From: Candidatus Eiseniibacteriota bacterium
GTDB taxonomy: Bacteria > Eisenbacteria > RBG-16-71-46 > SZUA-252
Assembly (NCBI GenBank): GCA_035716005.1
Contig: DASTKG010000143.1
Coordinates: 490 to 64,489 of the forward strand
Direction of reading: 5' to 3'
Length of the DNA: 64,000 nt
The notes beneath the pieces were generated by a model, which did no database searches, was not told the origin of the DNA, and worked only from the letters and a program-made list of their open reading frames with translations. Made by a program: the position numbers and the translations under genes. Shown one piece after another: positions 1 through 64,000 of this stretch (within the stretch, counting starts at the first letter, position 1; each line of letters starts with the position of its first letter).

Positions 1-1043
1 AGGGCCGCGCGGCTCGCGCCGGAGGCGTCACGACGGCCAGGCTCCTCGAGCTGTCGCGTTCGATCGCCCGCGCTCGGGTCGTCGTCCTGGGAGACGTCGT
101 CCTCGATCTCTACTGGGTGGGGCGCTCCTCCCGACTCTCGCGCGAGGCGCCGGTCATCATCCTGGAATTCGAGGAGGAGCGCGGCGTTCCCGGAGGCGCC
201 GCGAACGCCGCGGCGAACGTCCGCTCGCTCGGCGGCCGGGCGCGTCTCGTCGGCCGGGCGGGCGGCGATCCGGCGGGGACGACCCTTCGCCGCGTGCTGA
301 AGTCGAACGGGCTCGAGGCGACCTGGATCGTGAAGGACGCCGGCATCGACACGGCCGTGAAGACGCGGGTTCTCGCCGGCTCGAGCCATGCGGCGCGCCA
401 GCAGCTCGTCCGCCTCGACCGCGGGCGGCGCCACGCGGTGGGGCCCGCGGCGGAGCGGGCGCTCGTCGCGCGGCTTCGTCGCGCGCTCGCGGGAGCCGAC
501 GCGCTCCTCCTCTCGGATTACGGCTACGGCGTGCTCGCGCCGGGCGTCCGGACGGCGGCGATCCGCCTGGCGCGGCGGCAGGGGATTCCCATCGTGGTCG
601 ATTCGCGTTGGGCCCTTCGATCGTACCGCGGCGCCACCCTCCTCACGCCGAACGAGCATGAGATCGCCGAAGCGTTTCATCTCCCCTCGCTCGATCCCTC
701 GAGACTTCGCCGGGCCGGCGAGGCGCTTCGCCGCGCCGCGGCGGCCGACGCCGTCTGGATCACCCGCGGGAGCGACGGCCTTCTCCTGGTGGAGCGCCGG
801 GGGCGCGCGCGCCACGTGCCGATCGTGGGCGGAACCGATATCGTCGACACGACCGGCGCGGGCGACGCCGTCTCCGCCGCCGCGGCGCTCGCGCTCGGCA
901 TCGGCGCCACGCAGCTCGAGGCGGCCCTTCTCGCCACGTACGCGGCGTCGGTCGTCGTGATGAAGCGCGGCACCGCCACGGTGAGCCGGGTCGAGCTCGA
1001 GGCCGCGATCCGCGCGACCGCGGTGCCGCCCGTCCGAGCGTGA
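1..1043 (+). CDS. hldA: D-glycero-beta-D-manno-heptose-7-phosphate kinase (PfkB-family carbohydrate kinase, HldE domain I); 5'-partial, continues upstream of the window
   Basis: The frame is open from base 3 and reads ...[15 protein letters not shown]..., typical of RfaE domain I. It carries the PfkB motif DTTGAGDA. The ORF track calls 117..1043, but the reading frame extends to the window edge. Confidence 0.85.
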
Positions 1044-1549
1044 GCCCCGCGCCGCGCATCGTCGCGCCGGCGGATCTCGCCGCGGCGCTCGACGCCGATC
1101 CCGCGCTCCGCCGCGGCCTCGTGCTCGCCAACGGCATCTTCGATCTCCTTCACGTGGGCCACGTCCGCTATCTCGAGGGCGCGCGCGCCGAGGGGGAGCG
1201 CCTGGTCGTGGCGCTCAATTCGGACGCCTCCGCGCGCCGGCTGAAGGGAGAGGGGCGCCCCGTCGTTCCCCTCGACGAACGGCTCGAGATCGTCGCGGCC
1301 CTCCGCTGCGTCGACTGGGTCACCTGGTTCGAGGAGGATCGGGTGGAGGAACTCCTGCGCCTCCTTCGTCCCGCGGTCCACGCGAAGGGAAGGGACTACA
1401 CCGTGGAGTCCGTTCCCGAGCGCGCGATGGCGGCATCGCTCGGCATACGGACCGCGATCGCGGGGGATCCGAAGAATCACGCGACGAGCGATCTCCTTCG
1501 CCGGCTTCGGAAGCCGGAGGGGGGCGAGCGCACGGGGAGCGACTCGTGA
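1040..1549 (+). CDS. hldC: D-glycero-beta-D-manno-heptose-1-phosphate adenylyltransferase (cytidylyltransferase-like, HldE domain II as a separate ORF)
   Basis: HxGH motif ([11 protein letters not shown]) and ~169 aa size. The ATG overlaps the upstream stop (ATGA). Confidence 0.85.
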
Positions 1550-2673
1550 TTCCGGAGGGGCCGGGGCGCCGGGAGGGCGAAGCCTCCGAACCGCCGCCGG
1601 TCGCGACGCCTCGGCGCATCCTCGTGTCGAGGCTCCGCCAGATCGGCGACGCGATCCTCTCGCTTCCGACGGTCGACGCGCTCCGGGCGAGATTCCCGGA
1701 CGCGGTCATCGACTACCTCGCCGAGGAGGGGCCCGCGCAGGCGGCCGTCGGGCACCCGGCGATCCACACGGTTCACGTCCTGCCGGGAAGGGGAGGGGCG
1801 ATCCTTCCGGCGCCCTGGCGCGTCCTGCGCGCGCTCCGGGACGCCAATTACGACTGGGTCATCGATCTCTACGGCAATCCCCGGAGCGCCATCCTGGCCG
1901 CCTGGACGGGGGCTCCCATTCGCGTCGGTCCGACCCGGCGCGGGCGGCGGCATCTCTACAGCCACCACATCCCGGCGGTCCGCGAGCCCCTCTCGGCCGT
2001 GGCGCACCATCTCCTCGCGCTCCATTCGCTGGGGATCGACGCGGAGGCGACCGAGCCGCGGCTCCATCTCGCCGAGGCGGAGGAGCGGGCCGGGCAGGAA
2101 CTCCTCGAGGAGCTGGAATCGAAATCGGGATTCGGCGCGGGCGATCGAGGCGCGGCGGGCGCCGCTCCCCGGATCGGGCTTCACGTGGGAAATCGCTGGA
2201 GCGCCAAGCGCTGGCCCGAAGACCGATTCGCGGCTCTTCTTCGAGTCCTTTCGAGATCGGGGCATCGCGCCGTCGTCCTGGCCGGCCCGGGCGAGGAGGC
2301 GATGGCCCGGCGCATCGCGGCCGCGGCCCCCGCGTCGAGGACGGTCGTCGTGGCGGGCCTCCCGCTTCGACGCTATTGGGGCGTGGTGGCGGCCCTCGAC
2401 GTCCTCGTGACGAACGACGGGAGCCCCCTTCACGCCGGCCCCGCGCTCGGCGTGCCGACCGTCGGGATCCTCGGCCCGACCGTTCCCGAGATCTGGTTCC
2501 CCTACAGTCCGCGCGCGGGGCATCAGCTCCTCTGCAAGGAGATCTGGTGCCGGCCCTGCCACCGCCACGAGTGCGCCCGGCTCGACTGCCTCGAGTGGAT
2601 CTCGGTGGGAGAGGCGCGGCGCGCCATCGATCGCGCGCTGGCCTGGCGAGGAGCGTCGCGTGCCAGCGCCTGA
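1546..2673 (+). CDS. glycosyltransferase family 9 (ADP-heptose:LPS heptosyltransferase, WaaC/WaaF-like)
   Basis: N-terminal [18 protein letters not shown] and C-terminal [11 protein letters not shown] motifs of GT9. The GTG start overlaps the hldC stop. Confidence 0.8.
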
Positions 2674-3757
2674 GCGGATCCTCGTGATCCGCCACCGGGC
2701 GGCGGGCGATCTCCTCCTGACGACGCCGGCGCTCCACGCTCTCCGAGGGGGCCGCCCGAACGCGCACATCGACGTCCTCGCGGCGCGCGGCATGGAGGAG
2801 CTGCTGGCGGGGAATCGCGACGTCGACCGCGTCCTCACCGTCGACCGGCGCTCCGCCCGTTCCCAGGCGCTCCTCTACGCCCGGCTCGCGTGCGGCGGCT
2901 ACGACACGGCGATCGATCTCGTCTCGAATCCCCGGAGCGCGATCATGACCGCGCTGACGCGGGCGCGCGTGCGGGCCGGCTACGACATTCCGGGGCGCTC
3001 GTGGGCCTACACGCTTCGCGTGCCGCGCGAGCCGCTCGATTCGAGCGGGACGCCGAGGCTCCGCTACGCGCCGGAGGCGGCGCTCGACGTGGTGCGGGCG
3101 CTCGGAATTCCGATGGCGGGAGACGGCGCACCCGAGCGGGACGCGCTCCACTTCAGGACGACGGAGGCGGCCCGCGGCGCCGTCGACCGCTGGCTCGATT
3201 CGGTCGCGGCGGAGCGCGGCGGGAAGCCGCTCGCGGCGTGCCTTCCGACCGGATCGTGGCCCGCGAAGACGTGGCTTCCCGAACGCTTCGCCGAGGTGAT
3301 GGAGTCGCTCGCCGCCGACGCGATGCCGGTCTGGATCTGGGGGCCCGGCGAGCGGAGCGAGGTCGAGGCGATCCGCGCGCGCATGACGTCGCCCTCGCTG
3401 ATCGCCCCGCCGACGGGCTGGCAGGAGCTCGGCGCGCTCCTCGAGCGCTGCGCGCTGCTCGTCTGCAACGACTCGGGGCCGAAGCACGTGGCCGTGGCGC
3501 TGGGGACGCCGACCGTGACGCTCTTCGGCCCCACTCATCCGAAAACGTGGCATCCTCCGCGGGGACCCCACGTCGCGATCGAGGCGGAGGGGCTCGACTG
3601 CCTTCACTGCAACGCCAACGAATGCCCGCTCCCCGGCGACCGGCGCATGCGCTGCATGCGCGACGTGTCGGCGGAGCGCGTGGCCGAGGCGGCGCGGGCG
3701 CTGCTGCGGGATCGGGCGGCGCCCGGGGGAAAGGAGCCCGCGTGCGCGAACCGCTGA
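2660..3757 (+). CDS. glycosyltransferase family 9 (second LPS heptosyltransferase)
   Basis: RILVIRHRAAGDLLLTTP...VCNDSGPKHVA, a paralogue of the preceding GT9. Its GTG start overlaps the upstream gene by 14 nt. Confidence 0.8.
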   Translation: MPAPERILVIRHRAAGDLLLTTPALHALRGGRPNAHIDVLAARGMEELLAGNRDVDRVLTVDRRSARSQALLYARLACGGYDTAIDLVSNPRSAIMTALTRARVRAGYDIPGRSWAYTLRVPREPLDSSGTPRLRYAPEAALDVVRALGIPMAGDGAPERDALHFRTTEAARGAVDRWLDSVAAERGGKPLAACLPTGSWPAKTWLPERFAEVMESLAADAMPVWIWGPGERSEVEAIRARMTSPSLIAPPTGWQELGALLERCALLVCNDSGPKHVAVALGTPTVTLFGPTHPKTWHPPRGPHVAIEAEGLDCLHCNANECPLPGDRRMRCMRDVSAERVAEAARALLRDRAAPGGKEPACANR

Positions 3758-4548
3758 GCGTTCTCATCCCGACGAAGAACGAGGCCGGAAACGTGGCCGA
3801 CTGCATCGCGTCGGCCCGATGGGCCGAGGAGGTCGTCGTCGTCGACTCCGGCAGCACCGACGGGACTCTCGAGATCGCGCGCGCCGCGGCCGACCGCGTG
3901 CTGGAGCACGAGTACGTCAACTCGGCGGCGCAGAAGAACTGGGCCCTGCCGCAGCTCGCGCACCGCTGGGTCCTGATCGTCGACGCCGACGAGCGGGTGA
4001 CGCCCGCGCTCCGCGCGGAGATCGAGGGCGTCCTGGCCGACCCGGCCCGCGCCGACGGCTACTGGATCCGCCGCGACAACCGCTTCATCGGGAAGCGCAT
4101 TCGCGGCGCCGGCTGGCAGCGCGACAAGGTCCTGCGGCTCTTCGACCGCACGAAGGGCGCCTATCGGCCCCTCCACGTCCACGCCGAGGTGGAGGTGGCG
4201 GGGCGCGTCGGCTTCCTGCGCGAGCGGCTGGAGCACGACACCTACCGCGACCTCGATCAATACTTCGAGAAGTTCCTCCGCTACACGCGCTGGTCGGCCG
4301 CCGATCTGAAGGCGAGGGGCGTGCGCGCCTCGGGGTCCCGGCTCTTCTTCCGCCCCCTCGGCCGCTTTCTCCGCCAGTACGTCCTCGAGGGGGGATTCCG
4401 GTACGGGCGGCACGGCCTCGTCCTCTGCATGCTCGCGGCCTTCTCGGTCTTCACGAAATACGCGAGACGCTGGGAGGACGAGGTCGGCGCGCGCCCGGTT
4501 CGATCGGCCCCTCCCACTCCGCCCGCGCCCCCGGCCCCGACGTCGTGA
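3742..4548 (+). CDS. glycosyltransferase family 2 (LPS core beta-glycosyltransferase, WaaE/KdtX-like)
   Basis: LSVLIPTKNEAGN...VVVDSGSTDGT DxD-type motif. A GTG at 3742 is preceded by AAGGAG at 3731-3736. The N-terminal 280 codons of track ORF 2890..4548 are out-of-gene read-through. Confidence 0.8.
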   Translation: MREPLSVLIPTKNEAGNVADCIASARWAEEVVVVDSGSTDGTLEIARAAADRVLEHEYVNSAAQKNWALPQLAHRWVLIVDADERVTPALRAEIEGVLADPARADGYWIRRDNRFIGKRIRGAGWQRDKVLRLFDRTKGAYRPLHVHAEVEVAGRVGFLRERLEHDTYRDLDQYFEKFLRYTRWSAADLKARGVRASGSRLFFRPLGRFLRQYVLEGGFRYGRHGLVLCMLAAFSVFTKYARRWEDEVGARPVRSAPPTPPAPPAPTS

Positions 4549-5681
4549 AGGTCGCGTTCTTCGGCGGATACGATCCCGCCTATCCGCGGCTCCGCGTCTT
4601 CCGCGAAGGACTCGAGGCCCGCGGCGTCGGCGTGACGGATCTCTACGCCTCGGCGCGCGCGGCCCCCTGGACGCGCGCGGCCACCCTGGTCGGCGCCTGG
4701 ATCGCGCGCGGCGCCGGGATCGACGCCATCGTGGTGCCCGCGTTCGGCCATCGAGACGTCGCGCTCGCCGCGCTCCTCGGCCGGCTGGCCGGAATTCCGG
4801 TCCTCTTCGATCCGCTCGTCTCGCGGTGGGATACGCAGGTCGGAGACCTCGGGCGCGTCCGCGCGGGAAGTCTCACCGCCGCTCGCCTTCGCTGGAGCGA
4901 CCGACTGTCGATGCGGCTCGCCGACGCGGTGGTCTGCGACACCTGGGAGCACGCCGACTTCTTCGGGGCCGCCTTCGGCGTTCCCCGCCGGAAACTCTCG
5001 CGGGTGCCGGTCGGCGCCGATCGCGCCACGTTCGAGCGCGGCGCGCGTCGCGCGCGGCGGGAGCCGGAGCGAGGCTCGCCCGGCGCCGCGGCGGCGCCGC
5101 TCGACCTCGTCTACGTCGGCGGCTTCCTGCCGCTCCACGGCGTGCCCGCGATCGTCGACGCGGCCGCGCGACTCGAGGCGCGCCACGGCGCGGGCTTCGC
5201 GCGTTTCACCTTCATCGGCGCCGGCATGCTGGCGCACGCGGCCGCGCGCGACGTCGCGTCGCTCGGGCTTCGCGGCGTGCGATTCCTCGGACGCCTGCCG
5301 TACGAGGAAGCGATCGAGCGGCTCGCCGACGCCGATATCGCCCTCGGCATCTTCGGCGTCACGGAGAAGGCCGGTCGCGTCGTGCCGCACAAGGTCTTTC
5401 AGGCCCTGGCGCTCGGCGTTCCGACGGTCACGCGGCGCTCCGCGGCGATCGCCGAGTTCTTCCGCGACGGCGACCACGTGGCGCTCGTCCCCGCGGGAGA
5501 CGGCGCCGCGCTCGCCGCCGCGATCGAATCGCTCGCGGCCGATCCCGCGCGCCGCGCCCGCATGGGGCGGGCCGGGCGCGAGGCGGCCCTCGAGGCGGGG
5601 GAGCCGTCGCGCGTCGGGGCTCTCCTCCTCGAGGCGGTGGCCCGCGCGCGCGACGCCACGGCTCCCCGCGCGGCCCGGTGA
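4545..5681 (+). CDS. glycosyltransferase family 4 (GT-B, group 1)
   Basis: The C-terminal half has GT1/GT4 features (VYVGGFLPLHGV...VPHKVFQALALGVPTV). GTG at 4545 overlaps the GT2 stop (GTGA). The start is uncertain. Confidence 0.7.
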   Translation: MKVAFFGGYDPAYPRLRVFREGLEARGVGVTDLYASARAAPWTRAATLVGAWIARGAGIDAIVVPAFGHRDVALAALLGRLAGIPVLFDPLVSRWDTQVGDLGRVRAGSLTAARLRWSDRLSMRLADAVVCDTWEHADFFGAAFGVPRRKLSRVPVGADRATFERGARRARREPERGSPGAAAAPLDLVYVGGFLPLHGVPAIVDAAARLEARHGAGFARFTFIGAGMLAHAAARDVASLGLRGVRFLGRLPYEEAIERLADADIALGIFGVTEKAGRVVPHKVFQALALGVPTVTRRSAAIAEFFRDGDHVALVPAGDGAALAAAIESLAADPARRARMGRAGREAALEAGEPSRVGALLLEAVARARDATAPRAAR

Positions 5682-5685
5682 CCCG

Positions 5686-6864
5686 ATGACCCGATCGCAC
5701 GACGAGCCGGTGACGAAGGCGCTCCGGATCCTCCACGTCGACTCGGAGCGGACGTGGCGAGGGGGCGAACGCCAGGTGCTCGAGCTCATGCGCCGCCAGC
5801 GCCGCGCGGGGGACGATCCGCATCTCGCCGCGCCGCGCGACGGGGTCCTCTTCGAGCGCGCGCGGAGCGAAGGCTTCTCCGTCCATCCGGTGCCGATGCG
5901 GGGGACCTGGGACGTCGCGTCGGCGTTCGCCATCGCGGGCCTCCATCGACGGCTCCGTCCCCACCTCGTCCACTGGCACGCCGCGCGCGCGCACGCTCTC
6001 GGCGCCGTCGCCGCGCTCCTCGCGCCGGGGCCCGCCCGCGTGTTGTCGCGCCGCGTCGATTTTCCGGTCCGCCGTTCTCTCGGGAGCCGGCTCCTCTGGG
6101 CCCTCCCGCTGGAGGCGGTCGCGGCCATCTCCGAGGGCGTGAGGGAGGCGCTGGCTCGCAGCGGCGTCGATCCGTCGCGGGTCCGCGTCGTGCCGAGCGG
6201 CATCGACCTCTCGCCCTACGAAACCTCCCCGACGGAAGAGGAGCGCGGGGCGCTCCGCGCGACGCTCGGAATCGCGCCCGGCGAGACCATCGCGCTTCAA
6301 GCGGCGGCGCTCGCGCCGCACAAGTCGCAGACCGATCTCCTGAAGGCCGCGTCCATCGCGCGCGAGCGCGCGCCCCGGCTTCGCGTCTGGATCGCGGGGG
6401 AGGGGCCCCTCCGAGCCGCGCTCGAGGCCGAGCACGCCGCCCTGGGGCTCGGAACCACCGTCCGCCTTCTAGGGTTTCGCGAGGACGTGGGGAAGCTCTT
6501 GGCGGCGGCCGATTTCTTCGTCGTCTCGTCCTATCTGGAAGGAATGGGGACCGCCACGCTCGACGCGATGGCGGCGGGTCTCCCCGTCGTGGCGACCCGA
6601 ACCGGGGGAATCCCCGAGATCGTGGCGGACGGCGAGACCGGAATCCTCGTTCCCGCTCGAGATCCGAAAGCCCTTGCCGATGCGATGGTTCGGGTCACGG
6701 GCGACCCGGCGCTCCGGGGGCGGCTCGGGGCCGCCGGCAGGGAGCGGGCAAGGCTCTTCTCCGCCGACCGAACCGCCGAGGGGACGAGGCGCGTCTACGA
6801 GGAAGCGCTCGCCGCGCGGGGCCACGCCCGGCCCCGGCGGGAGCGGGTCGCCGGCTCGCCTTGA
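5686..6864 (+). CDS. glycosyltransferase family 4 (group 1)
   Basis: EGMGTATLDAMAAGLPVVATRTGGIPEIV is the EX7E-type GT4 signature. Confidence 0.8.
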   Translation: MTRSHDEPVTKALRILHVDSERTWRGGERQVLELMRRQRRAGDDPHLAAPRDGVLFERARSEGFSVHPVPMRGTWDVASAFAIAGLHRRLRPHLVHWHAARAHALGAVAALLAPGPARVLSRRVDFPVRRSLGSRLLWALPLEAVAAISEGVREALARSGVDPSRVRVVPSGIDLSPYETSPTEEERGALRATLGIAPGETIALQAAALAPHKSQTDLLKAASIARERAPRLRVWIAGEGPLRAALEAEHAALGLGTTVRLLGFREDVGKLLAAADFFVVSSYLEGMGTATLDAMAAGLPVVATRTGGIPEIVADGETGILVPARDPKALADAMVRVTGDPALRGRLGAAGRERARLFSADRTAEGTRRVYEEALAARGHARPRRERVAGSP

Positions 6865-6935
6865 ACTCGTTCTATCAACGTGTTAGAGTGTTTGTGCCGT
6901 TCTCGGCCCAACCCTTCGACTCCTGAGGACACCCC

Positions 6936-8318
6936 ATGTCCAACATCGCTTCCGTCGTCCTCTACGGCGCGCTCATCCTCGGCGTCCTCGTCTTCGTCCA
7001 CGAACTCGGCCATTTCCTGGCGGCCAAGTGGCTCGGCGTCCGGGTCATCTCCTTCTCGATCGGAATGGGTCCCCGCGTCTTCGGCTTCACCCGCGGCGGA
7101 ACCGACTACCGCATCTCGCTCCTCCCGCTCGGCGGCTACGTCCGGATGGCGGGCGACACGACGGAGGGGGAAGAGCGGGTGGGATCCCCCGACGAATTCC
7201 TGGAGAAAGCCTGGTGGGCCCGCGCCCTCATCAGCGTGGCCGGCCCCGCGGCGAATTTCGTCTTCGCCCTCTTCGTCTACATGGCCCTCTACCTCGGCGG
7301 AATCACCACCACCGACTACACCGCCCACGTCGGCGGCGTGAAGCCGGGCTCGGAGGCCGAGAAGGCCGGGCTCAGGGGCGGCGATTTCTTCGTCTCCTGG
7401 GACGGCCAGCCGGCCGCCACGATGGCGACGCTCTCGGCCGCGCTCGACCGCATGGCGGAGTCGAAGGAGACGTCGGCTCCGGTCGCCGTCACGGTGGAAC
7501 GCGAGGGGAGTCAGATCTCGCTCCAGGTTCCGCGCGCCGCGGCGCTCCAGGTGACCGAGGGAATCGAGTGGGGAACCGAGACCGAGATCGGCCGGGTCCT
7601 CATCGGGCTTCCCGCCTATTCGGCCGGTCTCTTGGAAGGCGATCGCGTGAAGCGCGTCGACGGCGTCGCGGTGACGACGTGGAACGAGCTGGCGCGGGCG
7701 CTTCGCTCGAAGCCGGGCGCGCTCGTGACTCTCGACGTGAAGCGGGGCGACCGCGACTTCGCGGTCCAGGTGAAGACGACGCCCGAGGGGCAGATCGGCG
7801 TTTCGCCGCCGGAGCTCCTGACCTACCACCAGACGTTTCCGCCGCTCCGCGCCATCCAGCTCGGCGTCCTGCAAACCGTGGGGACGGTCGGGCAGATCTA
7901 CGCCGGGCTCTGGAGCCTCGTCTCCGATCCGGGCCGAATCGGCGACAGCGTCGCCGGTCCGATCGCCATTTCGCAGGTGGCGCGGCAGACGGCGGCGAGC
8001 GGGATCCACGAGCTGATCCGGTTCGGCGCCTTCATCAGCCTGGCCCTCATGGCGATGAATCTCCTGCCGATCCCGATTCTCGACGGAGGACACATCCTCT
8101 TCTCGCTCATCGAAGGAATCCGGCGCCGCCCGCTCTCGGAGCGGACGCAGCTCGCGTTCCAGCGCGTCGGGCTCTTCCTGCTCGTGTCGCTCGTCGTCTT
8201 CTCCTTCTACAACGATCTGAACCGGGTGAACCAGCGGAAGCGCGCCGAGGCGGAAATCTCGAAGCGGCTTTCGGGGTCGGCGCCCGCCGACACGGCCGCG
8301 TCGCCCGGCCACCCCTGA
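6936..8318 (+). CDS. rseP: RIP zinc metalloprotease RseP (site-2 protease, M50 family, PDZ domains)
   Basis: HELGHF (HExxH) in the first transmembrane segment, tandem PDZ-like region and a C-terminal LDGG motif. Confidence 0.9.
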   Translation: MSNIASVVLYGALILGVLVFVHELGHFLAAKWLGVRVISFSIGMGPRVFGFTRGGTDYRISLLPLGGYVRMAGDTTEGEERVGSPDEFLEKAWWARALISVAGPAANFVFALFVYMALYLGGITTTDYTAHVGGVKPGSEAEKAGLRGGDFFVSWDGQPAATMATLSAALDRMAESKETSAPVAVTVEREGSQISLQVPRAAALQVTEGIEWGTETEIGRVLIGLPAYSAGLLEGDRVKRVDGVAVTTWNELARALRSKPGALVTLDVKRGDRDFAVQVKTTPEGQIGVSPPELLTYHQTFPPLRAIQLGVLQTVGTVGQIYAGLWSLVSDPGRIGDSVAGPIAISQVARQTAASGIHELIRFGAFISLALMAMNLLPIPILDGGHILFSLIEGIRRRPLSERTQLAFQRVGLFLLVSLVVFSFYNDLNRVNQRKRAEAEISKRLSGSAPADTAASPGHP

Positions 8319-8328
8319 CGCGAGCCCA

Positions 8329-10368
8329 TTGAGGCGGCCGGCCCGCAACGCCCGGAGCGCGAGTCGAATCGCGCGTGCCGCGCGCGCGGCGCGCCCCGCC
8401 CTCCTCGCGCTCGTCGCCTTCGCCCTCCTCGGCCCGGCGCGGGCGGCGGCCCAGCTCGAGTTCGAGGGCACCGACGAGCCGACGGTGCGACGGGTCGAGA
8501 TCGAGGGGAACCAGGCCTACTCCGACGGGACGCTCAAGTCGATCATCCGCACCCGCGCCACCTCGTTCTTTCACCCCTGGCGGTCGGCGCCGCTCCGCTC
8601 CGACTTCCTCCGGTTCGACCGCATCGCGCTCCGCGACTTCTACCGCCGTCACGGATACCTCGGCGCCGACGTGGAGAGCATCGCCGTCTCCCGGCACGGC
8701 GAGGAGGACGTCGACGTGCGCTTCCTCCTCGACGAGGGGCCGCGCGCGCGCGTGCAGTCGATCGACTTCGACGGCACCACGCCGGGCGACGAGGAGGCCA
8801 TCCGCGCGGTCATTCCGCTCGAAGCGGGGGGATTCTTCGACTTTCCCTCCGTCCAGCTGAGCCACGCCGCCATCGACAGTTTCTACGCGGAGCGGGGGCA
8901 CGTCATCGCGTCGATCCGCGATTCCATGCAGGTCGTGGGCCCCGACGTTCGCGTCGGTTTCAGGATCGTGCCGGGCCCCGCGGCGCGCCTGCGACGGATC
9001 GTGGTGGAGGGAACGTCGGCGACGAAGCCGGGCTTCGTCTCGCGGGAGGTGACGATCCGTCCGGGGGAGGTGCTGGCGCGCTCGCAGCTTCTCCGGAGCC
9101 AGCAGCGGATCTACGACTCCGGGCTCTACGGAGACGTCCAGTTCTCGACGGGGGAGATCGACTCGGTCACCAACGAGACGGACCTCATCGTGAGCGTGCG
9201 GGAACGGTCTCTCGGCTGGATCGACGCCGGGATCGGGTACGGCACGATCGATCAGGCGCGCTTGACGGCGCAAATGGGGCAGCGGAACCTCTTCCGCGAG
9301 AACGTCCGCTTCCTCGCGACGGCCCGCTTCGGCGTCCGCGCGAAGACGAAGCCCCAGTTCCCCTACATCAGCGACCTCTTCCTCGGCGAGCGCCATGCCG
9401 ACGCGGCCCTCACTCGGGACTGGCTCTTCGGCTACCGCGTCCAGGGAACGATCGGCGTCTTCGGCGAGGAGGTGCCTCCCTTTCTCACCGAGACGAAGAT
9501 TCCGCTTCGTTCGGTGGGGGCGAGCGCCGGCCTGCGCTACGCGTGGAATCGGTGGACGAGCGCCAACCTCGGGTTCGAGACGCGCTATGTCGATTCCGAC
9601 AGCGCCAGCGTGAAGGATCAGGTCGGCACGCCGCTGAACAGCTACACGAGGAACAGTATCGCGGCGACGATCGCCCGCGACACGCGCGTCAATCTGTTCG
9701 ACCCGAGGACGGGAACCGTGGCGGCGGCAAGCACGGAGCTCGTCGGCGGAGTCCTTCGCGGGAACTCCCGCTACCTGAAATTCACCGGCACGGCCACCAA
9801 CTACCGGCCCCTGTCGCGGCGGCTGACCTTCGCCATCCGGGGGAGCGCGGGGACTCTCGCCGGCCGGGGGCAGGGACCCGCCGCGGGGCTCGAGGACTCC
9901 ATCTCCGCCCTCGACCTGATCCCCGAGGAGGACCGCTTCCGAACCGGCGGCGCCACGACGGTCCGCGGCTACCAGGAGGACGAGATCGGCACCCAGATCG
10001 TCTTCGGCACCGACTCCACGGGCGCGGTCACGAGAACGACCGTTCGGCGGGGCGGCGCGTATCTCCTGCAGGGAAACGCGGAAGTGCGGGCGCGGCTCAT
10101 CGGTTTCCTGGGGGCCGCCGCGTTCGTCGACGCGGGAGGCGTCTGGGAGCACGCCTCCGACATTACGTGGAGCCGGGTCTTCTCATTCTCGGACGGAGCG
10201 GGGTATAACGACATGAGGTGGACGGCCGGGCTGGGCGTGCGAATCGCAACGCCCGTCGGGCCGGTTCGCCTCGATTACGGTTGGAAGATGCGGCTCGCGC
10301 GCGGCGATCAGCCCGACGCGGTGACGGGGCGCGGCAGTTTCCACTTCAGCCTGGGGCAGGCGTACTGA
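8329..10368 (+). CDS. bamA: outer membrane protein assembly factor BamA (Omp85 family, POTRA repeats plus beta-barrel)
   Basis: Signal peptide, POTRA-like repeats and a C-terminal barrel ending ...FHFSLGQAY. It sits immediately downstream of rseP. The TTG start is as called by the track and is uncertain. Confidence 0.85.
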   Translation: MRRPARNARSASRIARAARAARPALLALVAFALLGPARAAAQLEFEGTDEPTVRRVEIEGNQAYSDGTLKSIIRTRATSFFHPWRSAPLRSDFLRFDRIALRDFYRRHGYLGADVESIAVSRHGEEDVDVRFLLDEGPRARVQSIDFDGTTPGDEEAIRAVIPLEAGGFFDFPSVQLSHAAIDSFYAERGHVIASIRDSMQVVGPDVRVGFRIVPGPAARLRRIVVEGTSATKPGFVSREVTIRPGEVLARSQLLRSQQRIYDSGLYGDVQFSTGEIDSVTNETDLIVSVRERSLGWIDAGIGYGTIDQARLTAQMGQRNLFRENVRFLATARFGVRAKTKPQFPYISDLFLGERHADAALTRDWLFGYRVQGTIGVFGEEVPPFLTETKIPLRSVGASAGLRYAWNRWTSANLGFETRYVDSDSASVKDQVGTPLNSYTRNSIAATIARDTRVNLFDPRTGTVAAASTELVGGVLRGNSRYLKFTGTATNYRPLSRRLTFAIRGSAGTLAGRGQGPAAGLEDSISALDLIPEEDRFRTGGATTVRGYQEDEIGTQIVFGTDSTGAVTRTTVRRGGAYLLQGNAEVRARLIGFLGAAAFVDAGGVWEHASDITWSRVFSFSDGAGYNDMRWTAGLGVRIATPVGPVRLDYGWKMRLARGDQPDAVTGRGSFHFSLGQAY

Positions 10369-10370
10369 TC

Positions 10371-13300
10371 ATGCCGGACGATCGCGTAGACCAGGAACGG
10401 CACCGTCGATCGAACCGGGGCGTCCTCTGGATCGTCCTGGGCGTGCTCGCGCTCGTCGCTCTGCTCGCGGTCGGCGGCGGCGTGGGTGTCCTGGCGAACC
10501 TCTTCGCCACGGGGGACGCCGGACTCTCCCGCCGCGTGATGAGCGTGATGAACGGGGCCCTCGGCTCCGATTCGACCCGCTTCGCCTGCGATCGCATCTA
10601 CGGAACCCTCCTCCGGGGCGCGGTCCTCGAGCGGCCCCGGCTTCTGGTTCGATCGGGCGGGCAGGAGGTGACGTGGGCGACCGCCAGCCGCGCGCGCGTC
10701 GAATACGATCTCTGGAGTCTCCTCGTCTCCCCTCGCCGCGATCTCACGGTCTCGCTCGATTCGCTCCGCGTCACCCTCGCGCGCGACGCCGAGCGCGATT
10801 TCATCATGCCGCGGTTCCGGCGCGGCACGGGGAAGCCGGGGAAGAGCGAGACGCGCATCCGTCTCACGCTGCGGGGCGCTTCGCTCGTCCTGCCCGAGGA
10901 GGGAGCCTCGCTTCAGGGGCTCGCCGGATCGGGCGTCATCGTCCTCGGGCCGGGCGGTTCGAGCGTCCTCGTGGAGCGGCTCGGGGGTGTCGTCCGCGGC
11001 GTCGACGGGGAAGCGGCGAGACCGATCCGAATGGACGGCATGGTGGCCTTCCAGGATTCGCTCTGGCGTCTCGATCCCGTCCGCGTGGAGCTGGCCGCGA
11101 CCCGCCTCTCCGCGAACGGCGACTGGGACTCGCGGGGCGGGAGGCTTCGCGAGGGGACGCTCCGGCTCGATCCGTTCGTGCTCGAGGAGGTGCTTCCGCT
11201 CTTCGGCGTGGAGGGGGTCGAGGGAACGCTTCGCGGCGACGTCGACCTCGCGGGCGCCCCCGGCGACGGGAACGCCTCGGGCTGCCTCGGCGGCGAGATC
11301 GAGGGCGAGCGGATCGACACGCTCCTCGTGCGCGCGCATCTCGCCCGCGAGGGAATCGTGGTCGACCATCTGGAAACGAAGCTGCGCGGCGCGACGGTGA
11401 GCGGCCGGGGCCGGGTCGACCGGAGCGGCGCCCTCGAGGCGGATCTCGTCTTCGACCACGCGAATCCGGTCGCGATTCCCTGGTGGGAGGCGCCGGCCGG
11501 CATGCCGAGCGGCGTGCTCGCGGGCGAAGCGAGGCTCCGCATCGGCCGAGGCCGGCCGCGCCCCGACATTCGAGTGGCGGCGGCGCTCCGCGCGTCGCGC
11601 GTCGGCCGCCTCTCGATCGACCGGGCGAACGTCTCCGTCCACGCGCCGCCGCAGGGCGGCCTTCTCGTCGACAGCCTCCTCCTCTTCACGCCGGGCGCCC
11701 GCGTCGCGATGTCGGGCGCCATCGACGCCGCGGGCGCGCTTCGCGCCGTGGCCACGGCCTCCATCGCCGACCTCGGCCGGATGGGCGCCCTGACGGCCCC
11801 GATGGAGCCCCGAGGCGGGGCGGGCCGGATCGCCGCGACCCTCGGCGGAACGACGAAGGCGCCGACCATCGAGCTGACCGGCGCGTTTTCCCGCCCGAGC
11901 TTCGAGAGCGGGCTCCACGCCGAGAGCCTGATCGTGGCCGCGTCGGGCGCGCTCGCGCCGACGCTCGACGTCCGCGGCACGACGCGCGTCGCGGGCCTCG
12001 CCGCCAAGGACCGCAGACTGGGCGACGTGACGGCGTCCTTCGAGGGCGGGCGCGAGATGCGGATCGATCGCTTCGAGGGGGTCGCCGGCGACACGACCCT
12101 CTCGATGCGGGGTTTCCTCGTCTTCGGCGCCGCGGGCCTCACGGCGCGGGTCGATTCGATGCGTCTGGTGGGGGGAGCGCTCCGCGCGGTCGCCTCCGCG
12201 CCGGTGAACGTCTCGCTCTCGAAGGGACGGCTCCGCGCCTCGCCCCTCGTCTTCGACTTGGAGCCCGGCCGGCTCGAGGCCGATCTCGATTGGGACGTCT
12301 CGGCCGGGAGGATCGATCTTCGCGGCGCCGTGACGGGACTCGAACTCGCGCGAGTCGGCCGCGGCTCCGGGCGGACGATGGGCGGCGTGCTGCGGGCGCA
12401 ATTCCTGGCGGCCGGGAGGGGCGCCGATCCCGACGTGACCGTTCGCGCCACGGTGGAGTCGCCGCGCATCGGGAGCGTCACGGCCGATTCCCTCCAGGCG
12501 AACCTCGACTACACGCCGGGGGTCCTCGGGATCCAGTCGCTCCGCTGGGACGTCGGCGCGGCCTCCTCCGAGCTGCGCGGATCGCTCCGGACCGGACTCA
12601 CGATCGAGGCGTGGCTCCGCGCGCTCTCGAACGGCGATCGCCGCTGGACCGAGAACGCGTCGCTGGCGCTGGAGGCCTCCGCGGACTCGTTCGACCTCGC
12701 CGCGCTGGCCCCCGCCGACACGACGCTTCGAACCCTCGCCGGGGCCGCGAGCTTCCGCGCGCGGATCGGCGGCACCGTCGCCTCTCCGATCCTCTCGTTC
12801 GACGGCCGCGTGCCGGGATTCTCCTTTCACACGCTGCACGGGGACGTGGCCGCGCTCGAGGGCTCGTACCGCGACCGGCGCCTCACGCTCGAGCGCCTCG
12901 AGCTGCGCCAGGAGAAGGGCGTGATGAAAGCCACGGGAACGATTCCGGTCGATCTCTCGCCCTTCGCGACGAAGCGGCTGCTGCGGGACGAGCCGCTCCG
13001 CCTCTCCCTCAGCGCGAACGAGACCGACTTCTCGGCGCTCACCTCCCTCAGCGCCCTCGTGGCGACGAGCTCGGGATCGCTGAGCGGCGACGCGGAGGTG
13101 ACCGGCACGCCGGCCCACCCGAAGCTCACCGGAACCGTGCGGCTCCGGGACGGGCGCCTCCGGTTCGCGGGGCGCTACGAGATCCTCGAGGCCATCCAGG
13201 TCGACGGCACGTTCGACGAGGAGCGGCTCACGCTCACGCGCCTGGAAGCGCGCGAGGGGAAGCGCGGGCGAATCGTCGGAGAGGGATCGTGGCGCTGGTC

Positions 13301-14369
13301 GGGCGCGGGCGCGCAGCTTCCGCCGGGAAGCATCGGACCCCCGGGCCAGTACAGCGTGAATCTCAAGGCGACCGATTGCGTCGTGACCGACCGCGAGTAC
13401 TACCTCTTCCAGTTCAACGGGGCCTTCGTCGTCGCCAACGGCCGGACGGAATCAGGGATCGTGAAGCCGCGCGTCACGGGGACCGGCTCGGTCTCCCGCG
13501 GCGAGCTGGCGTTCAATCTTTCGGCTCCCGCGGGCGAGCCGCCGGCGCCGCTTCCGTTCCTCTACGACATCCGGGCCGATTTCCCGAGTCAGTTCAAGTA
13601 CCGCCAGCTCGACACCGAGGTCGAGCTCGCCGGCTCGCTCCAGCTTCGAAACGAAGGGGATCTCGACATCGCGCTCGGAACCCTGACCGTGAAGGGGGGC
13701 CAGTTCTACTTCCTGACGCGGAAGTTCGGCAACCTGACGGGCGAGGTGAACTTCAACAGCCTGGAGCGCATGGATCCCTTCGTCACCCTCGACGCGCAGA
13801 CGCGCGTCCGCCGCATGGGCCCGGTGAACGAAACGTCGGGAGAGCACGTCGTGAATCTCGCGGTCACCGGCCGCGCCAGCCAGCTCCAGATCCGGCCGTG
13901 GGACACGGAGGGGACGAGTCCGAGCGATCTCTGGCGCGAGCTCTCCGTCGGGCAATTCTCCTCGGCGGATCACGCCCTGGCCGAAGGCGGGAGCGATCCC
14001 CTCGCGGGGATGGCCTTCCGCGACCTTCCCATCCGCGACTATCTCTTCCGAAACGCCGAGCGCTGGATCGCGAGCTCGGGATTCATCGACACGATCGACC
14101 TCAAGTCGGGCGCTCAGGCCGGCGCGAGCACGGCGGCCGTCGGGGGTCCGATCGACCTCGGGCTGGTCGGGGTGGGGAAGTACGTGACGCAAGACCTCTT
14201 CCTCAAGTATTCTCGCGACTTCACGGGCCAGTCCGAAAATCAGGTCACCGCCGAATACCGCGTGACGCGGCACCTCCTGCTCCGCGGCCAGCAGATCCAG
14301 CGCAAGCAGACCAGCAACGAGCCTGCGCAGGAATACAACCTCGACCTCAAGATTCGCGTGGAGTATTGA
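10371..14369 (+). CDS. tamB: TamB-like translocation and assembly module protein (AsmA-like superfamily, DUF490 C-terminal region)
   Basis: The ATG lies 2 nt after the bamA stop. It has an N-terminal TM anchor (VLWIVLGVLALVALLAV), a ~1,330-aa beta-rich body and a conserved C-terminal region. The first 150 nt of track ORF 10218..14369 overlap bamA and are not coding. Confidence 0.75.
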   Translation: MPDDRVDQERHRRSNRGVLWIVLGVLALVALLAVGGGVGVLANLFATGDAGLSRRVMSVMNGALGSDSTRFACDRIYGTLLRGAVLERPRLLVRSGGQEVTWATASRARVEYDLWSLLVSPRRDLTVSLDSLRVTLARDAERDFIMPRFRRGTGKPGKSETRIRLTLRGASLVLPEEGASLQGLAGSGVIVLGPGGSSVLVERLGGVVRGVDGEAARPIRMDGMVAFQDSLWRLDPVRVELAATRLSANGDWDSRGGRLREGTLRLDPFVLEEVLPLFGVEGVEGTLRGDVDLAGAPGDGNASGCLGGEIEGERIDTLLVRAHLAREGIVVDHLETKLRGATVSGRGRVDRSGALEADLVFDHANPVAIPWWEAPAGMPSGVLAGEARLRIGRGRPRPDIRVAAALRASRVGRLSIDRANVSVHAPPQGGLLVDSLLLFTPGARVAMSGAIDAAGALRAVATASIADLGRMGALTAPMEPRGGAGRIAATLGGTTKAPTIELTGAFSRPSFESGLHAESLIVAASGALAPTLDVRGTTRVAGLAAKDRRLGDVTASFEGGREMRIDRFEGVAGDTTLSMRGFLVFGAAGLTARVDSMRLVGGALRAVASAPVNVSLSKGRLRASPLVFDLEPGRLEADLDWDVSAGRIDLRGAVTGLELARVGRGSGRTMGGVLRAQFLAAGRGADPDVTVRATVESPRIGSVTADSLQANLDYTPGVLGIQSLRWDVGAASSELRGSLRTGLTIEAWLRALSNGDRRWTENASLALEASADSFDLAALAPADTTLRTLAGAASFRARIGGTVASPILSFDGRVPGFSFHTLHGDVAALEGSYRDRRLTLERLELRQEKGVMKATGTIPVDLSPFATKRLLRDEPLRLSLSANETDFSALTSLSALVATSSGSLSGDAEVTGTPAHPKLTGTVRLRDGRLRFAGRYEILEAIQVDGTFDEERLTLTRLEAREGKRGRIVGEGSWRWSGAGAQLPPGSIGPPGQYSVNLKATDCVVTDREYYLFQFNGAFVVANGRTESGIVKPRVTGTGSVSRGELAFNLSAPAGEPPAPLPFLYDIRADFPSQFKYRQLDTEVELAGSLQLRNEGDLDIALGTLTVKGGQFYFLTRKFGNLTGEVNFNSLERMDPFVTLDAQTRVRRMGPVNETSGEHVVNLAVTGRASQLQIRPWDTEGTSPSDLWRELSVGQFSSADHALAEGGSDPLAGMAFRDLPIRDYLFRNAERWIASSGFIDTIDLKSGAQAGASTAAVGGPIDLGLVGVGKYVTQDLFLKYSRDFTGQSENQVTAEYRVTRHLLLRGQQIQRKQTSNEPAQEYNLDLKIRVEY

Positions 14370-14376
14370 GCGGACG

Positions 14377-16551
14377 GTGGAACTGAACGACGTCCAGCGC
14401 CAAGCCGTCGAGCATCCCGGCGGGCCCCTGCTCGTCCTCGCCGGCGCGGGGAGCGGGAAGACGCGCGTCCTGACCGGTCGCATCGCCCATCTCGTCACGG
14501 AGCGGGGCGTCCCGGCGTGGGGAATTCTCGCGTTCACCTTCACGAACAAGGCGGCCCGCGAGATGAAGGAGCGAGCGCTCCATCTCCTCGGGACGGACGA
14601 GGGGGACCTCGGCGTCTGGCTCGGGACGTTCCACGGAACGTGCGTGCGGATCCTTCGCCGCCACGCCGAGCTCCTCGGATTCCCGAAGTCGTTCGTCATC
14701 TACGACACCGACGACCAGCGCTCCCTCCTGCGCGAGCTGCTGCGCGACGTCGGCGCCGACGATCGGCGCCTGACGCCGGCGGGCGCGGGCTCCCGCATCT
14801 CCCGGCTCAAGAACGAGGGAACCGCGCCGGACGTATTCGCCGCGGAAGCCTCGGGCCCGCTCGACCGGCAGGTGGCCGAGGTCTACGCCAAGTACGAGAA
14901 GGCGCTCCGCGACCGCGCGGCGATGGACTTCGACGATCTCCTCCTCTACACCGTGCGGCTCTTCGATCTCGACCCGGGGGTTCATCGCCAGTACGCCGAT
15001 CGCTTCCGCCACGTGCTGGTCGACGAGTACCAGGACACGAACTCCATCCAGTTCGAGCTGATCGAGCGGCTCTCGCGCACGCACCGGAATCTCCTCGTCG
15101 TCGGCGACGACGATCAGTCGATCTACGGCTGGCGCGGCGCCGACGTGGGGAACATCCTCTCGTTCGAGGACCGCTTTCCCGACGCCACCGTGCTCCGCCT
15201 GACGCAGAACTACCGCTCCACGCGCACGATTCTCCGCGCCGCGAACCACGTGGTGAAGAACAACGCCGCGCGGAAGGAGAAGGAACTCTGGACGGAGAAC
15301 GCCGCGGGCGAGCCGCTCGGGCTCCATCTCCTCCCGGACGAGGAATCGGAGGGGGAGCGGGTCGTGTCGCTCCTCCTCGAGCAGCAGCGGCTCCACGCCC
15401 GCGCGAACCGCGACTTCGCGGTCCTCTACCGGACCAACGCCCAGTCGCGCGCGGTGGAGAACGCCCTTCGCCGCTCGGCCATTCCGTACCAGCTGACGGG
15501 CGGCGTCTCCTTCTACGAGCGGCGCGAGGTGAAGGATCTCCTCGCCTACCTGCGCGCCCTGACGCAGCCGCGCGACACGGTCGCGTGGTACCGGATCCTG
15601 AACGTCCCCGGACGCGGGATCGGCAAGACGACGCTCGACCGGCTGCGCGAGTTCGCCGACGCCGAGGGAATCACGACGCCCGAGGCGCTCCGCCATCCGC
15701 GGCTCGCCGACGCCGTCGGCGGCGCGGCGTCGAAGAAGCTCGTCGAAGTGTCGCGCCTCTTCGAGGGGCTCGCGCCGCTCCTTTCTCTTCCTCCGGCGGC
15801 CTGCCTCTCGGAGCTCGTGGCGAAGATCCGCTTCCGCGAATACCTCTTGCAGGACGATCCCGCCGAGGCGGCGGAGCGGATCGAGAACGTGGAGGAGCTG
15901 ATCACCGGGGCCGACGCCTACGCGCGCCGGACGGACGAGCCGACGGTGGACGGATTCCTCGCGGAGGTGGCGCTCCTGACCGACGTCGATCTCTGGGAGG
16001 AAGGGGAGGACACGGTCAACCTCATGACGATCCACGCGGCCAAGGGGCTCGAGTTCCCGGTCGTCTTCGTGGTCGGGATGGAGGAAGGGCTCCTTCCGCA
16101 CGCGTCGTCGCTCGATCATCCGAAGGAGTTGGAGGAGGAGCGTCGCCTCTTCTACGTCGCGTTGACGCGCGCCAGGGAGCGGGTCTTCCTCCTCCAGGCG
16201 TCGTTCCGCCGCGCGTGGAACGCGTCCGGGGGCGGCGCCTCCCGATTCCTGACCGAGATCCCCGCCGACTGTCTCCAGGTGGAGGAGGCCGACGCCTACG
16301 CCGGCTACGGTTCCTACGGGCGCGCCTCGAAGCCGTCGCGACCCGCGTCGGGGCCCCGCCTGGTGCGCGACGAGGAGCCATCCCCCGTGAAGAGCCCGGT
16401 CGGGGCCTGGGTGACGCATCCGCAGTTCGGAGAAGGCCAGGTGGTCGCCTGCGAAGGACGCGGCGACCGAGCGAAGTTGACGGTTCAGTTCCGGCGGGCG
16501 GGAACGAAGAAGATTCTCGCCGCCTTCGCGGAGTGGAGCTATGCCGATTGA
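14377..16551 (+). CDS. pcrA: ATP-dependent DNA helicase PcrA/UvrD (SF1)
   Basis: Walker A AGAGSGKTRVL, motifs Ia-VI, and ~724 aa size. Confidence 0.9.
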   Translation: MELNDVQRQAVEHPGGPLLVLAGAGSGKTRVLTGRIAHLVTERGVPAWGILAFTFTNKAAREMKERALHLLGTDEGDLGVWLGTFHGTCVRILRRHAELLGFPKSFVIYDTDDQRSLLRELLRDVGADDRRLTPAGAGSRISRLKNEGTAPDVFAAEASGPLDRQVAEVYAKYEKALRDRAAMDFDDLLLYTVRLFDLDPGVHRQYADRFRHVLVDEYQDTNSIQFELIERLSRTHRNLLVVGDDDQSIYGWRGADVGNILSFEDRFPDATVLRLTQNYRSTRTILRAANHVVKNNAARKEKELWTENAAGEPLGLHLLPDEESEGERVVSLLLEQQRLHARANRDFAVLYRTNAQSRAVENALRRSAIPYQLTGGVSFYERREVKDLLAYLRALTQPRDTVAWYRILNVPGRGIGKTTLDRLREFADAEGITTPEALRHPRLADAVGGAASKKLVEVSRLFEGLAPLLSLPPAACLSELVAKIRFREYLLQDDPAEAAERIENVEELITGADAYARRTDEPTVDGFLAEVALLTDVDLWEEGEDTVNLMTIHAAKGLEFPVVFVVGMEEGLLPHASSLDHPKELEEERRLFYVALTRARERVFLLQASFRRAWNASGGGASRFLTEIPADCLQVEEADAYAGYGSYGRASKPSRPASGPRLVRDEEPSPVKSPVGAWVTHPQFGEGQVVACEGRGDRAKLTVQFRRAGTKKILAAFAEWSYAD

Positions 16552-16828
16552 CGTTTCGGTCGTACGAAAGATCGCGGCCCTCGCGCGACTTCGCATCGAA
16601 GCCGCCGAGGAGGAGCGCTACGCGCGCGAGCTGGGGAGCATCCTCGGCTTCGTGGAGCAGCTCCAGGCGCTCGACGTGAGCGGGATCGAGCCGACGAGCC
16701 AGGTGACGGAGGGCGCCCGGCCGGCGCTTCGCCCCGACGAGGTTTGCCCTTCCGACGCGCGCGACGAGGCGCTCGCCGGCGCGCCCGAGCGGGACGGCGA
16801 CTACTTCAAGGTTCCTCAGGTCGTATGA
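16541..16828 (+). CDS. gatC: Asp-tRNA(Asn)/Glu-tRNA(Gln) amidotransferase subunit C
   Basis: 95 aa, family-typical sequence, and position immediately upstream of gatA. Confidence 0.85.
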
Positions 16829-18336
16829 GCGCGCCCGCGAACCGCCCGGTCGTGCTGGAGAGCGCCGAGACCCTGGCCGCGTCGGTCCGTTCGGGAGCGC
16901 GCTCGGCGGTGGAGATCACCCGCGCCTTTCTCGCGCAGGCCGACCGCACGGCGGCGAAGCTGGAGACGTATCTCCACCGGATGCCCGACCGCGCGCTTCA
17001 GGACGCGGAGGCGATCGACCGGAAGCGCGCGGCCGGGGAGGCGCTCGGCAATCTGGCGGGCGTCCCGATCGCGATCAAGGACAACATCTGCGTCCGCGGC
17101 GTCCCGACGACCTGCGGGTCGAAGATCCTCGAAGGATACCGCCCGCCGTACGACGCGCACGTGATCGAGCGGCTCCGGGCCGCCGACGCGGTCGTGATCG
17201 GAAAGACGAACTGCGACGAGTTCGCCATGGGATCGTCGACCGAGAACTCGGCCTACCGGATCACGAAGAATCCGTGGGCTCTCGACCGCGTCCCGGGCGG
17301 ATCGAGCGGCGGTTCCGCGGCGACGGTGGCCGCCTGCGAGGCGCCTCTCTCGCTCGGCTCCGACACCGGGGGCTCGGTTCGGCAGCCGGCCGCCTTCTGC
17401 GGCGTCTACGGGCTGAAGCCGACGTACGGCGCGGTCTCCCGCTACGGCCTGGTGGCGTTCGCCTCCTCGCTCGACCAGATCGGGCCCTTCGCGCGGAGCG
17501 CGCGCGACACGGCCCTCGTCCAGAACGTCATCTGCGGCCGCGACGCCCGCGACACCACGAGCCGCGCCGAAGCGCGGCCGATCGATCTCGAGACGCTGGA
17601 GGAGGGAATTTCGGGCCTTCGCGTCGGGGTCCCGCGCTCCATTCTCGACGAGGCGGGGGACGGCCTGGCGCCGTCGGTCCGCGCGGCGTTCGAGGCTGCG
17701 ATCTCCGCGCTCGAGCGGGCCGGCGCGAGGATCGTGGACGTGGCCCTGCCTCACGCCAAGTACGCGATCGCGACCTACTACCTCATCGCGCCCGCGGAGG
17801 CCTCGAGCAACCTGGCGCGGTACGACGGCGTGCGCTACGGCGTCCGCCGCCCGGACGGCGACCTGCGCGGCATGTACGAGGCGACGCGCGGTGCCGGATT
17901 CGGCCGCGAGGTGAAGCGGCGGATCCTCCTCGGAACCTACGCGCTCTCGGCCGGCTACTACGACGCCTACTACCTGCGCGCCCAGAAGGTGCGCACCCTC
18001 ATCCGGAAGGATTTCCTGGACGCGCTGGCGGCGTCCGACGCGCTTCTCCTGCCGATCACGCCGACGCCCGCGTTCAAGATCGGAGAGAAGACCGACGATC
18101 CGCTGGCGATGTACCTGAGCGACATCTTCTCGATCCCCGCGTCGCTGGCCGGCGTGCCGGCTCTCTCCTTCCCGGTCTCCTTCGACGCGTCGGGACTTCC
18201 GATCGGGCTCCAGCTGGTGGGCCGGCCGTTCGACGAGGGAACGATGCTCAAGGTGGCGCGCGCCTACGAGAAGGAGCACGACGCCGCGTCCCGCGTCCCC
18301 GCCATCGTCACGGCGGGAGAGGGAGGGGCGCGATGA
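16825..18336 (+). CDS. gatA: Asp-tRNA(Asn)/Glu-tRNA(Gln) amidotransferase subunit A (amidase signature family)
   Basis: GGSSGGSAA amidase signature. The ATG overlaps the gatC stop (ATGA). The upstream part of track ORF 16744..18336 is read-through. Confidence 0.9.
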
Positions 18337-19817
18337 CGAAGCCGGCCGGAATCTCCGACGATTCGCGGGCGAAGTACGAGCCGGTGATCGGCCTCGAGGT
18401 CCACGCGCAGCTGAAGACGAAGACGAAGATCTTCTGCTCCTGCAGCACGACGTTCGGCGCCGCGCCGAATTCGCAGGTCTGTCCCGTCTGTCTCGGGCTT
18501 CCCGGCGTCCTGCCGGTCCTGAACGAGCGGGCGGTCGAGTTCGCCGCGATGACCGGCCTCGCCGTGGGCGCCACCGTCCATCCGCGGAGCATCTTCGCCC
18601 GGAAGAACTACTTCTATCCCGATCTTCCGAAGGGGTACCAGATCTCCCAGTACGACCGCCCGCTCTGCGAGGGAGGCGGCGTGGAGATCCACGTCGGCGA
18701 CGTCCGGAAGCGGATCGGCCTCGTCCGGATCCATCTCGAGGAGGACGCCGGGAAGTCGCTCCACCCGGAGGGGAAGGAGGGGGTGAACACGACCCGCGTC
18801 GACCTGAATCGAGCGGGCGTCCCCCTGATCGAGATCGTTTCCGAGCCCGACATCCGGTCGGGGGCGGAGGCGTACCACTACCTGACGAAGCTGAAGCAGA
18901 TCCTCGTCTACCTCGACGTCTGCGACGGGAACATGGAGGAGGGGAGCCTTCGCTGCGACGCGAACGTCTCGGTGCGTCCTCGCGGGCAGGCGGCCTTCGG
19001 CACGAGGACCGAGATCAAGAATCTCAACTCCTTCCGCTACGTGGAGAAGGCGATCGCCTACGAGATCGACCGCCAGATCGCGCTGATCGAGTCGGGCGGG
19101 CGCGTCGTGCAGGAGACGCTCCTCTGGGATTCGGCGCGCGGCGTCGCCGAGACGCTGCGGGGCAAGGAGGAAGCGCACGACTATCGCTACTTCCCCGAGC
19201 CCGACCTCCTGCCGGTCGATCTCGACGCCTCCTGGGTGGAAGGGCTTCACGCCACGCTCCCCGAGCTTCCCGACGCGCTCCGCGAGCGGCTGGTCCGCGA
19301 ACAGGGGATTCCCGAGTACGACGCCGAAGTCCTGACCGAGACGAGGGCGCTCGCCTCCTACTACGAGGAGACGTCGCTCCGATCGGGGCAGCCGAAGCTC
19401 GCGTCGAACTGGATCATGACCGAGGTGAACGCGGTTCGGAACAAGACGGGCGACACGATCGAATCGTTTCCGATCCGCCCCGATCGCCTCGGCGATCTGG
19501 TCGGCATGGTCTCGAGCGGGCGCGTCTCGGGGAAGATCGCGAAGCAGCTCTTCGAGCTGATGCTCGGCGACCCCGCGGGCCCCGAGGCCTTGGTGCAGAA
19601 GCACGGGCTCCTTCCCATCGAGGACGAGGCCGCGCTCCGCGCGCTGGTGCGGGAGGTGATCGCCGCGAATCCGGGCCCGGCCGCCGAATTCCGCGCGGGG
19701 AAGGAGAAGACCTTCGCGTTCCTCGTGGGCCAAGCCATGAAGCAATCGCGCGGCCGCGCGCATCCGGAGAAGCTCCAGGCCGCGCTCAAGGCCGTACTGA
19801 CGGAGGAATCGGCATGA
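18333..19817 (+). CDS. gatB: Asp-tRNA(Asn)/Glu-tRNA(Gln) amidotransferase subunit B
   Basis: MTKPAG...[14 protein letters not shown]-terminus. The ATG overlaps the gatA stop. Confidence 0.9.
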
Positions 19818-21127
19818 TCAAGATGCGGGTGCTGGTCGTGGGACAGGGGGGGCGCGAGCACGCGCTGGTGGAGGCGCTCCACAACGCCGACGACCACCCC
19901 GAGGTCTTCGTGACGCCGGGGAATCCCGGCATGGAGGAATTCGCGGAGCGCGTGGCGATCGCCCCGACCGACGTGGAGTCGATCGTCGGCTGGTCGCGGA
20001 AGAACGCGATCGACTTCGTGGTGATCGGCCCCGAGTCGGCGCTCGAGGTGGGGCTGGCCGACGCGCTTCGCGAGGTCGGCATCGCCGTCCTCGGACCGGG
20101 CGCGGCGGGGGCCAGGCTCGAGACGAGCAAGTGCTACTCGAAGGAGCTCCTGAAGCGTCTCGGTCTCCCGACCGCCGATTTCTACGTGGCCAAGACGCCG
20201 GAGGACGCGGAGGCGCGGGTGCGGAACGCCGCCTATCCGCTCGTCCTGAAGGCCGACGGCCTCGCGGCGGGGAAAGGGGTCGTCATCGCGGAGAACGAGA
20301 AGGAGGCGTTCTCCGCCATCGACGCCTGGATGCGGGAGGGAGAGCTGGGCCCCGCGGGGCAGACGCTTCTCATCGAGGAGTACCTGCGCGGCGAGGAGGC
20401 CTCCATTCTCGTCCTCGCCGACGGGGAGCGCTGGATGCTCTTTCCGCCGGCGCGCGACCACAAGCGGATCGGCGACGGCGACACAGGGCCGAACACGGGC
20501 GGCATGGGAGCGTGCGCGCCGGCGCGTACGCCGAGCGAGGCGGAGGCGATCGCCATCGCGAAGCGGATCGTCGATCCGGTGCTGGCCGCCCTGCGCGAGG
20601 AGAAGACCCCCTACCGGGGCATCCTCTACCTCGGCCTCATGCTGACCGAGAAGGGCCCGCAGGTGCTCGAGTTCAACGCCCGCTTCGGCGATCCGGAGGC
20701 GCAGGTGGTTCTGCCGCTCCTGGCCGAAGATCCCCTTCCGCTCCTCTGGAACGCGGCGCTCGGCCGGCTGCCGGCGGACCGCCACGCGACCTTCATGAAG
20801 CACGAGGGGGCCGCGGTCTGCGTCGTCCTCGCCTCGGCCGGCTATCCGGCGCGTCCCGCGACCGGCGACTACATCGAAGGGCTGGAGGGACCCTGGCCGC
20901 ACGGGATCCATCTCTATCACGCCGGCATCGACAAGCACCTCGGCCGCTGGGTGACGAGCGGCGGGCGCGTTCTGGGGGTCACGGCGCGCGGGATGACGAT
21001 CGAGGACGCCCGCGAGGCGGCCTACGACGCCGCGTCGCGCATCTACTTCCCGGGCATGCAGTACCGGCGCGACATCGCGCTCGTGCCGGAACCCACGACG
21101 GAGTCATCGCGAGGGCACGAATCATGA
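19814..21127 (+). CDS. purD: phosphoribosylamine--glycine ligase
   Basis: ATP-grasp fold with a PurD-typical N-terminus VLVVGQGGREHAL. Confidence 0.9.
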   Translation: MIKMRVLVVGQGGREHALVEALHNADDHPEVFVTPGNPGMEEFAERVAIAPTDVESIVGWSRKNAIDFVVIGPESALEVGLADALREVGIAVLGPGAAGARLETSKCYSKELLKRLGLPTADFYVAKTPEDAEARVRNAAYPLVLKADGLAAGKGVVIAENEKEAFSAIDAWMREGELGPAGQTLLIEEYLRGEEASILVLADGERWMLFPPARDHKRIGDGDTGPNTGGMGACAPARTPSEAEAIAIAKRIVDPVLAALREEKTPYRGILYLGLMLTEKGPQVLEFNARFGDPEAQVVLPLLAEDPLPLLWNAALGRLPADRHATFMKHEGAAVCVVLASAGYPARPATGDYIEGLEGPWPHGIHLYHAGIDKHLGRWVTSGGRVLGVTARGMTIEDAREAAYDAASRIYFPGMQYRRDIALVPEPTTESSRGHES

Positions 21128-21600
21128 CCCACACGGCGCGCGTCGCCATCCTCTTCGGAAGCGAGTCGGACCGGGCCACGATGGAGGAGACGGCCAAGGT
21201 CCTCGACAGCTTCGACGTCAAGCACGAGATGCATCACGCGTCGGCCCACCGGTCGCCCGACAAGGTGCGGGAGATCGTCGCGTCGGCGCCCGGGCGGGGC
21301 GTGCAGGTCTTCATCGCGGGCGCCGGCATGGCGAATCATCTCGCGGGAACCGTCGCGGCCCACACGACGCTTCCCGTCATCGGCGTTCCGCTCCTGGGCT
21401 CCGCGCTCGGGGGCGCCGACTCGCTCTACTCGACCGTTCAGATGCCTCCCGGCGTTCCCGTCGCCACCGTGGCGATCGGCTCGCCCGGCGCGAAGAACGC
21501 CGCCGTCCTCGCCGTCCAGATCCTCGCCCTGAACGATCCGGGCCTTCAACTGATGCTCGAGGACCTGAAGACGCGCCTCGCGCGCGGCGAGAAGCTCTAG
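21124..21600 (+). CDS. purE: 5-(carboxyamino)imidazole ribonucleotide mutase
   Basis: VAILFGSESD...GAGMANHLAG motif, 158 aa. The ATG overlaps the purD stop. Confidence 0.9.
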   Translation: MTHTARVAILFGSESDRATMEETAKVLDSFDVKHEMHHASAHRSPDKVREIVASAPGRGVQVFIAGAGMANHLAGTVAAHTTLPVIGVPLLGSALGGADSLYSTVQMPPGVPVATVAIGSPGAKNAAVLAVQILALNDPGLQLMLEDLKTRLARGEKL

Positions 21601-21604
21601 CGGC

Positions 21605-22237
21605 GTGACGCGGCGCGTCGATCTCGCGGCGGCGTCCTCCTGGGGGGCCGTCGTGGAGGAGGCCGCGGAGGCGCTTCGCCGCGGCGACGTGGTCGTCCTC
21701 CCGGCCGAGGGCCTCTACGGCTATCACGTTCGCGCCGACGATCCCGCGGCGCTCGCCGCGCTCCAACGCGTGAAGCCGCGGGAGGAAGGGCGCGGATGGA
21801 TCGTGCTGCTGCCGGAGGGCCCTCCGGAGCCTTCCGCCGAGTCGCCGCCCGACCCCTGGCGCGCCTCGCTTCCGTCCGCCGCGGCGGCTCTCGCTCGCGC
21901 CCACTGGCCGGGAGCGCTCACGCTCGTCGTGCCGGCCCCGGGCTGCGCGCTCCCCGAACTGACGGCCCGGGACGGGACGATCGCGCTTCGCTCGCCGGGG
22001 AGCGCCTTCCTGCAATCCGTCCTGCTCGCGACCGGATGCCCGCTCGTTTCGACGTCGGCGAATCGACCGGGGGAGCCGCCGCCCTCCCGCTTCGAGGATT
22101 GCCGGATCGAGGGGGTGGCCCTCGCCGTGGACGCGGGGCCGCTCTCGGGGCTTCCCTCCACCGTGGCGAGGGTGGACGGAAGTACCGTCGAGGTGCTGCG
22201 TTCCGGGGCCCTGAAGGTGGAGGGGGAGGCCCCTTGA
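21605..22237 (+). CDS. tsaC: L-threonylcarbamoyladenylate synthase (YrdC/Sua5 family)
   Basis: YrdC-domain size and an LVSTSANRPGEPP motif. The GTG start is as called by the track. Confidence 0.75.
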   Translation: MTRRVDLAAASSWGAVVEEAAEALRRGDVVVLPAEGLYGYHVRADDPAALAALQRVKPREEGRGWIVLLPEGPPEPSAESPPDPWRASLPSAAAALARAHWPGALTLVVPAPGCALPELTARDGTIALRSPGSAFLQSVLLATGCPLVSTSANRPGEPPPSRFEDCRIEGVALAVDAGPLSGLPSTVARVDGSTVEVLRSGALKVEGEAP

Positions 22238-22298
22238 CGCTCTCTGGTGGCGCCCCTAGACTCGTCCCGTCAAGCCCTCTTCCGACCCTGCGAGGCTC

Positions 22299-22787
22299 AT
22301 GTTCCACGTACTCCTGATCTGCACGGGGAACACCTGCCGTAGCCCGATGGCCGAGGCGCTCTTGCGCTCGATCCTGCCGCCCGAGCTGGCGGGGCAGGTG
22401 TCGGTGGGTTCGGCGGGAACGGGCGCCACGGACGGCGCGCCGGCGACCGATCTCGCGATCGCGACCCTGGCCGCCGAGGAACTCGCGCTCCAGGACCACC
22501 GGTCGCGGGCGCTGACGCCCCGGCTCGTTCGCGAGGCCGATCTGATCCTCGCGATGGAGCCGCGGCACGCGGAATGGGCGCGGAGTCTGGCGCCCGAAGC
22601 GCGCGAGCGGATTCGACTCATCACCGAGCAAGGCGCCGAAGGCGGCGCCGCGGCGCCGGGCATTCGCGATCCCATCGGCGGGACCGCGGAGGACTACGCC
22701 GACACCTTTAACCGGATTCGGAGCCACCTGCTGCGGTGGATCCCTCTCATTCGAGAGGCGGTCGAGCGGCGGGAAGGCGTTCGGTAG
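22299..22787 (+). CDS. low-molecular-weight protein tyrosine (or arginine) phosphatase
   Basis: P-loop CTGNTCRSPMAEA (C-X5-R), 162 aa. Confidence 0.85.
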   Translation: MFHVLLICTGNTCRSPMAEALLRSILPPELAGQVSVGSAGTGATDGAPATDLAIATLAAEELALQDHRSRALTPRLVREADLILAMEPRHAEWARSLAPEARERIRLITEQGAEGGAAAPGIRDPIGGTAEDYADTFNRIRSHLLRWIPLIREAVERREGVR

Positions 22788-22832
22788 CACCGGCGCGGCC
22801 GCGCGAGGCCGCCGCCGGCCACAGGAGGAGCC

Positions 22833-23795
22833 ATGGCGCGGGAAGCCAAGCCTGTCATCTGGATGAACGGAAAGTTCGTCGATCTCGAGAACGCCAAGAT
22901 TCACGTGCTCTCGCACGTCGTCCACTACGGTTCGAGCGTGTTCGAGGGGATCCGCGCGTACGACACGCCGCGCGGCACCGCCATCTTCCGGCTCGACCGC
23001 CACACGCAGCGGCTTCTCGACTCGTGCAAGATCGCCCGCATGGAGCCGACGTTCGGCTACGACGAGCTCATGGAGGCGATGAAGGCGACGGTCCGCGAGA
23101 ACGGCGGCGCCGCCTGCTACCTCCGTCCCGTCGTCTACCGCGGCTACAAGTCGCTCGGCGTGAATCCGACGGGCGTCCCGGTCGACGTGGCGATCGCCAC
23201 GCTCAACTGGGGGAAATACCTCGGCAAGGACGCCCTCGACAAGGGAATCGCGGTGCGGGTCTCCTCGTGGCGCCGGGCCGCCCCCGACACCTTCCCCTTC
23301 ATGGCGAAGACGGGCGCCAATTACATGAACTCCCAGCTCATCAAGCTCGAGGCGATCGCCGACGGCTACGAAGAGGGAATCGCGCTCGACTCCTTCGGCT
23401 TCCTCGCCGAGGGGAGCGGCGAGAATCTCTTCCTCGTGCGCGGGAACACCGTCTTCACGCCGACCCTGGCGAGCGCCATCCTCCCGGGCGTGACGCGGGA
23501 CTGCATCCTGGTCCTCGCGCGCGAGCTCGGCTACGACGTGCGCGAAGAGCAGCTTCCGCGCGAGATGCTCACCGTCGCCGACGAGGTCTTCTTCACCGGC
23601 ACGGCGGCCGAGATCACGCCGATCACCAGCATCGACCGCATGCCGGTCGGAAACGGCAAGGTCGGCCCGGTCACGAAGAAGCTCCAGGCGGCGTTCTTCG
23701 ACATCATCGAGGGACGTTCGCGCGACCGTCACGGCTGGCTCTTCCCGATCGCGGCCACCGGCAAGGTGCAGCGGGCGGCGAAGAAGGCCCGCTGA
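22833..23795 (+). CDS. ilvE: branched-chain amino acid aminotransferase (class IV PLP enzyme)
   Basis: Family-typical length and motifs (ETGENLFLV.., [10 protein letters not shown]). The RBS ACAGGAGGAG precedes the ATG. Confidence 0.85.
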
Positions 23796-23805
23796 AAGGG
23801 AGCGC

Positions 23806-25125
23806 GTGAGCCCCGCTCCGGTGCCGCCCCCGTCGCCCGCCACGGCCGCGTCGAACGACGCGGGGCCGGGCGCGCGCGACGCGGCGCTGACGTTCGTCGA
23901 CCCCGAGATCGCCGACGCGATCGCGCGGGAGACGCGCCGCCAGCGCGGCACGCTCGAGCTGATCGCCTCCGAGAACTTCGTGAGCGAGGCGGTCCTCGAG
24001 GCGGTGGGCTCTCCCCTCACCAACAAGTACGCCGAGGGCTATCCCGGCAAGCGCTACTACGGCGGGTGCGAGTTCGTCGACGTCGCCGAATCGCTCGCCA
24101 TCGAACGGGCCAAGGCGCTCTTCGGCGCCGACCACGCGAACGTGCAGCCGCACGCCGGCGCCCAGGCGAATCTGGCCGCCTACATGGCCCTCATGCCTCC
24201 GGGCTCCACGCTCCTCGGCATGAAGCTCGCGCACGGCGGCCACCTGACGCACGGGCACAAGGTCTCCTGGTCGGGGATCATCTTCAAGGCGGTCCAGTAC
24301 GGGCTCTCGCCCGAGACCGGCACCCTCGACTACGACGAGGTCGCGTCGCTGGCCCGCGAGCATCGCCCCCAGGTGATCGTCGCCGGGGCGAGCGCGTACC
24401 CTCGCTTCATCGACTTCGCCCGCTTCCGGGCGATCGCCGACGAGGTCGGCGCGAAGCTCGTGGTCGACATGGCCCACATCGCGGGGCTCGTCGCGGCGGG
24501 GGTCCATCCGAGCCCCGTCCCCGATTCGCACGTCGTCACGACCACCACCCACAAGACGCTCCGCGGCCCCCGGAGCGGGCTCATCCTCTGCAAGAGCGAA
24601 TTCGCGAAAGCGGTTGATAAAGCTGTCTTTCCGGGTATGCAGGGTGGGCCACTCATGCACGTCATCGCGGCCAAGGCGGTCTGCTTCAAGGAGGCCGCCT
24701 CGTCCGACTTCAGGCTCTACGCGGCGCGAGTCGTCGAGAACGCCAAGACGCTCGCCGACGAGCTCCTGGCGCGCGGCTACCAACTCGTCACGGGCGGAAC
24801 CGACAATCACCTTCTCCTCGTCGACTTCAAGAAGGCCGACTTCTCGGGGGCCGAAGCTGAAACCGCGCTCCATCACGCGGGTATCACGGTGAACAAGAAC
24901 GCCGTCCCCGACGATCCGCGCCCGCCGGCCGTCACGAGCGGGATCCGGATCGGGACCGCCGCCGTCACGACGCGCGGTCTCGGCGTCGCGGAGATGAAGC
25001 TCCTCGCGGGCTGGATCGACGAAGCGATCCGCGCCCGGAACGACGCCACGGCCCTCGCCGCGATCGAGCGGCAGGTGACCGATCTCTGCCGCGCCTATCC
25101 GCTCTACTCGGGCCGGCTCGTCTAG
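23806..25125 (+). CDS. glyA: serine hydroxymethyltransferase
   Basis: [18 protein letters not shown]-lysine motif. Confidence 0.9.
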
Positions 25126-25149
25126 CACCCGCGACCCCCGGAAAACCGA

Positions 25150-26135
<986 letters not shown>

Positions 26136-26139
<4 letters not shown>

Positions 26140-27011
26140 TCACGCCGGAGCTTCTCGCTCAGGTCCGCCGGCTGACGATCCGAAGCCGCCGGGCGGTCGA
26201 GGAGGTTTTCTCCGGGGCGTACCGGAGCGCCTTCCGCGGGCAGGGGCTCGAATTCGCGGAAGTTCGTGAATACGTGCCCGGCGACGACATCCGATCGATC
26301 GACTGGAACGTGACGGCCCGGGCCGGCCGCCCCTTCGTGAAGCGTTTCGACGAGGAGCGCGAGCTGACGGTGATCGTGGCCCTCGACCTCTCGGGATCGC
26401 TCGCGTTCGGCAGCCGCTCTCGCGCGAAGCGCGACGCCGCCGCGGAGGCGGGCGCGCTCCTGGCGCTCGCGGCCGCGCGCAATCGCGATCGCGTCGGCCT
26501 CCTCCTCTTCACCGACCGCGTGGAGCTCTTCCTTCCGCCGGGGAAGAGCCGCTCTCGGGCGCTCCGCATCGCGCGCGAACTCCTCGCGTTCGAGCCGGAG
26601 GGGCGCGGCACCGACCTCGGCGCGGCGTTCGGCTTCCTCCATCGCGTCCTGCGCCGGCGCTCCGTCGTCTTCCTCATCTCCGACTGGCGCGGCGCCGGAT
26701 TCGATCGCCCCCTCTCGCTCCTCGCGCGGAAACACGACGTCGTGGCGCTCGACGTCGCCGATCCGCTGGAGCGGGAGGCTCCCACGCGAGGACTCCTCCG
26801 CGTGCGCGACCTCGAGACCGGCAAGGCGGCCTGGGTCGACGCCTCCTCCCGCGCGGCGCGCGGCGCCTGGCGCGCGGCCGTGGCCCGCCGCGGGAAAGAA
26901 CTCGATCAGACCTTCCGGCGCGCCGGGGTGCCGCGGCTCTCGCTCGACGCGGAACGCGCGGCGGCTCCGGTCCTCATCCGCTACTTCGAGCGCCGCGCGG
27001 CCTCTCGGTAG
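26136..27011 (+). CDS. DUF58 domain protein (VWA-like, MoxR partner)
   Basis: DUF58-typical DIRSIDWNVTAR and VIVALDLSGSL. The start overlaps the moxR stop. Confidence 0.75.
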
Positions 27012-27015
27012 GGCG

Positions 27016-28068
27016 ATGCGCGCGCGCCGACTGACTCGCCCGCGCGGAGCGATCGCCGCGGCGTTCGCGTTCGCGGTCCTCGTCCCGGCGCTGGCCGGCT
27101 GCGGCGGCTCGAACGAGGCGGGGAGCGCGCGCGAGCGGGACGAGCAGCGCGCCTACGGCCGCGTGGTGGCGCGAAGCGAAGTCTCGCCGCGCCGCGTCAC
27201 GCTCGGCGATCCCGTCGTCTGGACCCTGACCGCGACCCTGCCGCCGACGAGCGTCCCGGGAGCGGTGCGGCTCGCGCCGGCTCCCGCCACGCTCGAGATC
27301 GTGCCCCGCGGCGAACCGACGATCCGTCCCGCGCGGGGCGCCGTCGTCTGGAGCCGCGTCTACGATCTTCGAGGCTTCGATCTCGGCCCGCTTCCGCTTC
27401 CCGAGGCGCTCCTGCGCGTCAACGTGGGGCGGCCCGGGAGCGTCGTCGTCCGCGACTCGCTCCTCTTTCCGCCCGACACGCTCGCGGTCGATTCGCTCAC
27501 GCCGGCCGCGACCGGCGCCCTCTCGCCCGATCGCGGGCCCGTCGATCCGGGACTCCGGCCGATCGACGTCGCGGTCGCCGTGGGGTTGGCGCTGCTCGTC
27601 GTGGGACTCCTCGTCGCGCTCGTCCTGGCTTGGCGGCGCAGGCGGGCTCGCCCCGAGCCGGCCCTCCCCGGCGAGGCGCCGGAAGCCCCGTTCGCGCGGG
27701 CGCTCGAGTCGCTCCGGCAGGACGGCCCGGCCCTTCCGCGCGACGCGTTCCACGACCGCCTGAGCGACGCCATCCGCCGCTACGTGACCGCGGCGACCGG
27801 CGTCGACGCCATCGATCTCACGACGCGCGAGCTGGAGCGCGAGCTGAGACGCTCGCCGCGCGCCCGCGACGAGGCGGCGGCCGAGGTGGTCCGCATCCTT
27901 CGCCGCTCCGACCTCGTGAAGTTCGCGCGCCGCTCCGACGCGTGGGAGGAGGCGAAGACGCTCCTGGAGGACGCGGCCCGCCTCTCCGGCGCCGTGGCGG
28001 CGGAGCCCGCGCCTGGAGCGGAGCCCGCACCCGCTCCCACGCCCGCGCCCGGACGGGAAGGGACGTAG
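27016..28068 (+). CDS. hypothetical lipoprotein/membrane protein of the Bat-type operon (DUF4381-like position)
   Basis: Lipobox-like LAGCGG signal, an internal TM helix (VAVGLALLVVGLLVALVLAW), and conserved position between the DUF58 gene and batA. Confidence 0.5.
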   Translation: MRARRLTRPRGAIAAAFAFAVLVPALAGCGGSNEAGSARERDEQRAYGRVVARSEVSPRRVTLGDPVVWTLTATLPPTSVPGAVRLAPAPATLEIVPRGEPTIRPARGAVVWSRVYDLRGFDLGPLPLPEALLRVNVGRPGSVVVRDSLLFPPDTLAVDSLTPAATGALSPDRGPVDPGLRPIDVAVAVGLALLVVGLLVALVLAWRRRRARPEPALPGEAPEAPFARALESLRQDGPALPRDAFHDRLSDAIRRYVTAATGVDAIDLTTRELERELRRSPRARDEAAAEVVRILRRSDLVKFARRSDAWEEAKTLLEDAARLSGAVAAEPAPGAEPAPAPTPAPGREGT

Positions 28069-28071
28069 CCG

Positions 28072-29058
28072 ATGCGATTCGCCGCGCCCTGGTTCCTCCT
28101 CCTCCTGCTGCCGCTCCTCGCGGGCTGGCTCCTACGCTGGCGCCGTTCCCGCTGGCGCGAGCCGGAGCTTCCCGTGTCGAGCCTCGCGGCCTTTCCGTCG
28201 CCGAAGGGTTGGAAGCCGCGGATCGCGCCCCTCGCGGGCCGGCTCGTGGCGCTGGCGAGCCTCGCCTTCGTCGTCGCGGCGGCGCGCCCGCAGGCGGGAC
28301 GCGAAATGCGCGAGGTCGTGAGCGAGGGCATCGACATCGTTCTCGCCATCGATCTCTCGGGGAGCATGCGCTGCGAGGACTTCCGGCCGCAGAACCGGCT
28401 CTACGTCGCGAAAGCGGTGGCGAAGGAATTCCTGAAGGGGCGGAAGCAGGACCGGATCGGGCTCGTGGCCTTCGCGGGACGGAGCGAGCTGATCGCGCCG
28501 CTCACGCTCGACTACGACGGGCTCGCGTCGCTCATCGACGGGCTCGATTTCGGGATGCTCCCCGACGGGACCGCGGTCGGCGCGGCCGTGGCGCAGGGCG
28601 CGCAGCGGCTGCGCGAGGCGAAGGGGAAGAGTCGCGTGCTGATCCTCCTCACGGACGGAATCAACAACGCGGGCGCGATCGACCCGATCACCGCGGCGAG
28701 GCTCGCGGCCGCCGTGGGCGTGCGGGTCTACACCATCGGCGCGGGAACGCAGGGGCAGGCGCCCTTTCCCGTCGACGATCCGATCGTGGGACGCCGCTAC
28801 GTCTGGGTCCGATCGGAGGTGGACGAGCCGACGCTCCAGGCGGTCGCCACCGTGACGCACGGGCGTTTCTTCCGCGCGACGACCGCGGCCCTCCTCTCCC
28901 GCGTCTATCAGGAGATCGACAAACTGGAACCGTCGCGCATCGAGACGCGTTCGTATACGCAGTGGGCCGAGGTCGGCCCGATCTTCCTGGCGGCGGGGCT
29001 CGCGCTTCTGGGGCTCGACCTCCTCCTCCGCGCCACGCTGCTCAGGCGGTATCCCTAG
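28072..29058 (+). CDS. batA: BatA-like von Willebrand factor A domain membrane protein
   Basis: N-terminal TM, VWA MIDAS motif DLSGSM and a C-terminal TM. Confidence 0.75.
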   Translation: MRFAAPWFLLLLLPLLAGWLLRWRRSRWREPELPVSSLAAFPSPKGWKPRIAPLAGRLVALASLAFVVAAARPQAGREMREVVSEGIDIVLAIDLSGSMRCEDFRPQNRLYVAKAVAKEFLKGRKQDRIGLVAFAGRSELIAPLTLDYDGLASLIDGLDFGMLPDGTAVGAAVAQGAQRLREAKGKSRVLILLTDGINNAGAIDPITAARLAAAVGVRVYTIGAGTQGQAPFPVDDPIVGRRYVWVRSEVDEPTLQAVATVTHGRFFRATTAALLSRVYQEIDKLEPSRIETRSYTQWAEVGPIFLAAGLALLGLDLLLRATLLRRYP

Positions 29059-29059
29059 G

Positions 29060-30082
29060 ATGGGCGGCATGCGCTGGGCGGCTCCCGAGTGGTTCGCGCT
29101 TCTCTGGCTCCTGCCGGTCGCCGCGGCCTTTCTGGTCTGGATCGCGCGCGCGCGCCGGCGGGACGAGGAAGCGCTCGGCGATCCCGCGGCGCTCCGGCGG
29201 CGATGGGGCGCGCCGGGGGCGTGGAGCCCGCTCGTTCGCTCGGCGCTCCTGCTCGGCGCGGTCGCGGCCGCCATCGTCGCGCTCGCCCGTCCGCAGGCGG
29301 GGCTTCGCCTCGTGAGCACGACGAGCACCGGTCCCGACGTGGTGATCGCGCTCGACCTGTCGGAGAGCATGCGCGCGCGCGACGTCCGTCCCGACCGCCT
29401 GGTGGCGGCGCAGCGGGAGATCGCGGCGCTCCTCGCGTCGCTCGAGGGCTCCGGCGTCGGGCTCGTCGGTTTCGCCGGCGAGGCGCGGGTCCTGAGCCCT
29501 CTCACGACCGACGTCGAGGGACTGCGCGATCGGATCGACGCGGCGAGCCCCGAGGAGATGGATATCCCGGGCACCGACGTGGGCGCCGCGGTGGCGCTGG
29601 CGGGCCAGCTCCTGAAACGCCCCGGGGAGCGGCCGCGCGCCATCGTCCTCGTGACCGACGGAGAGCAGCAGGAAGGGGAGATCGCGCGCGGATTGCCGAT
29701 CGTGCGGGCCGCGGGCGCCTCGCTCTTCGTGCTCGGCGTCGGAACGCCCGAGGGGAGTTCCATACCGATCGTCGATTCGACCGGCGCCGTCGTGGGGGTG
29801 AAGCGGGACCGCGCGGGCCGCGAAGTGAGGACGCGCCTGGTGGAGGATGGATTGCGGGAGCTGGCGAGACGCGCGGGCGGGCAGTACGAACGGGCCGACG
29901 GAAGCGGGCGCGCCGGAAGGCACGCCGCGGCCGTCGCGCGCGGGCTCGCGCTCGGAGCCCGCGGGGATCGCGGCGGGCGCTCCCTTCGCGCGTACGACGA
30001 GCGCTTCCACTGGCTCGCGGCGATCGCGGTCCTCCTCCTCGCCGGCGAGAGCTTCGTTCCGCGGCGAAGGGAGGACGCATGA
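29060..30082 (+). CDS. batB: BatB-like VWA domain membrane protein
   Basis: VWA MIDAS motif DLSESM, a BatA paralogue with N- and C-terminal TM segments. Confidence 0.7.
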   Translation: MGGMRWAAPEWFALLWLLPVAAAFLVWIARARRRDEEALGDPAALRRRWGAPGAWSPLVRSALLLGAVAAAIVALARPQAGLRLVSTTSTGPDVVIALDLSESMRARDVRPDRLVAAQREIAALLASLEGSGVGLVGFAGEARVLSPLTTDVEGLRDRIDAASPEEMDIPGTDVGAAVALAGQLLKRPGERPRAIVLVTDGEQQEGEIARGLPIVRAAGASLFVLGVGTPEGSSIPIVDSTGAVVGVKRDRAGREVRTRLVEDGLRELARRAGGQYERADGSGRAGRHAAAVARGLALGARGDRGGRSLRAYDERFHWLAAIAVLLLAGESFVPRRREDA

Positions 30083-30834
30083 CCTCGAAGCGGCGCCGGG
30101 GCCCGGGCGGGATGGGGCGCGCTCCCGTCGAATTCCTCCTGCTCCTCGCGCTCGCGTCGCTCGGCGCGGGCTACGAGTGGGGCGGTCCCGCCGCGCGCGC
30201 GATCCAGCAGCTTCGCGCCGGGAAGTCGCGCGAGGCCGTCTCGTCGTTCGAGGAGGCGAGGCGGGAACGGCCGGCCTCCTCCGCCGTTCGCTACGACCAG
30301 GCGCTCGCGTTCGCCGCCGCCGGCATGGCCGATTCGGCGAGCGCCGCCTACCGCGACGCGCGCGACCTCCAAGGGGCCGCCGGGCGCGCCGCCGCCGCCT
30401 ACAACGAGGGAAACGCCGCCTACCGGCAGGGGAAGATCGAGGACGCCATCGCCGACTACCGCGCGGCGCTGCGGGAGGATCCGAAGCGCGCCGACGCGAA
30501 GCGGAATCTCGAGGAGGCGCTGCGCCGCGCCCGCGAATCGCGCCAGGCGCCGCTCTCGGGGAGCGGCGGAACGCAGGGAGACGGCTCGGGAGGCACGGGG
30601 CAGCGCCAGGGCGGCTCGACGCCCCCGCCGCCGGGCGCGGCGAACGCGCCGAACGATTCGAAGTCCGACTCGAAATCGAAGGATCGTCCCTCGCTCGGCG
30701 CGCCGGCTCCGAATCGCGAGGAGGCGGAGCACTGGCTCGACGCGCTCGAGGCCGAACGCCGCGCGGGACGATCGCGCGAGCAGGCGGCGAAGCGCGCCGC
30801 CTCGAGGGAGGGGAGCGTCGACCGTGACTGGTGA
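30079..30834 (+). CDS. batC: TPR-repeat protein (BatC-like)
   Basis: TPR-like helices (AAYNEGNAAYRQGKIEDAIADYRAAL) and a low-complexity K/S-rich tail. The ATG overlaps the batB stop. Confidence 0.6.
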   Translation: MTSKRRRGPGGMGRAPVEFLLLLALASLGAGYEWGGPAARAIQQLRAGKSREAVSSFEEARRERPASSAVRYDQALAFAAAGMADSASAAYRDARDLQGAAGRAAAAYNEGNAAYRQGKIEDAIADYRAALREDPKRADAKRNLEEALRRARESRQAPLSGSGGTQGDGSGGTGQRQGGSTPPPPGAANAPNDSKSDSKSKDRPSLGAPAPNREEAEHWLDALEAERRAGRSREQAAKRAASREGSVDRDW

Positions 30835-32602
30835 GCGCTCGATCCGGGTCGCGGCGGCCTCGGCGCTCCTCTTCGCGGCGCTCGCGGCGCTCGCGATTCC
30901 GTCGCCCGCGCGGGCGGCGATCATCCAAACCCGGGTGTCGGTCGACCCGCCGGTCGTCATGCTGGGCGAGCCCGTCAACGTCACGGTCACGGTGGAGAGC
31001 GACGGCTTCGCGCAAGCCGAGATCGTCCCTCCCAGTGTGGCGGGACTCTCGATCGAACGCGCCGGAACTTCGCAGAACCTCGTCATGGGCGCGGGGAGCG
31101 TGGTCCGAACCGACGTCTCCGTCTTTCGCGTGACGGCGGCCACGCTCGGGAAGCAGAAGATTCCCTCCTTCGAAGTCGTGTACGACCGGAAGGTCGTCCA
31201 GACCGGCCCGGCCCTCTTCGAGACGGTCTCCTCGCTCCCGAACGCGGGCGCGGCGCCGCGGGGCGGCGATGGGGCCCGGACGCGGCTCTTCGCGAGAATC
31301 GTCGTCGACCGGCGCCACGTCTGGTGGAACGAGCAGATCGTCGCGCGCATCCAGGTCTACTCCCGCTCGCCGCTCGAGGACATGCCGACGTGGGAGCCTC
31401 CCGAGGCGGCCGGATTCTGGAGCGAGCCGCTGGGCGACGCTCGGCACGGCCGCGTGGAGGTCGAGGGCGAGCCGTTCGAGCTCTACGAGCGGATTTTCGC
31501 CTTCTTTCCCACGCGGCCCGGCCGATTGGCGCTCGGGCCCGCGCGCGCGCGCGTCCGGGTCCTTCGCCCGCTCGCGCCCGTCGACGATCCCATCCTGGGA
31601 TTCTTTCCGGGGGCGGCGTCCGAAGTCGTGGAGCTGCCGGTCGAGTCGGCGCCGGTCGACATCGCCGTCGACCCGCTCCCGCGGGGCGCGCCGCCGGGAT
31701 TCCGCGGCGCCGTCGGCCGGCTCGCGCTCGGCGTCCGCGTCGACCGGCCCGCCTCGAGAGTCGGCGAGGCGATCACCGTGTCGACCTCGATCCGCGGCGA
31801 AGGGAACCTCGCCTCCGCCGCCGATCCGACGATCGTCACGCGCCCCGCGGCGCCTTCCTACCCGGCGGGCGCGAAAACCGAATTCGATCGGACCGGCGAT
31901 CGCGTTCGCGGCGTGCGCCGCCGCGACGTCGCCTTCGTGCCCGATCGCCCGGGCTCTCTCCTGGTCCTCCCGATCGAATTCGCCTGGTTCGATCCGGAGG
32001 AAGGGCGATACCGCGTGCAGCGCTCCGACAGCATCGTCGTCCGCGTCTCTCCGGCGAAGGAGGGCGCGGAGGGAGGCGCCGACGTCGCATCGACCGCCAT
32101 GGGAGTGCCGGCGCCGCCGCGGCCCGCCTCACGTGCCGGCGCGGGAGGGCCGCTGACCGGGCTTCCCACGGGCCTTCCGCTCGCCGTCTGGATCCTTTCG
32201 CTGTCGGGTTACGCGGTCGCCGGGGTCGCCGTCGCGTCGAGGCGCCGCGCCGTGCGCGATCCGAAGTGGCGGCGGGCGAGACTCGCCGAGGAGGCGGCGC
32301 GGCGCGTGGACGCCGCGTCGCGCGAAGGGGACGCGGCCCGCGCCGCCGAGCGAACGGAGGCGGCCCTTCGAGACGCGGCCGGGATCCGATTCGGCATCGA
32401 CCCGGAGGGGAGATCGAGACGGGATCTCCTCGAGCGGTTGCGCGCGGCCGGGGTGGGGCCGGAGGAGGTGGAGGAGGTGACGGGGATCCTCGGACGGCTC
32501 GAGCGAGGCGCGTTCGCCCCCGGCGGGCGCGACGACGTCGCGCACGCGATTCGCGAGGCGACGGCGCTCGCCGCGCGCTGGAGGGACGCGTGCCGGAGCT
32601 GA
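30824..32602 (+). CDS. batD: BatD-like protein (oxygen-tolerance family)
   Basis: Signal peptide, a large extracytoplasmic beta-rich region, a single C-terminal TM and a cytoplasmic tail, consistent with BatD architecture. Confidence 0.6.
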   Translation: MTGERSIRVAAASALLFAALAALAIPSPARAAIIQTRVSVDPPVVMLGEPVNVTVTVESDGFAQAEIVPPSVAGLSIERAGTSQNLVMGAGSVVRTDVSVFRVTAATLGKQKIPSFEVVYDRKVVQTGPALFETVSSLPNAGAAPRGGDGARTRLFARIVVDRRHVWWNEQIVARIQVYSRSPLEDMPTWEPPEAAGFWSEPLGDARHGRVEVEGEPFELYERIFAFFPTRPGRLALGPARARVRVLRPLAPVDDPILGFFPGAASEVVELPVESAPVDIAVDPLPRGAPPGFRGAVGRLALGVRVDRPASRVGEAITVSTSIRGEGNLASAADPTIVTRPAAPSYPAGAKTEFDRTGDRVRGVRRRDVAFVPDRPGSLLVLPIEFAWFDPEEGRYRVQRSDSIVVRVSPAKEGAEGGADVASTAMGVPAPPRPASRAGAGGPLTGLPTGLPLAVWILSLSGYAVAGVAVASRRRAVRDPKWRRARLAEEAARRVDAASREGDAARAAERTEAALRDAAGIRFGIDPEGRSRRDLLERLRAAGVGPEEVEEVTGILGRLERGAFAPGGRDDVAHAIREATALAARWRDACRS

Positions 32603-33294
32603 CCCGCGCGGGCGATCTCTACAACGCCGGGAGCGAGGCGCTCGCCAACGGCAATCTGGGCGAGGCGGTCCTCTTCCTTCGCGCGGCGTCGCGGCTCGAG
32701 CCGCGCGCGAAGGACGTGGCGCGGAATGTCTCGATCGCCGAGGCGCGCGTGGCGCTGACGCGCGGCGAGGGACCGACGCGGCTCTCGGGCGGGGGCGGCT
32801 TCGGGCTTTCGAGCGGCGAAGCGTGGCTCCTCGCCGCCCTGCTGATCGCGCTCGGCGCCGCGGGACTGGCGTGGCGCCGCCGGCGCCTCGCGCGGATCGC
32901 CGTTTCGGCCGCCGGCTCGGACGCCCTCCGCGATCCTCGCTCGCTCCTCGCGAGCCGCGTGCTCGACGCCGCGGGGATCGCGGGATTCGCGCTCTCCGCG
33001 TGGCTCGCGGCGGGCGCGGTCATGGAGCGCGTGGCCCCGGAGGCGGTGGTGCTCGATCGATCGCTTCCGCTCACCGCGGCGTCGGGCCAGCCTCTGCCCG
33101 AGGCGCCGGCGCTCGTGGCGGGGGAGCGCGTCCGTCTCGGCGCCGAGCGGGAAGGGCTCGTGGAGATCCGGCTCGGGGGGACGAACGTCGGCTGGGCGCG
33201 CCGGTCGGGCGTGTGGCGGGTGGTCGACGCGTCACGCTATACTCTCCCTTCTTCCACGGATGGGAACGTGCGGCCCGGGAGGACGAATGGATAA
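32590..33294 (+). CDS. batE: BatE-like protein (TPR N-terminus, TM, SH3b-like C-terminus)
   Basis: The GTG start overlaps the batD stop. A TPR-like segment, one TM and a C-terminal beta-rich region are present, in the BatE operon position. Confidence 0.5.
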   Translation: MPELTRAGDLYNAGSEALANGNLGEAVLFLRAASRLEPRAKDVARNVSIAEARVALTRGEGPTRLSGGGGFGLSSGEAWLLAALLIALGAAGLAWRRRRLARIAVSAAGSDALRDPRSLLASRVLDAAGIAGFALSAWLAAGAVMERVAPEAVVLDRSLPLTAASGQPLPEAPALVAGERVRLGAEREGLVEIRLGGTNVGWARRSGVWRVVDASRYTLPSSTDGNVRPGRTNG

Positions 33295-34003
33295 CGAAGC
33301 GACGGCCATCATCACGGGGGGCACGGGAGCCCTCGGCTCCGTCGTGACGCGCTCGTTCCTGCGCGCGGGCTATCGCTCGGCCGTGACCTATCGCGCGTCG
33401 AAGGAGTGGGAGGCGCTGGCGGCCTCGGAGAAGGCGGCCGTCGCGGAGGGCCGCCTCCTAGGATTCGCCGCCGACGTCACCGACGATGCCTCGCTGGAGG
33501 GCGCCGTCGCGTCGGCCGCGTCCGAGTTCGGCCGCCTCGACGTTCTGGTCCACGTGGCGGGCGGCTACGCCGGCGGAAGGACCGTGGAGAACCTCGACGC
33601 GAAGAGCGTGCGGGGCATGATCGACCTCAACCTCGTCTCCGCCTTCTGGGCGGCGAAGCACGTCGTCCCGCACGCCAAGAAGCATGGCCGCGGACGGCTC
33701 CTCTTCATCTCCTCGCGCGGCGCCGTGGAATGCCAGCCGGGCGCGGCGCCGTACGCGGCCGCGAAGCTCGGCCTTCACGCGCTCGTCCAGACGCTGGCCA
33801 GGGAGCTGAAGCGCGACGGCGTGACCGCCCACGCGGTCCTGCCGAGCGTCATCGATACGGCGGCGAATCGGGCCGCGATGCCGGACGGCGAGTTCGGCGA
33901 CTGGGTGAAGCCCGAAGCCATCGCCGAAGTCCTCGTGTTCCTCGCTTCCGAAAACGCCGCGGCGACGTCGGGAGCGCTCGTGCCGATCTATGGGAGGGCC
34001 TGA
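33287..34003 (+). CDS. SDR-family NAD(P)-dependent oxidoreductase
   Basis: TGGTGALG Rossmann motif and a YAAAK catalytic YxxxK. GGGAGG RBS precedes the ATG. It overlaps the batE stop by 8 nt. Confidence 0.8.
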
Positions 34004-35112
34004 TGAGCGACGCCCGTCCGAAGTACCAGAAGGGTCCCCGCATCGCGCCTGAGCCGCTGAAGCCCGGCGTGACCGTCGACCAGCTCGTCGACAGCACCTT
34101 CCTCGCCTACAACGGCGCGCGCTTGCGGGAGGCCTGCCGGCTCCTGGTGGAGCGGATGCTCGAACCCGACGTCACCGTGGGGCTCACCCTGAGCGGCGCC
34201 CTCACGCCGGCGGGCCTCGGACGCTCCTGCCTCATCCCGCTTCTCAAGGCCGGCTTCGTCGACTGGATGATCTCGACCGGCGCGAATCTCTACCACGACA
34301 CCCACTTCGGCATCGGCCTCACCATGCACCAGGGCCACTCGAACGCCGACGACATCGCGCTTCGCGAGCAGGGGATCGTGCGGATCTTCGACATCTTCTT
34401 CGACTACGAGGTCCTTCTCTCCACCGACGCGTTCTTCCGCGAAGTGATGCGGCAGCCCGAATTCCGCCGCCCGATGAGCACGGCCGAGTTCCACCACAGG
34501 GCCGGCCGCTACGTCGCGGAGCGGGAGAAGGCGCTGGGCCAGGTCGAGACCTCCCTGCTCGCGGCCGCGCACGGGCTCGACGTGCCGATCTACACCTCCT
34601 CGCCGGGCGATTCCTCGATCGGCATGAACGCGGCGGCGATCCAGCTCGAAGGGGAGGCGATCCACTGGGACACGTTCCAGGACGTGAACGAGACGGCCTC
34701 CATCGTCTACGGCGCGAAGAAGGTGGGCGGCAAGAGCGCCATCCTCATCCTTGGCGGAGGCTCGCCGAAGAACTTCGCGCTCCAGACGGAGCCGCAGATC
34801 CAGGAAGTCCTCGGGCTCGACGAGGCGGGGCACGACTACTTCCTGCAAGTGACCGACGCGCGCGCCGACACGGGCGGGCTCTCGGGCGCCACGCCCGGGG
34901 AGGCGGTGTCGTGGGGGAAGATCGATCCCGACCGGCTCCCCGACGCGGTGGTGGCGTACGTCGACAGCACCGTCGCGCTTCCGATCCTGACGGCGTACGC
35001 GCTCAGCAAGCGGCCGGCGCGCCCGCTGAAGCGCCTCTACGCGAAGCGCGAGTCGCTCCTTGCGGATCTGAAGGCCGCGCACGCGGAGGCGCGAGCGGCG
35101 GGGACTCGGTGA
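34003..35112 (+). CDS. deoxyhypusine synthase-like protein (DHS/homospermidine-synthase family)
   Basis: Conserved DHS C-terminal active-site motif [10 protein letters not shown] (the catalytic Lys context of eukaryotic DHS) and a glycine-rich [15 protein letters not shown] region. TGATG overlap with the SDR gene. Confidence 0.75.
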
Positions 35113-36257
35113 CCCTCGCTCGGAGAGCGTGGGGCGCCGCGGTCGCGTTCCTCGCGCTGGCGTCGTCGTCCGGATGGGTGCCGAGCGCCGCCGGAGCCCC
35201 CTATCCGCCGTCCCAATTCTGCGGCGCGTGCCACGGTCCGCTCCGGACGCAGTGGGCGGCGTCGGGTCACGCCACGTCGTGGACCAACCCCGTCTTTCAG
35301 GCGTTCCTGGCCCAGGCGACGGAGACGCTCGGCAAGGACGTCCAGGCGTCGTGCATTCCGTGCCACGCCCCGCTGGCGCACGTGACGGGGGACTTGAAGG
35401 TGGACGACGCGGTCGCGAAGGAGGGGGTCACCTGCAACTTCTGCCACAACGTGAGCGCCGTCGATCCCTCGACGAAAGCCGGCTCCTACACGTTCGATCC
35501 GTCGAACCCGAATCTCATGCGCGGACCGTACAAGGACGCCGATCCGGCCGGGGCGCACGAGGCGGTCTATAGCGAGGTCCACACGAAGTCGGAATTCTGC
35601 GCGGCGTGCCACTCCTTCACGCACCCTCGGAGCGGAGTCCTGATCGAGGGGACTTACCTTTCCTGGAAGCGCTCCGGCGGCGCCGAGTACGACATGACGT
35701 GCCAGGAGTGCCACATGCCGCCGACGTCCGGACGCGCCGCCACGGTCACGGAGAAGACGCGCAGCGCCGTCTATTCGCACCTCTTCGCGGGTCCGCGGAA
35801 GGCGCCCGCGATGCTCGACGACGCCGCGGCCATGAAGGGCTCGGTGGCGGGAGGGCGGCTTCGCCTGGAGGTCGAGAACACGAAGGCGGGGCACTCGCTT
35901 CCCGGCGGCGGCAATTCGATGCGAACGATCACCCTCGACGTCGTCTTCAAGAACGCCGCCGGCGCCGAGGTGCAGTCCATTCAAGCCGAGCGATTCGGCA
36001 CCGAGTTCGCCGACGCCGAGGGCGTCTTCCCGGTTCCGAAGTGGAACGCGCATTCGGTCGCGCGCGACACGGAGATCGGGCCCGACTCCTCGCGCGTCGT
36101 TTGGTGCGACATTCCGGCGGGAGCCTCCCGCGCGGACGCCGTCCTCACGTATCACGCGATCCATCCCGCCTATCGAGCGATGCTCGTGAAGCGCGGGGTC
36201 GATCTTTCCGGCCGCGCCCCGATCGTGCTGGCGCGGACCACGGTGACCTTGCCATGA
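35109..36257 (+). CDS. pentaheme c-type cytochrome (periplasmic)
   Basis: Signal peptide and five CxxCH motifs (CGACH, CIPCH, CNFCH, CAACH, CQECH). The GTG overlaps the DHS stop. Confidence 0.75.
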
Positions 36258-37387
36258 GCGCTTCCACCACCGAACGCCCCATTCCGCTTCTCGACCTCGC
36301 CGCCCTCCACCGGCCGCTGACCGACGAATTGCGCCAGGCCTTCGACCGGGTTCTCGCGTCGGGGCAGTTCATCCTGGGGGCCGAGCACGACGCCTTCGAG
36401 CGGGAGCTGGCGGCCGCGTGCGGAACGAAGCACGCCGTCGGGCTCTCCTCGGGCACGTCGGCCATCTCGGTCGGGCTCCAGGCCCTCGGCGTGAAGCCGG
36501 GGGACGAGGTCGTCGTTCCGGCGTTCACCTACTTCGCCACGGCGAGCGCCGTCTATCACGCGGGCGCCACGCCGGTCTTCGCCGACGTGGAGCCGGCGCG
36601 CTTCGGCCTCGATCCGGCCGCGCTCGAGGCGGCGATCACGCCGAGGACGAAGGCCGTCGTCCCGGTTCATCTCTACGGCCTCGCCTGCGATCTCGCCCCG
36701 CTCGTCGAGATCGGCGCCCGGCGGGGGATACCTCTCCTCGAGGACGCGGCGCAGGCGATCGGCGCGACCGACGGCGGGCGCCCCGTGGGGGCGACCACCG
36801 CGGGGGCGACCCTCTCCTTCTTCCCGACGAAGAATCTCGGCGCGCTCGGCGACGCCGGCGCGCTCCTCACCGATCGCGACGACGTGGCCCAGAGAACGCG
36901 CCTCCTGCGCGTCCACGGCGACGCCGGCGACTATCGCCACACGGCGCTCGGCACGAACGCTAGGCTCGACGGACTGCAGGCGGCGCTCCTCCGCGTGAAG
37001 CTTCGCCACCTTGCCGGGTGGACCGAGGCGCGCCGGCGGAACGCGGCGCTCTATCGCGAGGCGCTGGCCGGAACGCCGGTCGTCCTCCCCGTGGAGCCGG
37101 CGGGGGCCGTGCACACGTACCACCAGTTCACCATTCGCGCGCCGCGCCGCGACGAACTCCAGCGGCATCTGAAGGAGAGCGGCATCGCGTCGCGCATCTA
37201 CTATCCGATCCCGGTGCCGGCGCAGCCCTGCTTCGAGGGCGCGGCCGCCGTCGGGAAATACCCCGTCTCCGATCGGCTGGCGGGGGAAGTTCTCTCGCTT
37301 CCGATCGGTCCCGAGCTGACGTCCGAGTCGATCGATCGGATCGCGGGCGCCATCCGCGGCTTCTACGGCGGGGGCGGGGGCTCCTGA
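36254..37387 (+). CDS. DegT/DnrJ/EryC1/StrS-family PLP-dependent sugar aminotransferase
   Basis: LSFFPTKNLGALGDAG PLP-lysine motif and the family N-terminus LLDL..L...L..A...VL.SG. Confidence 0.8.
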   Translation: MSASTTERPIPLLDLAALHRPLTDELRQAFDRVLASGQFILGAEHDAFERELAAACGTKHAVGLSSGTSAISVGLQALGVKPGDEVVVPAFTYFATASAVYHAGATPVFADVEPARFGLDPAALEAAITPRTKAVVPVHLYGLACDLAPLVEIGARRGIPLLEDAAQAIGATDGGRPVGATTAGATLSFFPTKNLGALGDAGALLTDRDDVAQRTRLLRVHGDAGDYRHTALGTNARLDGLQAALLRVKLRHLAGWTEARRRNAALYREALAGTPVVLPVEPAGAVHTYHQFTIRAPRRDELQRHLKESGIASRIYYPIPVPAQPCFEGAAAVGKYPVSDRLAGEVLSLPIGPELTSESIDRIAGAIRGFYGGGGGS

Positions 37388-39870
37388 TGCCGACTCCTTC
37401 GCGTCTCGTCCGCATCGGTCTCATCGCGGCGGGCTCGCTCGTCGGGCTCGTCGTGCTCGTGCTCGGTCTCGCGTACGCGTTCATGCCGCGCGACTGGATC
37501 GACAAGGAGGCGCGGCGGCAAGCGGCGCTGATGAGCGGCGCCGCCGTGAGCTGGAAGAGCCTCGAGCCGGGCTTCGACGGCCTCTCGATCGGCGTCCGGA
37601 TCTCGGGCCTCGCGGTCACGATGCCGAAGCAGGGCGATCCGCGACTCGACCTCCGCGCGAAAGAGGTCTTCGTCCGCTTCCGGATCCTTCCGCTCCTCAT
37701 GCGGCGCGTGGAGATCGCCGCCGCGAAGGTGAGCGACGCGGGAATCGCCATGTGGGATCGGGGCCCGCTGCCGCAGGCGCCGGCCGCGGCGCCGGGAAGC
37801 GCGCCGGGGCCGGGAATGGCCCTCGTCCTGCCGAAGCTCGAGCTGGACGGCATCGACGTCCGGACGCGAGACCTGTTCGGCGGCGGCATCGATCTCCGGC
37901 GGATCCGCGGAACGACCGAGATCGAGGGGACGCTCGACGCTCCGCGGGCGGTCCGCCTCGAGGCGTCCGCGGAGAGCCTCTTCTGGAAGGGCTCGGCGCG
38001 CGATCCGCTCATCGCGCTCCCCTCGCCGCTTCACGCCGACATCGCCATGCGGGGAAGCGGCGGCGCGCTGCCGAAGCTCGACGTGACGCGCGGCGTGGTG
38101 ACGCTCGGCCCGCTGAAGAGCGACGTGAGAGGCTCGGTGACGCTCCCGCCGGCCCCCGCTCCGGCGCGGCTCGATCTCGCGATCGTCGGTGCGCCGCAGG
38201 AGATCCGGTCGAGCGATCCGGCCTTCCGGGGCTTCGCCGCCGCCTCGCCCGCGGCGTGGTCGACGAAGGCCTCCTGGGACGTGAAGATCGCCGGGACGGC
38301 GGAGGCGCCCGTCCAGTCGGGCTCGGCGAAGCTGGCGCCGCTCCAGGTGGAATCGGGGCCGAACAAGTTCGCGCTCGATCAGGTGCGAGCCGACTGGAGC
38401 GTCACGCCCGACAAGCGCTTCACCGCGACGGCCGACGGGAACGGATCGGGCGTCACGCTTCGGCTCGACATGCAGGGATCGACCGAGCCGGGCGGCGAGT
38501 CGAACGGGACCTTCCAGCTCGACGCGCCCGCGACGAGGCTGAACGGGCTCGCGCCGAACACGCCCACCTGGGCGAGCGGCGCCCTCGGTCTTCGCGCGGT
38601 CTTCGTGAATCGCGCCCCGAAGCCGCCGGCGGTCCAGTGGACGCTCCAAGGGCGCGACCTGAGCGGCACCTCGCCCGGCGTTCAGCCTCCCATCAAGCGG
38701 CTCCAGTTCGCGCTCGCGGGCGACATGGAACGCGTCGACGTGAAGTCGCTCGTCGCCACGATCGGCTCCACGACGGCGAACGTCACGGGGAACGTGCTCA
38801 TGGGGAAACCGCTCGGGACGGGCACCTTCACTGTCCGCGTGGACCGGTTCATCGCGGAGGAGTGGTCGCCCCCGAAGGGCGCGGCGCCGGCGACGCCGGC
38901 GGCGGGGAAGGGAGCGTCCGCTGCGCCGCCACCCCCGATTCCGTTCAAGCGGCTCACGGCGGACGTCGCGGTCGGGGAATTGAGGCAGGGAACCATGACG
39001 CTCCGCGACGTGACCGTGCCCGTCGTCTTCGAGAACGGCACGCTCACCATGGCCCCGATTCGGGCCTCGATGGGAACGGGAACGATCGCCGGCGCGCTGA
39101 CGCTGAACGATCTCGTCACGAAGCCCTCCTACGCCGTGAAGCTCGACGTGGTGAAGGCGCCGGTGGACGAACTCGCCCGGGGAATGATCCCCTTCAAGCT
39201 CGGTCTCTCCGGCCTCGTGAGCGGCAACGTCGATCTCGCCGGCCCCGGGCTGCCGGGTCCGGAGGTGAGCGATCAGCTGCGAGGCACCCTCACGGGGACG
39301 GTGGAGCAGGGAAAGATCGCCGAGAGCGAAGGGCTGAAGCAGATTCGCGGCGCGCTGGGGCTCGGGAACACCTCGGACGTCGCCTTCCGGACCCTCTCGC
39401 ACGTTCTTCGGATCGAGGGCGGCCGGCTACTCCTCGACAAGGTCAAAGGCGACCTCGGCGCCGACAAGTTCGAATTGACCGGCGCGCTCGGCATGGACAA
39501 GTCGCTCAATCTGGGCCTCCTCCTCCGGCTCGCGCCGGAGCGGGTGAAGGGGAACAGCACCCTGGCGCAGTTCGCGCGCCTGGCTCGCGACGCGGACGGG
39601 CGCCTGCCGGTCGAGCTCGGGATCGGCGGGACGACGGACGCGCCGAGGGTCCAGTTGAAGGCCGGCAAGCTCCTCGACGTCGCGGGGCAGAGCCTGAAGG
39701 AAGAGCTGACGAAGTCGCTCACGAAGCAGCTCACGCCGAAGACGCCGCCGGCCGCGGCGGACTCGGCGCGCGGGCGAGGCGACTCGGCCGCGGCGAAGCC
39801 CGACAGCGCGAAGCAGGAGGACCCGCTCCGGAAGGAGAAAGAGGCCCTCCGGCGCCTCCTCGGCAAGTGA
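37387..39870 (+). CDS. AsmA-family protein (N-terminal TM anchor, large periplasmic beta-rich domain)
   Basis: TM LVRIGLIAAGSLVGLVVLVLGLAY followed by ~800 aa of AsmA-like low-complexity beta-rich sequence. TGATG overlap with the upstream gene. Confidence 0.65.
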   Translation: MPTPSRLVRIGLIAAGSLVGLVVLVLGLAYAFMPRDWIDKEARRQAALMSGAAVSWKSLEPGFDGLSIGVRISGLAVTMPKQGDPRLDLRAKEVFVRFRILPLLMRRVEIAAAKVSDAGIAMWDRGPLPQAPAAAPGSAPGPGMALVLPKLELDGIDVRTRDLFGGGIDLRRIRGTTEIEGTLDAPRAVRLEASAESLFWKGSARDPLIALPSPLHADIAMRGSGGALPKLDVTRGVVTLGPLKSDVRGSVTLPPAPAPARLDLAIVGAPQEIRSSDPAFRGFAAASPAAWSTKASWDVKIAGTAEAPVQSGSAKLAPLQVESGPNKFALDQVRADWSVTPDKRFTATADGNGSGVTLRLDMQGSTEPGGESNGTFQLDAPATRLNGLAPNTPTWASGALGLRAVFVNRAPKPPAVQWTLQGRDLSGTSPGVQPPIKRLQFALAGDMERVDVKSLVATIGSTTANVTGNVLMGKPLGTGTFTVRVDRFIAEEWSPPKGAAPATPAAGKGASAAPPPPIPFKRLTADVAVGELRQGTMTLRDVTVPVVFENGTLTMAPIRASMGTGTIAGALTLNDLVTKPSYAVKLDVVKAPVDELARGMIPFKLGLSGLVSGNVDLAGPGLPGPEVSDQLRGTLTGTVEQGKIAESEGLKQIRGALGLGNTSDVAFRTLSHVLRIEGGRLLLDKVKGDLGADKFELTGALGMDKSLNLGLLLRLAPERVKGNSTLAQFARLARDADGRLPVELGIGGTTDAPRVQLKAGKLLDVAGQSLKEELTKSLTKQLTPKTPPAAADSARGRGDSAAAKPDSAKQEDPLRKEKEALRRLLGK

Positions 39871-40883
39871 GCGCGCCGGCCAAGGGGCCCGCCATCGAGA
39901 CGGCGGGGCTGACGCGCACGTTCCACACGCGCCGCGAACGCGACGTGCTGGCCCTGCGCGGCGTCGATCTCCGCGTGGAGCGCGGCGAGTGCTTCGGGCT
40001 CCTGGGGCCGAACGGCGCCGGGAAGAGCACCCTCATCAAGATCCTCACGACGCTCCTTCTTCCCACGTCGGGGAGCGCCCGCGTCGCGGGCTTCGACGTG
40101 GCGAAGGAGGCGCTCGCCGTCCGTCATCGGATCAACCTCGTCTCGGGCGGCGACTCGTCGGGCTACGGCATTCTCACCGTGCGGGAGACGCTCCACCTCT
40201 TCGCGCGCTTCTACGGCGTGCCGTGGCCCGAGGCGAAGCGGCGCGCCGAGGAGCTGATGGAGATCACCGGGCTCGGTCCCAAGGCCGACACGCGGATGTC
40301 GGGGCTCTCCACGGGAATGAAGCAGAAGGTGAACTTCGCGCGCGGGTTCATGAGCGACCCCGAGATCGTCTTCCTCGACGAGCCGACCCTCGGTCTCGAC
40401 GTGGAGGCGTCGCGGGCCATCCGGAGCTTCATCGCGCGTTGGGTGCGGGAGCGCCCCGATCGCACGGTGCTCCTCACCACCCACTACATGGTGGAGGCGG
40501 ACGAGCTCTGCTGGCGCGTCGCCATCATCGATCACGGGAGGATCCTCGCGCTCGACACGCCGCGCGCCCTGAAGCGCGCGCTTCCCGAGGAAACGGTCTT
40601 CGTCCTCCACCTCGCCGCGCCGCCGCCCGCCGGCTGGGACGCGGGGATCGGGGGGATCGAGTCGGCGATCCATCAGACGCACCCGGGGACGGGCGGAACC
40701 GAGCTTCGGGTCACGCTGCGCGAGGATCAGGTGATCGGGGAGATCCTCGGCGCCTTCCGCCAGCGCGACATCGAGGTGCTCGATCTCACGAAGCACGAGC
40801 CGACCCTCGAGAGCGTCTTCGTGAATCTGGTCGGGCGCGGGCTCGACGAGGCGGACGCGCCGGAGGCGGAGGCGCGCGCGTGA
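39867..40883 (+). CDS. ABC transporter ATP-binding protein
   Basis: Walker A GPNGAGKST, ABC signature LSTGMKQKV and Walker B VFLDEPT. The GTG overlaps the AsmA stop. Confidence 0.85.
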   Translation: MSAPAKGPAIETAGLTRTFHTRRERDVLALRGVDLRVERGECFGLLGPNGAGKSTLIKILTTLLLPTSGSARVAGFDVAKEALAVRHRINLVSGGDSSGYGILTVRETLHLFARFYGVPWPEAKRRAEELMEITGLGPKADTRMSGLSTGMKQKVNFARGFMSDPEIVFLDEPTLGLDVEASRAIRSFIARWVRERPDRTVLLTTHYMVEADELCWRVAIIDHGRILALDTPRALKRALPEETVFVLHLAAPPPAGWDAGIGGIESAIHQTHPGTGGTELRVTLREDQVIGEILGAFRQRDIEVLDLTKHEPTLESVFVNLVGRGLDEADAPEAEARA

Positions 40884-41716
40884 GCCGCGAGCCTCGAACG
40901 TTCGCCGACGTCCTCCGGATGAACCTCGGCGCGGTGACGGCCCGCGCGAGCGTCCGCATGGTCGCGGCCTTCCGCGAGCGTTCCTGGCTCTTCGGAGAGA
41001 CGGTCTTCCCGTTCCTCTCCATGTCGACCTTCGTGCTCGTCTACCGGGGGCTCCACGCGCCGCCCGCGTTCGAGGCGTTCGCCGTGCTGGGGGGCGCCAT
41101 GATCGCGTACTGGAACAACGTCCTCTGGAGCATGGCGAGCCAGTTCTTCTGGGAGAAGGAGCAGGGGCAGCTTCAGCTCTATCTCATCACTCCCGTCTCC
41201 CGCATGTCGATTCTCCTCGGCATGGCCCTCGGCGGCATGCTCGCCACGACGACGCGCGCGATCGTGATCCTCGCGGCCGGACTCTGGATCTTCCACGTCC
41301 CGTTCCCGCTCGAGCGGGTTCCGGCCGCGCTCGGTCTCTTCGTGCTCACGCTCGGCGCTCTCTACGGACTCGGCATGATCCTGAGCAGCGTATTCCTGCT
41401 GTGGGGACGCGAAGCCTGGAACACGGTCACCCTCTTCCAGGAGCCGGTCTATCTCGCCTCGGGCTTCTACTTCCCGGTCCGAGCGCTCGGCACCTTCGTC
41501 GCCTCCGCGGCGGGGCTGATCCCGATCACGCTCGGTCTCGACGGCATCCGCCAGATCTTCTACGGCGAGGCGGCGCGGGGCTTCCTGCCCCTCGCGTGGA
41601 TCGTGCCGATCCAGGCCGTGCTCCTCGTTCTCTATCTCTTCCTCGCGCACCGCGCGCTTCTCACGATGGAGAACCTCGGCAAGCGGGAGGGGAGGCTCAC
41701 GATTCGTGGCGGCTGA
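40880..41716 (+). CDS. ABC-2 type transporter permease
   Basis: Six predicted TM helices of the ABC-2 exporter family. The GTG overlaps the ATPase stop. Confidence 0.75.
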   Translation: MSREPRTFADVLRMNLGAVTARASVRMVAAFRERSWLFGETVFPFLSMSTFVLVYRGLHAPPAFEAFAVLGGAMIAYWNNVLWSMASQFFWEKEQGQLQLYLITPVSRMSILLGMALGGMLATTTRAIVILAAGLWIFHVPFPLERVPAALGLFVLTLGALYGLGMILSSVFLLWGREAWNTVTLFQEPVYLASGFYFPVRALGTFVASAAGLIPITLGLDGIRQIFYGEAARGFLPLAWIVPIQAVLLVLYLFLAHRALLTMENLGKREGRLTIRGG

Positions 41717-42575
41717 CGGCGGGGGATTCGGCCTGAAGCGGATGTGGGAGACGATGCGCGCCGGAGCGTGGATCGGCTGGCAGGTGGAGGCCAACTGGGC
41801 CGATCCGTTCCTCTTCCTCGTCTTCGCCATCGCGAAGCCGCTCTCGACGACCCTCATTCTCTATCTCATGACGAAGGTCGTGTCGGGCGGCGCCGTGACG
41901 CCCGCCGCGTTCCATCAACTCTTCATCGGGAACACCTTCTTCCTCTACGTGACCGAGGTCTTGATCGGCATCTCGTGGGCCGTCTTTCGCGATCGCGAGG
42001 ACTACGAGACGATGAAGTACATCTACACCTCGCCGATCCGCTTCCTCCACTATCTCCTGGGGCGGGGACTGACGAAGGTGGCGACGGCGTCGATCGGCAT
42101 CGCCTGCGCGCTCGCGTTCGGCGCCCTCGTTCTCGGCGTCCCGCTCCGTCACGACCCGGCGACGCTCGCCAAGCTCCTCGCCGTCACCATCGTCGGGCTG
42201 GTCGGCGTGATGTGGCTCGGCGTCTCGTTGGCGGGGATCTCGCTCGTGGTGGCGCGTCACAGCATCACTCTGAACGAGGGACTGAGCGGCGTCTTCTACC
42301 TGCTCTGCGGCGCCGTCTTCCCGATCGACGTCCTGCCGAGCTTCGCGCAGCGAATTTCCCTCCTGCTGCCGTTCACCTACTGGCTGGAGCTCCTGCGCAG
42401 AGTCCTGACGGGGATTCCGTACTCGGGGGCCTTGCGGGGAATGGACGACGCGGCGCTCGGAACGATCCTCGTCGCGACCACGCTCGCCACGATGATCGGG
42501 GGCTATCTCTGGTTCTCGTGGTGCGAGCGGACGGCGCGGGCTCGCGGCCTCATCGATTGGAAGTCGAACTACTGA
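41706..42575 (+). CDS. ABC-2 type transporter permease (second subunit)
   Basis: Polytopic membrane protein paralogous to the upstream permease. An alternative ATG lies at 41742. Confidence 0.7.
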   Translation: MAADGGGFGLKRMWETMRAGAWIGWQVEANWADPFLFLVFAIAKPLSTTLILYLMTKVVSGGAVTPAAFHQLFIGNTFFLYVTEVLIGISWAVFRDREDYETMKYIYTSPIRFLHYLLGRGLTKVATASIGIACALAFGALVLGVPLRHDPATLAKLLAVTIVGLVGVMWLGVSLAGISLVVARHSITLNEGLSGVFYLLCGAVFPIDVLPSFAQRISLLLPFTYWLELLRRVLTGIPYSGALRGMDDAALGTILVATTLATMIGGYLWFSWCERTARARGLIDWKSNY

Positions 42576-42591
42576 TCGCCGGGCCGAGGTC

Positions 42592-43098
42592 TCAGGCCGT
42601 GCTGCGAGTCGCCGACTTCTTCCCGCCGCGGAGCGTTCTCCCGAGGAAAACGTTCAGCGGGTGGCTGCGCGGCAGAATCGGCAGCACCGGGGGACGCCGC
42701 ACGCCGAGTTTCCGGAGCGCGTCGTGCGCGGCGTCGTAGCTCGGATTCCACGAGAGCGCCTGGTTGAACGACTTGATGGCATCGGGCTTCCGGCCCGCCA
42801 GGACGTAGACCTCGCCCAGGTTGTAGTAGTGCTCGGGGCGATGGTACTCGGCCTCGATGGCGCGCCGGCAGAGCTGCTCGGCGTCGCTGTACTTCCGCTG
42901 AGCGTGGGCCGTCGCCAGCCCCAAATAGCTCAGGTATCCCTTGGAGTGCGGTTCGAGAACGACCGCCTCCTGGAAGTGCGTGAGAGCGTCCTGGTAGCGG
43001 CAGGCGTAGAGCATACGGACCCCCGACAGGAACTCCTCGTGGCCCATGGCGCCCACGACGGCGATCTGGCGCTGACGGCGCTGCCTCGGACTGATCAT
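42592..43098 (-). CDS. TPR-repeat protein
   Basis: TPR-like helices (YNLGEVYVLAGRKPDAIKSFNQAL). The preferred start is the internal Met (MISPRQ) preceded by GGGAGGAAA. The track ORF extends to 43131. Confidence 0.6.
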   Translation of the reverse strand: MISPRQRRQRQIAVVGAMGHEEFLSGVRMLYACRYQDALTHFQEAVVLEPHSKGYLSYLGLATAHAQRKYSDAEQLCRRAIEAEYHRPEHYYNLGEVYVLAGRKPDAIKSFNQALSWNPSYDAAHDALRKLGVRRPPVLPILPRSHPLNVFLGRTLRGGKKSATRSTA

Positions 43099-43299
43099 GG
43101 CGTATTTCCTCCCGTCCCATTCATGTCGCAAGGGGCGTGCCGGGGATGGCGAGAGGGGAGGGTATTTTAGGGTTTCGTCAACCCTATGGAATCATTGGGG
43201 TTGAAGGCTGGGTCACCAGGTGCCCTTCGACGAATCGCGCGGAGCCAAGAACTTCTTGCCACGCCGGGATTGCGTCTTGTAACGTAGAAACACGGGGGC

Positions 43300-43839
43300 A
43301 TGGCAAATAGTCGACCCGGGTCCGCAGATCTTTCAAAAGGAATGAGCCCCGTCACGATAGCTCCGCCTCGTTCCAAGCCGCTGCTTTGGCAACACCTCCA
43401 GCAGGCCCTTTTCATTTCCGAACTCAAATCCAAGCGCAAATCGTCGGCCCTCGAGGAAATGGTATCCGTCCTCGCGACCGGTGAGGTGACGCGCCATCCC
43501 GAAGGGGTGCTCGACGCGGTGCGCCGTCGCGAGGCCCTGGGGAGCACCGCGCTGGGGAAGGGAATCGCGGTCCCGCATGCGCGATCCACGCTCGTCACGG
43601 AGCGGGCCATCGTCGTCGCGCGGTCGTCCAAGGGGATCGATTTCGAGTCTCCCGACGGACTTCCGTCCAATCTCTTCTTCATGATCGTGGCGCCCCCGCT
43701 CGAGCGGGACCCCGTCTATCTCAACCTGCTCGCGGAGATCGTCCGCTCGGTCCGTCTCGCCAAGACCCGGCAACGTCTCCTCGAAGCCACCAATTTCGTC
43801 GCTCTGCGGCGAATTCTCGCCGAGGCCTCCCATGAGTGA
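43300..43839 (+). CDS. ptsN: PTS IIA-like nitrogen regulatory protein (EIIA-Ntr)
   Basis: PTS EIIA(2) domain with the phosphorylatable His context GKGIAVPHARS. An alternative start is the ATG at 43342. Confidence 0.75.
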   Translation: MANSRPGSADLSKGMSPVTIAPPRSKPLLWQHLQQALFISELKSKRKSSALEEMVSVLATGEVTRHPEGVLDAVRRREALGSTALGKGIAVPHARSTLVTERAIVVARSSKGIDFESPDGLPSNLFFMIVAPPLERDPVYLNLLAEIVRSVRLAKTRQRLLEATNFVALRRILAEASHE

Positions 43840-44191
43840 TGTGACGTTCGATCCGCTCGATGCCCTCGTTCAGCTCCAGGACGTCGACTGCCTCCTCAAG
43901 GAGCTTCGAGATCCGGAAATGGCCTCCCAGGAGGAGAAGCTCGGCTTCTCCATCGAGGGGATCTCCGGCTTGGAGCGGGCCCGGGAGCGGCTCGCGAGCC
44001 AGGTGGATGGGCGCCTTCTCCAGACCTACGAGCGGATGAGCCAGCGCTTCTTCCGGGTCATCGTCCCCATCGACGGGCGGGTCTGTTCCGGCTGCCGGAT
44101 CAACTTGCCGACCTCCTCGCTTGGCCGAAACTCCGAGGGTGCAAGCTACGATTTGTGCGAGAATTGCGGCCGAATCCTCTACCGTCGCTAG
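43832..44191 (+). CDS. zinc-ribbon domain protein (C4 type)
   Basis: C-terminal CSGC...CENC pair of CxxC motifs. It overlaps the ptsN stop by 8 nt. Confidence 0.5.
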   Translation: MSDVTFDPLDALVQLQDVDCLLKELRDPEMASQEEKLGFSIEGISGLERARERLASQVDGRLLQTYERMSQRFFRVIVPIDGRVCSGCRINLPTSSLGRNSEGASYDLCENCGRILYRR

Positions 44192-44316
44192 AAGAGTTTT
44201 CCTCGCGTCCGGGCCTCGGAATACGGTATCATGGAGGGGTGATGGGCGGGTGAGACGCGCCGGAACGCCGGCGTGGCGCCCGAGCCCGAATCGCCCGATC
44301 CGAGAGGTTCCGCACC

Positions 44317-44745
44317 ATGCGCCGCCACCTTCGCCTCGCTCTCCTGATCGTCTTCGCATCCGCACTCGCGGCCGCCGCGCCGCCGCGAATCGCCCTGGCC
44401 GCGACTCCCGATAGCCCCGAGGTCGTCGGCCCGAGCCGGATCTTCTTCGTGGACGCCGACACCGTCTTCGCCCTGGTGAGCAAGCAGTGGCTCTCGAGCG
44501 CGTCTCGGCACCAGGAGAAACTCCTCCGCACGTCGATCCGCCTCAACTACTGGCGGGATCATCTCCCATCCGAAATGCGCCGCGTCTACAACGCGCTCGG
44601 CTATCCGACCGGCCGCGTCATCGCGAACCCGGCGGGGCATTTCGAGGAGCGCTGGTACTACGGTCAGATGATGCCGCCGCTCCGCTTCCGCGACGGCGTG
44701 CTCCTCGACGAGGATCTCTTCGACCGGCTTCGCTCGGCTCGCTAG
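44317..44745 (+). CDS. hypothetical secreted protein
   Basis: Signal peptide RLALLIVFASALAAAAPPRIALA and an AGGTTCCGCACCATG RBS-like context. No recognisable domain. Confidence 0.45.
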   Translation: MRRHLRLALLIVFASALAAAAPPRIALAATPDSPEVVGPSRIFFVDADTVFALVSKQWLSSASRHQEKLLRTSIRLNYWRDHLPSEMRRVYNALGYPTGRVIANPAGHFEERWYYGQMMPPLRFRDGVLLDEDLFDRLRSAR

Positions 44746-44904
44746 CCGTCCTCCGCCACTCCAGGGTACAATCGCCGCGGGGCGCCCCTCTTCCACGTCC
44801 GTGGAAGAGGGAGGCGGCCTCGGCGCGTTCCAGGGAGCGCCGTCGGGGGACCATTGGCATCGACGACAGGGATCTCGATTTCAACGACTTCACCTAGAGT
44901 TCGC

Positions 44905-45432
44905 GTGCTTCGCGACACGATCGTGGCGCTCGGCCTCGGGTTGCTTCTCGCCGCGTGTCCGGCCGCCCTCGTCGTTCCCGCCGCCGCCACGGCGGCGCCC
45001 GCGCGCGAGGCGTCTCCCGCCGCCGCCGCGGATCTCGCGCAGGTCGACCCCGTCGAGGACCCCGGCGCTCAAGATCCCGGCGACATTCAGAGCACCGATC
45101 CCGGCGACGAGGATGACGGCGAAGAGCAGGACCCGGGCGAGGTCGGAACGCCGAACCCCATCGACCAGCCGGTGGGGAAGATGTACCCGGTGGAGCCCGA
45201 TTCGCTCCTCAAGGCAAGGACCACGCCTCCGCCCGGCGGCGGGGCGCTCGACACGCTGAAGGCGGTCTCGCCGCGTGCCGCGGCGTTCGACACGCTCAGG
45301 GCGGCGCCGAGGAAGCCGGGCGCCGCCCCGCAGGCGCCACAGCGAGGAACGATTCTCGGTCTCAGCCCCTTGATCTTCTTCGCGGGGATCCTCGCGGTCC
45401 ACGTCCTCGTCGTCAAAGCGGTGAACGAGTAA
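44905..45432 (+). CDS. hypothetical membrane-anchored acidic low-complexity protein
   Basis: A GTG start gives signal/TM TIVALGLGLLLAACPA, an acidic DPGDEDDGEEQDPGE tract and a C-terminal TM ILGLSPLIFFAGILAVHVLVV. The track ORF starts at 44854. Confidence 0.35.
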   Translation: MLRDTIVALGLGLLLAACPAALVVPAAATAAPAREASPAAAADLAQVDPVEDPGAQDPGDIQSTDPGDEDDGEEQDPGEVGTPNPIDQPVGKMYPVEPDSLLKARTTPPPGGGALDTLKAVSPRAAAFDTLRAAPRKPGAAPQAPQRGTILGLSPLIFFAGILAVHVLVVKAVNE

Positions 45433-46091
45433 TGGCGACGCCACGGCATGGAAGCCGTGAAGCCCGCGATCAGTCGCTTCGAGTTCGCTGGCAGCCGCTC
45501 GAGTTCCCGTTCCGCGAGAAGGCGGAGGAGATCCTCCGGTCGTGCGTCCGGGAGCTGGGCCTGGCCGGCGTCGTGCACGATCTGCACGTCTCGATCGACC
45601 TCGAGAACCGCGACGATCACGCCTACATCGAGTGGAACACGCACGACCATCGCGCGGCCCGCCTCGCCTTCGCGGTGGGGAATTTCGTGACGCGCGAACG
45701 GCGTCGCGCGTGGGCCCGCACCTGGGGACGCCGCGAAGGGCTTCCGAGGCTCGTGCCCCGCCAGTTCTCGCCCCGCTCCTTCGCCGAGGCGTGCCTCCAC
45801 GAGCTGAGCCACCTCAAGGACGACCACGAATCGGGCGTCGATCTCTCGTCCTGTCCCGAGCCCGATCGCGAGGCCTTCAACGAACTCTGGAACGTCTGGA
45901 TCGACGGCCGGCTCCACCGCCGCGGGCTCCCCTCGATGACGCGGGGCGAGCGCCGGCGGGTCTACGCGCGCACGCTTTCGAAGTCGCCCGGGTACGCGAA
46001 GCGCGGCGAAAGGATCTTCCGCGCGCTCTGGACCGCCGATCACCTGAGGCCCGCCGAATTGCGCGCCTACCTCGACGAACTCCGCGGATGA
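45432..46091 (+). CDS. putative zinc-dependent hydrolase with an HExxH motif (DUF45/YgjP-like, M48/SprT-like)
   Basis: ACLHELSHLKDDHESG matches the HELxHLxxxxH(S) pattern of YgjP/DUF45-type metallohydrolases. The stop overlaps the start of the downstream PP2C gene. Confidence 0.45.
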   Translation: MATPRHGSREARDQSLRVRWQPLEFPFREKAEEILRSCVRELGLAGVVHDLHVSIDLENRDDHAYIEWNTHDHRAARLAFAVGNFVTRERRRAWARTWGRREGLPRLVPRQFSPRSFAEACLHELSHLKDDHESGVDLSSCPEPDREAFNELWNVWIDGRLHRRGLPSMTRGERRRVYARTLSKSPGYAKRGERIFRALWTADHLRPAELRAYLDELRG

Positions 46092-47863
46092 CCGACCCGT
46101 CCACCATCCCGGGACCGGCGCGCCTCTCCATCCGCACCGAGGAGGAGCGGCTCCGGTTCCTCGTGCGCGCCTCGCGCGAGCTCGCCCTCCTCAAGCGCGA
46201 CGCCCTCGCGCGAAAGGCGCGCGATTTCTTCCTGGCGGCCGCGGCCTTCCACGATCTCTCGCTCTGGGTCATCGACCCGCGGACCGAGGTGCTCTATCCC
46301 TGGACGCTCGGCAACACGCCCGTCCTGGGCAGGCGCCCCCGGCTCCAGGTCGGACAGGGACTCGCGGGACAGGCGGTGGCGGAGGAGCACGCCGTCTACC
46401 ACGCCGCGCTTCCCGAGTCGCTCTATCTCGCCCCGGAGTGGGGCGGGCGGCCGCTCGCCGAACTCGGCGGCGTTCTCACGCTGCCGCTTCGCCGCGGCGG
46501 CGAGCCGTTGGGCGTGGTGACCCTTCACAGGCCGGAGCGCGCGCCCGCCGAGGAGGAGATCGCGTTCCTGTCGGAGCTGGCGGCGCAGCTCGCCATCGCG
46601 GTCGGGAACGCGCGCGTCTATTCCGAGGCGATGCGCGAGAAGGTGGAAAACCAGCTCCTCCTCGAGCTCGGCACGAAGATCTCGGGGAGTCTCGACAGCA
46701 GCCAGCTGCTCGAGCAGATCCTCGACCTCGTCTTCCAGGTGGTGCGATACGACGCGGCCGGGATCTACCTCGTCGACAAGAAGACCCAGTGGATCACGCG
46801 GCAGGCGATCCGCGGCTACGAAGCCGATCGCGACGAGGCCGTGCGGCTGAAGGTGGGGAAGGGGCTCATCGGCTGGGTGGCGAAGACCGGGCGAGGCGTC
46901 ATCGTGCCGGACGTGGCGACCGACCCGCGCTACGTGAACGCGCGTGACGAGACGAAGAGCGAGATGGTCGCCCCCATCCGGATCGGAAGCGAAGTGATCG
47001 GAGCGTTCAATCTCGAATCGGACGAGCAGGACGCCTACGAATCCGAGGACATGGAGCTCCTGATGGCGTTCGCGGCGCAGGCCGCCGTGGCCATCGAGCG
47101 GACGCGCCTCCACGAGGAGGTGCTCGAGATGCGCCGCCTCGAGGAAGAGGTGACCATCGGGCAGCGCATCCAGCGCTCCTTCCTTCCCGACCGGAATCCG
47201 GAGATCCGCCACTTCGACATCGCGGGGGCCAATTTCTCGTCGGACCTGGTGGGCGGCGATTACTACGACTTCATCCGGATCGCCGAGAATCATCTCGGGA
47301 TCGTGGTCGGGGACGTTTCGGGGAAGGGGATCGCCGCCGCGCTCATCATGGCCATGTTCCGGGCGTCGCTCATCGCCGAGATCCGGAACAACTACGCGAT
47401 CCGCACCATCATCTCGAAGGTGAACCGCCTCCTCTGGGAGAGCGTCGAGGCCGACCGCTTCGTCACCGCCATGTACGGCGTCCTCGACATCGAGGCGCGG
47501 CGCTTCACCTACGTGAACGCCGGCCACAATCCGGCGCTCCTCTGCCGCGCGGGGGGCGACCACTTCGATCAGCTCGACGCCACGGGGCCCCTCCTCGGGA
47601 CCTTCGACCACGCGACCTACAAGGAGCGGATGGTGGAGATCCGCCCGGGCGACGTTCTCGTGATCTACACCGACGGCGTGACCGAGGCGATGGATCCCGC
47701 GTACGACCTCTTCGGGGAGGAGCGCCTGCGGGAGGTGATCCAGGCGCGGCGAGGGGAATCGGCCGCGATCGTGCTCCGGGCCATCTGGGACGCCGTGAAG
47801 GCGCACCGCCAGGGGCCGCTCGACGACGATATGACGATCGTGGTCGTGAAGGGGATGCCTTAG
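46088..47863 (+). CDS. GAF-GAF-PP2C serine/threonine phosphatase (RsbU/SpoIIE-like)
   Basis: Two GAF-like regions followed by PP2C motifs (GGDYYD, GDVSGKG, YTDGVTEA). The ATG at 46088 overlaps the upstream stop. The first 180 codons of track ORF 45542..47863 are read-through. Confidence 0.8.
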   Translation: MTDPSTIPGPARLSIRTEEERLRFLVRASRELALLKRDALARKARDFFLAAAAFHDLSLWVIDPRTEVLYPWTLGNTPVLGRRPRLQVGQGLAGQAVAEEHAVYHAALPESLYLAPEWGGRPLAELGGVLTLPLRRGGEPLGVVTLHRPERAPAEEEIAFLSELAAQLAIAVGNARVYSEAMREKVENQLLLELGTKISGSLDSSQLLEQILDLVFQVVRYDAAGIYLVDKKTQWITRQAIRGYEADRDEAVRLKVGKGLIGWVAKTGRGVIVPDVATDPRYVNARDETKSEMVAPIRIGSEVIGAFNLESDEQDAYESEDMELLMAFAAQAAVAIERTRLHEEVLEMRRLEEEVTIGQRIQRSFLPDRNPEIRHFDIAGANFSSDLVGGDYYDFIRIAENHLGIVVGDVSGKGIAAALIMAMFRASLIAEIRNNYAIRTIISKVNRLLWESVEADRFVTAMYGVLDIEARRFTYVNAGHNPALLCRAGGDHFDQLDATGPLLGTFDHATYKERMVEIRPGDVLVIYTDGVTEAMDPAYDLFGEERLREVIQARRGESAAIVLRAIWDAVKAHRQGPLDDDMTIVVVKGMP

Positions 47864-48193
47864 TGCGGCGGCCCGGTTGGGCGCCAGGCGCGGAAATAAA
47901 TCGGGCGACCTGTCTCTCGACAAGCCGCCCGTCTATTTGGAAGTTCCCCGTGCAGACCGTGCTACAGACGACCTGTGGGGCTGAGGCAACCCTCCTGCGG
48001 TCCGCAGGGTCAAGCCGCCGGTGTCACATGAACGACAGGGAACTTCACAACGAGATCGCGTCTCTTTAGACTCGAAAACGAGCGAAAAGTTCCGGCGGGA
48101 ATGAATTGCCTTTCGACGACGCTGGAAGGATGATACCTAAGACGTTGGTAGATTGTCAATTGTAATTTTGAAATCGGACCTTTGGCGCCTTCC

Positions 48194-48222
48194 TTGACCG
48201 CCCCGGCACCCCCTGATATCGT
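48194..48222 (+). promoter_or_regulatory. candidate sigma70-type promoter for tRNA-Leu (TTGACC-N17-TATCGT)
   Basis: The hexamers were read directly from the sequence, ~35 nt upstream of the tRNA 5' end in a locally AT-richer region. There is no experimental support. Confidence 0.25.
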
Positions 48223-48257
48223 CGCCCGTCCAACAAGTTAGCCCCCGATCCAAGGCA

Positions 48258-48346
48258 GCCGGAGTGGTGGAACTGGCAGACACGCGGGACTCAAAATCCC
48301 GTTGGGCTCAAACCCAGTGCGGGTTCAAGTCCCGCCTCCGGCACCA
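48258..48346 (+). tRNA. tRNA-Leu (anticodon CAA), class II with a long variable arm and encoded CCA
   Basis: Manual fold: acceptor GCCGGAG/CTCCGGC, anticodon arm CGGGA-CTCAAAA-TCCCG, variable arm TGGGCTCAAACCCAGT, T-arm GCGGG-TTCAAGT-CCCGC, and a 3' ACCA tail. Confidence 0.8.
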
Positions 48347-48486
48347 AGTTGATCTACCTCGAGACCTCGCCGACCGGAAATACCGGATATCCCTACTCGG
48401 TGGGCGCACGAGGTCCGGTCTTCAGCTCGAGCTTCGAAGTCAATTTCTGGCCGGCGGAGAGAGAGGGCCTCTCGAAGGGCGCCCTC

Positions 48487-50094
48487 CTAGAACCGAATCA
48501 GCGCCACGGCCTGCCATTGGGAGGCTTCGCCGCTCTCCCCGTTTCGATTGTGCCGCGTTCCGAAGATGTACTCGATGCCGAGATCGATTCGACTCGACGG
48601 CGAAATGATGCCGTTGATCGCGAGGCGATTCGTGTAGCGGTAGGCGTCGGGGGACTGGAAGTCGAAGTTGTAGACCTTTACGTAGCTCCACAAGAAGGTC
48701 GAGTAGAAGTTCATGTTCTCGAGCGCCTCCCAGACCTTCCAGACGTGCTCCCAGGCGACGTACCACCCCAGGGCGGGGAGGGGCCTCATCTCCTGCGTCG
48801 TCGTATCGACGACGGCGTCCTGGCCGCCCAGCGACTGGAGATCGTTGATGTAGCGGGCGATCCCGACTCCGCCGTTCACCTGAAAGATCAGGCGATCCGG
48901 GATCGTCTTGATCGGGAACGGAAGGACGCCGCTCACGCTACCGCCTCCCGCCCACTTGGTGCTCACCTGTCCACTCTCGAGCTGCGCCCGGATTTGGCGA
49001 AGGACGCCAGCGAACTGGAAGTGCCCGTCCTTCTTGGCCGGGATGTAGGCGCGGGCGACCACGTCCGGGAAGAGACTCACCCCCTCGCCGCCGGTGATCG
49101 AGGCCGCCGGCTGCTCGGCGGCCACGGCGAGGCGAGTCCCCGGCTTGGGACTCCACCAATAGCGGATCTGCGGTTGGCGAATGACGTTTTCACTGCTGAC
49201 GCCCTCGAAGTCGAGGTCGTGATGGTCTGCGTTCGGATCGGAAAAGGTGGACCACGTCTGGCCCGCGATGACGCCCTTGAACTGCGCGTAGGCGTGGCGG
49301 AGGCGAAACGAGTTCGCGGTGCCCGCGAAATCTCCCTCGAAGAAGGCGCGAACCTCCTGTTTGCCGTTCGGAGTCCGGAACTCGACGTTCAACCGACTCG
49401 CGCGCGCCGAAATGTTGGTCCGCATGGCGCTGCCGGACGCGCCCACGTCGCCGACCGGGATCGAGTTCGTGAGGAATCGATCGTCGGTGCCGAGGGGATC
49501 GAGCGTCAGGACCGCCGCGGTACGGATTCGCCCACCGAACTTGATGGCGGCGTCCGTGCCCGGAATTCGGATCGAGCCGGGAAAATCCCCGGCGGCGACG
49601 ACGTCGGGTGGGAGTTCCGGCGACTTCTGAGTCGCCTCCTCGATCTGCTTGAGGCGCTTCTCGAGATCGGTCTGCAAGGCGGGGAGGCCCGATTGGCTCG
49701 ATAGCTCTTCCAGCCGCTTCTGCATCACCTCGAGTTGCTTCTGGAGCTCCTGCAGCGCCTCCTGCTGCCGCGCGATCGCCACCGATTGGCTGTCGGCGAC
49801 GGCTTGTCGCGACACGAGGAGAGACTCCTGCGCGGCAATCCGGGCCTGCTGCGACTCGATCATCGCGCGCTGGGCCTCGATCTCCTTCTGCTGGGCCGTG
49901 ACGCGGCTCGTGAGGGATGGGGCGGTGGACTTGGGCTTCGCCTTCGTGGCGGGCGCGGCGGTCGCCGGGGACGCGACGAGAAGGACGGCTCCGACCACGA
50001 TGGCCACCGCGAAGGCCAGAGCCCACGCGCCGCCCAGGCGCCACGAGGGCCTTCCCGGGCGGAGCCGGAGAGAGTGCGGGCGCGATCCGATCAT
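48487..50094 (-). CDS. outer-membrane porin with an N-terminal periplasmic coiled coil (DcaP-like)
   Basis: Signal peptide, a ~90-aa Q/E/L-rich heptad region (QQKEIEAQRAMIESQQARIAAQ...), then a beta-barrel-like body ending in ...ALIRF (C-terminal Phe). Start taken at the internal Met (MIGSRPH). Confidence 0.65.
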   Translation of the reverse strand: MIGSRPHSLRLRPGRPSWRLGGAWALAFAVAIVVGAVLLVASPATAAPATKAKPKSTAPSLTSRVTAQQKEIEAQRAMIESQQARIAAQESLLVSRQAVADSQSVAIARQQEALQELQKQLEVMQKRLEELSSQSGLPALQTDLEKRLKQIEEATQKSPELPPDVVAAGDFPGSIRIPGTDAAIKFGGRIRTAAVLTLDPLGTDDRFLTNSIPVGDVGASGSAMRTNISARASRLNVEFRTPNGKQEVRAFFEGDFAGTANSFRLRHAYAQFKGVIAGQTWSTFSDPNADHHDLDFEGVSSENVIRQPQIRYWWSPKPGTRLAVAAEQPAASITGGEGVSLFPDVVARAYIPAKKDGHFQFAGVLRQIRAQLESGQVSTKWAGGGSVSGVLPFPIKTIPDRLIFQVNGGVGIARYINDLQSLGGQDAVVDTTTQEMRPLPALGWYVAWEHVWKVWEALENMNFYSTFLWSYVKVYNFDFQSPDAYRYTNRLAINGIISPSSRIDLGIEYIFGTRHNRNGESGEASQWQAVALIRF

Positions 50095-50111
50095 GTCGCC
50101 GCTCGCGACGC

Positions 50112-51464
50112 CTAGAACATCAACGAGTAGGCGATGGCCACCGTCGATCCGGTCTGGCCGGCGGTGTAGTACCCGAAGGTGCTTCCGACCGGGCTGTGGT
50201 TCACGCCGATGTACTGGACGTTCAGGCGCGTGTCGCGGGTGTCGAACGGATACCAGTTCGAGCCGAGGATGTACTCGTTGGAGTCGCCGAAGCCCGCGTC
50301 CTCGTCGCCGTAGATCTGCGACGTGGCGACATAGACCTCCCACTTCTTCGGGATCGCGTACGCCGCCGCCTGGATGTAGAAGCCGCGGTCCTGGATCTCG
50401 GACGTGGGCACCGGTCCGTCGGCCTTGAACTTATCGAGCCACCGGATGTAGTGCTCCGCCTGGAGGAAGAAGCCGCGATGCTTCACGCCGGCGTCGACGG
50501 CGAGGACGCGATAGTCGGCGTTGGAGACCGTGACGCCGTTGGCGAGGGCGCCCGACTCGAAGAGGTTGACGCCGTCGGCGAGCTTCAGGGTCGTGTTCGT
50601 GGAGGTGCCGCTCCCCGTGAAGCTCTGCTCCGGGCTGTAGCAGTAGGAGGCACCGAATCGCGTGGCGACCTTTTCGTGCCTTTCGTAGTCGCCGTAGGCG
50701 CCGCGCGGACCGAACTCGCCCGTCGGCATGTACCAAACGGAGCCGCTCACGGTCGGATCACGGTCGAGGTCGGCCGCCTTGACGCCGAGGATGCTATTGC
50801 TGTTGCTCAGGAACGCGTTATACCAGAGGCCGCGAAACAGCTCCCCGTTCGCGTAGACCCCGGCTCCGAAGAAGGGGCGGAAGAACTCGTCGGCCATCAC
50901 CCGGTCGTTGCCGAGCCAGTAGGGGTGCGATCCGAGGAGGGATCGCGTCCCCGCGTTCCCCGCGATGCCCGCGTAGAGATTGAATTGTGGACTGAACTGA
51001 TACCCGATGTTCGCGAAGAGGGCGTCCTGATCCGTCGCGTTGACGGTCCAGAGGGTGAAGACGTAGATCAGCTTCGGATCGAACATCCACCCTTTCGCCC
51101 AGATCATGACGCGGTGCGGGTAGAGATCCTGGCGTCCATCCGTCTGACGCTGGTTTCCCAGATGGTCCGTCCAGGTCTGGGACGCGGGCGTCTGGTTGAT
51201 GTAGCGGATGAGGCCGTAGGCGCTGATGGCGAGCTCGCCGTGCTCGGTCCTCGCGACGAGGAACCCCTTGCCCGGGTCGTACGTGCCCCAGGTCTCCCGC
51301 TCCGGGAGCGTGGGTTCCTTCGCCGCCGCCACCGAGTCGGCCTTGGCCGTGATCGATGAATCGGCCTTGGCGTCCGCTCCTTCGGCCGCGGTCGGATTGG
51401 CGGCGCACAACGTCAGCGATGCGGCGAGCAGAATCCACGCATTCACTCTCATGATCCGGGTCAT
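50112..51464 (-). CDS. outer-membrane porin (beta-barrel, C-terminal Phe)
   Basis: Signal peptide, alternating amphipathic strands with aromatic girdles, and a terminal ...YSLMF. Confidence 0.6.
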   Translation of the reverse strand: MTRIMRVNAWILLAASLTLCAANPTAAEGADAKADSSITAKADSVAAAKEPTLPERETWGTYDPGKGFLVARTEHGELAISAYGLIRYINQTPASQTWTDHLGNQRQTDGRQDLYPHRVMIWAKGWMFDPKLIYVFTLWTVNATDQDALFANIGYQFSPQFNLYAGIAGNAGTRSLLGSHPYWLGNDRVMADEFFRPFFGAGVYANGELFRGLWYNAFLSNSNSILGVKAADLDRDPTVSGSVWYMPTGEFGPRGAYGDYERHEKVATRFGASYCYSPEQSFTGSGTSTNTTLKLADGVNLFESGALANGVTVSNADYRVLAVDAGVKHRGFFLQAEHYIRWLDKFKADGPVPTSEIQDRGFYIQAAAYAIPKKWEVYVATSQIYGDEDAGFGDSNEYILGSNWYPFDTRDTRLNVQYIGVNHSPVGSTFGYYTAGQTGSTVAIAYSLMF

Positions 51465-51613
51465 CCTTCCCGTCGGCCGGGACTAAGGGTCTGTGCGTCC
51501 AGATATCTCGATGAGCGAGTCAGTCCGTGCATCGGGGAATAAGGCCGTCCGCCGGGCGCCGGCGCCAACCCAGACACGCCGCGGGACCGACGGACGGCCG
51601 TTCCGAATCCTGC

Positions 51614-52678
51614 TTACCGAGGCTTCGGCGCGTACGGGTTGCCGCCCACGGCGTTCGACACGTCGGCGATCGCCTTCTGGGCCTTGACGCTGTTGCCGGC
51701 CGCGTCGAGCGGCGGCGAGATCACCGCGATTCCGAACTTGCCGGGAGAGACGGCCAGGATGCCGCCGCCCACGCCGCTCTTGGCCGGGAGACCGGTCCAG
51801 AAGAGCCACTTGCCGGAATCGTCGTAGAGGCCCGCGGTCGCCATCACGGCGAGCACCTCGGGCACGTTTTCGGTCTTCATGCACTGCTTGGCGGTGACGG
51901 GATTCTTGCCGCCGTTGGCGAGCGTCGCCGCCATCGTGGCCAGGTCCTTCGCATTCACGCTGATGGCGCACTGCTCGGTGTAGATGTCGCAAGCCTGGAG
52001 CGGGTTGTCCTTGATGTGGCCGTAGGCGTACATGAGCATCGCGATCGCCTGATTGCGCTGGTTGGTCGCCGCCTCTGAGTCGAAGACTTCCTTGTTGACC
52101 GTGAGCGGACGGCCGGCGAAGTCGCTGTGAATGCCGAGAATCTTGTTCCAGATCTCGTCGCGGTTGGCGCCGCTCACCATGCTCGTGGCCGTGATGGCGC
52201 CCGGGTTGACCATGGCGTTCATCTCGGCGCCCTTGTACTGCTCCACGGCGTTGATGGAGTTGAAGACCTGGCCGGTGGCGTCGACGCCCATGTTGTCCCG
52301 GATCGCTTCGGGGCTCTGCTCCTCCATGACCTTCGCCATGGTGAAGACCTTCGAGATCGACTGGATCGAGACTTCGGACGTGATATCGCCGGCGCTGTAG
52401 ACCTTGCCGTCGACGGTCACGAGAACGATGCCGTAGATCTTGGAATCGACCTTCGCGAGCGCCGGGATGTAGTCGGCGTTCTTGCCTTCCTGGAGATCTT
52501 TGAACTTGGCGTACGCGCCATCCACGGCCGCCTGATAGGCCGGCGCGGCCGGCGCGGCGGTTTTTCCGCCCTTCTGCGCGAAGGCCGAAGCGGAGGCCAC
52601 GGCCAGCATGACGACGACCAGCGTCAGCGCGCGGAAGCCGCCCGCGACGCGATGAAGCCGCTCATCGAAGCGGATCAC
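51614..52678 (-). CDS. glsA: glutaminase with signal peptide
   Basis: Glutaminase-family SIQSISKVF active-site serine motif and ~300-aa catalytic core. An N-terminal signal peptide is present. The start overlaps the upstream porin stop. Confidence 0.8.
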   Translation of the reverse strand: MIRFDERLHRVAGGFRALTLVVVMLAVASASAFAQKGGKTAAPAAPAYQAAVDGAYAKFKDLQEGKNADYIPALAKVDSKIYGIVLVTVDGKVYSAGDITSEVSIQSISKVFTMAKVMEEQSPEAIRDNMGVDATGQVFNSINAVEQYKGAEMNAMVNPGAITATSMVSGANRDEIWNKILGIHSDFAGRPLTVNKEVFDSEAATNQRNQAIAMLMYAYGHIKDNPLQACDIYTEQCAISVNAKDLATMAATLANGGKNPVTAKQCMKTENVPEVLAVMATAGLYDDSGKWLFWTGLPAKSGVGGGILAVSPGKFGIAVISPPLDAAGNSVKAQKAIADVSNAVGGNPYAPKPR

Positions 52679-53919
52679 TGGTTACCTCCCGTATTGATCG
52701 AGAAGCTGTACTTGAACGACACCTGGATGTGGGTGTCGTCGAACTTGAACCCGTCGGTGGTGGCGTCGCCCTTGTTCTCCCGCTCGATCCAGCCGCCCTC
52801 GATGCCGCACATGAAGTTCGGCACGGGGGTGTAGAGCAGATTCGCGAGCATGTACTGGCCGGTCTTGAAGGCCGTCGCGCTCTGTCCTTCGGAGTTGTCG
52901 ATGTCGAGGCGCGAGTATCCGATGGAGCTGCTGAACTTCTCGTTCCAGGTGTGATCGAGGAACGCCACGATTCCGGTCACCGGAAGCGCCACGCCCTTCA
53001 CGGGCTGGACCGGGTCGCTCGGCGTGTTCTCGGTGCCGATGTCGACGGGGGCGTCGTTCATGTAGTTCTCGACGCCCTCGCCATGGAGAAACTGGAGCCG
53101 CGCGACGTTCGCCTTGCCGAGCTTGAGATTGGAGCTGACGTTGAGGCCCCAGCCCGTGACGGCGTCGGAGAGATCCTGGGTCTGGGCGGGGCCCGCCGTG
53201 ATGTCGTCCCACTCGATCTGCCGCACGATTCCGGCCGCCTCGAAATAACCCCAGGGACGCGTGACGCGGTACTCGGCCGATAGATCGGGAAGCGGATAGC
53301 GGGCGCGGATCCCCGAGAGGTCGGCGATTTCGGAGGAAACCCCCTGGTCGCCGCTGGCGCCCGGGCGCTCGAGCGCGATCGTCATGCTGTTGTCGCCCTG
53401 GAGGGGCATGTAGCGGAGTTGGACGTTCCGAAAGAACGCCATTCCATTCGGGCCCCAGTACTCGAGCGTGTTCGGGAAGACGTCGATGTCCATGAAGGGG
53501 CTCCACGTCTGGCCGGCACCCCATTTGCCGAGCTCGCCGTAGGCGTGACGGAGCCGGAACGTCGTCTGGCCCGCGTCGACGCCCACGCCGTAAAGCTCGA
53601 ACTCGAACGTCGTCTTGATGTCGCCCATCTCGGTCGGAAGCGTCGACTTCACGCCGAAGCGCGTCTGCCGGGCGCTGAAGAAGACGCTTCCATCCTTCCC
53701 GAGCGCATCGGCCGCCGCCTGGGACTCCGGTAGCTTGGTCGGGCGCTGCGCGTCGAACCAGTTCGGATCGATCGCCTCGTTGTTGTAGCCGGCGTCCATC
53801 ATCACGAAGCCGTAAAAATTCATCGTGGCCGAATCGGCGGCCATCGCCGGCGCGGCGCCGCATACCGCGACGATCGCGAGGGCGACGAGCCATCCAGCGG
53901 ACGTTCTCGACTTGCTCAT
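52675..53919 (-). CDS. outer-membrane porin paralogue (DcaP-like barrel without the coiled coil)
   Basis: Signal peptide. The shared block FRLRHAYGELGKWGAGQTWSPF matches FRLRHAYAQFKGVIAGQTWSTF in the 48487..50094 porin. The C-terminal 10 residues are ...KYSFSINTGGNQ, with the YSF triplet at positions -9 to -7. Confidence 0.6.
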   Translation of the reverse strand: MSKSRTSAGWLVALAIVAVCGAAPAMAADSATMNFYGFVMMDAGYNNEAIDPNWFDAQRPTKLPESQAAADALGKDGSVFFSARQTRFGVKSTLPTEMGDIKTTFEFELYGVGVDAGQTTFRLRHAYGELGKWGAGQTWSPFMDIDVFPNTLEYWGPNGMAFFRNVQLRYMPLQGDNSMTIALERPGASGDQGVSSEIADLSGIRARYPLPDLSAEYRVTRPWGYFEAAGIVRQIEWDDITAGPAQTQDLSDAVTGWGLNVSSNLKLGKANVARLQFLHGEGVENYMNDAPVDIGTENTPSDPVQPVKGVALPVTGIVAFLDHTWNEKFSSSIGYSRLDIDNSEGQSATAFKTGQYMLANLLYTPVPNFMCGIEGGWIERENKGDATTDGFKFDDTHIQVSFKYSFSINTGGNQ

Positions 53920-53950
53920 ATCGTTCCTCCTGGGTTGATCCGAAGCGGGC

Positions 53951-55054
53951 TCACCGGCCCGGCTTCAGGTGCGCGGCTTCCCATGCCCGCGCGTTCCGAC
54001 GTCCTTCGTCGAAAATTCGCTCGTAGTTTCCCTTCCGGACTTTCTCGCTCGCCTCCTTGGTGAGCAGGGTCCACAGCGGCTGGTACATGTCGTAGACCTT
54101 GAAGTGGGACGCGGAATCGGCCGGCGCCACGTTGTCGGTGCCGAAGAGGAACCGGTCCGGATACTTGTTGATGAGGTCGGCGGTGCGCCGCGTCGCCTCG
54201 GGGCTCGAGATCACGTACTTCGCCGTCTCGTCCCACGAAAGATCGAAGGAGACGCGGACGCAGGCCGGGTCCTCGAGGATGTCCTCCAGCATGTCGAGGT
54301 GGTGGCTGACGGGCTGGACGACCCGCCCAACCCCGACGTGGGCCCAGATGATCGAGTTCTTCGGGTGCCGTTTCAGGAGGTCCTTGAACTCGGCGAGGAA
54401 CTTGGGCGTTTCGCCCTTGCGCGGGTAGGGCCGGTCGACGTCGTTGTGGATGATGCAGACCAGGCCGACCTCGGCGGCGAAGTCGAGCAGGCGGTCGAGC
54501 GCCGGGTCGGTGAGGCTCGCGATATCGCCCGCGATCTTCGAGGAGACGAACTCCTTGTGGATGCTGAACTCGCCGATTCCCGAGAAGACGCCGGGGAACG
54601 TGAGGAGAACGCGGCGGATGTGATCCGCGGCGTACATGTCGGTGGGATTGAAGCCGGTGATCATCGGATCGAATCGCGCCTGCTCCGACTTGGAGAGCGA
54701 CTTGTAGGCCATCGCGATGGCCGCGTCGGTGAAGGAGTAGTAGTAGAGCCGGGCGTCGGTATCGAGGTAGTAGGTCGGGGCGTCGGTGCCCGAAACGCGG
54801 TACGACCACTGCTGCTGAAGCGGAATGCCGAAAAGGGTCGAGCGGCCCACGCGATGACCCATGAGCTTCAGGTAGCGGTGGATGTCGATCCCTTCCTGGA
54901 CATAGTTCGTGAGGTGGAAATGCGAGTCGTTGAATTCGTAACGGCTCGAGCTCGCGCTTGCCGGCGCGGCGGCGGTGGGAAGGGGAGCGGCGGCGGCGAT
55001 CGCGGAGGCGATGACGGCCATTGCGCAGACGCGGCCGATGGCTCGAATGCTCAT
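53951..55054 (-). CDS. amidohydrolase-family metal-dependent hydrolase with signal peptide
   Basis: N-terminal DSHFHL (HxH) metal-binding motif typical of the amidohydrolase_2/TIM-barrel hydrolases. Start taken at the internal Met (MSIRAIG) preceded by GGAGA. Confidence 0.6.
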   Translation of the reverse strand: MSIRAIGRVCAMAVIASAIAAAAPLPTAAAPASASSSRYEFNDSHFHLTNYVQEGIDIHRYLKLMGHRVGRSTLFGIPLQQQWSYRVSGTDAPTYYLDTDARLYYYSFTDAAIAMAYKSLSKSEQARFDPMITGFNPTDMYAADHIRRVLLTFPGVFSGIGEFSIHKEFVSSKIAGDIASLTDPALDRLLDFAAEVGLVCIIHNDVDRPYPRKGETPKFLAEFKDLLKRHPKNSIIWAHVGVGRVVQPVSHHLDMLEDILEDPACVRVSFDLSWDETAKYVISSPEATRRTADLINKYPDRFLFGTDNVAPADSASHFKVYDMYQPLWTLLTKEASEKVRKGNYERIFDEGRRNARAWEAAHLKPGR

Positions 55055-55439
55055 GCGTCTCCTCGAGATCGTGAGCGGGAAACGATGGGCAACGCGGCCC
55101 GCTCCCATCCTGGACTTCGGGCACGATCGGCCACGACGGCTCGACGAACGCCGCCACGCCCCCCAGCGCAAGCGAACATGCCCTCCGAGGCGTGGCCCAC
55201 ACGATGAGTCCGTGGCGGCCCCATGCCTCCGTGGAGAAGCTAGTGTCGGGAGTCCGGTGCATCAATAGACCCTTGGTCCCATACCCGCATGGGACTCCAG
55301 GGACGCAAGATACGAAATCCGAACAGGCCGGAGTCTGCCTGAGAGAAGGCGAAACGGCAACGACCTTCCTGCCGGGGTCCGGCCCGGCATGGGAAGCCGG
55401 AGCATGACGGGCCTATTCCACAATCGAAAGGAGCGGGTC

Positions 55440-56156
55440 ATGTGGCTTAAATCGGGTCTCGTGAGTACCGTGATCGTGGGTACCTTGGCGTGGGGCGCGG
55501 CGGCCCAGGAGACGGCGCCGACGGCCCAGGACCGGGTCGAGATGTTGAAGCAGTCCTTCGCGGCATCCAAAGCGGCGCTGAAGCAGTACGAGTGGGTCGA
55601 GACGGTCGCCCTGTCGCTCGGCGGCGAGGAGAAGGTCCGCCAGCAGAGCCGGTGCTATTACGGGGCGGAGGGCAAACTCCAGAAGAGCCCGATCGCCACG
55701 GAGGACCAGGACGAGAAGAAGAAGAAACGCGGACTTCGCGGCAAGGCGATCGAGAGCAAGAAGGCCGAGGTGGGGGCCTCGCTCAAGGCCGCCGTGGGCC
55801 TCCTTCGGCAATACGCGCCGCTCGACCCGGCGAAGATCGAGGCCGCCAAGGCCGCCGGCAACGTCAGCACGTCCCTGCCCGGGGCGGACGGACGCATCCG
55901 CGTCACGATCAAGAGCTACCTCAAGCCGGGGGACGAAGTCGTCGTCGACGTGGACGGAGCGAAGAACACGCTACAGGGCGTTTCGATCGCCTCGTTCCTC
56001 GAGGAGGGGAAGGAGAAGAGTCCGGTCTCGGCGAAGGTGACCTACGCGGCCCTGCCGGACGGCACGATCTACCCGGGAACGGAAGTCCTCGAGATCGCCG
56101 CTCAGAATCTCAAGGTCGACATCGAGAACAGCGGATACAAGAAACTCGCTCCATAG
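55440..56156 (+). CDS. hypothetical lysine-rich periplasmic protein
   Basis: AAAGGAG RBS 6 nt before the ATG. Signal peptide LVSTVIVGTLAWGAAAQ. No recognisable domain. Confidence 0.5.
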   Translation: MWLKSGLVSTVIVGTLAWGAAAQETAPTAQDRVEMLKQSFAASKAALKQYEWVETVALSLGGEEKVRQQSRCYYGAEGKLQKSPIATEDQDEKKKKRGLRGKAIESKKAEVGASLKAAVGLLRQYAPLDPAKIEAAKAAGNVSTSLPGADGRIRVTIKSYLKPGDEVVVDVDGAKNTLQGVSIASFLEEGKEKSPVSAKVTYAALPDGTIYPGTEVLEIAAQNLKVDIENSGYKKLAP

Positions 56157-56206
56157 AACGGGACGGACCGGGCGAGGTCGCTCCGCCGCGACCTCGCCCG
56201 GACCGA

Positions 56207-57064
56207 TCAGAATCGAAACGACGCCGAGAGCACGCCCACGAAGGCGTCGTCGAAATTCGAGCCCGCCTCGAGCAGCACCTCCCAGCGCTTGCCGAATCCG
56301 AGACTGCCTCCGGCCTGGTACGTCCAGGGGTCGACGGGGCGCTGGTCGATTTCCACCACCACGGTCCCGAGCGTCGGCGACTCCTCGTGGACGGTGAGCG
56401 TGCGGTCGGTCTCCAGATACGCGGCGCCGACCCAGGCCCTCCAGATGCCGCGGCGAGTCGAGCCGGACCAGCCCGTTCGCGCGGAGACGAACCAGGCCGA
56501 GATCCCTCCGTCGAGGGCCTCGAGATCCGTGTGGTTGTAGTTCGCGTCCCCCAGGACGAACCAGGGGCCGTACCCGGCCACGGCCGTGGCGCCGGCGCCG
56601 AGGAGCGGGCCGCCGACCTGCGTGTCCTGCGACAGGTCGAGAACGACCGGGGGGCCGAGGACGCGGTCGACCGTGACGGCGGCGTCGAGGCGGGAATCGG
56701 TGTAGGTGCCGCCCACGAGGACGTAGAGATCCAGGAGCGGCAGGATCCACGCGTCCAGCTTCAACGCCGCCAGGGTGGTGTTGTTTCGCACCGCGAAGCT
56801 CGCGACGTCGCTGACGCTCACCGGTTCGCGGGTGGGGAGGGTCACGCGAACGTCGGTGACCTCGATGTCCCGATCCATGGTGACCATGAAGAGGCTCACG
56901 CCGAACGGATTCGGGAGATCGATGCCGCGATCGAGTGCCCAATCCGCGCCGATCGGGAGGGGGCGCTCCCACCGGGAGTCTCCCTTGGGAGGGGATGACG
57001 CGGCCGCCGACGGCGAGACGGTCATCGTCGGCAGGATCATCGCCGCGGTTGCCGCCAAGGCCAT
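56207..57064 (-). CDS. hypothetical outer-membrane beta-barrel-like protein
   Basis: Signal peptide MALAATAAMILPTMTVSPSAAA, beta-rich sequence and a C-terminal ...ASFRF. Confidence 0.45.
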   Translation of the reverse strand: MALAATAAMILPTMTVSPSAAASSPPKGDSRWERPLPIGADWALDRGIDLPNPFGVSLFMVTMDRDIEVTDVRVTLPTREPVSVSDVASFAVRNNTTLAALKLDAWILPLLDLYVLVGGTYTDSRLDAAVTVDRVLGPPVVLDLSQDTQVGGPLLGAGATAVAGYGPWFVLGDANYNHTDLEALDGGISAWFVSARTGWSGSTRRGIWRAWVGAAYLETDRTLTVHEESPTLGTVVVEIDQRPVDPWTYQAGGSLGFGKRWEVLLEAGSNFDDAFVGVLSASFRF

Positions 57065-57207
57065 GCCTCGCCAATGCATCGCTGTCGCCTCCGGCCGGGG
57101 AAGGGGGATCGATATGGCGCCCTGCGAGCATCTTACCTACTATCCGCTCGAGCGGCATGCCGGCGCGCGGGCGATCGGAATCATGTTTCAGTGGGGGTGG
57201 GCCGTCG

Positions 57208-57948
57208 ATGGAGAAATTCCACATCGTCGCGGAGACGGGCCTGGCTGCGCTCCTCTTCGCGTCGTCCTTCCTCTTCGGCCGCCGCTTCCACCCCCTTCGC
57301 CCGCTCATTCGCGACGACCGAGTCGGGCTCTCCTTCGGCGCCGGGATGTCGGTCGCGTACATCTTCATCCACGTCATGCCGGAGCTCCACGCCGTCCGCG
57401 CGTCCTTCGCCGAGGGGATGAACGTGCCTCTGCCGTTGAAGGGCATGGTGGTCTATTACCTCGCGCTGGTCGGCTTTCTCCTCTTCTACTTCATGGACCA
57501 GCTCCGCGAACGCATGGCGCGGTCCGACGGCGAAACGGGAGAGGTCCATGCCTTCCGGCTCGACATCGGCGGCTTCGCGGCGTACGCCTGCCTGATGGGC
57601 TACCTGCTGGTGCGAAATCTCGGCGAGAGCCACGTCTCGACGGCGTTCTTCGGCGTGACCATCGCCGTGCACTTCCTGGCCCTCACCCACTCCCTCGAGG
57701 CGGAGCACGGCGTCGCCTACCGCCGGATCGGCCGATTCGTTCTCGCCGGGATGTCGCTGCTCGGCTGGGGGCTCGGCCTGGCGTTCCCTTTGCCGCAGCA
57801 CGTGCTCGCGCTCTTGGTGGCCTTCATCTCCGGGGCCGTGGTCATGAACGCCACGATCATGGAGATCCACTCCCAGAAGGAGGGGCATCTCCTCCCCTTC
57901 GCGGCCGGAGGGCTGATCTACGGCCTGATTCTCCTCCCGCTAGGCTGA
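57208..57948 (+). CDS. hypothetical polytopic inner-membrane protein (possible metal-ion transporter)
   Basis: ~7 predicted TM helices with His/Glu-rich loops (HSLEAEHG). ATG at 57208. Confidence 0.45.
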   Translation: MEKFHIVAETGLAALLFASSFLFGRRFHPLRPLIRDDRVGLSFGAGMSVAYIFIHVMPELHAVRASFAEGMNVPLPLKGMVVYYLALVGFLLFYFMDQLRERMARSDGETGEVHAFRLDIGGFAAYACLMGYLLVRNLGESHVSTAFFGVTIAVHFLALTHSLEAEHGVAYRRIGRFVLAGMSLLGWGLGLAFPLPQHVLALLVAFISGAVVMNATIMEIHSQKEGHLLPFAAGGLIYGLILLPLG

Positions 57949-58084
57949 CCGCGGCGCGGCGACGGGGCGAGGAGCCGCGCGCGAGAGTGCGCCGGTCGGA
58001 TGATTGCGTGGCCGGGTTCGATCGGCTAGCGTGGGGGCGCGAGGACCGACGGCACGCAGCGTCCGCTATCGAGGGAGGTCGCCC

Positions 58085-58396
58085 ATGAACGAGCCCACCA
58101 CCGTCACGCGTGAACAGATGCTGTCCGACCTGAGGGCCGTCGTGGCCGACTCCGAGGAACTCCTCCGGGCCACCGCCGGCGCCGTCGACGAACGAGCGGC
58201 CGCCGCGCGCGCCCGCGTCGAGGAATCGCTGGCCGCGGCGAAGGCCAAGATCGAGGAGTTGGATTCGCAGATGCTCGATCGCCTCAACCAGGCCGTGAAG
58301 GCGGCCGACGAGTACGTGCACGAGCATCCCTGGGGCGCGGTCGGGATCGCCGCCGCGGCGGGGCTGCTGGTCGGCGTCCTCATCGCGCGGCGCTGA
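58085..58396 (+). CDS. DUF883 (ElaB/YqjD/YgaM family) membrane-anchored protein
   Basis: GAGGGAGG RBS. A coiled N-terminal domain and a C-terminal TM WGAVGIAAAAGLLVGVLIARR typical of the family. Confidence 0.7.
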   Translation: MNEPTTVTREQMLSDLRAVVADSEELLRATAGAVDERAAAARARVEESLAAAKAKIEELDSQMLDRLNQAVKAADEYVHEHPWGAVGIAAAAGLLVGVLIARR

Positions 58397-58399
58397 GGC

Positions 58400-58801
58400 A
58401 TGGCCATGAACGAAAAGAAGGAATCCCGCCGAGCGGGCGGACTGAGCGGATCGCTGCGCCGATTCGGGGACAGCGTGCTCGGGCTGTTCGAGACGAGGGT
58501 GGAGATCTTCTCACTGGAGTGGGCGGAGGAGCGGCGAAACCTGACGCGCCTCCTCCTCCTCGTGTTCGCGATCGTGGCGTGTCTCCAGCTCGCCATCGTC
58601 ATGGGGCTGGTCTTCCTCATGCTGGCGATCGGCCAGGAATATCGCGTGGCCGTGCTCGGCATCGCGACCCTGGTGCTGCTCCTGGGGGTCGTGGTGGGTG
58701 TGCTATGGCTCCGGGCGTGGCTGAAGCGTCGTCCGCCGATGTTCGCCGTGACGATCGCGGAGCTGCGGAAGGACCGCGAATGGATTCGAGGCGACCTGTG
58801 A
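58400..58801 (+). CDS. YqjE-like inner-membrane protein (DUF1469, often annotated phage-holin-like)
   Basis: Two TM helices with family-typical charge distribution, located immediately after the DUF883 gene. Confidence 0.55.
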   Translation: MAMNEKKESRRAGGLSGSLRRFGDSVLGLFETRVEIFSLEWAEERRNLTRLLLLVFAIVACLQLAIVMGLVFLMLAIGQEYRVAVLGIATLVLLLGVVVGVLWLRAWLKRRPPMFAVTIAELRKDREWIRGDL

Positions 58802-59124
58802 GCGGCGCGCGCGACTTGTACGAGGAGCGCCTTGCCCTGCTGGTGGCCCGCGCCGCGGCCGAGCGCGCGGCCCTGGGGAAGCAGCTCGAGCCGATTCGGA
58901 AGATCGACACCGGACTCGCCTGGCTGGCGGAGAAGAAGACCCAGCTCCCCACGATCGCGCTGGGCGCGGGGCTCGGGCTCTCCGCGCTCATGCTGGTGCT
59001 GCCCGCGGGTCGCTCCTCGCTTCTCCGGGGAGGGCTCGCGCTCTTCCAGCTGGCGGGCTCGGTGAAACAACTCCTGTCGCGCCACCGCACGTCCGAAGAT
59101 CGGGAGCGCGCGATTACTCCCTAG
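58798..59124 (+). CDS. YqjK-like protein
   Basis: GTGA-coupled to the previous gene. Small protein with one TM, in the third position of the yqjD-yqjE-yqjK-type triad. Confidence 0.45.
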   Translation: MSGARDLYEERLALLVARAAAERAALGKQLEPIRKIDTGLAWLAEKKTQLPTIALGAGLGLSALMLVLPAGRSSLLRGGLALFQLAGSVKQLLSRHRTSEDRERAITP

Positions 59125-59154
59125 GTCCGTGCGACCGCCGCTCGCCGCTGCCGG

Positions 59155-59847
59155 CTACGCGATCCCGTGGAACAATCGATCGAACCGGGGCCGGAAGTGA
59201 TCGCCGTCCCAGGACCAATAGAGGAAGACCGCCTTCCCCTTGATGTTCGAGAGGGGCAGCGGGCCCCAGAAGCGGCTGTCGAGGCTGTTGTCCCGATTGT
59301 CGCCCATCATGAAGATGGTGCCCGCGGGCACGACGTAGGGCCCGAAGTTGTCACGGGCGGAAAGCTCTCGCGGAAAGACGCGCGGATCTTCGTGGTGCGC
59401 GAAGGGCTCCACGCGCTTAGCGCCGTCGACGTAGAGCGTCTTGTCCTTGATCTCGATCGTCTGGCCGGCCACCGCGACGCAGCGCTTGATGAAATCCTGA
59501 CGCGGGTTCGGAGGATACCGGAAGACGATGACGTCGCCCGGCTTCGGCTGACGGATGGCGGGGAAGCGATAGTAGAAGTAGCGATGACCGCCGAACCCGA
59601 TATCGATCTCGGAGCCGTAGAGCATCTTGTTGATGTAGAGGAAGTCCCCGATCAGGAGCGTCCGCTCCATGGATCCGCTCGGAATCTGGTAGGCCTGGGC
59701 GACGACGCCGCGGAACGTGATGACGATCGCGAGGGAGATCGCCGCGGTCTTGATCCACTCGGCGAGGGTGTCGCCCTTCTTGGGCGGCTTGGCGCGCATG
59801 GCGGGCTTCTTCACGTCCTGCTTCGAATCCTTCGATTGCTTTGCCAT
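59155..59847 (-). CDS. lepB: signal peptidase I
   Basis: Catalytic Ser box IPSGSM, Lys box KRCVAVAGQ and GDNRDNSLDSRFWG box E. Start taken at MAKQSKD; the track ORF extends to 60114. Confidence 0.85.
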   Translation of the reverse strand: MAKQSKDSKQDVKKPAMRAKPPKKGDTLAEWIKTAAISLAIVITFRGVVAQAYQIPSGSMERTLLIGDFLYINKMLYGSEIDIGFGGHRYFYYRFPAIRQPKPGDVIVFRYPPNPRQDFIKRCVAVAGQTIEIKDKTLYVDGAKRVEPFAHHEDPRVFPRELSARDNFGPYVVPAGTIFMMGDNRDNSLDSRFWGPLPLSNIKGKAVFLYWSWDGDHFRPRFDRLFHGIA

Positions 59848-60131
59848 CGAGCGGCTCCTCGCGGGTTCGTTCCAGGCGGCGCGCCGACGGCACGATGGCC
59901 CGCCGGCACGCCGAAAACTGCATTGAGTATGCGCCATTTGTCGGCGTCCTGCAATCCGGCCACCGGACGCCGTGCGCCGACGATACCCCTCTAACCCCAC
60001 GCGCAGCCGGAGGTTCGAAGCCGAGCCGGCTGCATGGCCCCCTCCTTGCACCGATCGGGCCACGGCTAACGACAACTTGGGGCTGCCCCCACGGAGGGGG
60101 ATCGCAGGGTCCATTCCGTCAGGGGGTTTCC

Positions 60132-62075
60132 ATGATCCGCCTGAGTCGAAATCTCTACGTCGAGACCCGCCTTATCGTTTCGCTCGCGGCGCTGCTGGCC
60201 GCGTTGGCGATCGCCGCCGGCGCCACCAGGGCGTCGGCCGCGCCCCCGGTCCTGACCGTTCCGCCGGCCCAGACCGTCTCCGAGCAGCAGCTCCTCGCCT
60301 TCGGCGTGAGCGCGTTCGATCCAGACGGCCAGACGACCACGCTCCAGGCTTTCTCCAAGCCCGTGGGAGCGACGTTCGTCGACAACCACGACAACACGGG
60401 CTCCTTCGCCTGGACGCCGGCGAGCGATCAGTCGGGGAGCTACACGGTCCAGTTTCGCGCCGACGACACGTTCGGCGGCATCGACAACGAGTACGTGTCG
60501 ATCACGGTCCTGAACGCGAACGCGCCGCCCTCCATGGGGGCCATCTCCGATCGTCTCGTCGATCCCGGGACGATGGCCATCCTCTCCCTCTGGGCGACCG
60601 ACGACGACGGCGACCCGCTCAGCTTCGGCGCGAGCGGTCTCCCCGCGTGGGGCGAGTTCACCGACTACGGCGACAACACGGCCAGCATCGTGCTCGCGCC
60701 CCCGATGGGAACTCCGCCCGGGACGTGGACGATCACGGTGACCGTCACCGACGGCAAGGATCCCGTCTCGCAATCGTTCCAGGTCACCGTGACCGGAACG
60801 GCGGTGACGCACGCGCCCGTGCTCGATCCGTTCGCCGAGCCGACCGTGGCGGAAGGGGCGAGCGCGTCGGTGGCGCTCTCCGCGACCGACGTCGACGGCG
60901 ACGCTCTCGTATGGACGAGCGGACTTCCGAGCTTCGCGTCGCTCACGACGCTCACGAGCGCGCCGGGCTCCACGACGGCCCGACTCGACCTGGCGCCCGG
61001 CTACTGCGCGGCGGGGAACTACGCCGCGACGGTGGGCGTGAACGACGGCGCTCTTCTCGACTCGCAGAGCTTCACGATCCACGTCACCGACACCCCGCGG
61101 ACTCCCGCGTGGAGCGCGCCGACCGAAGGCGCCTCCGTCTCGCTCGCGGTCGGCTCCGCTCTGTCGATCGATCTCGCCGCGGCCGATCCCGACCAGGCGT
61201 GCGGCGGGGCGGCTCCGCTTCTCTCGCTCGCGGCGTCGGACGCCGGCGGCGCGCTCTCCTTGTCGCTCCTCGCGACGGGTCCCGGCGCGGGATCGCTGAG
61301 CGTGCAGGCGAACGGGCCGGGAGGCGTCTATCACGTGACGCTTCGCGCGAGCGACGGCGCGGACCCGGGCCGCTACGCGGAGCGCGTCGTTACCGTGACG
61401 GCCGAAGACGTGGCCCGCGCCGCCGAGGCGGTCGCCTGGCTGCAGCCGAAGCAGATCCGGTCCGAAACAGGCTCCGACTGGCAGCGCGTCTACCTCGAGC
61501 CGCTCGCCGGCACGTTCTCCCTCGACGATCTCGATCCGGCCTCGTTCCGGCTCACCGCGTGGGCCGGCGCCGGGAACGGCGGCGAGCTGGCGCCGAAGCC
61601 GGACGGCGTGACGATGGGATTCGACTCGAACGAGAACGGCGTGCTGGAATGCCGCCTCACGTTCGACAAGAAGGAACTCTGCGGTCTCTTCGGGAATCTC
61701 ACCGCGCCGACCGACGGTTTGATGACCATGACGGCGCGGCTCCTCGACGGCGGGCTGGTCCGGGCCGCGGTCGCCGCGAAGTTCGTGCCGGAGAAGAAGC
61801 GCGCCATCAAGCGCTGCGGTCCGAACCCGCTCAACCCCGAGGCGACGGTCGCGATCGAGACCGAGCAGCCGGGACGGCTCCGGGTCATGGTCTTCGACGT
61901 GCAGGGGCGCATGGTGCGCCTCCTTCTCGACGAGGCGAACGCGCCGGCCGGAACTCGAGAGGTGACGTTCAACGGGAAGGACAACCGGGGACGCGCGCTC
62001 CGGGCCGGACGCTACTTCGTCCGCGTGGAATCGCCTTCGGGCCCCGACGCGACGACGCTGACGATTCTCCCGTAG
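60132..62075 (+). CDS. secreted multi-domain protein with tandem cadherin-like/putative-Ig repeats and a C-terminal FlgD-Ig-like (T9SS-type) domain
   Basis: GGGGG RBS, signal peptide, ~5 repeats with DPDGD/TATDVDGD-type motifs, and a C-terminus NPLNPEATVAIE...VFDVQGRMVRLL...GRYFVRVE. Confidence 0.7.
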   Translation: MIRLSRNLYVETRLIVSLAALLAALAIAAGATRASAAPPVLTVPPAQTVSEQQLLAFGVSAFDPDGQTTTLQAFSKPVGATFVDNHDNTGSFAWTPASDQSGSYTVQFRADDTFGGIDNEYVSITVLNANAPPSMGAISDRLVDPGTMAILSLWATDDDGDPLSFGASGLPAWGEFTDYGDNTASIVLAPPMGTPPGTWTITVTVTDGKDPVSQSFQVTVTGTAVTHAPVLDPFAEPTVAEGASASVALSATDVDGDALVWTSGLPSFASLTTLTSAPGSTTARLDLAPGYCAAGNYAATVGVNDGALLDSQSFTIHVTDTPRTPAWSAPTEGASVSLAVGSALSIDLAAADPDQACGGAAPLLSLAASDAGGALSLSLLATGPGAGSLSVQANGPGGVYHVTLRASDGADPGRYAERVVTVTAEDVARAAEAVAWLQPKQIRSETGSDWQRVYLEPLAGTFSLDDLDPASFRLTAWAGAGNGGELAPKPDGVTMGFDSNENGVLECRLTFDKKELCGLFGNLTAPTDGLMTMTARLLDGGLVRAAVAAKFVPEKKRAIKRCGPNPLNPEATVAIETEQPGRLRVMVFDVQGRMVRLLLDEANAPAGTREVTFNGKDNRGRALRAGRYFVRVESPSGPDATTLTILP

Positions 62076-62087
62076 GATTCGCGTCGC

Positions 62088-62107
62088 CCGCCCGGCGAAT
62101 CGGGCGG
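62088..62107. terminator. GC-rich hairpin between convergent genes (CCGCCCG-GCGAAT-CGGGCGG)
   Basis: A 7-bp perfect stem with a 6-nt loop lies 13 nt after the stop at 62075. There is no U-tract, so it is at best a weak or bidirectional terminator. Confidence 0.25.
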
Positions 62108-62136
62108 CGTTCGAGGAGAGAATACGCGGGCGGTGG

Positions 62137-62886
62137 CTAGACGCTGCCGCCCGCTTCGATTCCCGCGCTCGCGCCGAGGAGCGCGTGGAGCCACTCCCGC
62201 CAGATCGGCGCCAGCCACCACTTGAGTCCGATATCCACGAGGAGCAGGAGGAGCGAGAAGAGCGCCAGGCGCCCGACGAGGCGCGGCGCCTTCGCCCCGC
62301 GGTAGAAGCGCCTGGCCCCCCAGAGCGCCCCCGCCGTGCCCGCCAGAATGAACGAGAGCACCCGAGCCACCGACCAGGGCGGCCACGCGACGAGCGCGCT
62401 CGTGAGGGGCGGGATCGCCGGGTCGGAGTTCGCCACGACCCACCCGACGTAGCCGTTCATGTAGCCGAGGAGAAGCGAGCCGAGCAGGAGGGCGGCGACG
62501 CCGAGGCTCAGCGCGGAGAGGATCCAGACCAGGGCGTACTCCGCCAGGACGCGCGGCAGGAAGAGGGCGACGTTCCCTTCCTGGCCCCGGCCCGTGGCGA
62601 TCCAGCGCACCATGTCGTCGCGGAATGCGCCGGCGTGCCAGATCGTCTGAAACGCGGCCTGCTGGCTATGCGCCGTCGCGGCGACCGTGGCGATCGTGAG
62701 CGCGGCGGCCCACGCGATGGCGAGGAAGGCGGCGTCGCGCGCGCGGCCCTCGCGAACCGCCTTCGCGTAGACCCAGCCGAGGGGCGCCGTGGGGAGGAGG
62801 GCGAAGAGAACGGGAGAGCGAAGGGGAACGAGGGCCCAGGGTAGGAGCAGGGCCGGGATGACAGCCGTGAGGAGAGCGGATATCAT
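62137..62886 (-). CDS. hypothetical polytopic membrane protein
   Basis: Start taken at the internal Met (MISALLTAVIPALLLPW). There are ~6 hydrophobic helices. The upstream 1 kb of track ORF 62137..63924 lies antisense to pruA and is rejected. Confidence 0.4.
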   Translation of the reverse strand: MISALLTAVIPALLLPWALVPLRSPVLFALLPTAPLGWVYAKAVREGRARDAAFLAIAWAAALTIATVAATAHSQQAAFQTIWHAGAFRDDMVRWIATGRGQEGNVALFLPRVLAEYALVWILSALSLGVAALLLGSLLLGYMNGYVGWVVANSDPAIPPLTSALVAWPPWSVARVLSFILAGTAGALWGARRFYRGAKAPRLVGRLALFSLLLLLVDIGLKWWLAPIWREWLHALLGASAGIEAGGSV

Positions 62887-62937
62887 GGTCGGTCCGTATC
62901 CTAACGCGCCCGTTCCTGAACCCAAAGGAGAAGTCCC

Positions 62938-64000
62938 ATGCTTCCGGAGTACCGGAGCACCACCTATCTCGATTATTCGCGCCCCGAGCACGACGCCGGG
63001 ATGCGCGAGGCGCTGGCGCTCGTCCGCTCGCAGGCCGCCGCGTCGCACCCCCTGGTGATCGGCGGGAAGCGCGTCCAGACGCCCGCCACGTTCCAGAGCT
63101 TCAATCCCTCGAACCCCTCGGAGAGCCTCGGCACGTTCTCGAAGGGGGGCGCCGAGCACGTGAGCCAGGCCGTGGAGGCCGCCTCGAAGGCCTTCCCGGC
63201 GTGGGCGGCCGTTCCGGCGGAGGAGCGCGCGAACGTTCTCCTGCGCGCGGCCGGCATCCTGCGCCGCCGCCGCCACGAGATGAGCGCCACCATGGTCCTC
63301 GAGGTCGGGAAGAGCTGGGGCGAGGCCGACGGCGACACGGCCGAGGCGATCGACTTCTGCGAGTTCTACGCCCGGGAGATGATCCGCTACGGCGGCGCGC
63401 AGCCGATCACGCCCTATCCGGGCGAGAACAATTCGCTCGTCTACATCCCGCTCGGCGTCGGGGTCGTCATTCCGCCCTGGAACTTCCCCTGCGCCATCAC
63501 GCTCGGCATGACGGTCGCCACGATCGTGACGGGGAACACCTGCATCCTGAAGCCGTCGAGCGACGCGCCCCTCATCGCCTGGAAGCTCTTCGAGGTCCTC
63601 GAGGAAGCGGGCGTTCCGCCGGGCGTGCTCAACTTCCTCCCCGGCCCGGGCGGCACGGTGGGCGACGCCCTCGTGGAGCATCCCCAGGTGAGATTCATCG
63701 CCTTCACCGGCTCCATGCCCGTCGGCATCGGTATCAACGAACGGGCGGCGAAAGTCCAGAAGGGGCAGATCTGGCTGAAGCGGGCGATTCTCGAGATGGG
63801 CGGCAAGGACTTCACGATCGTCGACGAGGACGCCGACCTCGACGCCGCCGTGTCGGGGGTCTACGCCGGCGCCTTCGGATTCCAGGGACAGAAGTGCTCC
63901 GCCTGCTCGCGCGCCATCGTTCACAGGAAGGTCTACGATGAATTCCTGTCGCGGCTCGCGCCCAAGGTGCAGGCGATGACGGTCGGTCCGCCCGAGAAGA
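62938..64000 (+). CDS. pruA: L-glutamate gamma-semialdehyde (1-pyrroline-5-carboxylate) dehydrogenase, aldehyde dehydrogenase superfamily; 3'-partial
   Basis: Not in the ORF track because there is no stop before the window end. Direct translation from the ATG at 62938 (RBS AAAGGAGAAG) gives an uninterrupted ALDH sequence with EMGGKD and the catalytic-Cys box FGFQGQKCSACSR. Confidence 0.8.
   Translation, partial: MLPEYRSTTYLDYSRPEHDAGMREALALVRSQAAASHPLVIGGKRVQTPATFQSFNPSNPSESLGTFSKGGAEHVSQAVEAASKAFPAWAAVPAEERANVLLRAAGILRRRRHEMSATMVLEVGKSWGEADGDTAEAIDFCEFYAREMIRYGGAQPITPYPGENNSLVYIPLGVGVVIPPWNFPCAITLGMTVATIVTGNTCILKPSSDAPLIAWKLFEVLEEAGVPPGVLNFLPGPGGTVGDALVEHPQVRFIAFTGSMPVGIGINERAAKVQKGQIWLKRAILEMGGKDFTIVDEDADLDAAVSGVYAGAFGFQGQKCSACSRAIVHRKVYDEFLSRLAPKVQAMTVGPPEK

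Follow-up and report, generated by a model that had tools for sequence, protein, structure and literature searches.

A Bat operon continuous with a lineage-specific array of eight genes from known families in Candidatus Eisenbacteria

Gene content and junctions of the locus

The window, by which we mean the whole stretch of 64,000 nucleotides analysed, carries eight plus-strand genes (33287-42575) directly 3' of batE, with overlaps of 1–11 nt. Counted from moxR (25150) to 42575, the run comprises 16 genes in 17,426 bp, including moxR-DUF58-batA-E and the eight downstream genes:

25150..26139, plus: moxR, MoxR-type AAA+ ATPase, first gene of the Bat operon (Pfam AAA_3, 212 bits, and AAA_lid_2)
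26136..27011, plus: DUF58/VWA protein (Pfam DUF58, 237 bits), 4-nt overlap with moxR
27016..28068, plus: membrane protein between DUF58 and batA (weak Pfam DUF4381/DUF5671 matches only)
28072..29058, plus: batA-like VWA membrane protein (Pfam VWA, 67.5 bits; weak BatA N-terminal domain)
29060..30082, plus: batB-like VWA membrane protein (Pfam VWA_2, 74.7 bits; weak BatA N-terminal domain)
30079..30827, plus: batC-like TPR protein (Pfam TPR_2, TPR_16)
30824..32602, plus: batD (Pfam BatD, 42.8 bits; cut-off 24.1)
32590..33294, plus: batE-like protein by its position in the operon (starts at GTG and overlaps batD by 13 nt; GC3 frame)
33287..34003, plus: classical short-chain dehydrogenase (SDR), FabG-like (Pfam adh_short, 139 bits)
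34003..35112, plus: speY, DHS-like homospermidine biosynthesis protein (diagmatine synthase; Pfam DS, 225 bits)
35109..36257, plus: pentaheme c-type cytochrome of the periplasm (PHC / T. tepidum c552 type), Ig-like domain at the C-terminus (CXXCH, Foldseek)
36254..37387, plus: DegT/DnrJ/EryC1 PLP-dependent sugar aminotransferase (Pfam, 378 bits)
37387..39870, plus: AsmA-like, predicted inner-membrane-anchored bridge-like lipid-transfer protein (AsmA Pfam, structure model)
39867..40883, plus: ABC-2 exporter ATPase, DrrA-like (Pfam ABC_tran, 99 bits; DrrA1-3_C)
40880..41716, plus: ABC-2 permease 1 (Pfam ABC2_membrane, 34.7 bits)
41706..42575, plus: ABC-2 permease 2, last array gene (Pfam ABC2_membrane, 39.4 bits)
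42592-43131, minus: convergent TPR gene downstream of permease 2

The sequence-only reading had described the eight genes as contiguous with moxR-DUF58-batABCDE (16 genes, 17.4 kb), and the junction sequences and a third-position GC frame plot show this to be real: plus-strand coding is uninterrupted from about 22.8 to 42.6 kb, and the frame switches coincide with the annotated gene boundaries. The batE stop (TAA, 33292-33294) and the SDR start (ATG, 33287) give an 8-nt overlap, followed by TGATG at SDR/DHS-like (34001-34005), GTGA at DHS-like/cytochrome (35109-35112), ATGA at cytochrome/DegT (36254-36257), TGATG at DegT/AsmA (37385-37389) and GTGA at both AsmA/ABC ATPase (39867-39870) and ABC ATPase/permease 1 (40880-40883). 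The overlaps of 1–4 nt previously stated for the junctions past batE/SDR hold for these six, but the permease 1/permease 2 junction, missing from that list, is an 11-nt overlap if the start is GTG 41706. Scanning of the region 24.5–44 kb detected no promoter-like sites and no excess of terminator-like sites. Because stop and start codons overlap and spacers are lacking, co-transcription and translational coupling appear likely on sequence grounds.

The Bat operon is a little-understood stress operon. The order of the Bat genes (moxR, DUF58, small membrane protein, two VWA, TPR, BatD and a TPR-type last gene) is identical to that of the Bacteroides fragilis batI (aerotolerance) operon and of its homologues in Spirochaetes, Francisella and Bacteroidota. 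MoxR is 82–96% identical across related loci, and the membrane protein encoded at 27016..28068, with one transmembrane segment in its sequence, occupies the usual DUF4381 position, which is kept in all of them. The batE-like protein had no match in Pfam and NCBIfam searches and only a weak one (BLASTP, E 1e-5) with the TPR region of the TPR+SH3 BatE that is the last gene of the canonical Bat loci in out-group metagenomes; its position and this TPR match tentatively suggest a BatE, unlike the out-group protein in having no recognisable SH3 domain. Whereas out-group Bat operons stop at batE and have no such module, batE in the window overlaps the first of eight additional genes, an extension found in Eisenbacteria only. 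All eight are members of known families, and the family calls already made were upheld by Pfam (adh_short, DS, DegT and ABC) and by the CXXCH motifs, with AsmA below its cut-off.

Recurrence and turnover of the array

Candidatus Eisenbacteria, from a MAG of which the window derives, is an uncultured phylum of soil and groundwater. Related loci were gathered in two independent ways, by cytochrome-anchored and by BatA-anchored searches, and the array was found in every locus recovered with the cytochrome at 47% identity or higher, as well as in all BatA-anchored in-group loci reaching past batE. The full array recurs beside batE in many other genomes, and the possibility that these genes are never co-localised elsewhere is refuted. 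Recurrence is, however, limited to this one phylum, and the three anchors checked outside the lineage (SpeY, cytochrome and AsmA) were never found beside other array genes. A literature search retrieved no description of such an arrangement, in accordance with the earlier claim of novelty.

Within the lineage, the array genes are separable cassettes that have been gained or lost. Indeed, speY is missing in one locus (L011), the SDR gene in three (L038, L041 and L101) and all three ABC genes in one (L013), and an M1 peptidase gene of about 3 kb is inserted in eight, with a 4-nt coupling in L012. No in-group locus lacks the cytochrome-DegT-AsmA trio after batE, including those in which BatD, BatE and AsmA have diverged to 34–45% identity; this constancy may stem from selection to express the trio together with Bat rather than from inertia, and it counts against considering the array a mosaic.

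Overlaps of this kind do not set the array apart within the genome, as unrelated neighbours in the window show them too (uvrD/gatC by 11 nt; gatC/gatA, gatA/gatB and gatB/purD by 4 nt each). The ilvE-glyA-moxR spacings are just 10 and 24 nt. Since the flanking genes (ilvE/glyA upstream, TPR/PTS-EIIA/Zn-ribbon downstream) are as syntenic as the array, its conservation is no proof of functional linkage. The bat genes of Leptospira biflexa also lie inside a longer tandem array of 11 ORFs with unrelated genes such as htpG (PMC3557215). The gene content differs, and in L. biflexa separate promoters have been demonstrated for the downstream genes.

Products of the downstream genes

The best NCBIfam match of the SDR was FabG (187 bits, under the 288 cut-off). 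The next gene had been presented as a bona fide deoxyhypusine synthase homologue, which is correct as to the DS domain; more specifically, the protein passes the NCBIfam SpeY equivalog NF001980 (547.5 bits, cut-off 450), and its WGK catalytic lysine lines up with that of archaeal DHS in the alignment. The protein is thus best assigned to SpeY, which couples agmatine in the synthesis of homospermidine (PMC13625781, PMC10981699); all of its homologues that have been tested, which come from diverse phyla, couple agmatine with itself (PMC13625781). With this assignment, a polyamine-modified envelope molecule need not be invoked. SpeY proteins about 70% identical occur in three other phyla, in unrelated gene contexts that do not contain the module. 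Elsewhere speY usually neighbours arginine decarboxylase, agmatinase/DUH or AIH genes, none of which is present in the 64-kb window, where speY is instead flanked by the SDR and cytochrome genes. The absence of the ADC and agmatinase partners counts against a mosaic, as does the 1-nt SDR/speY overlap seen in nearly all loci.

In the cytochrome, all five CXXCH motifs are invariant. The protein has a signal peptide, a weak NCBIfam ExtKL match and an AlphaFold model (pLDDT 83) whose top Foldseek match is 5ze8 (E 5e-23, TM 0.68), in agreement with the periplasmic pentaheme cytochrome originally recognised. According to this model, it belongs to the PHC family, which includes Geobacter ExtKL, Gsu2801 and cable-bacteria sPHC, and has the fold of Thermochromatium tepidum c552 (PDB 5ZE8): the five CXXCH motifs, the length of about 380 residues and a pentaheme domain followed by a C-terminal Ig-like beta-sandwich are shared, but identity with c552 is only 21%. 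Orthologues were found in Eisenbacteria only and always behind bat genes; distant relatives lie among different genes, and none of the other 17 genes, moxR and bat included, was present at 33 distant PHC-type loci.

MoxR-VWA pairs are maturation factors for redox enzymes. The MoxR/VWA Bat complex might therefore mature, or work with, the cytochrome, either as a chaperone with its client, as in other MoxR-VWA systems, or by supplying the periplasm with reducing equivalents; the remaining genes would be passengers. In all in-group loci the cytochrome gene comes after the Bat genes with only SDR and/or speY in between, and the original Bat hypothesis, in the summary given in PMC3557215, was one of periplasmic reducing power. 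Moreover, in Tenderiales, an unrelated lineage, batABD adjoin the uet multihaem cluster (ccsAB-nrfG-batABD; bioRxiv 10.1101/2022.05.06.490989), a conserved adjacency that also counts against a mosaic; the phylum differs, however, the uet cytochromes are undecaheme and triheme, and that block has neither the SpeY, DegT, AsmA and ABC genes nor a full moxR-batA-E operon. We regard such a coupling as improbable: no moxR or bat gene occurs at the 33 distant cytochrome loci, no ORF with three or more CXXCH was found in 39 out-group Bat loci (361 kb), SDR and speY intervene between batE and the cytochrome, and the synteny of the whole region weakens any inference from adjacency.

The nearest solved relatives of the DegT protein are 7b0d, DesV (2oga), QdtB and WbpE (E 4e-94 to 1e-79), which, together with the Pfam score, supports its identification as a PLP-dependent sugar aminotransferase; no NCBIfam equivalog cut-off was reached. 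For the AsmA-like protein, the family call was sustained in part, since the structure model matches bridge-like lipid-transfer proteins and points to their fold, while the Pfam AsmA score (22.9 bits) is under the 29.8 gathering cut-off. In this score and in its length (827 aa) it differs from AsmA-like/TamB/YhdP proteins and from the eukaryotic bridge-like proteins Vps13 and BLTP1. Its orthologues are restricted to this lineage, and at the loci of remote homologues the other array genes are absent, with no adjoining ABC-2 or DegT genes. A separate TamB gene adjoins BamA at 10371-14369. The ABC ATPase scored 285 bits with TIGR01188 (drrA), under the 312 cut-off, and with two ABC2_membrane proteins it makes up the complete ABC-2 exporter that had been proposed.

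DrrABC and NodIJ-type ABC-2 systems are lipid or glycolipid exporters, and the array exporter (one ATPase, two permeases) resembles them. One reading is a smaller envelope module, with no part for Bat, SpeY or the cytochrome, in which the DegT enzyme may work with the AsmA-like protein and the ABC-2 pump (and with the M1 peptidase at the loci that have it) to make an amino-sugar-bearing lipid or glycan and move it to the outer membrane. In the window, as in most loci, the three are contiguous with overlaps of 1–4 nt, and the predicted lipid-bridge fold would fit. This reading is nonetheless unlikely, if less so than the Bat-cytochrome coupling: L013 has DegT and AsmA but no ABC genes, in eight loci the M1 peptidase gene lies between AsmA and ABC, remote AsmA homologues are not beside ABC-2 or DegT, and the array has no glycosyltransferase or sugar-nucleotide dehydratase.

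One pathway or separable cassettes

The sequence-only reading offered, as one possibility, a pathway for an aminated or polyamine-modified envelope molecule, with one step coupled to periplasmic redox and with export or insertion of the product. Spelled out for all eight genes, the SDR would oxidise, DegT would aminate, the DHS-like enzyme would transfer an aminobutyl group, the cytochrome would provide the redox link, and the ABC pump and AsmA-like protein would export or insert the product, the whole being functionally tied to Bat. Tight coupling at every junction, recurrence beside batE throughout the phylum, SDR and DegT as a plausible oxidise-then-aminate pair and the two envelope transporters are compatible with it. 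On the contrary, the identity of SpeY and the agmatine homocoupling of its homologues, its close relatives in phyla without the module, the dispensability of speY, SDR and ABC genes in some loci, the insertion of an unrelated M1 peptidase and the lack of co-localisation of any two components outside the lineage all speak against it, and flank synteny with generic gene overlap accounts for the tight packing. This pathway is thus unsupported, and we consider it the least probable of the readings.

We favour, as the probable explanation, a lineage-specific co-directional array, made up of separable cassettes within a highly compact Eisenbacteria genome, and not one biosynthetic pathway. A canonical Bat operon (MoxR-DUF58-BatA-E) passes with no intergenic gap into eight genes of known families. 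In the cytoplasm, SpeY would join two agmatine molecules into N1,N9-bis(guanidino)homospermidine, en route to homospermidine. The array also encodes the FabG-like SDR. The low-potential periplasmic pentaheme cytochrome (T. tepidum c552 / ExtKL type) would be an electron carrier, and the DegT enzyme would transfer an amino group to a keto-sugar destined for a glycoconjugate. The AsmA-like protein, with its anchor in the inner membrane, would span the periplasm as a lipid conduit, and the DrrAB-type ABC-2 pump would export an amphipathic or glycan substrate. Cassette turnover, equal synteny of the flanks and generic overlaps make the array most likely a co-expressed mixed-function supraoperon, whose products are at work in different compartments and most probably serve different processes, with the cell envelope as, at most, their common theme.

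Extent and packing of the array

In a third-position GC frame plot of the window (G+C ≈70%), coding on the + strand is unbroken between about 22.8 and 42.6 kb, and the changes of frame fall exactly at the gene boundaries drawn by an earlier, sequence-only reading of this DNA. Two of the encoded proteins, the cytochrome and the AsmA-like protein, are 100% identical to NCBI entries of a "Candidatus Eisenbacteria bacterium" MAG (contig of 64,571 bp), which NCBI assigns to the candidate phylum Eiseniibacteriota. As that reading had counted, the array comprises 16 genes over 17,426 bp, from moxR (25150) to the final stop (42575).

Features of the window (coordinates, strand, content)
117-3757 (+): PfkB-type kinase, cytidylyltransferase-like protein and two family-9 heptosyltransferases, with overlaps of 4-14 nt; probable LPS-core heptose block
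6936-25125 (+): co-directional housekeeping run with many stop/start overlaps (RseP, BamA, TamB, UvrD, GatC, GatA, GatB, PurD, small ORF, Sua5, LMW-PTP, IlvE-like, GlyA)
25150-42575 (+): array moxR-DUF58-membrane protein-batA-batB-batC-batD-batE, followed by SDR-speY-cytochrome-DegT-AsmA-like-ABC ATPase-permease 1-permease 2
48487-55171 (-): two DcaP-like outer-membrane porins, glutaminase and amidohydrolase
58004-58801 (+): DUF883 / holin-X-like pair

The Bat set upstream of the SDR gene is canonical, including MoxR, DUF58, a membrane protein, two VWA proteins, a TPR protein and BatD, and the expected Bat order is kept. In Pfam searches, MoxR matched AAA_3 (212 bits) and its neighbour, whose gene overlaps moxR by 4 nt, DUF58 (237 bits); BatA matched VWA (67.5 bits), BatB VWA_2 (74.7 bits) and BatC TPR_2, and BatD scored 42.8 bits against a cut-off of 24.1. 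No Pfam or NCBIfam match was obtained for the batE product, which was named from its position and from a weak TPR match to BatE of Bat operons outside Eisenbacteria (out-group), significant over the TPR part only (E 1e-5) and not over the SH3 part.

The junction sequences bore out the overlap between the batE stop (TAA, 33292-33294) and the SDR start (ATG, 33287), and the six following junctions read, in order, TGATG, GTGA, ATGA, TGATG, GTGA and GTGA; the junction between the two permease genes is an 11-nt overlap if permease 2 starts at GTG 41706. Such an arrangement makes translational coupling likely. Scans for regulatory sites inside it were uninformative, with no promoter-like sites and with terminator-like sites no commoner than in shuffled sequence. 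Tight junctions are general in this genome, with overlaps of 11 nt at uvrD/gatC and of 4 nt each at gatC/gatA, gatA/gatB and gatB/purD, and glyA is separated from moxR by a gap of 24 nt only. The overlap criterion by which the sequence-only reading had defined a single unit would stretch that unit far upstream into housekeeping genes.

Families of the downstream genes

For the eight genes following batE, the family assignments previously proposed agreed with Pfam as regards adh_short, DS, DegT, ABC_tran and two ABC2_membrane domains. The cytochrome (≈380 aa) is predicted to be secreted, an N-terminal signal peptide being judged by inspection, and carries CXXCH motifs at residues 38, 82, 109, 164 and 198, all five invariant in 36 homologues. 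Its structural model (pLDDT 83) matched over the full length the pentaheme c552 of Thermochromatium tepidum (5ZE8; E 5e-23, TM 0.68/0.67), with a predicted fold made of a pentaheme domain and an Ig-like domain as in the T. tepidum type. Because of this full-length fold match, the protein was placed in the PHC family of pentaheme cytochromes, which also holds Geobacter ExtKL and the cable-bacteria sPHC (PMC11976967); the NCBIfam match to ExtKL was weak. A pentaheme cytochrome of the T. tepidum c552 / ExtKL type can be added to the annotation of Eisenbacteria.

The DHS-like product has a DHS fold domain (Pfam DS, 225 bits) and scored 547.5 bits with the NCBIfam equivalog NF001980, "homospermidine biosynthesis protein" (cut-off 450), while the archaeal and eukaryotic DHS models and the Thermus model NF002699 all remained below their own cut-offs. 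The catalytic lysine (WGK) is kept, and its segment aligns with REAISWNKIRP of the archaeal DHS 8put. By sequence, the DHS homologue of the array is a member of the SpeY family. Genes for arginine decarboxylase (ADC) and for agmatinase/DUH or AIH are usual, not obligatory, neighbours of speY, and a Pfam scan of the ORFs called across the 64 kb revealed none. In SpeY homologues of diverse phyla, the reaction joins two agmatines into N1,N9-bis(guanidino)homospermidine, and a ureohydrolase or an iminohydrolase then takes this product towards homospermidine (PMC13625781, a 2026 JBC paper). By analogy with these tested homologues, agmatine coupling is predicted for the SpeY of the array, and Eisenbacteria probably make homospermidine via the SpeY (agmatine) route. 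SpeY proteins of ≈70% identity were also found amid unrelated genes in loci labelled Gemmatimonadaceae, Planctomycetes and Binataceae. In the Gemmatimonadaceae loci L004/L005 (9162-11191), an upstream gene of the LOG / "Lysine_decarbox" family overlaps speY by 4 nt, a conserved partner that differs from the one in Eisenbacteria.

The SDR is FabG-like and scored under the NCBIfam cut-offs. The DegT protein showed a family domain of 378 bits (Pfam) and the PLP-lysine motif SFFPTKNLG, and sugar aminotransferases predominate among its nearest relatives of solved structure (7b0d, a glutamine-scyllo-inositol transaminase; DesV; QdtB; WbpE); no NCBIfam equivalog (PseC, ArnB, WecE and others) was reached, the PseC score being, for example, 215 bits against 423. 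An interpretation of SDR and DegT as a GnnA/GnnB-like pair for a 3-amino sugar was considered and dropped, since GnnA belongs to the Gfo/Idh/MocA family, unlike the SDR, and since the SDR gene is absent from three DegT-bearing loci (L038, L041 and L101).

The AsmA-like protein gave a partial Pfam AsmA match of 22.9 bits, below the gathering score of 29.8, and many of its orthologues carry a precomputed PF05170 match. An N-terminal membrane anchor followed by a long beta-groove, features of the bridge-like lipid-transfer family, was recognised; the protein is specific to the Eisenbacteria lineage. A second AsmA-superfamily protein, TamB (10371-14369, +; Pfam TamB, 77 bits), is encoded directly after BamA/Omp85, so that two proteins, at least, of the bridge-like lipid-transfer type are encoded less than 30 kb apart in this genome. 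The ABC system consists of one ATPase (ABC_tran, 99 bits) and two permeases (ABC2_membrane, 34.7 and 39.4 bits), and is best described as a putative DrrAB-like exporter, the ATPase scoring 285 bits with the DrrA model TIGR01188 (cut-off 312). A database protein, P0293 (L069, 10001-12598; 865 aa), looked like a fusion of the AsmA-like protein with the ABC ATPase; it results from frameshifts in an error-rich contig and was therefore not taken as Rosetta-stone evidence. Among these genes, a partial envelope module limited to DegT, AsmA-like and ABC proteins appears unlikely, albeit less so than the other rival readings considered below.

Distribution and conservation of the array

Gene neighbourhoods of SpeY and cytochrome homologues, the check proposed by the sequence-only reading, repeated the order from glyA-moxR to the ABC genes in Eisenbacteria contigs. 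A cytochrome profile run against species-representative genomes gave 56 loci. At a cytochrome identity of at least 47% (about 25 species, nearly all labelled Eisenbacteria), the cytochrome gene is preceded by the Bat genes and followed by DegT and AsmA in all examined loci, within the reach of each contig. In a second scan, performed on metagenomes with BatA as anchor and independent of the first, all in-group loci (Eisenbacteria; BatA identity of at least 69%) running past batE (L073, L074, L083, L085, L086, L096, L097, L101, L103 and L105) carried the downstream genes, again to the end of each contig. Four loci labelled Latescibacterota, Binatia, Limnocylindrales or Dormiibacterota (L019, L025, L029 and L041) carry the array complete and in synteny; their SpeY is 83-86% and their MoxR (where covered) 82-84% identical to the counterpart in the window, and they are probably mislabelled or mis-binned Eisenbacteria contigs.

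Recurrence of the set next to batE was found within Eisenbacteria but not outside, whether SpeY, cytochrome, AsmA or Bat loci were considered. None of the other 17 genes occurred in 33 loci of distant cytochrome homologues (22-34% identity), and remote AsmA homologues did not adjoin ABC-2, DegT or cytochrome genes. Out-group Bat operons (BatA identity 42-50%) stop at a TPR or TPR+SH3 BatE, followed by unrelated genes, and no multihaem ORF (at least three CXXCH) was present in 39 such loci (361 kb). Three out-group Bat loci were inspected for the gene after batE; in two of them (L111, 15412-16383; L115, 15878-16888) it encodes an LPG_synthase_TM membrane protein (lysyl-phosphatidylglycerol synthase/flippase-like), which may be a repeated companion of Bat with a link to envelope lipids.

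The flanks are equally conserved: ilvE-glyA precede the array wherever the locus extends that far, and a convergent TPR gene, PTS-EIIA and a Zn-ribbon gene follow it in all loci of sufficient length. Since the flanks are as syntenic as the array, gene order is kept at such phylogenetic depth regardless of function. Moreover, single cassettes come and go. In locus L011 (ENA ERZ25039492 contig_14241, 2.14 Mb; 9285-11161), speY is cleanly missing between SDR and cytochrome, the SDR stop overlapping the cytochrome start by 1 nt in an otherwise identical array; because of this natural "deletion", the rest of the array evidently persists without the DHS-like gene. All three ABC-2 genes are missing from L013 (14699-16311), a close relative with a cytochrome identity of 79%, in which the convergent TPR gene comes directly after the AsmA-like gene and is followed by PTS-EIIA and the Zn-ribbon gene. 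Conversely, eight loci (L001, 16068-18971; L012, 14638-17673; L020, L030, L032, L033, L038 and L041) have an M1 peptidase gene (≈3 kb, ≈970-1010 aa) between the AsmA-like and ABC ATPase genes, overlapping the AsmA-like stop by 4 nt in L012. With flanks equally syntenic, tight junctions general and cassettes separable, conservation of the array says little about its function.

We therefore regard the array, with moderate confidence, as a lineage-specific, probably co-transcribed supraoperon of mixed function, in which a canonical Bat operon is joined to separable cassettes of known families with a loose envelope theme. Annotations, junctions, distribution and cassette indels were observed as such, while co-transcription, translational coupling and the biochemical role of each product are inferred. 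The single pathway that the sequence-only reading had proposed, leading to a polyamine- or amine-modified envelope molecule, found no specific support and is very unlikely, since both the identification of the DHS-like gene as SpeY and the cassette indels within Eisenbacteria oppose it. No published account of the extended Bat locus emerged from a literature search in which papers on Eisenbacteria were judged on titles and abstracts. What appears to be undescribed is the arrangement, in an uncultured phylum, of members that all belong to known families.

Implications for Bat function

The role of the Bat operon has been a standing question since 1999. The aerotolerance and stress phenotype attributed to it is disputed in Leptospira (PMC3557215). 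In the most interesting reading of the array, the periplasmic pentaheme cytochrome would be a target or a partner of Bat. The invariable presence of the cytochrome downstream of the Bat genes in the Eisenbacteria lineage is consistent with it, as are the older idea that Bat gives reducing power to the periplasm (PMC3557215) and an independent Bat-cytochrome adjacency in Tenderiales (bioRxiv 10.1101/2022.05.06.490989); the lack of any association in the distant cytochrome loci and out-group Bat loci argues against it, and we consider it improbable. Equally doubtful, in our judgement, is a fuller version, in which the Bat MoxR/VWA complex of Eisenbacteria would have been recruited to redox-linked envelope maintenance, maturing or docking a low-potential cytochrome and working with the AsmA-like bridge and the amino-sugar-modifying enzyme.

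On the present evidence, the array mostly shows that in the compact, high-GC genomes of uncultured phyla, overlaps and within-phylum synteny are weak grounds for assuming a shared pathway. Nevertheless, an extension that is phylum-wide and gap-free, and that brings in envelope transporters as well as a periplasmic cytochrome, could point to clients of Bat. If the envelope-maintenance reading were true, the array would give the first genomic indication of the targets of Bat proteins, and would back the older idea that they supply the periplasm with reducing power.

Follow-up and report, generated by a model that had tools for sequence, protein, structure and literature searches.

The gene speY, carried on a 64-kb stretch of DNA (the window, by which the whole stretch analyzed is meant), is proposed to encode a SpeY-type enzyme descended from deoxyhypusine synthase (DHS). 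The enzyme is predicted, from comparison with characterized homologs, to catalyze the homocoupling of agmatine on a route to homospermidine that passes through N1,N9-bis(guanidino)homospermidine (G44G, caldomycin); we put the probability of this reading at about 0.85. As such, speY is an ordinary member of a characterized and curated family, already known and bringing little new biology: a curated NCBI model would name it automatically, and the work that resolved what the family does dates from 2018 to 2026. The value of the assignment lies in annotation, in that the lineage is predicted to make homospermidine from agmatine via G44G and not from putrescine or spermidine.

Family assignment of the speY product

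The initial annotation recognized a DHS homolog, and this identification holds: PF01916 (DS) is the sole Pfam family matched by the speY product (225 bits, E = 1.3e-66, residues 34-332). Among the NCBIfam equivalogs, NF001980.1 ("homospermidine biosynthesis protein") is matched with 547.5 bits against a trusted cutoff of 450, over model positions 1-349 of 350, and the SpeY of Cylindrospermum stagnale (CsSpeY) scores 588.5 bits on NF001980. The model of the caldomycin synthase clade, NF002699, gives the speY product 156.4 bits, below its trusted cutoff of 500, and gives Thermus thermophilus CdmS 545 bits; the DHS equivalogs NF002006, NF002630, TIGR00321, NF002294 and NF003052 give 88-219 bits, all below their cutoffs of 304-434. 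By blastp the speY product shows 59% identity with CsSpeY (356 aa), 39% with CdmS (317 aa) and 23% with human DHS; the reference sequences of CdmS, CsSpeY, human DHS and Arabidopsis DHS were taken from the supplementary material of Kobayashi et al. 2024 (PMC10981699). These identities, together with a score above the cutoff on NF001980 and below it on NF002699, place the speY product, as judged by sequence, in the cyanobacterial-type clade of SpeYs, which has the Thermus clade as its sister.

Its closest known counterparts are accordingly the SpeYs of heterocystous cyanobacteria (Anabaena sp. PCC 7120 and C. stagnale), which likewise exceed the NF001980 cutoff; CsSpeY belongs to the same length class and has one 25-residue motif, one 16-residue motif and an 8-residue insertion in common with the speY product. 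The two differ in their settings, since the host of the window is a high-GC uncultured Candidatus Eisenbacteria-like bacterium, in which the neighborhood of speY is different and polyamine partner genes are absent within 64 kb.

The view that bacterial DHS-like proteins are mostly uncharacterized, from which the initial annotation started, does not survive the NF001980 match, as the function of SpeY is established genetically in Anabaena and biochemically in Thermus and in six further species (PMC10981699, PMC13625781). SpeY is essential for Anabaena to make homospermidine (Burnat et al. 2018, cited in PMC13625781). Purified CdmS from T. thermophilus consumes agmatine but neither putrescine nor spermidine, its product is bis-guanidino homospermidine (caldomycin, G44G), and deletion of cdmS abolishes homospermidine (PMC10981699). 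Using BLASTP with Anabaena SpeY, Li et al. 2026 (PMC13625781) found six SpeYs from five phyla, the sources being Alphaproteobacteria, Bacteroidota, Chloroflexota, Armatimonadota and a non-photosynthetic cyanobacterial relative. With all six, G44G accumulates in E. coli without speB (agmatinase), and the tested SpeYs yield no homospermidine unless a ureohydrolase accompanies them; neither human nor plant DHS produces G44G in E. coli (PMC13625781). The published SpeY work of 2018-2026 has G44G converted to homospermidine by a ureohydrolase or an iminohydrolase. We regard a biochemical link between the assayed SpeYs and the NF001980 clade as probable, given that those SpeYs were picked out by BLASTP with the Anabaena protein and that the pocket is conserved.

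Active site and predicted mechanism

Residue equivalences were drawn from phmmer matches to PDB sequences, from a MAFFT alignment with the literature sequences and from a 204-sequence alignment, and conservation was counted over 200 relatives (120 database matches and 80 genomic loci); the coordinates are collected in Table 1. The catalytic-lysine motif and the glycine-rich NAD region that had been noticed at the outset are both conserved in position on alignment to human DHS: K306 corresponds to K329, G251-253 to G282-284 and K256 to K287, the NAD residues are in register, and the WGKI match is not coincidental. Further equivalences to human DHS are D203 to D238, T92 to T131 and D321 to D342. 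Human H288 is replaced by N257, an Asn being found in CsSpeY and CdmS as well, and the insertion EPQIQEVL is present in the speY product, CsSpeY and CdmS and missing from eukaryotic DHS.

Table 1. Coordinates of speY, its predicted active-site elements and its neighbors in the window.
Feature	Position	Strand	Basis
SDR-family oxidoreductase gene, 5' of speY; possible starts 33260 or 33287	33287-34003	+	PF00106, 139 bits
GGGAGGG, Shine-Dalgarno-like sequence, 5 nt 5' of the speY ATG, within the 3' end of the SDR gene	33992-33998	+	direct sequence reading
speY, 369-aa deoxyhypusine-synthase-fold protein	34003-35112	+	ATG at 34003 to TGA ending at 35112
M208 codon, at the position of human DHS D243 (spermidine-amine ligand); F in CdmS	34624-34626	+	alignments
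GGGSPKN, G251-N257, glycine-rich NAD loop	34753-34773	+	alignments
L293 codon, at the position of human DHS D316; L in CdmS too	34879-34881	+	alignments
10-residue lysine motif, residues 298-307, including E300 (human E323, CdmS E293) and W304 (human W327)	34894-34923	+	alignments
K306 codon, predicted enzyme-imine lysine (human DHS K329; CdmS K299 in the numbering of the paper)	34918-34920	+	alignments
Secreted pentaheme c-type cytochrome gene, 5 CXXCH, between speY and the aminotransferase gene	35109-36257	+	
DegT/DnrJ/EryC1-family sugar aminotransferase gene	36254-37387	+	PF01041, 378 bits

Kobayashi et al. (PMC10981699, where the CdmS numbering is offset by +5 from the supplementary alignment of that paper) described a CdmS pocket that resembles that of human DHS and keeps the catalytic Lys and Glu, but has Phe and Leu in place of Asp243 and Asp316. 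The same positions hold M208 and L293 in the speY product, and this CdmS-like substitution leads us to predict agmatine as both donor and acceptor. The substitutions run through the family, M208 being Met in all 200 relatives and L293 being Leu in 199; K306 is Lys in 198, with gaps in the other two, and M208, L293, N257, E300 and K306 are each identical in 198-200 of the 200. For M208, L293, E300 and N257 the count is 199-200, and CsSpeY has these four residues as well, where CdmS has F, L, E and N. The guanidino ligand proposed in the CdmS model, S67, is Ala (A66) in the clade of the speY product, a difference that weighs against the reading.

An AlphaFold2 model with 14 homologs reached a pTM of 0.79 and a mean pLDDT of 73, with pLDDT below 50 in the active-site loop 286-316, and served for fold assignment alone, not for pocket geometry. 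The top Foldseek matches of this model in the PDB were all DHS (TM 0.6-0.72), and phmmer against PDB sequences matched archaeal and human DHS; no bacterial SpeY structure was among the DHS-fold PDB matches listed from the sequence and fold searches. The speY product shares the fold, the NAD scaffold and the predicted lysine-imine mechanism with eukaryotic and archaeal DHS (EC 2.5.1.46; human DHPS 6XXJ, Pyrococcus 7CMC), but is only 19-26% identical to them, lacks the spermidine-binding aspartates and H288, carries an extra insertion and would not be expected to meet an eIF5A/aIF5A substrate in a bacterium. That no hypusine should be formed had been anticipated, and this agrees with the scores below cutoff on the DHS equivalogs and with the replacement of the spermidine-binding D243 and D316 and of H288. 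To our knowledge bacteria have EF-P and not IF5A, and none of the window genes that were scanned resembled IF5A.

With Thermus CdmS the speY product has in common the DHS fold, the catalytic Lys, a Glu at the E323 position, an Asn for H288 and hydrophobic residues at the D243 and D316 positions, and by analogy the chemistry is predicted to be alike, two agmatine giving G44G and NH3; it differs in belonging to the sister clade, in being 39% identical and in having Met where CdmS has Phe at the D243 position and Ala for S67. A comparison with bacterial homospermidine synthase (HSS, EC 2.5.1.44; Blastochloris viridis, 4TVB) had also been suggested. Both enzymes would serve the end product homospermidine with NAD as a prosthetic group, but HSS adopts a different, non-homologous fold, lacks a catalytic lysine and acts on putrescine (PMC4725965; PMC13625781). 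The speY product showed no similarity to HSS or carboxyspermidine dehydrogenase, DS being its only match in Pfam and DHS its only sequence and fold matches in the PDB.

The mechanism that we propose follows that of characterized homologs. Tightly bound NAD+ would dehydrogenate the primary-amine C-N bond of one agmatine, and the 4-guanidinobutylidene unit would be passed to K306 as an imine, NH3 being lost. Attack on this imine by a second agmatine would displace the lysine, and reduction by NADH would yield G44G. By stripping off its guanidino groups, a G44G-specific ureohydrolase, or an iminohydrolase together with an amidohydrolase, presumably encoded elsewhere in the genome, would then produce sym-homospermidine, the predicted triamine of the cell. 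The substrate, the product and the ADC and hydrolase partners that we infer for the source organism are all assigned by analogy. An earlier proposal of small-molecule aminobutyl or aminoalkyl transfer therefore stands in part: the characterized homologs bear out alkyl transfer to a small molecule, but the predicted substrate is agmatine and not spermidine or putrescine.

Genomic context of speY

The window has a G+C content of about 70%, and speY lies in a single array of 36 co-directional genes extending from position 3 to 42575 (gene call by codon-position G+C). The stop codon of the SDR gene (TGA, 34001-34003) and the speY start codon (ATG, 34003-34005) have one base in common in the sequence TGATG, as first described. 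Stop/start overlaps, however, are found at 21 of the 35 junctions of this array, so that the coupling of the SDR gene to speY carries no specific information; overlapping stop and start codons in compact co-directional arrays should not be read as evidence of a shared pathway. The SDR gene product matched no NCBIfam model at cutoff. The aminotransferase gene does lie downstream of speY, as had been pointed out, but it is not the next gene, the pentaheme cytochrome c gene standing between them. The genes after the aminotransferase gene are AsmA-like and ABC-2 transporter genes, and this company points to a function of the aminotransferase in the cell envelope.

When essentially all 57 genes called in the 64-kb window were searched with Pfam, none proved to be an ADC, ODC, arginase-family, agmatine deiminase, CN-hydrolase or AdoMet_dc gene, and a phmmer search of its six-frame ORFs found no relative of the speB-like and speD-like genes of Thermomicrobiales described below. 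No gene for arginine decarboxylase (ADC), agmatinase, agmatine iminohydrolase, N-carbamoylputrescine amidohydrolase (NCPAH) or a SpeD homolog is present within the window, which weighs against the proposed pathway.

The context of speY was compared across seven contigs and 80 species loci, with all-against-all clustering of the neighboring genes. Among the sampled loci, the SDR-speY pair occurs only in a Candidatus Eisenbacteria-like clade of at least 78% identity, which comprises the window and seven other loci (L001-L005, L014 and L015). All of them share synteny over about 20 kb, in the order SHMT, MoxR/Bat operon, SDR, speY, multiheme cytochrome, DegT, AsmA-like and ABC-2 transporter. The 1-nt overlap of SDR gene and speY is retained at all eight loci, at which the SDRs have diverged to 59-64% identity; the SDR beside speY in L015, for example, is 63% identical to that of the window. 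No SDR, DegT or cytochrome gene adjoins speY in any of about 85 loci from other phyla (Gemmatimonadota, Acidobacteriota, Binatota, Planctomycetota, Chloroflexota, Bacteroidota, Ignavibacteria and a cyanobacterial MAG), where the orthologs are 63-72% identical. The neighbors there are of other kinds, among them a LOG-family gene (28 Gemmatimonadota loci), phoH-ybeY-corC (Pyrinomonadaceae) and an inositol monophosphatase gene (Binataceae).

Most sampled speY loci have no polyamine-gene cluster. Two Thermomicrobiales loci (L057 and L074, 66-67% identity) carry a cluster of a gene for a 139-140-aa SpeD homolog, an arginase-family gene and speY. This arrangement corresponds to the SpeDA/SpeB/SpeY gene-cluster architecture known in other phyla (Li et al., PMC13625781) and provides independent contextual support for a polyamine role of the clade.

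Alternative functions

[quoted passage not shown] We nevertheless regard such an activity as very unlikely, given that the spermidine-amine-binding aspartates of human DHS are Met and Leu throughout the family, that CdmS leaves putrescine and spermidine unused (PMC10981699), and that the tested SpeYs reach homospermidine only by way of G44G and agmatinase, G44G being a compound that eukaryotic DHS does not form (PMC13625781); the NCBIfam DHS models, too, all score the speY product below cutoff. The lysine-imine chemistry might alternatively have been kept for its ancestral purpose, the modification of a protein lysine, for instance in EF-P as a bacterial analog of deoxyhypusination. Descent from a protein-modifying enzyme would fit this role, as would the unusual conservation across phyla (63-72% identity) of a gene that is mostly not clustered with polyamine genes. 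We know of no experimental precedent for it, and neither an EF-P gene nor an EF-P-modification gene stands beside speY in any of 93 loci, the recurrent neighbors being the LOG-family, phoH-ybeY-corC and inositol-phosphatase genes. The characterized members of the family, moreover, are small-molecule enzymes (PMC10981699, PMC13625781), and a protein substrate appears extremely improbable.

The remaining alternatives concern the neighbors of speY. The initial annotation took the SDR and the aminotransferase as pathway evidence, and a dedicated operon of SDR, DHS homolog and DegT for a novel modified amine or aminoalkylated metabolite would accord with the persistence of the 1-nt overlap at eight of eight clade loci in spite of the divergence of the SDRs, and with the cytochrome and DegT genes remaining downstream in the same clade. 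Synteny there, however, extends over the entire block, SHMT through ABC transporter, which implies that the pair is not selectively conserved, and SDR, DegT and cytochrome genes are all missing beside speY in other phyla even though the active sites are invariant. A gene for a periplasmic cytochrome, furthermore, splits DegT from speY, an AsmA-like/ABC-2 sequel to DegT is typical of envelope glycan synthesis, and overlaps of the SDR-speY kind recur along the array. A dedicated operon is therefore very unlikely, and the SDR/DegT pairing, being confined to the closest clade in the comparative context, was rejected as a functional signal; most likely the SDR, cytochrome and aminotransferase genes are unrelated neighbors in a dense lineage-specific array. 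It is equally unlikely that the SDR-SpeY pair, perhaps with the cytochrome and DegT, was recruited in the Eisenbacteria-like clade for a polyamine-derived compound, such as an oxidized or aminated derivative of homospermidine or G44G destined for the envelope or for ABC-2 export; such a recruitment, if true, would take SpeY beyond the bulk production of homospermidine.

Distribution of relatives

Sequence databases contain many relatives of the speY product: clustering at 90% leaves at least 8000 proteins with E<=1e-10. In a species-representative genome collection, 599 of the 600 pattern-matched stretches listed encode a relative. On plasmids, tblastn detected nothing closer than distant DHS-like genes of <=33% identity, carried by Nostoc/Trichormus and haloarchaea. 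The closest named relatives among the matches listed are from Candidatus Eisenbacteria MAGs, at 79-87% identity, and probably indicate the lineage to which the window belongs; across phyla, identity within the SpeY family is 63-72%, with invariant active sites.

Genes surrounding speY in the window

The speY gene belongs to a long co-directional array (see table) in which adjacent genes overlap at 21 of the 35 junctions and lie no more than 10 nt apart at nine others. Its content is mixed, including LPS core glycosyltransferases, RseP, BamA/TamB, UvrD, GatCAB, PurD/PurE, SHMT, the Bat operon, speY itself and an ABC-2 transporter. The MoxR/Bat-type operon, which encodes a MoxR AAA ATPase, a DUF58 protein, a membrane protein, two VWA proteins (BatA/BatB-like), a TPR protein, BatD and a BatE-like protein, is kept in the Eisenbacteria loci L001-L005 that hold close relatives of speY. 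The c-type cytochrome carries CXXCH motifs at residues 38, 82, 109, 164 and 198, and bears only weak similarity to ExtKL/NrfH-type cytochromes. Besides two DcaP-like outer-membrane porins, the minus-strand cluster encodes a glutaminase, an Amidohydro_2 protein and a 406-aa protein that carries no annotation, and it may be a unit for uptake and catabolism of amino acids or amides.

Features in the window and in the Thermomicrobiales loci
Feature	Coordinates	Strand	Position
Co-directional array, 36 consecutive genes	3-42575	+	
MoxR/Bat-type operon, complete	25228-33294	+	directly upstream of the SDR gene
Pentaheme c-type cytochrome, secreted	35109-36257	+	between speY and the DegT aminotransferase gene
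Minus-strand gene cluster	48487-55021	-	
Thermomicrobiales speY cluster	L057 5269-9143; L074 76-3386		

Neighbourhoods and variants of speY in other genomes

The two Thermomicrobiales clusters (L057 and L074, loci of more distant orthologues) comprise genes for a SpeD homologue (AdoMet_dc, 139-140 aa), an arginase-family protein and a SUKH-domain protein together with speY, and L057 additionally has a HicB-like gene. The SpeD homologue probably acts as a SpeDA-type arginine decarboxylase, and each locus is a canonical agmatine-to-homospermidine cluster with immunity/antitoxin-type genes interposed. At the Gemmatimonadota locus L006, speY (8001-9191) overlaps by 4 nt at its start with a LOG-family gene (7162-8004) whose product matches PF03641 'Lysine_decarbox' and LDcluster4. 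This pair is kept in 28 Gemmatimonadota loci (L006 and 27 others); no link between homospermidine synthesis and LOG nucleotide hydrolases is known.

A second, distant DHS-like gene is found on Nostoc and Trichormus plasmids (AP018224.1, 191624-192547; NC_007410.1; NZ_CP047243.1; NZ_CP054697.1). Annotated as deoxyhypusine synthase and showing 33% identity to the window protein, it is separate from the SpeY type of cyanobacteria exemplified by CsSpeY of Cylindrospermum stagnale. On a MAG contig labelled Latescibacterota (L015), the speY match (1273-2322, 84% identity) spans two ORFs (646-1968 and 1965-3491), which suggests a frameshift caused by an assembly error or a pseudogene.

Follow-up and report, generated by a model that had tools for sequence, protein, structure and literature searches.

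The cytochrome gene and the string that contains it

On the forward strand of the window, by which we mean the whole 64-kb stretch of DNA that was analysed, a gene at 35109..36257 (GTG start, TGA stop) encodes a pentaheme c-type cytochrome of 382 aa that we place in the PHC family. All coordinates given here refer to this strand, and the genes of the window were called by a GC3-based choice of open reading frames combined with Pfam. The five heme motifs are CGACH (residues 38-42, 35220..35234), CIPCH (residues 82-86, 35352..35366), CNFCH (residues 109-113, 35433..35447), CAACH (residues 164-168, 35598..35612) and CQECH (residues 198-202, 35700..35714), the second being the counterpart of the active-site heme 2 of MccSep and the fifth being followed by a near-invariant Met203. 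A protein of 382 aa with the Cys and His frequencies found in the other window genes would contain 2e-4 CxxCH motifs by chance, against five seen, and the roughly 20,000 codons of called window genes hold a single other CxxCH. Each of the five motifs is retained without exception in 28 orthologues and in 122 aligned members of the PHC superfamily. The identical deposited protein, from a 64.6-kb MAG contig, is named ‘multiheme c-type cytochrome [Candidatus Eisenbacteria bacterium]’. The GC3 of the gene is 0.88, less than 1.5 SD from the operon mean of 0.90.

The first 29 residues (35109..35195) resemble a signal peptide and form the sole hydrophobic segment of the protein, with a Kyte-Doolittle maximum of 1.33 (19-residue mean) at residues 10-28. 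Since the leaders of the cytochrome orthologues contain neither a lipobox Cys nor a conserved twin-arginine motif, export by the Sec pathway is suggested. An earlier note on this DNA had read the five CxxCH motifs and a signal peptide as the marks of a periplasmic multiheme cytochrome, and motifs beginning at residues 38, 82, 109, 164 and 198 behind a leader-like N terminus bear this out. The note had also named CxxCH sites in cytoplasmic segments as grounds against its reading. With the N-terminal leader as the only hydrophobic segment, all five sites lie C-terminal to it and none would be cytoplasmic or within the membrane. From these sequence features, the cytochrome is probably a soluble, Sec-exported protein of the periplasm.

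Immediately upstream lies a deoxyhypusine-synthase-like (DHS-like) gene at 34003..35112, a ‘homospermidine biosynthesis protein’ by NF001980 (547 bits, cutoff 450), and immediately downstream a gene for a DegT/DnrJ/EryC1 PLP-dependent sugar aminotransferase at 36254..37387. As had been noted earlier, both junctions are 4-nt overlaps: GTGA combines the cytochrome GTG with the DHS stop, and ATGA the DegT ATG with the cytochrome stop. A classical FabG-like SDR (33287..34003; missing in 2 of 26 non-redundant cytochrome-bearing lineages) precedes the DHS-like gene, and the DegT gene is followed, over 37387..42575, by genes for an AsmA-like protein (37387-39870), an ABC ATPase (about 39870-40883) and two ABC-2 permeases (40880-41716 and 41706-42575). 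Contiguous with this string on its upstream side, with junctions of -8 to +4 nt, are the genes for a MoxR ATPase, DUF58, BatX, BatA, BatB, TPR/BatC and BatD and one unassigned open reading frame (25150..33294). The whole string thus comprises 16 genes, MoxR (25150) being the first and an ABC permease (42575) the last; they cover at least three unrelated modules, and all 15 of their junctions measure -11 to +4 nt. The 4-nt overlaps are therefore not special to the cytochrome, as all 15 junctions of the string are equally tight. The earlier note had concluded from the overlaps that this is not an independent respiratory gene, and that view stands: the cytochrome lies inside a packed, conserved, transcription-unit-like string and no respiratory partner was found across the 64-kb window. 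A scan of 24.5-44.4 kb for promoters and terminators returned nothing that exceeded shuffled controls. Elsewhere, the window is rich in genes of envelope biogenesis (heptosyltransferases, BamA, TamB, RseP), and two DcaP-like porin genes lie on the other strand, 12-19 kb from the cytochrome.

Family, fold and the surroundings of heme 2

Profile searches and structure prediction converge on the PHC family. The cytochrome matches the Pfam family Cytochrome_C554 (PF13435) with 30.6 bits (cutoff 20.8), and a profile built from its alignment found, among PDB sequences, cytochrome c552 of Thermochromatium tepidum (5ZE8, E=7.5e-20), MccSep (E of about 4e-7) and cytochrome c554 (1BVB, E=0.0016). An AF2 model (pLDDT 74.9) had 5ZE8 as its only whole-chain Foldseek match (E=1.6e-18, TM 0.64). 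From the AF2 secondary structure and Foldseek, the predicted architecture is an N-terminal helical heme domain, modelled with low confidence without its cofactors (pLDDT below 50 at residues 106-126), and a C-terminal Ig-like beta-sandwich at about residues 238-382 (35820..36254), for which block-mean pLDDT is mostly 85-98, with a loop near residues 261-270 at 60. An exhaustive HMM search found 6070 representative clusters; among the best 149 of these 6070 matches, the CxxCH count is exactly five in 127, and GHxxPTG is present in most. The cytochrome itself was found to have five CxxCH motifs in the family order, heme and Ig-like domains, the His of the GHxxP(T/G)G loop and the distal His residues. 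On this sequence and model evidence, it is a member of the PHC family of the T. tepidum c552 and Geobacter ExtKL-MccSep type. The nearest outgroup representatives of its clade come from Methanoperedens/Methanosarcinales, Deltaproteobacteria and Tectomicrobia. Some distant PHCs are also stand-alone genes amid non-respiratory neighbours, and one of them, P0127, lies among stress and thiol-redox genes (HSP20, ClpB, rhodanese and thioredoxin). A candidate Rosetta-stone fusion, the best non-orthologous representative (794 aa), proved to be the PHC unit duplicated in tandem and contains no neighbour-family fusion.

Other multiheme families fit less well. The matches to PF03264 (NapC/NirT; 26.6 bits, profile positions 31-93 of 174) and to TIGR03153 NrfH (31 bits, cutoff 134) are local and lie around hemes 4-5, the NrfB-like PF22678 gave no match to the cytochrome at E<=0.01, and no split-Soret cytochrome occurred among the PDB sequence matches or the whole-chain Foldseek matches. 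The heme spacing, which the earlier note had proposed to compare, does not fit NrfB. We rejected c554, NrfB and NapC/NirT identities alike, the similarity being local and confined to heme motifs.

The best NCBIfam match is the ExtKL model NF040886, with 54.5 bits against a cutoff of 250. MccSep is a multiheme selenoprotein polysulfide reductase in which Cys239 is the distal ligand of heme 2 and is catalytic together with Sec325, the variants C239H, U325A and U325C being nearly inactive (bioRxiv 10.1101/2025.11.18.688581). Here the position of Cys239 falls at Ile179/Glu180 in the Cys-free region GVLIEGTY, and that of Sec325 at Gly268, where orthologues hold Gly, Ser or Ala; Cys333, the one Cys beyond those of the heme motifs, is not conserved. 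Glu180 (35646..35648), 16 residues past the first Cys of heme motif 4 and nearly invariant in the clade, matches c552 Cys241 in its offset and aligns close to MccSep Cys239. Gly268 ends the GHSLPGGG loop of the Ig-like domain (residues 261-268, 35889..35912), whose His262 is invariant across the superfamily. With both catalytic residues missing, the cytochrome is not an MccSep-type sulfur reductase, and the Glu180 region and Gly268 in their place make a selenium-sulfur mechanism impossible for it.

Among the 122 superfamily members, His262 and Pro265 are present in all and His150 and His224 in 120, and column 54 is mostly His (98, beside 20 Met and 3 Lys). Column 180 is more varied (Leu 35, Glu 25, Met 10, Cys 9), and none of the 122 members sampled has Cys in the Sec325 column. 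Arg272 is invariant, as are the clade-specific motifs PVPKW and, at the C terminus, VDLxGRxPVV. From this conservation and from the MccSep structure, related to the cytochrome by alignment, we infer that His54, His150, His224 and His262 provide bis-His ligation to four electron-transfer hemes, leaving heme 2 (CIPCH86) probably open and facing Glu180 and the Gly-rich loop. The ligand details of c552 used here rest on alignments and on the MccSep preprint (bioRxiv 10.1101/2025.11.18.688581).

Conservation of the locus and age of the proposed insertion

The order DHS-cytochrome-DegT with overlapping junctions was found in 26 non-redundant loci of the Eisenbacteria type. Identity between their cytochromes has fallen to about 50%, so the gene is old. 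In 27 of 29 evaluable loci the DHS stop is overlapped by 4 nt by a start codon for the cytochrome, and the gap from the cytochrome to DegT measures, with few exceptions, -4 or +1/+2 nt. Within the clade of DHS identity of at least 80%, the cytochrome is kept in 26 of 27 non-redundant lineages (26 of 28 if the deeper lineage L112/L113 is counted). This conservation of coupling (27/29 overlaps, 26/27 retention) is stronger than a neutral passenger needs and is compatible with selected co-expression.

The exceptions, all on short metagenome fragments, have the flanking genes directly coupled. In L041, with a DHS 88% identical, DHS and DegT overlap by 14 nt with no cytochrome between them, and the nearest relative of this locus, L016, is cytochrome-bearing. 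In L112/L113 (DHS 76% identical) the order is LOG-DHS-DegT, again without the cytochrome and with a 4-nt DHS/DegT overlap. No open reading frame with at least three CxxCH motifs was found in 77 DHS-like loci of other lineages (604 kb), and DHS-like orthologues occur in at least five other contexts without any of these neighbours. Co-occurrence with the neighbours thus holds for the 26 Eisenbacteria-type loci and fails in L041, L112/L113 and the 77 other DHS-like loci. The earlier note had reasoned that absence from syntenic operons in relatives would speak for a recent, unrelated insertion; such absence is indeed seen in two relatives and counts against a functional link, but recency does not follow, and we rejected a recent horizontal insertion on the native GC3 and the position shared by orthologues of about 50% identity. 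A further locus, L021, has a cytochrome gene that resembles a pseudogene (residues ~160-204 lost, with a frameshift). Its relative L038, at least 97% identical, is intact, so the lesion was not counted as a loss; it is probably an assembly artefact or very recent and gives no evidence of gene loss.

In a relative with a 53% identical cytochrome, collinearity runs past the operon into an opposite-strand TPR gene, PTS EIIA and a Zn-ribbon gene, which makes conserved position weak evidence of functional coupling. Nor do the genes of the string form a fixed pathway unit, given that the SDR is missing in L021/L038 and L022/L036 and that an M1-peptidase-like gene separates the AsmA and ABC genes in several loci. 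Bat genes lie upstream of the cytochrome-bearing string in every locus long enough to show them, and in the cytochrome-less L112 lineage no Bat genes adjoin DHS.

Possible functions and comparison with known systems

Our preferred reading, to which we give a probability of roughly 0.55, is that an exported pentaheme cytochrome of the PHC family was inserted into an older DHS-like/DegT pair, where it is a passenger and not a catalytic partner of the polyamine and sugar enzymes. The gene would have entered between directly coupled DHS-like and DegT genes at the base of the main clade of Eisenbacteria, a group of uncultured soil bacteria, and would thereafter have been a co-transcribed and translationally coupled passenger of a constitutive 16-gene housekeeping/envelope string. 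In the protein, the N-terminal helical domain is predicted to hold five covalently bound hemes, while the C-terminal Ig-like beta-sandwich would put the GHxxPxG loop beside heme 2. Most likely, a membrane donor would supply electrons that reach heme 2 or heme 5 and then go on to a partner protein or a small acceptor in the periplasm. The cytochrome is best read as a stand-alone periplasmic redox protein in a housekeeping/envelope operon, and it probably functions independently of its neighbours.

The earlier note had proposed that the cytochrome could handle electrons for a periplasmic maturation step. In its fullest form, this would make it a pathway part that carries out a periplasmic redox step on an amino-sugar or polyamine envelope molecule that the SDR, DHS-like and DegT enzymes would make and the ABC-2 and AsmA-like proteins would export. 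The strict SDR-DHS-CYT-DegT-AsmA order, with overlapping or near-abutting junctions in 26 non-redundant loci despite about 50% identity, agrees with such a role, as do the envelope and export functions of the downstream genes, the window's wealth of envelope biogenesis genes, and the invariant surface motifs PVPKW and VDLxGRxPVV, which suggest a conserved interaction partner. Against it, unrelated MoxR/Bat genes are packed just as tightly, L041 and L112/L113 keep the direct DHS-DegT coupling although they have no cytochrome, the SDR and the M1-peptidase-like gene vary, and DHS-like orthologues elsewhere (at least five contexts) lack these neighbours. Members of the SDR, DHS-like and DegT families are soluble and depend on NAD(P) or PLP, which makes the three gene products presumably cytoplasmic, in contrast to the exported cytochrome, and we know of no DegT or homospermidine pathway with a c-type cytochrome. 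General packing, collinearity past the operon, the cytochrome-less relatives, the 77 DHS-like loci and the presumed cytoplasmic neighbours leave the maturation step unsupported, and we consider the pathway role unlikely. A tie to redox stress through the Bat genes had been suggested as well, and would have the cytochrome act with MoxR-DUF58-BatA-D in oxidative-stress defence or aerotolerance, as a peroxidase-like or O2/NO-scavenging protein with a five-coordinate heme 2 and distal Glu180. In its favour, the Bat genes run into the cytochrome-bearing string without any intergenic gap wherever a locus is long enough to show it, and the near-invariant Glu180 at the distal-ligand position together with the invariant Arg272 may be loosely peroxidase-like. 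However, BatD and the cytochrome are 4-5 genes apart, the L112 lineage lacks adjoining Bat genes along with the cytochrome, and Glu is common at column 180 superfamily-wide (25/122). The distant PHC amid HSP20, ClpB, rhodanese and thioredoxin would seem to favour a stress role, but P0127 has Cys and not Glu at column 180, and its context therefore supports sulfur or thiol chemistry for another clade. To our knowledge, no Bat operon with a cytochrome is known. Equal packing of all 15 junctions, collinearity past the operon and the cytochrome-less relatives again offer the proposal no support, and we regard it as decidedly unlikely.

Taken as one proposal, that of an integrated periplasmic redox partner which either modifies or cross-links an exported amino-sugar or polyamine component or works with MoxR/Bat as a Glu-assisted peroxidase or oxidoreductase, these ideas are in our estimation distinctly improbable. 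A component of extracellular or long-range electron transfer, nanowire-like or partnered with a porin-cytochrome, is very unlikely: the nearest outgroup lineages are rich in multiheme cytochromes and published work connects PHCs of the c552 type with the archaeal AvECN nanowire and PtdA porin-cytochrome clusters, but no porin-cytochrome partner, further multiheme gene or lipoprotein signal was found in the window or the 26 loci, and the DcaP-like porin genes are distant and on the other strand. Least credible of all is a polysulfide (elemental sulfur) reductase of the MccSep/ExtKL type. NF040886 is the best NCBIfam match and the five-heme and Ig-like architecture and GHSxPxG loop are common to MccSep, yet the score is far below the cutoff, Gly268 and Ile179/Glu180 replace the two residues whose substitution nearly abolishes MccSep activity, and Cys333 is no conserved substitute; we rejected this identity.

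If the passenger reading is correct, the locus is a clean case of a gene inserted into an overlapping pair, with overlaps re-formed on both sides and long kept, and it cautions that 4-nt overlaps in compact high-GC genomes are a poor guide to function. A ‘multiheme c-type cytochrome’, unannotated until now and from a candidate phylum about which little is known, can be placed in the c552/ExtKL pentaheme family, and exclusion of the MccSep selenium-sulfur mechanism narrows its possible functions. We know of no link between the PHC family and envelope biogenesis or aerotolerance; were the cytochrome an integrated partner after all, it would represent a new function for this family, a periplasmic multiheme protein linked to one or the other, and in the Bat form it would provide the first biochemical handle on Bat-linked aerotolerance in Eisenbacteria.

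Among known systems, cytochrome c554 of Nitrosomonas europaea resembles the cytochrome at residues 39-118 (hemes 1-3, about 80 residues), with the PF13435 match covering residues 38-113, but it is a tetraheme protein of 211 residues and has neither the fifth heme nor the Ig-like domain, both of which are present in the 382-aa cytochrome. NrfB also has five hemes, yet the heme spacing and Ig-like domain fit neither NrfB nor NapC/NirT/NrfH; only 63 of 174 NapC/NirT profile positions were matched, and the sole hydrophobic segment is leader-like and not a membrane anchor. Compared by description, cable-bacteria sPHC/Gsu2801 (PMC11976967) and PtdA (bioRxiv 10.1101/2023.11.21.568154) lie in conductive-fibre or porin-multiheme clusters, unlike the Eisenbacteria-type clade, whose cytochromes stand alone between biosynthetic genes. 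MccSep/ExtKL of Geobacter sulfurreducens (GSU2937-2936; PDB 9WT8) is a periplasmic member of this superfamily with the architecture seen here, and its alignment with the cytochrome spans hemes 3-5 and the GHSxPxG loop; it differs in having Cys239 and Sec325, both absent here, and the cytochrome scores below the NF040886 cutoff. T. tepidum c552, about 21% identical, has its five CxxCH motifs in the same order and likewise combines a heme domain at the N terminus with an Ig-like sandwich at the C terminus and the (G/P)HxxPxG loop; it differs in the spacing of hemes 3-4 (98 residues, against 55 here), in having Cys241 in place of Glu180 and PTGA in place of PGGG in the loop; unlike c552, the Eisenbacteria-type clade carries an extra conserved C-terminal segment.

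Pentaheme cytochrome and the packed gene string

The cytochrome gene (35109-36257, + strand) begins with a GTG codon and encodes 382 residues with CxxCH motifs at residues 38, 82, 109, 164 and 198, against a chance expectation of 2e-4 in a protein of this length, given the Cys and His frequencies of the other window genes. Outside it, the window's called genes (about 20,000 codons) hold just one further CxxCH. The only hydrophobic segment of the protein is its N-terminal leader (30 residues), and its orthologues show neither a lipobox nor a conserved twin-arginine motif, so a Sec-type signal is predicted, with all five heme sites downstream of it and hence extracytoplasmic. These results bear out the earlier note, which had taken the five motifs and signal peptide to mark an exported multiheme cytochrome; no CxxCH falls in a cytoplasmic segment. 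An identical protein has been deposited as a 'multiheme c-type cytochrome' from a Candidatus Eisenbacteria MAG. The 4-nt overlaps described on both sides are also present: the start codon shares GTGA with the stop of the upstream deoxyhypusine-synthase-like gene (DHS), and the stop shares ATGA with the start of DegT, a PLP-dependent sugar aminotransferase gene.

The window has a GC content of 70%, and nearly all genes in 117-42575 (about 42 kb) lie on the + strand. This run opens with an HldE-like kinase, a cytidylyltransferase, two heptosyltransferases and glycosyltransferases, followed by a second block of RseP, BamA, TamB, UvrD, GatA, GatB, PurD, Sua5, a low-molecular-weight phosphatase, a class IV aminotransferase and GlyA. 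A third block comprises MoxR, DUF58, BatX, BatA, BatB, a TPR protein (BatC), BatD and one further ORF, and the fourth an SDR, DHS, the cytochrome, DegT, an AsmA-like gene, an ABC ATPase and two ABC-2 permeases, so that LPS-core, envelope, housekeeping and MoxR/Bat genes are mixed with the string from SDR to ABC. DHS matches the 'homospermidine biosynthesis protein' model NF001980 (547 bits; cutoff 450). The window contains no second cytochrome and no respiratory gene. From MoxR (25150) to the last permease (42575), all 15 junctions measure between -11 and +4 nt, so 4-nt overlaps characterize all 17 kb of the string, with its three or more unrelated modules, rather than the cytochrome in particular. 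The GC3 of the cytochrome gene (0.88) is the lowest in the string, yet lies within 1.5 SD of the mean (0.90 ± 0.016), and a consensus scan for promoters and terminators gave no signal above shuffled controls. Elsewhere in the window, the - strand of 48487-55171 carries two genes for DcaP-like outer-membrane porins on either side of a 450-residue ORF and a glutaminase gene; an amidohydrolase gene lies beyond, and the cluster may serve the uptake and catabolism of amino acids or amides.

Conservation and history of the neighbourhood

A cytochrome-anchored scan of one genome per GTDB species returned 23 loci, 22 of them with 50-80% identity to the window protein. DHS, the cytochrome and DegT keep the same order and strand in 22/22 as far as the contigs reach, preceded there by Bat genes and followed by AsmA-like and ABC genes. 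The 23rd locus, encoding a Nitrospinales protein of 31% identity, lacks all of these neighbours; a large TPR protein precedes it. Merging near-identical contigs gave 26 non-redundant cytochrome-bearing lineages. Of 29 evaluable loci, 27 have a start codon in 4-nt overlap with the DHS stop; the junction from the cytochrome to DegT is -4 or +1/+2 nt with one exception, and wherever it could be evaluated that from DegT to AsmA falls within -4 to +5 nt. Gene content varies: SDR is absent from two lineages, and in several loci, not in the window, a 996-residue M1-peptidase-like ORF (about 3 kb; L017 14717-17707, also L008 and L019-L022) separates the AsmA-like gene from the ABC ATPase gene. The complete MAG chromosome L018, whose cytochrome is 53% identical, remains collinear with the window beyond the ABC genes, both continuing into an opposite-strand TPR gene, a PTS EIIA gene and a Zn-ribbon gene. 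This general collinearity makes the conserved position weaker evidence of function.

Most of the 22 loci are labelled Candidatus Eisenbacteria and four Latescibacterota, Binatia, Limnocylindrales and Dormiibacterota. These four MAGs (L007, L013, L016, L022) have the same Bat-SDR-DHS-cytochrome-DegT-AsmA string, and their labels are likely a binning or labelling error rather than a sign of whole-region transfer. At the contig end of L011 (89-958), the DHS-like match 5' of the cytochrome is 46-57% identical, versus 82-94% elsewhere, and may be a degraded or different copy. In L021 (VBOR01000063.1, about 10000-10905), the cytochrome lacks residues ~160-204, with heme motifs 4 and 5, and the frame is changed; since L038, at least 97% identical, is intact, this is probably an assembly artefact and otherwise a very recent lesion.

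The co-occurrence check suggested in the earlier note, which also named absence of the gene from otherwise syntenic relatives as refuting, did not find the cytochrome kept wherever DHS and DegT occur. A DHS-anchored scan of metagenome contigs yielded 80 loci, ten with DHS at least 80% identical and 70 with 65-72% identity. Among the ten, every locus reaching past DHS has the cytochrome except the Eisenbacteria-type L041 (Ga0182007_10021249, 1-2307), in which the DHS stop (981) and the DegT ATG (968) produce a 14-nt overlap. Because its closest relative, L016 (DHS 91%, DegT 80%), carries the cytochrome, L041 suggests a secondary loss. Two ENA contigs from farmland and forest soil (L112, 1-3214; L113, 1-1694), which represent a deeper relative, show the order LOG-like (Lysine_decarbox), DHS, DegT, with neither cytochrome nor SDR. 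Their DHS (440 aa, with an N-terminal extension) is 76% identical and, over 92 residues, their DegT fragment matches that of the window at 73% identity; the two genes overlap by 4 nt, and this arrangement is probably the older one. The 70 loci of lower DHS identity and seven further DHS-like contexts, including two Gemmatimonadaceae, Planctomycetes and Binataceae, contain none of the operon's genes, and these 77 loci (604 kb) hold no ORF with at least three CxxCH. In the most economical history, DHS and DegT would have formed an old, coupled pair, the cytochrome would have entered between them at the base of the main clade, overlaps would have been restored on both sides, and the gene would later have been lost at least once. 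A LOG-like gene (PF03641) lies directly 5' of the DHS-like gene in L024, L025, L031 and L112, from Gemmatimonadaceae-type and other lineages, and this recurring pair may be the enzyme's real functional partnership.

Family and role of the cytochrome

The broad Pfam c554/c-prime domain matches residues 38-113 (30.6 bits; cutoff 20.8), other Pfam heme families match only in part, and the best NCBIfam match is the ExtKL selenoprotein model (54.5 bits versus a cutoff of 250). A single-sequence search of PDB sequences found the penta-heme c552 of Thermochromatium tepidum (5ZE8, E=7.5e-8), and a 28-sequence profile gave 5ZE8 (E=7.5e-20), MccSep (ExtKL of Geobacter sulfurreducens, ~4e-7) and c554 (1.6e-3). 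In an AlphaFold2 model made from the orthologue alignment (mean pLDDT 74.9), confidence is mostly high for the C-terminal beta-sandwich and weaker for the heme domain, modelled without cofactors; Foldseek matched the whole chain to 5ZE8 alone (E=1.6e-18, TM 0.64), its other matches covering just the Ig-like domain. The literature places c552, ExtKL and Gsu2801 in one pentaheme cytochrome ('PHC') family (PMC11976967), with PtdA also among the relatives (bioRxiv 10.1101/2023.11.21.568154). The window protein is a member of this c552/MccSep superfamily and alike in architecture. Assignments as a c554, NrfB or NapC/NirT protein were rejected in membership tests, and the heme-family comparison proposed earlier thus points to neither c554 nor NrfB.

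Searched exhaustively with an HMM, 1.84 billion representatives yielded 6070 clusters at E<=1e-3, with the orthologous group as one representative (620 bits), then a tandem-duplicated decaheme protein (365 bits, 30% identical), and all others at or below 255 bits. That top-scoring non-orthologous relative, P0121 (MBI5442252.1, Deltaproteobacteria MAG), has 794 residues in two tandem PHC units with ten hemes. Exactly five CxxCH occur in 127 of the best 149 of the 6070 representatives, and GHxxPTG in most. Within the outgroup, the named members belong to Methanoperedens/Methanosarcinales, Deltaproteobacteria, Tectomicrobia, Marinimicrobia, Nitrospiraceae, Geobacteraceae and Desulfobulbaceae. The clade of the window protein is confined to Eisenbacteria-type genomes, its nearest other relatives being ~30% identical or less, and its signatures are Glu180, PGGG replacing PTG, a PVPKW motif and a conserved C-terminal VDLxGRxPVV segment.

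We favour, with a probability of roughly 0.55, a stand-alone PHC redox protein to which the string would supply constitutive co-expression, not pathway coupling. The gene is co-oriented and gap-free with its neighbours and dispensable for DHS-DegT pairing in two relatives. In the two distant contexts sampled, PHCs are single genes with non-respiratory neighbours, one amid HSP20, ClpB, rhodanese and thioredoxin (with Cys at column 180) and the other near NfeD/Band_7 and a Zn-ribbon gene, so stand-alone placement is seen for other short family members. Integration in envelope maturation seems doubtful to us and Bat-linked oxidant defence somewhat more so; near-universal retention and conserved translational coupling speak most strongly for both, and the weightiest objection to them is the two cytochrome-less relatives combined with the equally tight packing of plainly unrelated genes. 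The boldest reading, that the protein truly serves envelope or aerotolerance biology through redox chemistry in the periplasm, we likewise hold improbable. Extracellular electron transfer is very unlikely, and sulfur reduction of the MccSep type, whose catalytic residues are absent, is the least credible of these readings. To the specialist the operon position is curious, yet explicable.

In the first of the two distant contexts, that of P0127 (L116, 5550-8398), the PHC gene has a rhodanese gene on one side and DUF6132, thioredoxin, DUF302 and Zn-ribbon genes on the other, with HSP20, TatA and ClpB upstream and a Cys at the heme-2 distal-ligand column. This thiol/sulfur-stress context fits MccSep-like chemistry for that clade.

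Heme ligands compared with MccSep and c552

Recent work showed MccSep to be a periplasmic polysulfide reductase with bis-His ligation of hemes 1, 3, 4 and 5 and with His122 and Cys239 as the ligands of heme 2; Sec325, on an Ig-like domain loop, is essential, and electrons are proposed to run from heme 1 through 3 and 4 to branch hemes 2 and 5 (bioRxiv 10.1101/2025.11.18.688581). By analogy, electrons from a membrane donor would enter the window protein at a solvent-exposed heme 1 and pass via hemes 3 and 4 to hemes 2 and 5. Among 122 members of the superfamily, His150, His224 and His262 are fully or almost fully conserved; column 54 has 98 His, 20 Met and 3 Lys, and column 180 has 35 Leu, 25 Glu, 10 Met and 9 Cys. 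From these alignments, four hemes appear six-coordinate and of the electron-transfer type, and heme 2, which seems to have no conserved strong sixth ligand in this clade, is the putative catalytic heme. Lying beside Glu180 and the Gly-rich Ig-domain loop, heme 2 would be the likely contact site for a small acceptor. His54 (35268-35270), a putative distal ligand, is His in the window sub-clade and Met or Lys in other Eisenbacteria orthologues, a variation that suggests ligand switching and so tuning of the redox potential at one heme.

Although homologous, the window protein was rejected as an equivalog of MccSep because counterparts of Sec325 and Cys239 are missing, and its ExtKL score of 54.5 bits stands against 250. 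Apart from those in the heme motifs, the protein has a single Cys, the non-conserved Cys333. The profile alignment puts Sec325 of MccSep (GHSIPDGU) on Gly268 (GHSLPGGG), a column occupied by Gly, Ser or Ala among the orthologues. Both MccSep Cys239 (QCCTSY) and c552 Cys241 (PLCQT), the latter 16 residues past the first Cys of heme motif 4, align with Ile179/Glu180, and Glu180, near-invariant within the clade, has the identical 16-residue offset to that of c552 Cys241.

Follow-up and report, generated by a model that had tools for sequence, protein, structure and literature searches.

The window analysed in this study, a stretch of 64,000 nucleotides from a metagenome-assembled genome (MAG) of the soil bacterium Candidatus Eisenbacteria, contains a cluster of five minus-strand genes at positions 48487–55054 (Table 1). 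The cluster had been predicted as a co-directional set encoding a secreted amidohydrolase (AH), a glutaminase and three porins (P1, P2 and P3), and all five genes are present at the stated coordinates. The tRNA that the original prediction placed beside the cluster at the strand switch was identified as tRNA-Leu(CAA); it is convergent with the cluster and represents the downstream boundary, outside the module. Upstream of the cluster, a divergent gene follows at 55389. Sec/SPase-I leaders (basic n-region, hydrophobic core of 14–18 residues and A-x-A site) were read from the sequence in 5/5 products, and leader calls throughout were made using our own pattern heuristic. A lipobox was not found in any of the five N-termini, which were read in the same way. 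The signal peptides expected on the glutaminase and AH are canonical and widely conserved in relatives.

Table 1. Coordinates of the cluster genes and neighbouring features in the window
Feature	Coordinates	Strand	Description
AH	53951..55054	-	367 aa; Pfam Amidohydro_2; Sec-leadered
P1	52675..53919	-	414 aa; DcaP-family porin without N-terminal coiled coil
Glutaminase	51614..52678	-	354 aa, GTG start; GlsA/YbaS-type, 34-residue Sec leader; predicted periplasmic
GC-rich stem-loop	51543..51599	-	just 3' of the glutaminase stop, in the 149-nt gap
P2	50112..51464	-	450 aa; divergent OprP/OprO-like porin
P3	48487..50094	-	535 aa; DcaP-family porin with long Gln-rich N-terminal region, putatively a periplasmic coiled coil
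tRNA-Leu(CAA)	48258..48346	+	ARAGORN; Rfam tRNA 57.2 bits

The glutaminase matched PF04960 (E 1.9e-101, 339.5 bits, cutoff 27) and TIGR03814 (339.2 bits, cutoff 255.4), and exceeded the equivalog cutoff of the NCBIfam model NF009020 'glutaminase A' (422.6 bits, cutoff 395). Its closest characterised homologue was E. coli GlsA1/YbaS (1U60; E 8.9e-89), which has the same fold and family and aligned end to end with it. The catalytic SxxK (SISK), the Asn (NPGAI), both Tyr and KSGVGGG (KSGVGGGI) are conserved in this alignment, and these residues, including the serine of KSGVGGG, presumably have the roles known from the YbaS and YbgJ structures. The first 47 residues fall outside the YbaS alignment, and the Sec-type leader accounts for 34 of them. 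Characterised GlsA members are leaderless and cytoplasmic, whereas the window glutaminase has a leader and is predicted to be periplasmic; cellular location is not family-defining for glutaminase A, yet it is the key difference from the characterised members. Leader-like N-termini (K/R n-region, hydrophobic core and ALA↓A/Q-K site) that vary in sequence were detected in 112/120 glutaminase homologues, and the concern that the enzyme might lack a cleavable signal peptide is answered by a leader conserved in 83/83 related loci. The glutaminase clade is unusually uniform, with 68–98% identity across phyla.

P1 matched Pfam DcaP (PF19577; E 5.9e-21, 75.4 bits, cutoff 27), and its residues 29–406 aligned at full length with residues 42–380 of the A. 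baumannii DcaP chain (6EUS; E 1.8e-10). The DcaP constriction arginines R114/R148/R150/R189 all match Arg in P1 (RQTRFG, FRLRHAY, FFRNVQLRY). P1 and the glutaminase gene overlap by 4 nt as predicted, but the junction reads GTGA rather than ATGA, with the GTG start at 52678–52676 and the porin stop TGA at 52677–52675. The 3' end of P1 encodes the ribosome-binding site of the glutaminase, GGAGG, which precedes the GTG start by 7 nt. The same device recurs elsewhere: the Gly-Gly tail of the porin encodes the glutaminase SD in 27/44 porin-to-glutaminase junctions, compared with 2/13 in other arrangements.

P3 also matched Pfam DcaP (E 6.7e-18, 65.3 bits, cutoff 27) as well as Porin_2, and aligned with 6EUS in two segments only (E 1.9e-15). 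The equivalents of R114/R148/R150/R189 are all Arg in P3 (ASRLNV, FRLRHAY, IRQPQIRY; 6EUS alignment, numbering of bioRxiv 10.1101/306035). The FRLRHAY...GQTWS(P/T)F block, from which two of the porins had been proposed as near-identical paralogues, is common to P1 and P3 and holds two of the four constriction arginines, but overall identity is only 28% (E 8e-21). Residues about 63–155 of P3 form a Gln-rich, Pro/Gly-free and heptad-compatible stretch, which is absent from P1 and P2 by the same composition and heptad heuristic. The coiled coil predicted for one porin was recovered at this heuristic level, but to call it a gain presupposes a direction. A coiled coil is present in archetypal DcaP and in P1 homologues from Gammaproteobacteria; therefore, P1 may equally have lost it, rather than P3 having gained one.

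AH is identical to an NCBI protein labelled 'amidohydrolase family protein' and matched Amidohydro_2 (PF04909; E 2.9e-11, 44.1 bits, cutoff 26.4) over profile positions 119–287 only; a sequence search of the PDB gave no relative, and no NCBIfam model was matched. The best PDB fold matches of its AF2 model (mean pLDDT 74) were amidohydrolases (probability 1.00, TM about 0.5, 12–16% identity). The strand ends predicted in this model carry H45-x-H47, E162, H203, H239 and D307, as in a TIM barrel whose strand 1 bears HxH and whose later strands supply His/Asp ligands, and the ligand pattern suggests a binuclear metal site. The AH family is tightly conserved, with invariant D43, H45, H47, E162, H166, H203, D205, H239, D271 and D307 and variable hydrophobic leaders, and a leader was present in 28/30 loci. 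AH is accordingly described here as a predicted Sec-leadered, metal-dependent TIM-barrel hydrolase of an uncharacterised Amidohydro_2 family. AH was not assignable to a characterised subfamily (ACMSD-type decarboxylase, LigJ hydratase, LigI/fuconolactonase or dihydroorotase), given that sequence matches in PDB and NCBIfam were lacking and fold identity was 12–16%.

AH adjoins P2 in 22/30 loci, and the two travel as a second enzyme–porin pair. The DcaP profile search proposed for all three porins was positive for P1 and P3 and negative for P2, which is therefore not a member of the DcaP family. P2 matched no Pfam model at E<=0.01 and had no PDB relative by sequence search. Its AF2 model is an all-beta barrel of moderate confidence (pLDDT 72), and the best Foldseek PDB match was OprP (2O4V; E 3.1e-11, TM 0.51–0.55), with OprO among the matches and general trimeric porins next. 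Porin_O_P (PF07396) was matched by 11/35 close P2 homologues (57–77% identity, best E 1.7e-7). NCBI places the P2 start at the second Met (446 aa), and the C-terminus is ...YSLMF. The expectation that all three porin genes encode beta-barrels was upheld by the P2 model, the full-length 6EUS alignment of P1 and the two aligned segments of P3.

The glutaminase gene and P2 are separated by 149 nt containing a strong hairpin, so that transcription of the cluster may be divided between two units. Folding gave a stem of 13+ bp, the z-score of the whole gap was only −0.96, and a simple terminator scan did not flag the hairpin. A comparable hairpin of unrelated sequence was located at the same place in 6/7 related loci. 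The probable function of this element is partial termination or stabilisation of the mRNA. No sigma-54 promoter was found for the window cluster, and no glutamate/ammonium transporter or nitrogen regulator was found in or beside it.

The adjacency survey included 65 species-representative loci with enough flanking sequence. In 48/65 of these loci, the glutaminase gene has a P1-type porin gene as its direct same-strand neighbour, and these cases cover at least five phyla: Eisenbacteria, Acidobacteriota, Gammaproteobacteria, Zixibacteria and Nitrospirota. The remaining 17/65 loci, those of cultured Plasticicumulans and Iodobacter included, have an exported-type glutaminase without a directly adjacent P1-type porin, which indicates that this porin is not obligatory. 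The same P1–glutaminase arrangement was present on independent metagenome contigs, and three AH homologues chosen for long contigs rather than for known glutaminase neighbours all (3/3) lay inside the same cluster. Pairwise distances of GlsA and P1 were correlated (Mantel 0/999). The arrangement is far beyond chance because it was found in dozens of species. A glutaminase linked to its own porin had been considered uncommon; on the contrary, the link is widespread in environmental bacteria of many phyla.

Fuller clusters in relatives add a periplasmic asparaginase, an aspartase that is often leadered and an OprP-type porin. AnsB was leadered in 19/20 cases, and AspA was leadered in seven loci; elsewhere, a leaderless AspA was accompanied by an AspT/YidE-like transporter. 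One AspA–AnsB fusion was observed among these clusters. PF00710/AnsB-like ORFs, which are present in the extended clusters of relatives, were not found anywhere in the window.

The cluster shares features with several known systems. Periplasmic Gln/Asn deamidation followed by import of the acidic amino acid is the logic of Pseudomonas glutaminase-asparaginase (PGA/AnsB) and C. jejuni AnsB, and periplasmic gamma-glutamyltranspeptidase (GGT) and AnsB are used likewise in Helicobacter. The enzymes of these three genera are type II asparaginases or GGT, whereas the enzyme here is a GlsA-type glutaminase, and we know of no report that translation of any of these AnsB/GGT enzymes is coupled to that of a porin dedicated to it. 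Periplasmic deamidation by the Pseudomonas enzyme is attributed to Sonawane 2003 as cited in PMC3325844, and C. jejuni strains with Sec-leadered AnsB are singled out against strains unable to grow on asparagine (PMC3417520). YbaS, in turn, is leaderless and is paired with the antiporter GadC in the known Gln-dependent acid-resistance system (PMC5695133), whereas in the window glutaminase a Sec leader is conserved and the linked gene encodes an outer-membrane porin.

For the porins, A. baumannii DcaP is the family reference of P1 and P3; the constriction arginines are common to all, and the Gln-rich N-terminal coiled coil has a putative counterpart in P3, whereas P1 has low identity to DcaP and lacks the coiled coil. 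DcaP is named for a dicarboxylic-acid catabolic operon, whereas the genomic partner here is a glutaminase predicted to be periplasmic. The Pseudomonas phosphate/pyrophosphate porins OprP/OprO (PF07396) are the counterparts of the predicted P2 barrel; P2 itself misses the Pfam model, and it is paired with an amidohydrolase instead of with a member of the pho regulon. Substrate-specific porins in catabolic operons include ScrY, LamB, KdgM, ChiP, OprB and Occ/OprD, and these operons have the same general design, in which an outer-membrane channel is reserved for one pathway and expressed together with it. Unlike these operons, the clusters described here hold several exported ammonia-releasing enzymes, each beside its own anion-type porin, and would handle amino-acid amides, not sugars. 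DcaP forms trimers, is strongly selective for anions and has the constriction arginines that are conserved here, and ScrY has a coiled coil (bioRxiv 10.1101/306035).

We consider it fairly probable that the cluster represents, in compact form, a widely conserved envelope module for porin-fed periplasmic deamidation, serving nitrogen and carbon acquisition. The identity of the genes and the conservation of leaders, adjacency and coupling were established directly. The core idea of a porin that feeds a periplasmic glutaminase is strongly supported by the conservation of leaders, P1 adjacency and translational coupling and by the co-occurrence of asparaginase and aspartase. Glutamine, and probably also small carboxylate-bearing amides related to it, would cross the outer membrane through the arginine-lined, dedicated DcaP-type channels P1 and P3. 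Once exported by Sec, the GlsA/YbaS-type glutaminase, whose translation is coupled to that of P1, would convert glutamine to glutamate and ammonium in the periplasm, and the products would be taken up by general inner-membrane transporters encoded elsewhere. As a second cassette, the exported binuclear-metal-type AH and the OprP-like P2 may handle a second substrate, and in the fuller versions of other genomes the added periplasmic asparaginase and the aspartase, together with an OprP-type porin, would convert Asn to Asp and Asp to fumarate. Export, porin selectivity, substrate and physiological purpose are what we infer from these genes. In the envelope amide-nitrogen module originally proposed, the porin–glutaminase core is borne out by conservation, whereas nitrogen scavenging is a proposed role; the label 'amide' for the whole module is partly extrapolation where AH is concerned.

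Three other explanations were weighed against this module. It is highly improbable that the genes are chance neighbours or mis-annotated, with a cytoplasmic glutaminase given the wrong start codon and 'porins' that are unrelated membrane proteins. An internal ATG (Met24) inside the glutaminase leader and the long spurious ORF extensions of high-GC DNA would allow such an error, but the GGAGG before the GTG start, the same 354-aa product in the NCBI annotation, a hydrophobic leader kept in 83/83 loci despite sequence drift, synteny across phyla and the barrel or homology support for all three porins argue against it, and the comparative results contradict it. Periplasmic acid protection, in which an exported YbaS-like glutaminase releases ammonia as a buffer against the acid stress of acidic soils and the porins supply amides, is an unlikely explanation. 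The periplasm equilibrates with external pH, and ammonia is released by every identified enzyme of the extended clusters, asparaginase and aspartase included; both points favour a protective role. The homology to E. coli YbaS, a Gln-dependent acid-resistance glutaminase (PMC5695133), points the same way; however, the known system operates in the cytoplasm with an antiporter, and gadC, gadB, hdeA and other acid-stress genes were absent from all inspected neighbourhoods. Moreover, periplasmic ammonia would escape via the same porins, and the linkage of AspA with an AspT-like transporter points to catabolism.

The porins might instead chiefly import anions such as the acidic amino acids glutamate and aspartate or fumarate-like dicarboxylates, with the exported enzymes only widening the usable pool; glutamine would then not be the solute that the porin serves. 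All four DcaP constriction arginines are kept in P1 and P3, DcaP has dicarboxylate-type substrates and a strong selectivity for anions, and P2 resembles the anion-specific OprP. Translational coupling and the 48/65 adjacency, on the other hand, imply a stoichiometry matched to the enzyme, not a general anion channel, and we judge chief import of acids to be improbable. It differs from porin-fed deamidation only in the solute crossing the pore. DcaP-type pores favour anions and glutamine is zwitterionic; thus, the preferred permeant might be glutamate, aspartate or another acid.

No published description of a glutaminase–porin cassette was found in the literature. The cassette probably represents a common but overlooked strategy by which nitrogen is obtained from amides outside the cytoplasm.

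The five genes of the cluster lie in one direction on the minus strand beside a tRNA gene, as originally predicted; their layout was taken from the listed ORFs and from the minus-strand sequence itself. The genes encode a leadered amidohydrolase (AH), a DcaP-family porin (P1), the glutaminase (GlsA), an OprP-like porin (P2) and a second DcaP-family porin (P3). The contig belongs to a Candidatus Eisenbacteria MAG, and its NCBI annotation agrees, listing a 354-aa 'glutaminase A' and a 367-aa 'amidohydrolase family protein'; an exact look-up of the window glutaminase returned no record, and the identical NCBI protein nonetheless surfaced. The tRNA was the sole Rfam match. The 290-aa ORF upstream of the cluster, which ends in ...SASFRF, looks like a small outer-membrane barrel, and the phosphatase, signal peptidase I and Ig/cadherin protein of the flanks show no relation to the module. 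Recent horizontal acquisition was not supported, because the GC content of the cluster is only slightly lower than that of its flanks (60-67% vs 63-72%), and no island signature was detected beside the tRNA. The nearest relatives of the window P1 and AH are those of other Eisenbacteria.

Features of the cluster, its flanks and related loci
Feature	Location	Strand	Product	Remarks
AH	55054-53951	-	367 aa	ATG start behind GAGGAG
P1	53919-52675	-	414 aa	AGGAGG; 31 nt from AH
P1 tail	52675-52700	-		SINTGGNQ
Glutaminase	52678-51614	-	354 aa	GTG start
GC-rich hairpin	51543-51599	-		just after glutaminase stop
P2	51464-50112	-	450 aa	149 nt from glutaminase
P3	50094-48487	-	535 aa	17 nt from P2
tRNA-Leu(CAA)	48258-48346	+		closes cluster
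GAF-GAF-SpoIIE (PP2C) phosphatase	45542-47863	+		flank
Divergent ORF with leader-like N-terminus	55389-56156	+	255 aa	other cluster border; no Pfam/NCBIfam match
ORF, possible small barrel	56207-57079	-	290 aa	no Pfam/NCBIfam match
Signal peptidase I (Peptidase_S26)	59155-60114	-		flank
Large secreted Ig/cadherin/FlgD_ig-domain protein	59841-62075	+		flank
Post-glutaminase hairpin	L001:9081-9136			relative
Post-glutaminase hairpin	L002:9081-9112			relative
Post-glutaminase hairpin	L086:11098-11138			relative
Post-glutaminase hairpins	L087, L091, L004			relatives
Lipobox-like glutaminase homologue	L045:9606-10679			Verrucomicrobiota
Lipobox-like glutaminase homologue	L048:9980-11023			Verrucomicrobiota
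Leadered AspA	L004:9177-10709			relative
AspA-AnsB fusion	L089:1-455		873 aa	gene runs off locus
SulP-type transporter	L023:13079-14791	-		relative

The glutaminase was assigned to the GlsA/YbaS type (PF04960, E 1.9e-101; NF009020, 422.6 bits vs a cutoff of 395) and E. coli YbaS (1U60, E 8.9e-89) could be aligned to it from end to end, with the catalytic motifs intact. Residues 1-47 fell outside this alignment; E. coli YbaS has no N-terminal extension, whereas the window enzyme carries a leader. Direct reading revealed a basic n-region, a 14-18-residue hydrophobic core and an A-x-A site in all five window products, and a lipobox fitted none of them. Using a simple heuristic and reading of the sequence, leader-like N-termini were found in 112 of 120 database homologues of the glutaminase, a hydrophobic segment ahead of the mature enzyme in 83/83 genomic loci, and a leader segment on AH in 28/30, in support of the signal peptides proposed for both enzymes. 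The homologue leaders vary in sequence, keep the pattern and end in ALA followed by (A/Q)K. Export of the glutaminase is well supported by these patterns, though not proven. Two verrucomicrobial homologues carry lipobox-like leaders (…LP(T/A)CGGAA), and several metagenomic homologues have a …AVACAPALA leader; some members may therefore be lipoproteins rather than soluble periplasmic enzymes.

P1 and P3 matched the Pfam DcaP model (75.4 and 65.3 bits, cutoff 27) and the solved A. baumannii DcaP structure 6EUS, P1 over the whole barrel (E 1.8e-10) and P3 in two segments (E 1.9e-15). P1 and P3 share 28% identity (E 8e-21) and the FRLRHAY block noted at the outset, which corresponds in the alignments to DcaP R148 and R150; R114 and R189 are also kept in both. 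In DcaP, a strongly anion-selective channel, these four arginines line the narrowest part of the pore (bioRxiv 10.1101/306035). P2 did not match any Pfam model, so that only two of the three supposed DcaP porins belong to that family, and a PDB sequence search with P2 gave nothing useful. Porin_O_P was matched by 11/35 close P2 homologues, and the AF2 model of P2 (pLDDT 72) consists of a leader helix followed by an all-beta barrel, with OprP as the best PDB match (E 3.1e-11), followed by general trimeric porins. Barrel architecture is thus indicated for all three, by modelling for P2 and by the DcaP matches for P1 and P3. A Gln-rich, Pro/Gly-free, heptad-compatible stretch of ~90 residues precedes the barrel of P3, resembles the coiled coil of DcaP and is absent from P1 and P2. 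The suggestion that this coiled coil had been gained was judged overstated or wrong: archetypal DcaP has one, a Gln-rich coiled coil is present in gammaproteobacterial P1 homologues, and a loss from P1 is equally conceivable. P2 homologues (P0271-P0359) frequently have a Cys-rich DUF3011 domain or a coiled coil at the N-terminus. At the related loci, porin N-termini resemble DUF3011 in L024, L025, L031, L038, L066, L082 and L084, and a coiled coil in L020, L039, L040, L042, L051 and L058; periplasmic N-terminal modules therefore appear to have been swapped within the neighbourhood.

The predicted 4-nt overlap between the end of P1 and the start codon of the glutaminase is present, although the junction reads GTGA and not ATGA. 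GGAGG lies 7 nt upstream of the start, within the last codons of P1. Porins that precede the glutaminase usually run past the KY(S/N)F beta-signal with a '...GG(x)(x)' tail, and the codons of this tail supply the GGAGG in front of the next gene. The porin-tail motif occurs at 27/44 porin-to-glutaminase junctions vs 2/13 other arrangements. The conserved ribosome-binding site indicates that translational coupling of porin and enzyme is conserved. Among the P1 3' ends of 44 loci, tails such as '...LGGKK' or '...IGGGH' replace that of the window, and the protein tail seems to be shaped by the downstream translation signal. In the window, a strong, long hairpin lies just after the stop codon of the glutaminase; 6/7 related loci have a comparable one, at a conserved position and with unrelated sequences. 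The window copy matched no Rfam family, a generic terminator scan did not flag it, and the z-score of the whole glutaminase-P2 gap was weak; the hairpin may act as a partial terminator or stabiliser separating AH-P1-gls from P2-P3. Promoter and terminator candidates from a simple scan were no more numerous than in shuffled sequence. Sigma-54 promoters, sought in the region upstream of the cluster in the window and in five relatives, did not exceed the background of 1 match per kb.

Scanning one genome per species recovered 80 loci (glutaminases 68-86% identical) from Eisenbacteria, Acidobacteriota, Gamma- and Betaproteobacteria, Verrucomicrobiota, Nitrospirota and Zixibacteria. Neighbours were identified by phmmer searches with the window proteins and counted in the 65 loci that had flanks of at least 1.7 kb on each side. 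A P1-type porin adjoined the glutaminase on the same strand in 48/65; among environmental bacteria a glutaminase tied to its own porin is therefore not the uncommon arrangement it had been taken for, and about a quarter of loci have no such porin directly adjoining. Within 6 kb of the glutaminase were AH (32/65), P2 (29/65), P3 (11/65), the asparaginase AnsB (19/65) and the aspartase AspA (11/65). AH directly adjoined P2 in 22/30 cases, so the module seems to consist of two cassettes of one enzyme and one porin each, P1-GlsA and P2-AH, in shuffled order. Independent metagenome contigs (gene calls and Pfam labels) agreed with these counts: L001, for example, has the five-gene order of the window, and L087, L090 and L091 have the eight-gene order AH-DcaP-AspA-AnsB-Porin_O_P-GlsA-P2-P3. 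In addition, 3/3 AH homologues picked solely for long contigs sit in such clusters. Pairwise identities of GlsA and P1 were correlated (Spearman 0.31; Mantel 0/999). The mature glutaminase retains 68-98% identity across loci (floor ~68%; clade loci L006-L085) while its partner porin diverges to 35%, and its mean identity between phyla (0.73-0.82) largely overlaps that within phyla (0.78-0.80). AH is likewise uniform (65-85%). This uniformity may reflect either very strong constraint or frequent transfer.

AH matched Amidohydro_2 (E 2.9e-11) with no closer assignment, no NCBIfam match and no PDB relative by sequence search. Its AF2 model (pLDDT 74) resembled amidohydrolase TIM barrels at TM ~0.5 with only 12-16% identity, among them uncharacterised hydrolases, ACMSD-type decarboxylases, LigJ, a COG3618 enzyme and dihydroorotase. 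H45-x-H47, E162, H203, H239 and D307 are invariant among 38 homologues and lie at predicted strand ends, as would be expected of metal ligands in a hydrolase with a binuclear site. The family is discrete, with 1,724 of 1.84 billion representatives at E<=0.001 and 334 at E<=1e-30. A role as fumarate hydratase after aspartase was rejected, since AH is commoner than AspA and is present in the window without it; an ATP-independent 5-oxoprolinase was considered and is presumably thermodynamically doubtful. Judged by its sequences, AH is a tightly conserved family of unassigned function.

Under the proposed mechanism, amide substrates would enter through dedicated arginine-lined porins, the exported glutaminase would convert glutamine to glutamate and ammonium in the periplasm, and the products would be imported by transporters encoded elsewhere; AH and P2 would process a second substrate. 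We consider this model as a whole somewhat better than evenly supported. A role in catabolism and nitrogen harvesting is supported by the enzymes that accompany the module in relatives: leadered AnsB, AspA that is leadered or accompanied by a transporter, and an AspA-AnsB fusion (Lyase_1/FumaraseC_C with Asparaginase/Asparaginase_C) sharing its cluster with DcaP, glutaminase and AH. AspA carries clear Sec-type leaders in seven loci (L004, L007, L008, L012, L018, L056 and L073), apparently implying a periplasmic aspartase; to our knowledge, none has been described. In all-vs-all clustering of stop-to-stop ORFs, overlapping shadow ORFs of the high-GC sequence obscured the result, which left two usable transporter families, SulP-type and AspT/YidE-like, labelled by sequence reading and not by HMM. 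In Holophagales and Thermoanaerobaculia loci, a leaderless AspA adjoins the AspT/YidE-like transporter. In 16 loci, mostly gammaproteobacterial, a transporter that resembles the SulP type and has a STAS domain lies no more than 10 kb from the exported glutaminase. C4-dicarboxylates and aspartate are transported by some SulP proteins, such as E. coli DauA, and the recurrent transporter is therefore a candidate inner-membrane partner. Neither a transporter nor a nitrogen regulator was found among the flanking genes of the window; this weakens the model, as do the negative sigma-54 search and the quarter of loci with no P1-type porin directly adjoining the glutaminase. Campylobacter jejuni strains with Sec-leadered AnsB are singled out in a review vs strains unable to grow on asparagine (PMC3417520), a precedent for the logic of periplasmic deamidation but from a different enzyme family.

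Less probably, the exported glutaminase could instead buffer periplasmic acid, given that YbaS is an acid-resistance glutaminase (PMC5695133), but no acid-stress genes co-occur with it in the neighbourhoods inspected. Alternatively, the porins may serve mainly for uptake of dicarboxylates or acidic amino acids; DcaP-type pores favour anions, and the permeant could thus be glutamate or another acid. Chance neighbourhood or mis-annotation is contradicted by the comparative data. The original prediction of an envelope module in which a porin feeds a periplasmic glutaminase is supported at its core by conserved leaders, adjacency and coupling, and is overstated or wrong in the details corrected here.

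Full-text literature searches on periplasmic or leadered GlsA, DcaP with glutaminase, the enzyme set with porins, and Eisenbacteria with glutaminase found no description of the cassette. The two design principles, catabolic operons that include a specific porin and deamidation in the periplasm, are already known; the exported porin-coupled GlsA clade and its cross-phylum breadth are new, as are the AH family and, in relatives, the apparently periplasmic aspartase. More tentatively, and less likely than not, the window may hold the central part of a system for amide mineralisation in the outer envelope that spans phyla and has so far gone unrecognised. In such a system, every ammonia-releasing enzyme with a Sec leader (GlsA, AnsB, periplasmic aspartase, and AH with a new catalytic activity) would have an anion-type porin as its partner, and the periplasmic extensions of the porins (coiled coil, DUF3011) might arrange the enzymes beneath the pores. 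Much of the L-glutaminase, L-asparaginase, L-aspartase and amidase activity measured in soil enzymology could then have its genetic origin here. A literature search on those soil activities gave no relevant paper.

GlsA-type glutaminases are usually regarded as cytoplasmic enzymes of acid resistance and nitrogen metabolism, whereas this clade carries an export leader, is exceptionally conserved and is genetically tied to a dedicated porin. Its carriers are many abundant, mostly uncultured soil and sediment lineages, including Acidobacteriota, Eisenbacteria, Steroidobacteraceae, and Haliea and its relatives. Glutamine and asparagine are among the main free amino acids of soil and root exudates, and the model, if true, would show how carriers use them without specific inner-membrane amide transporters. 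It would also provide a physiological partner for DcaP-like porins, flag a periplasmic aspartase and nominate AH as a sharply defined amidohydrolase family for enzyme discovery, and the module genes would serve as metagenome markers of organic-nitrogen mineralisation.
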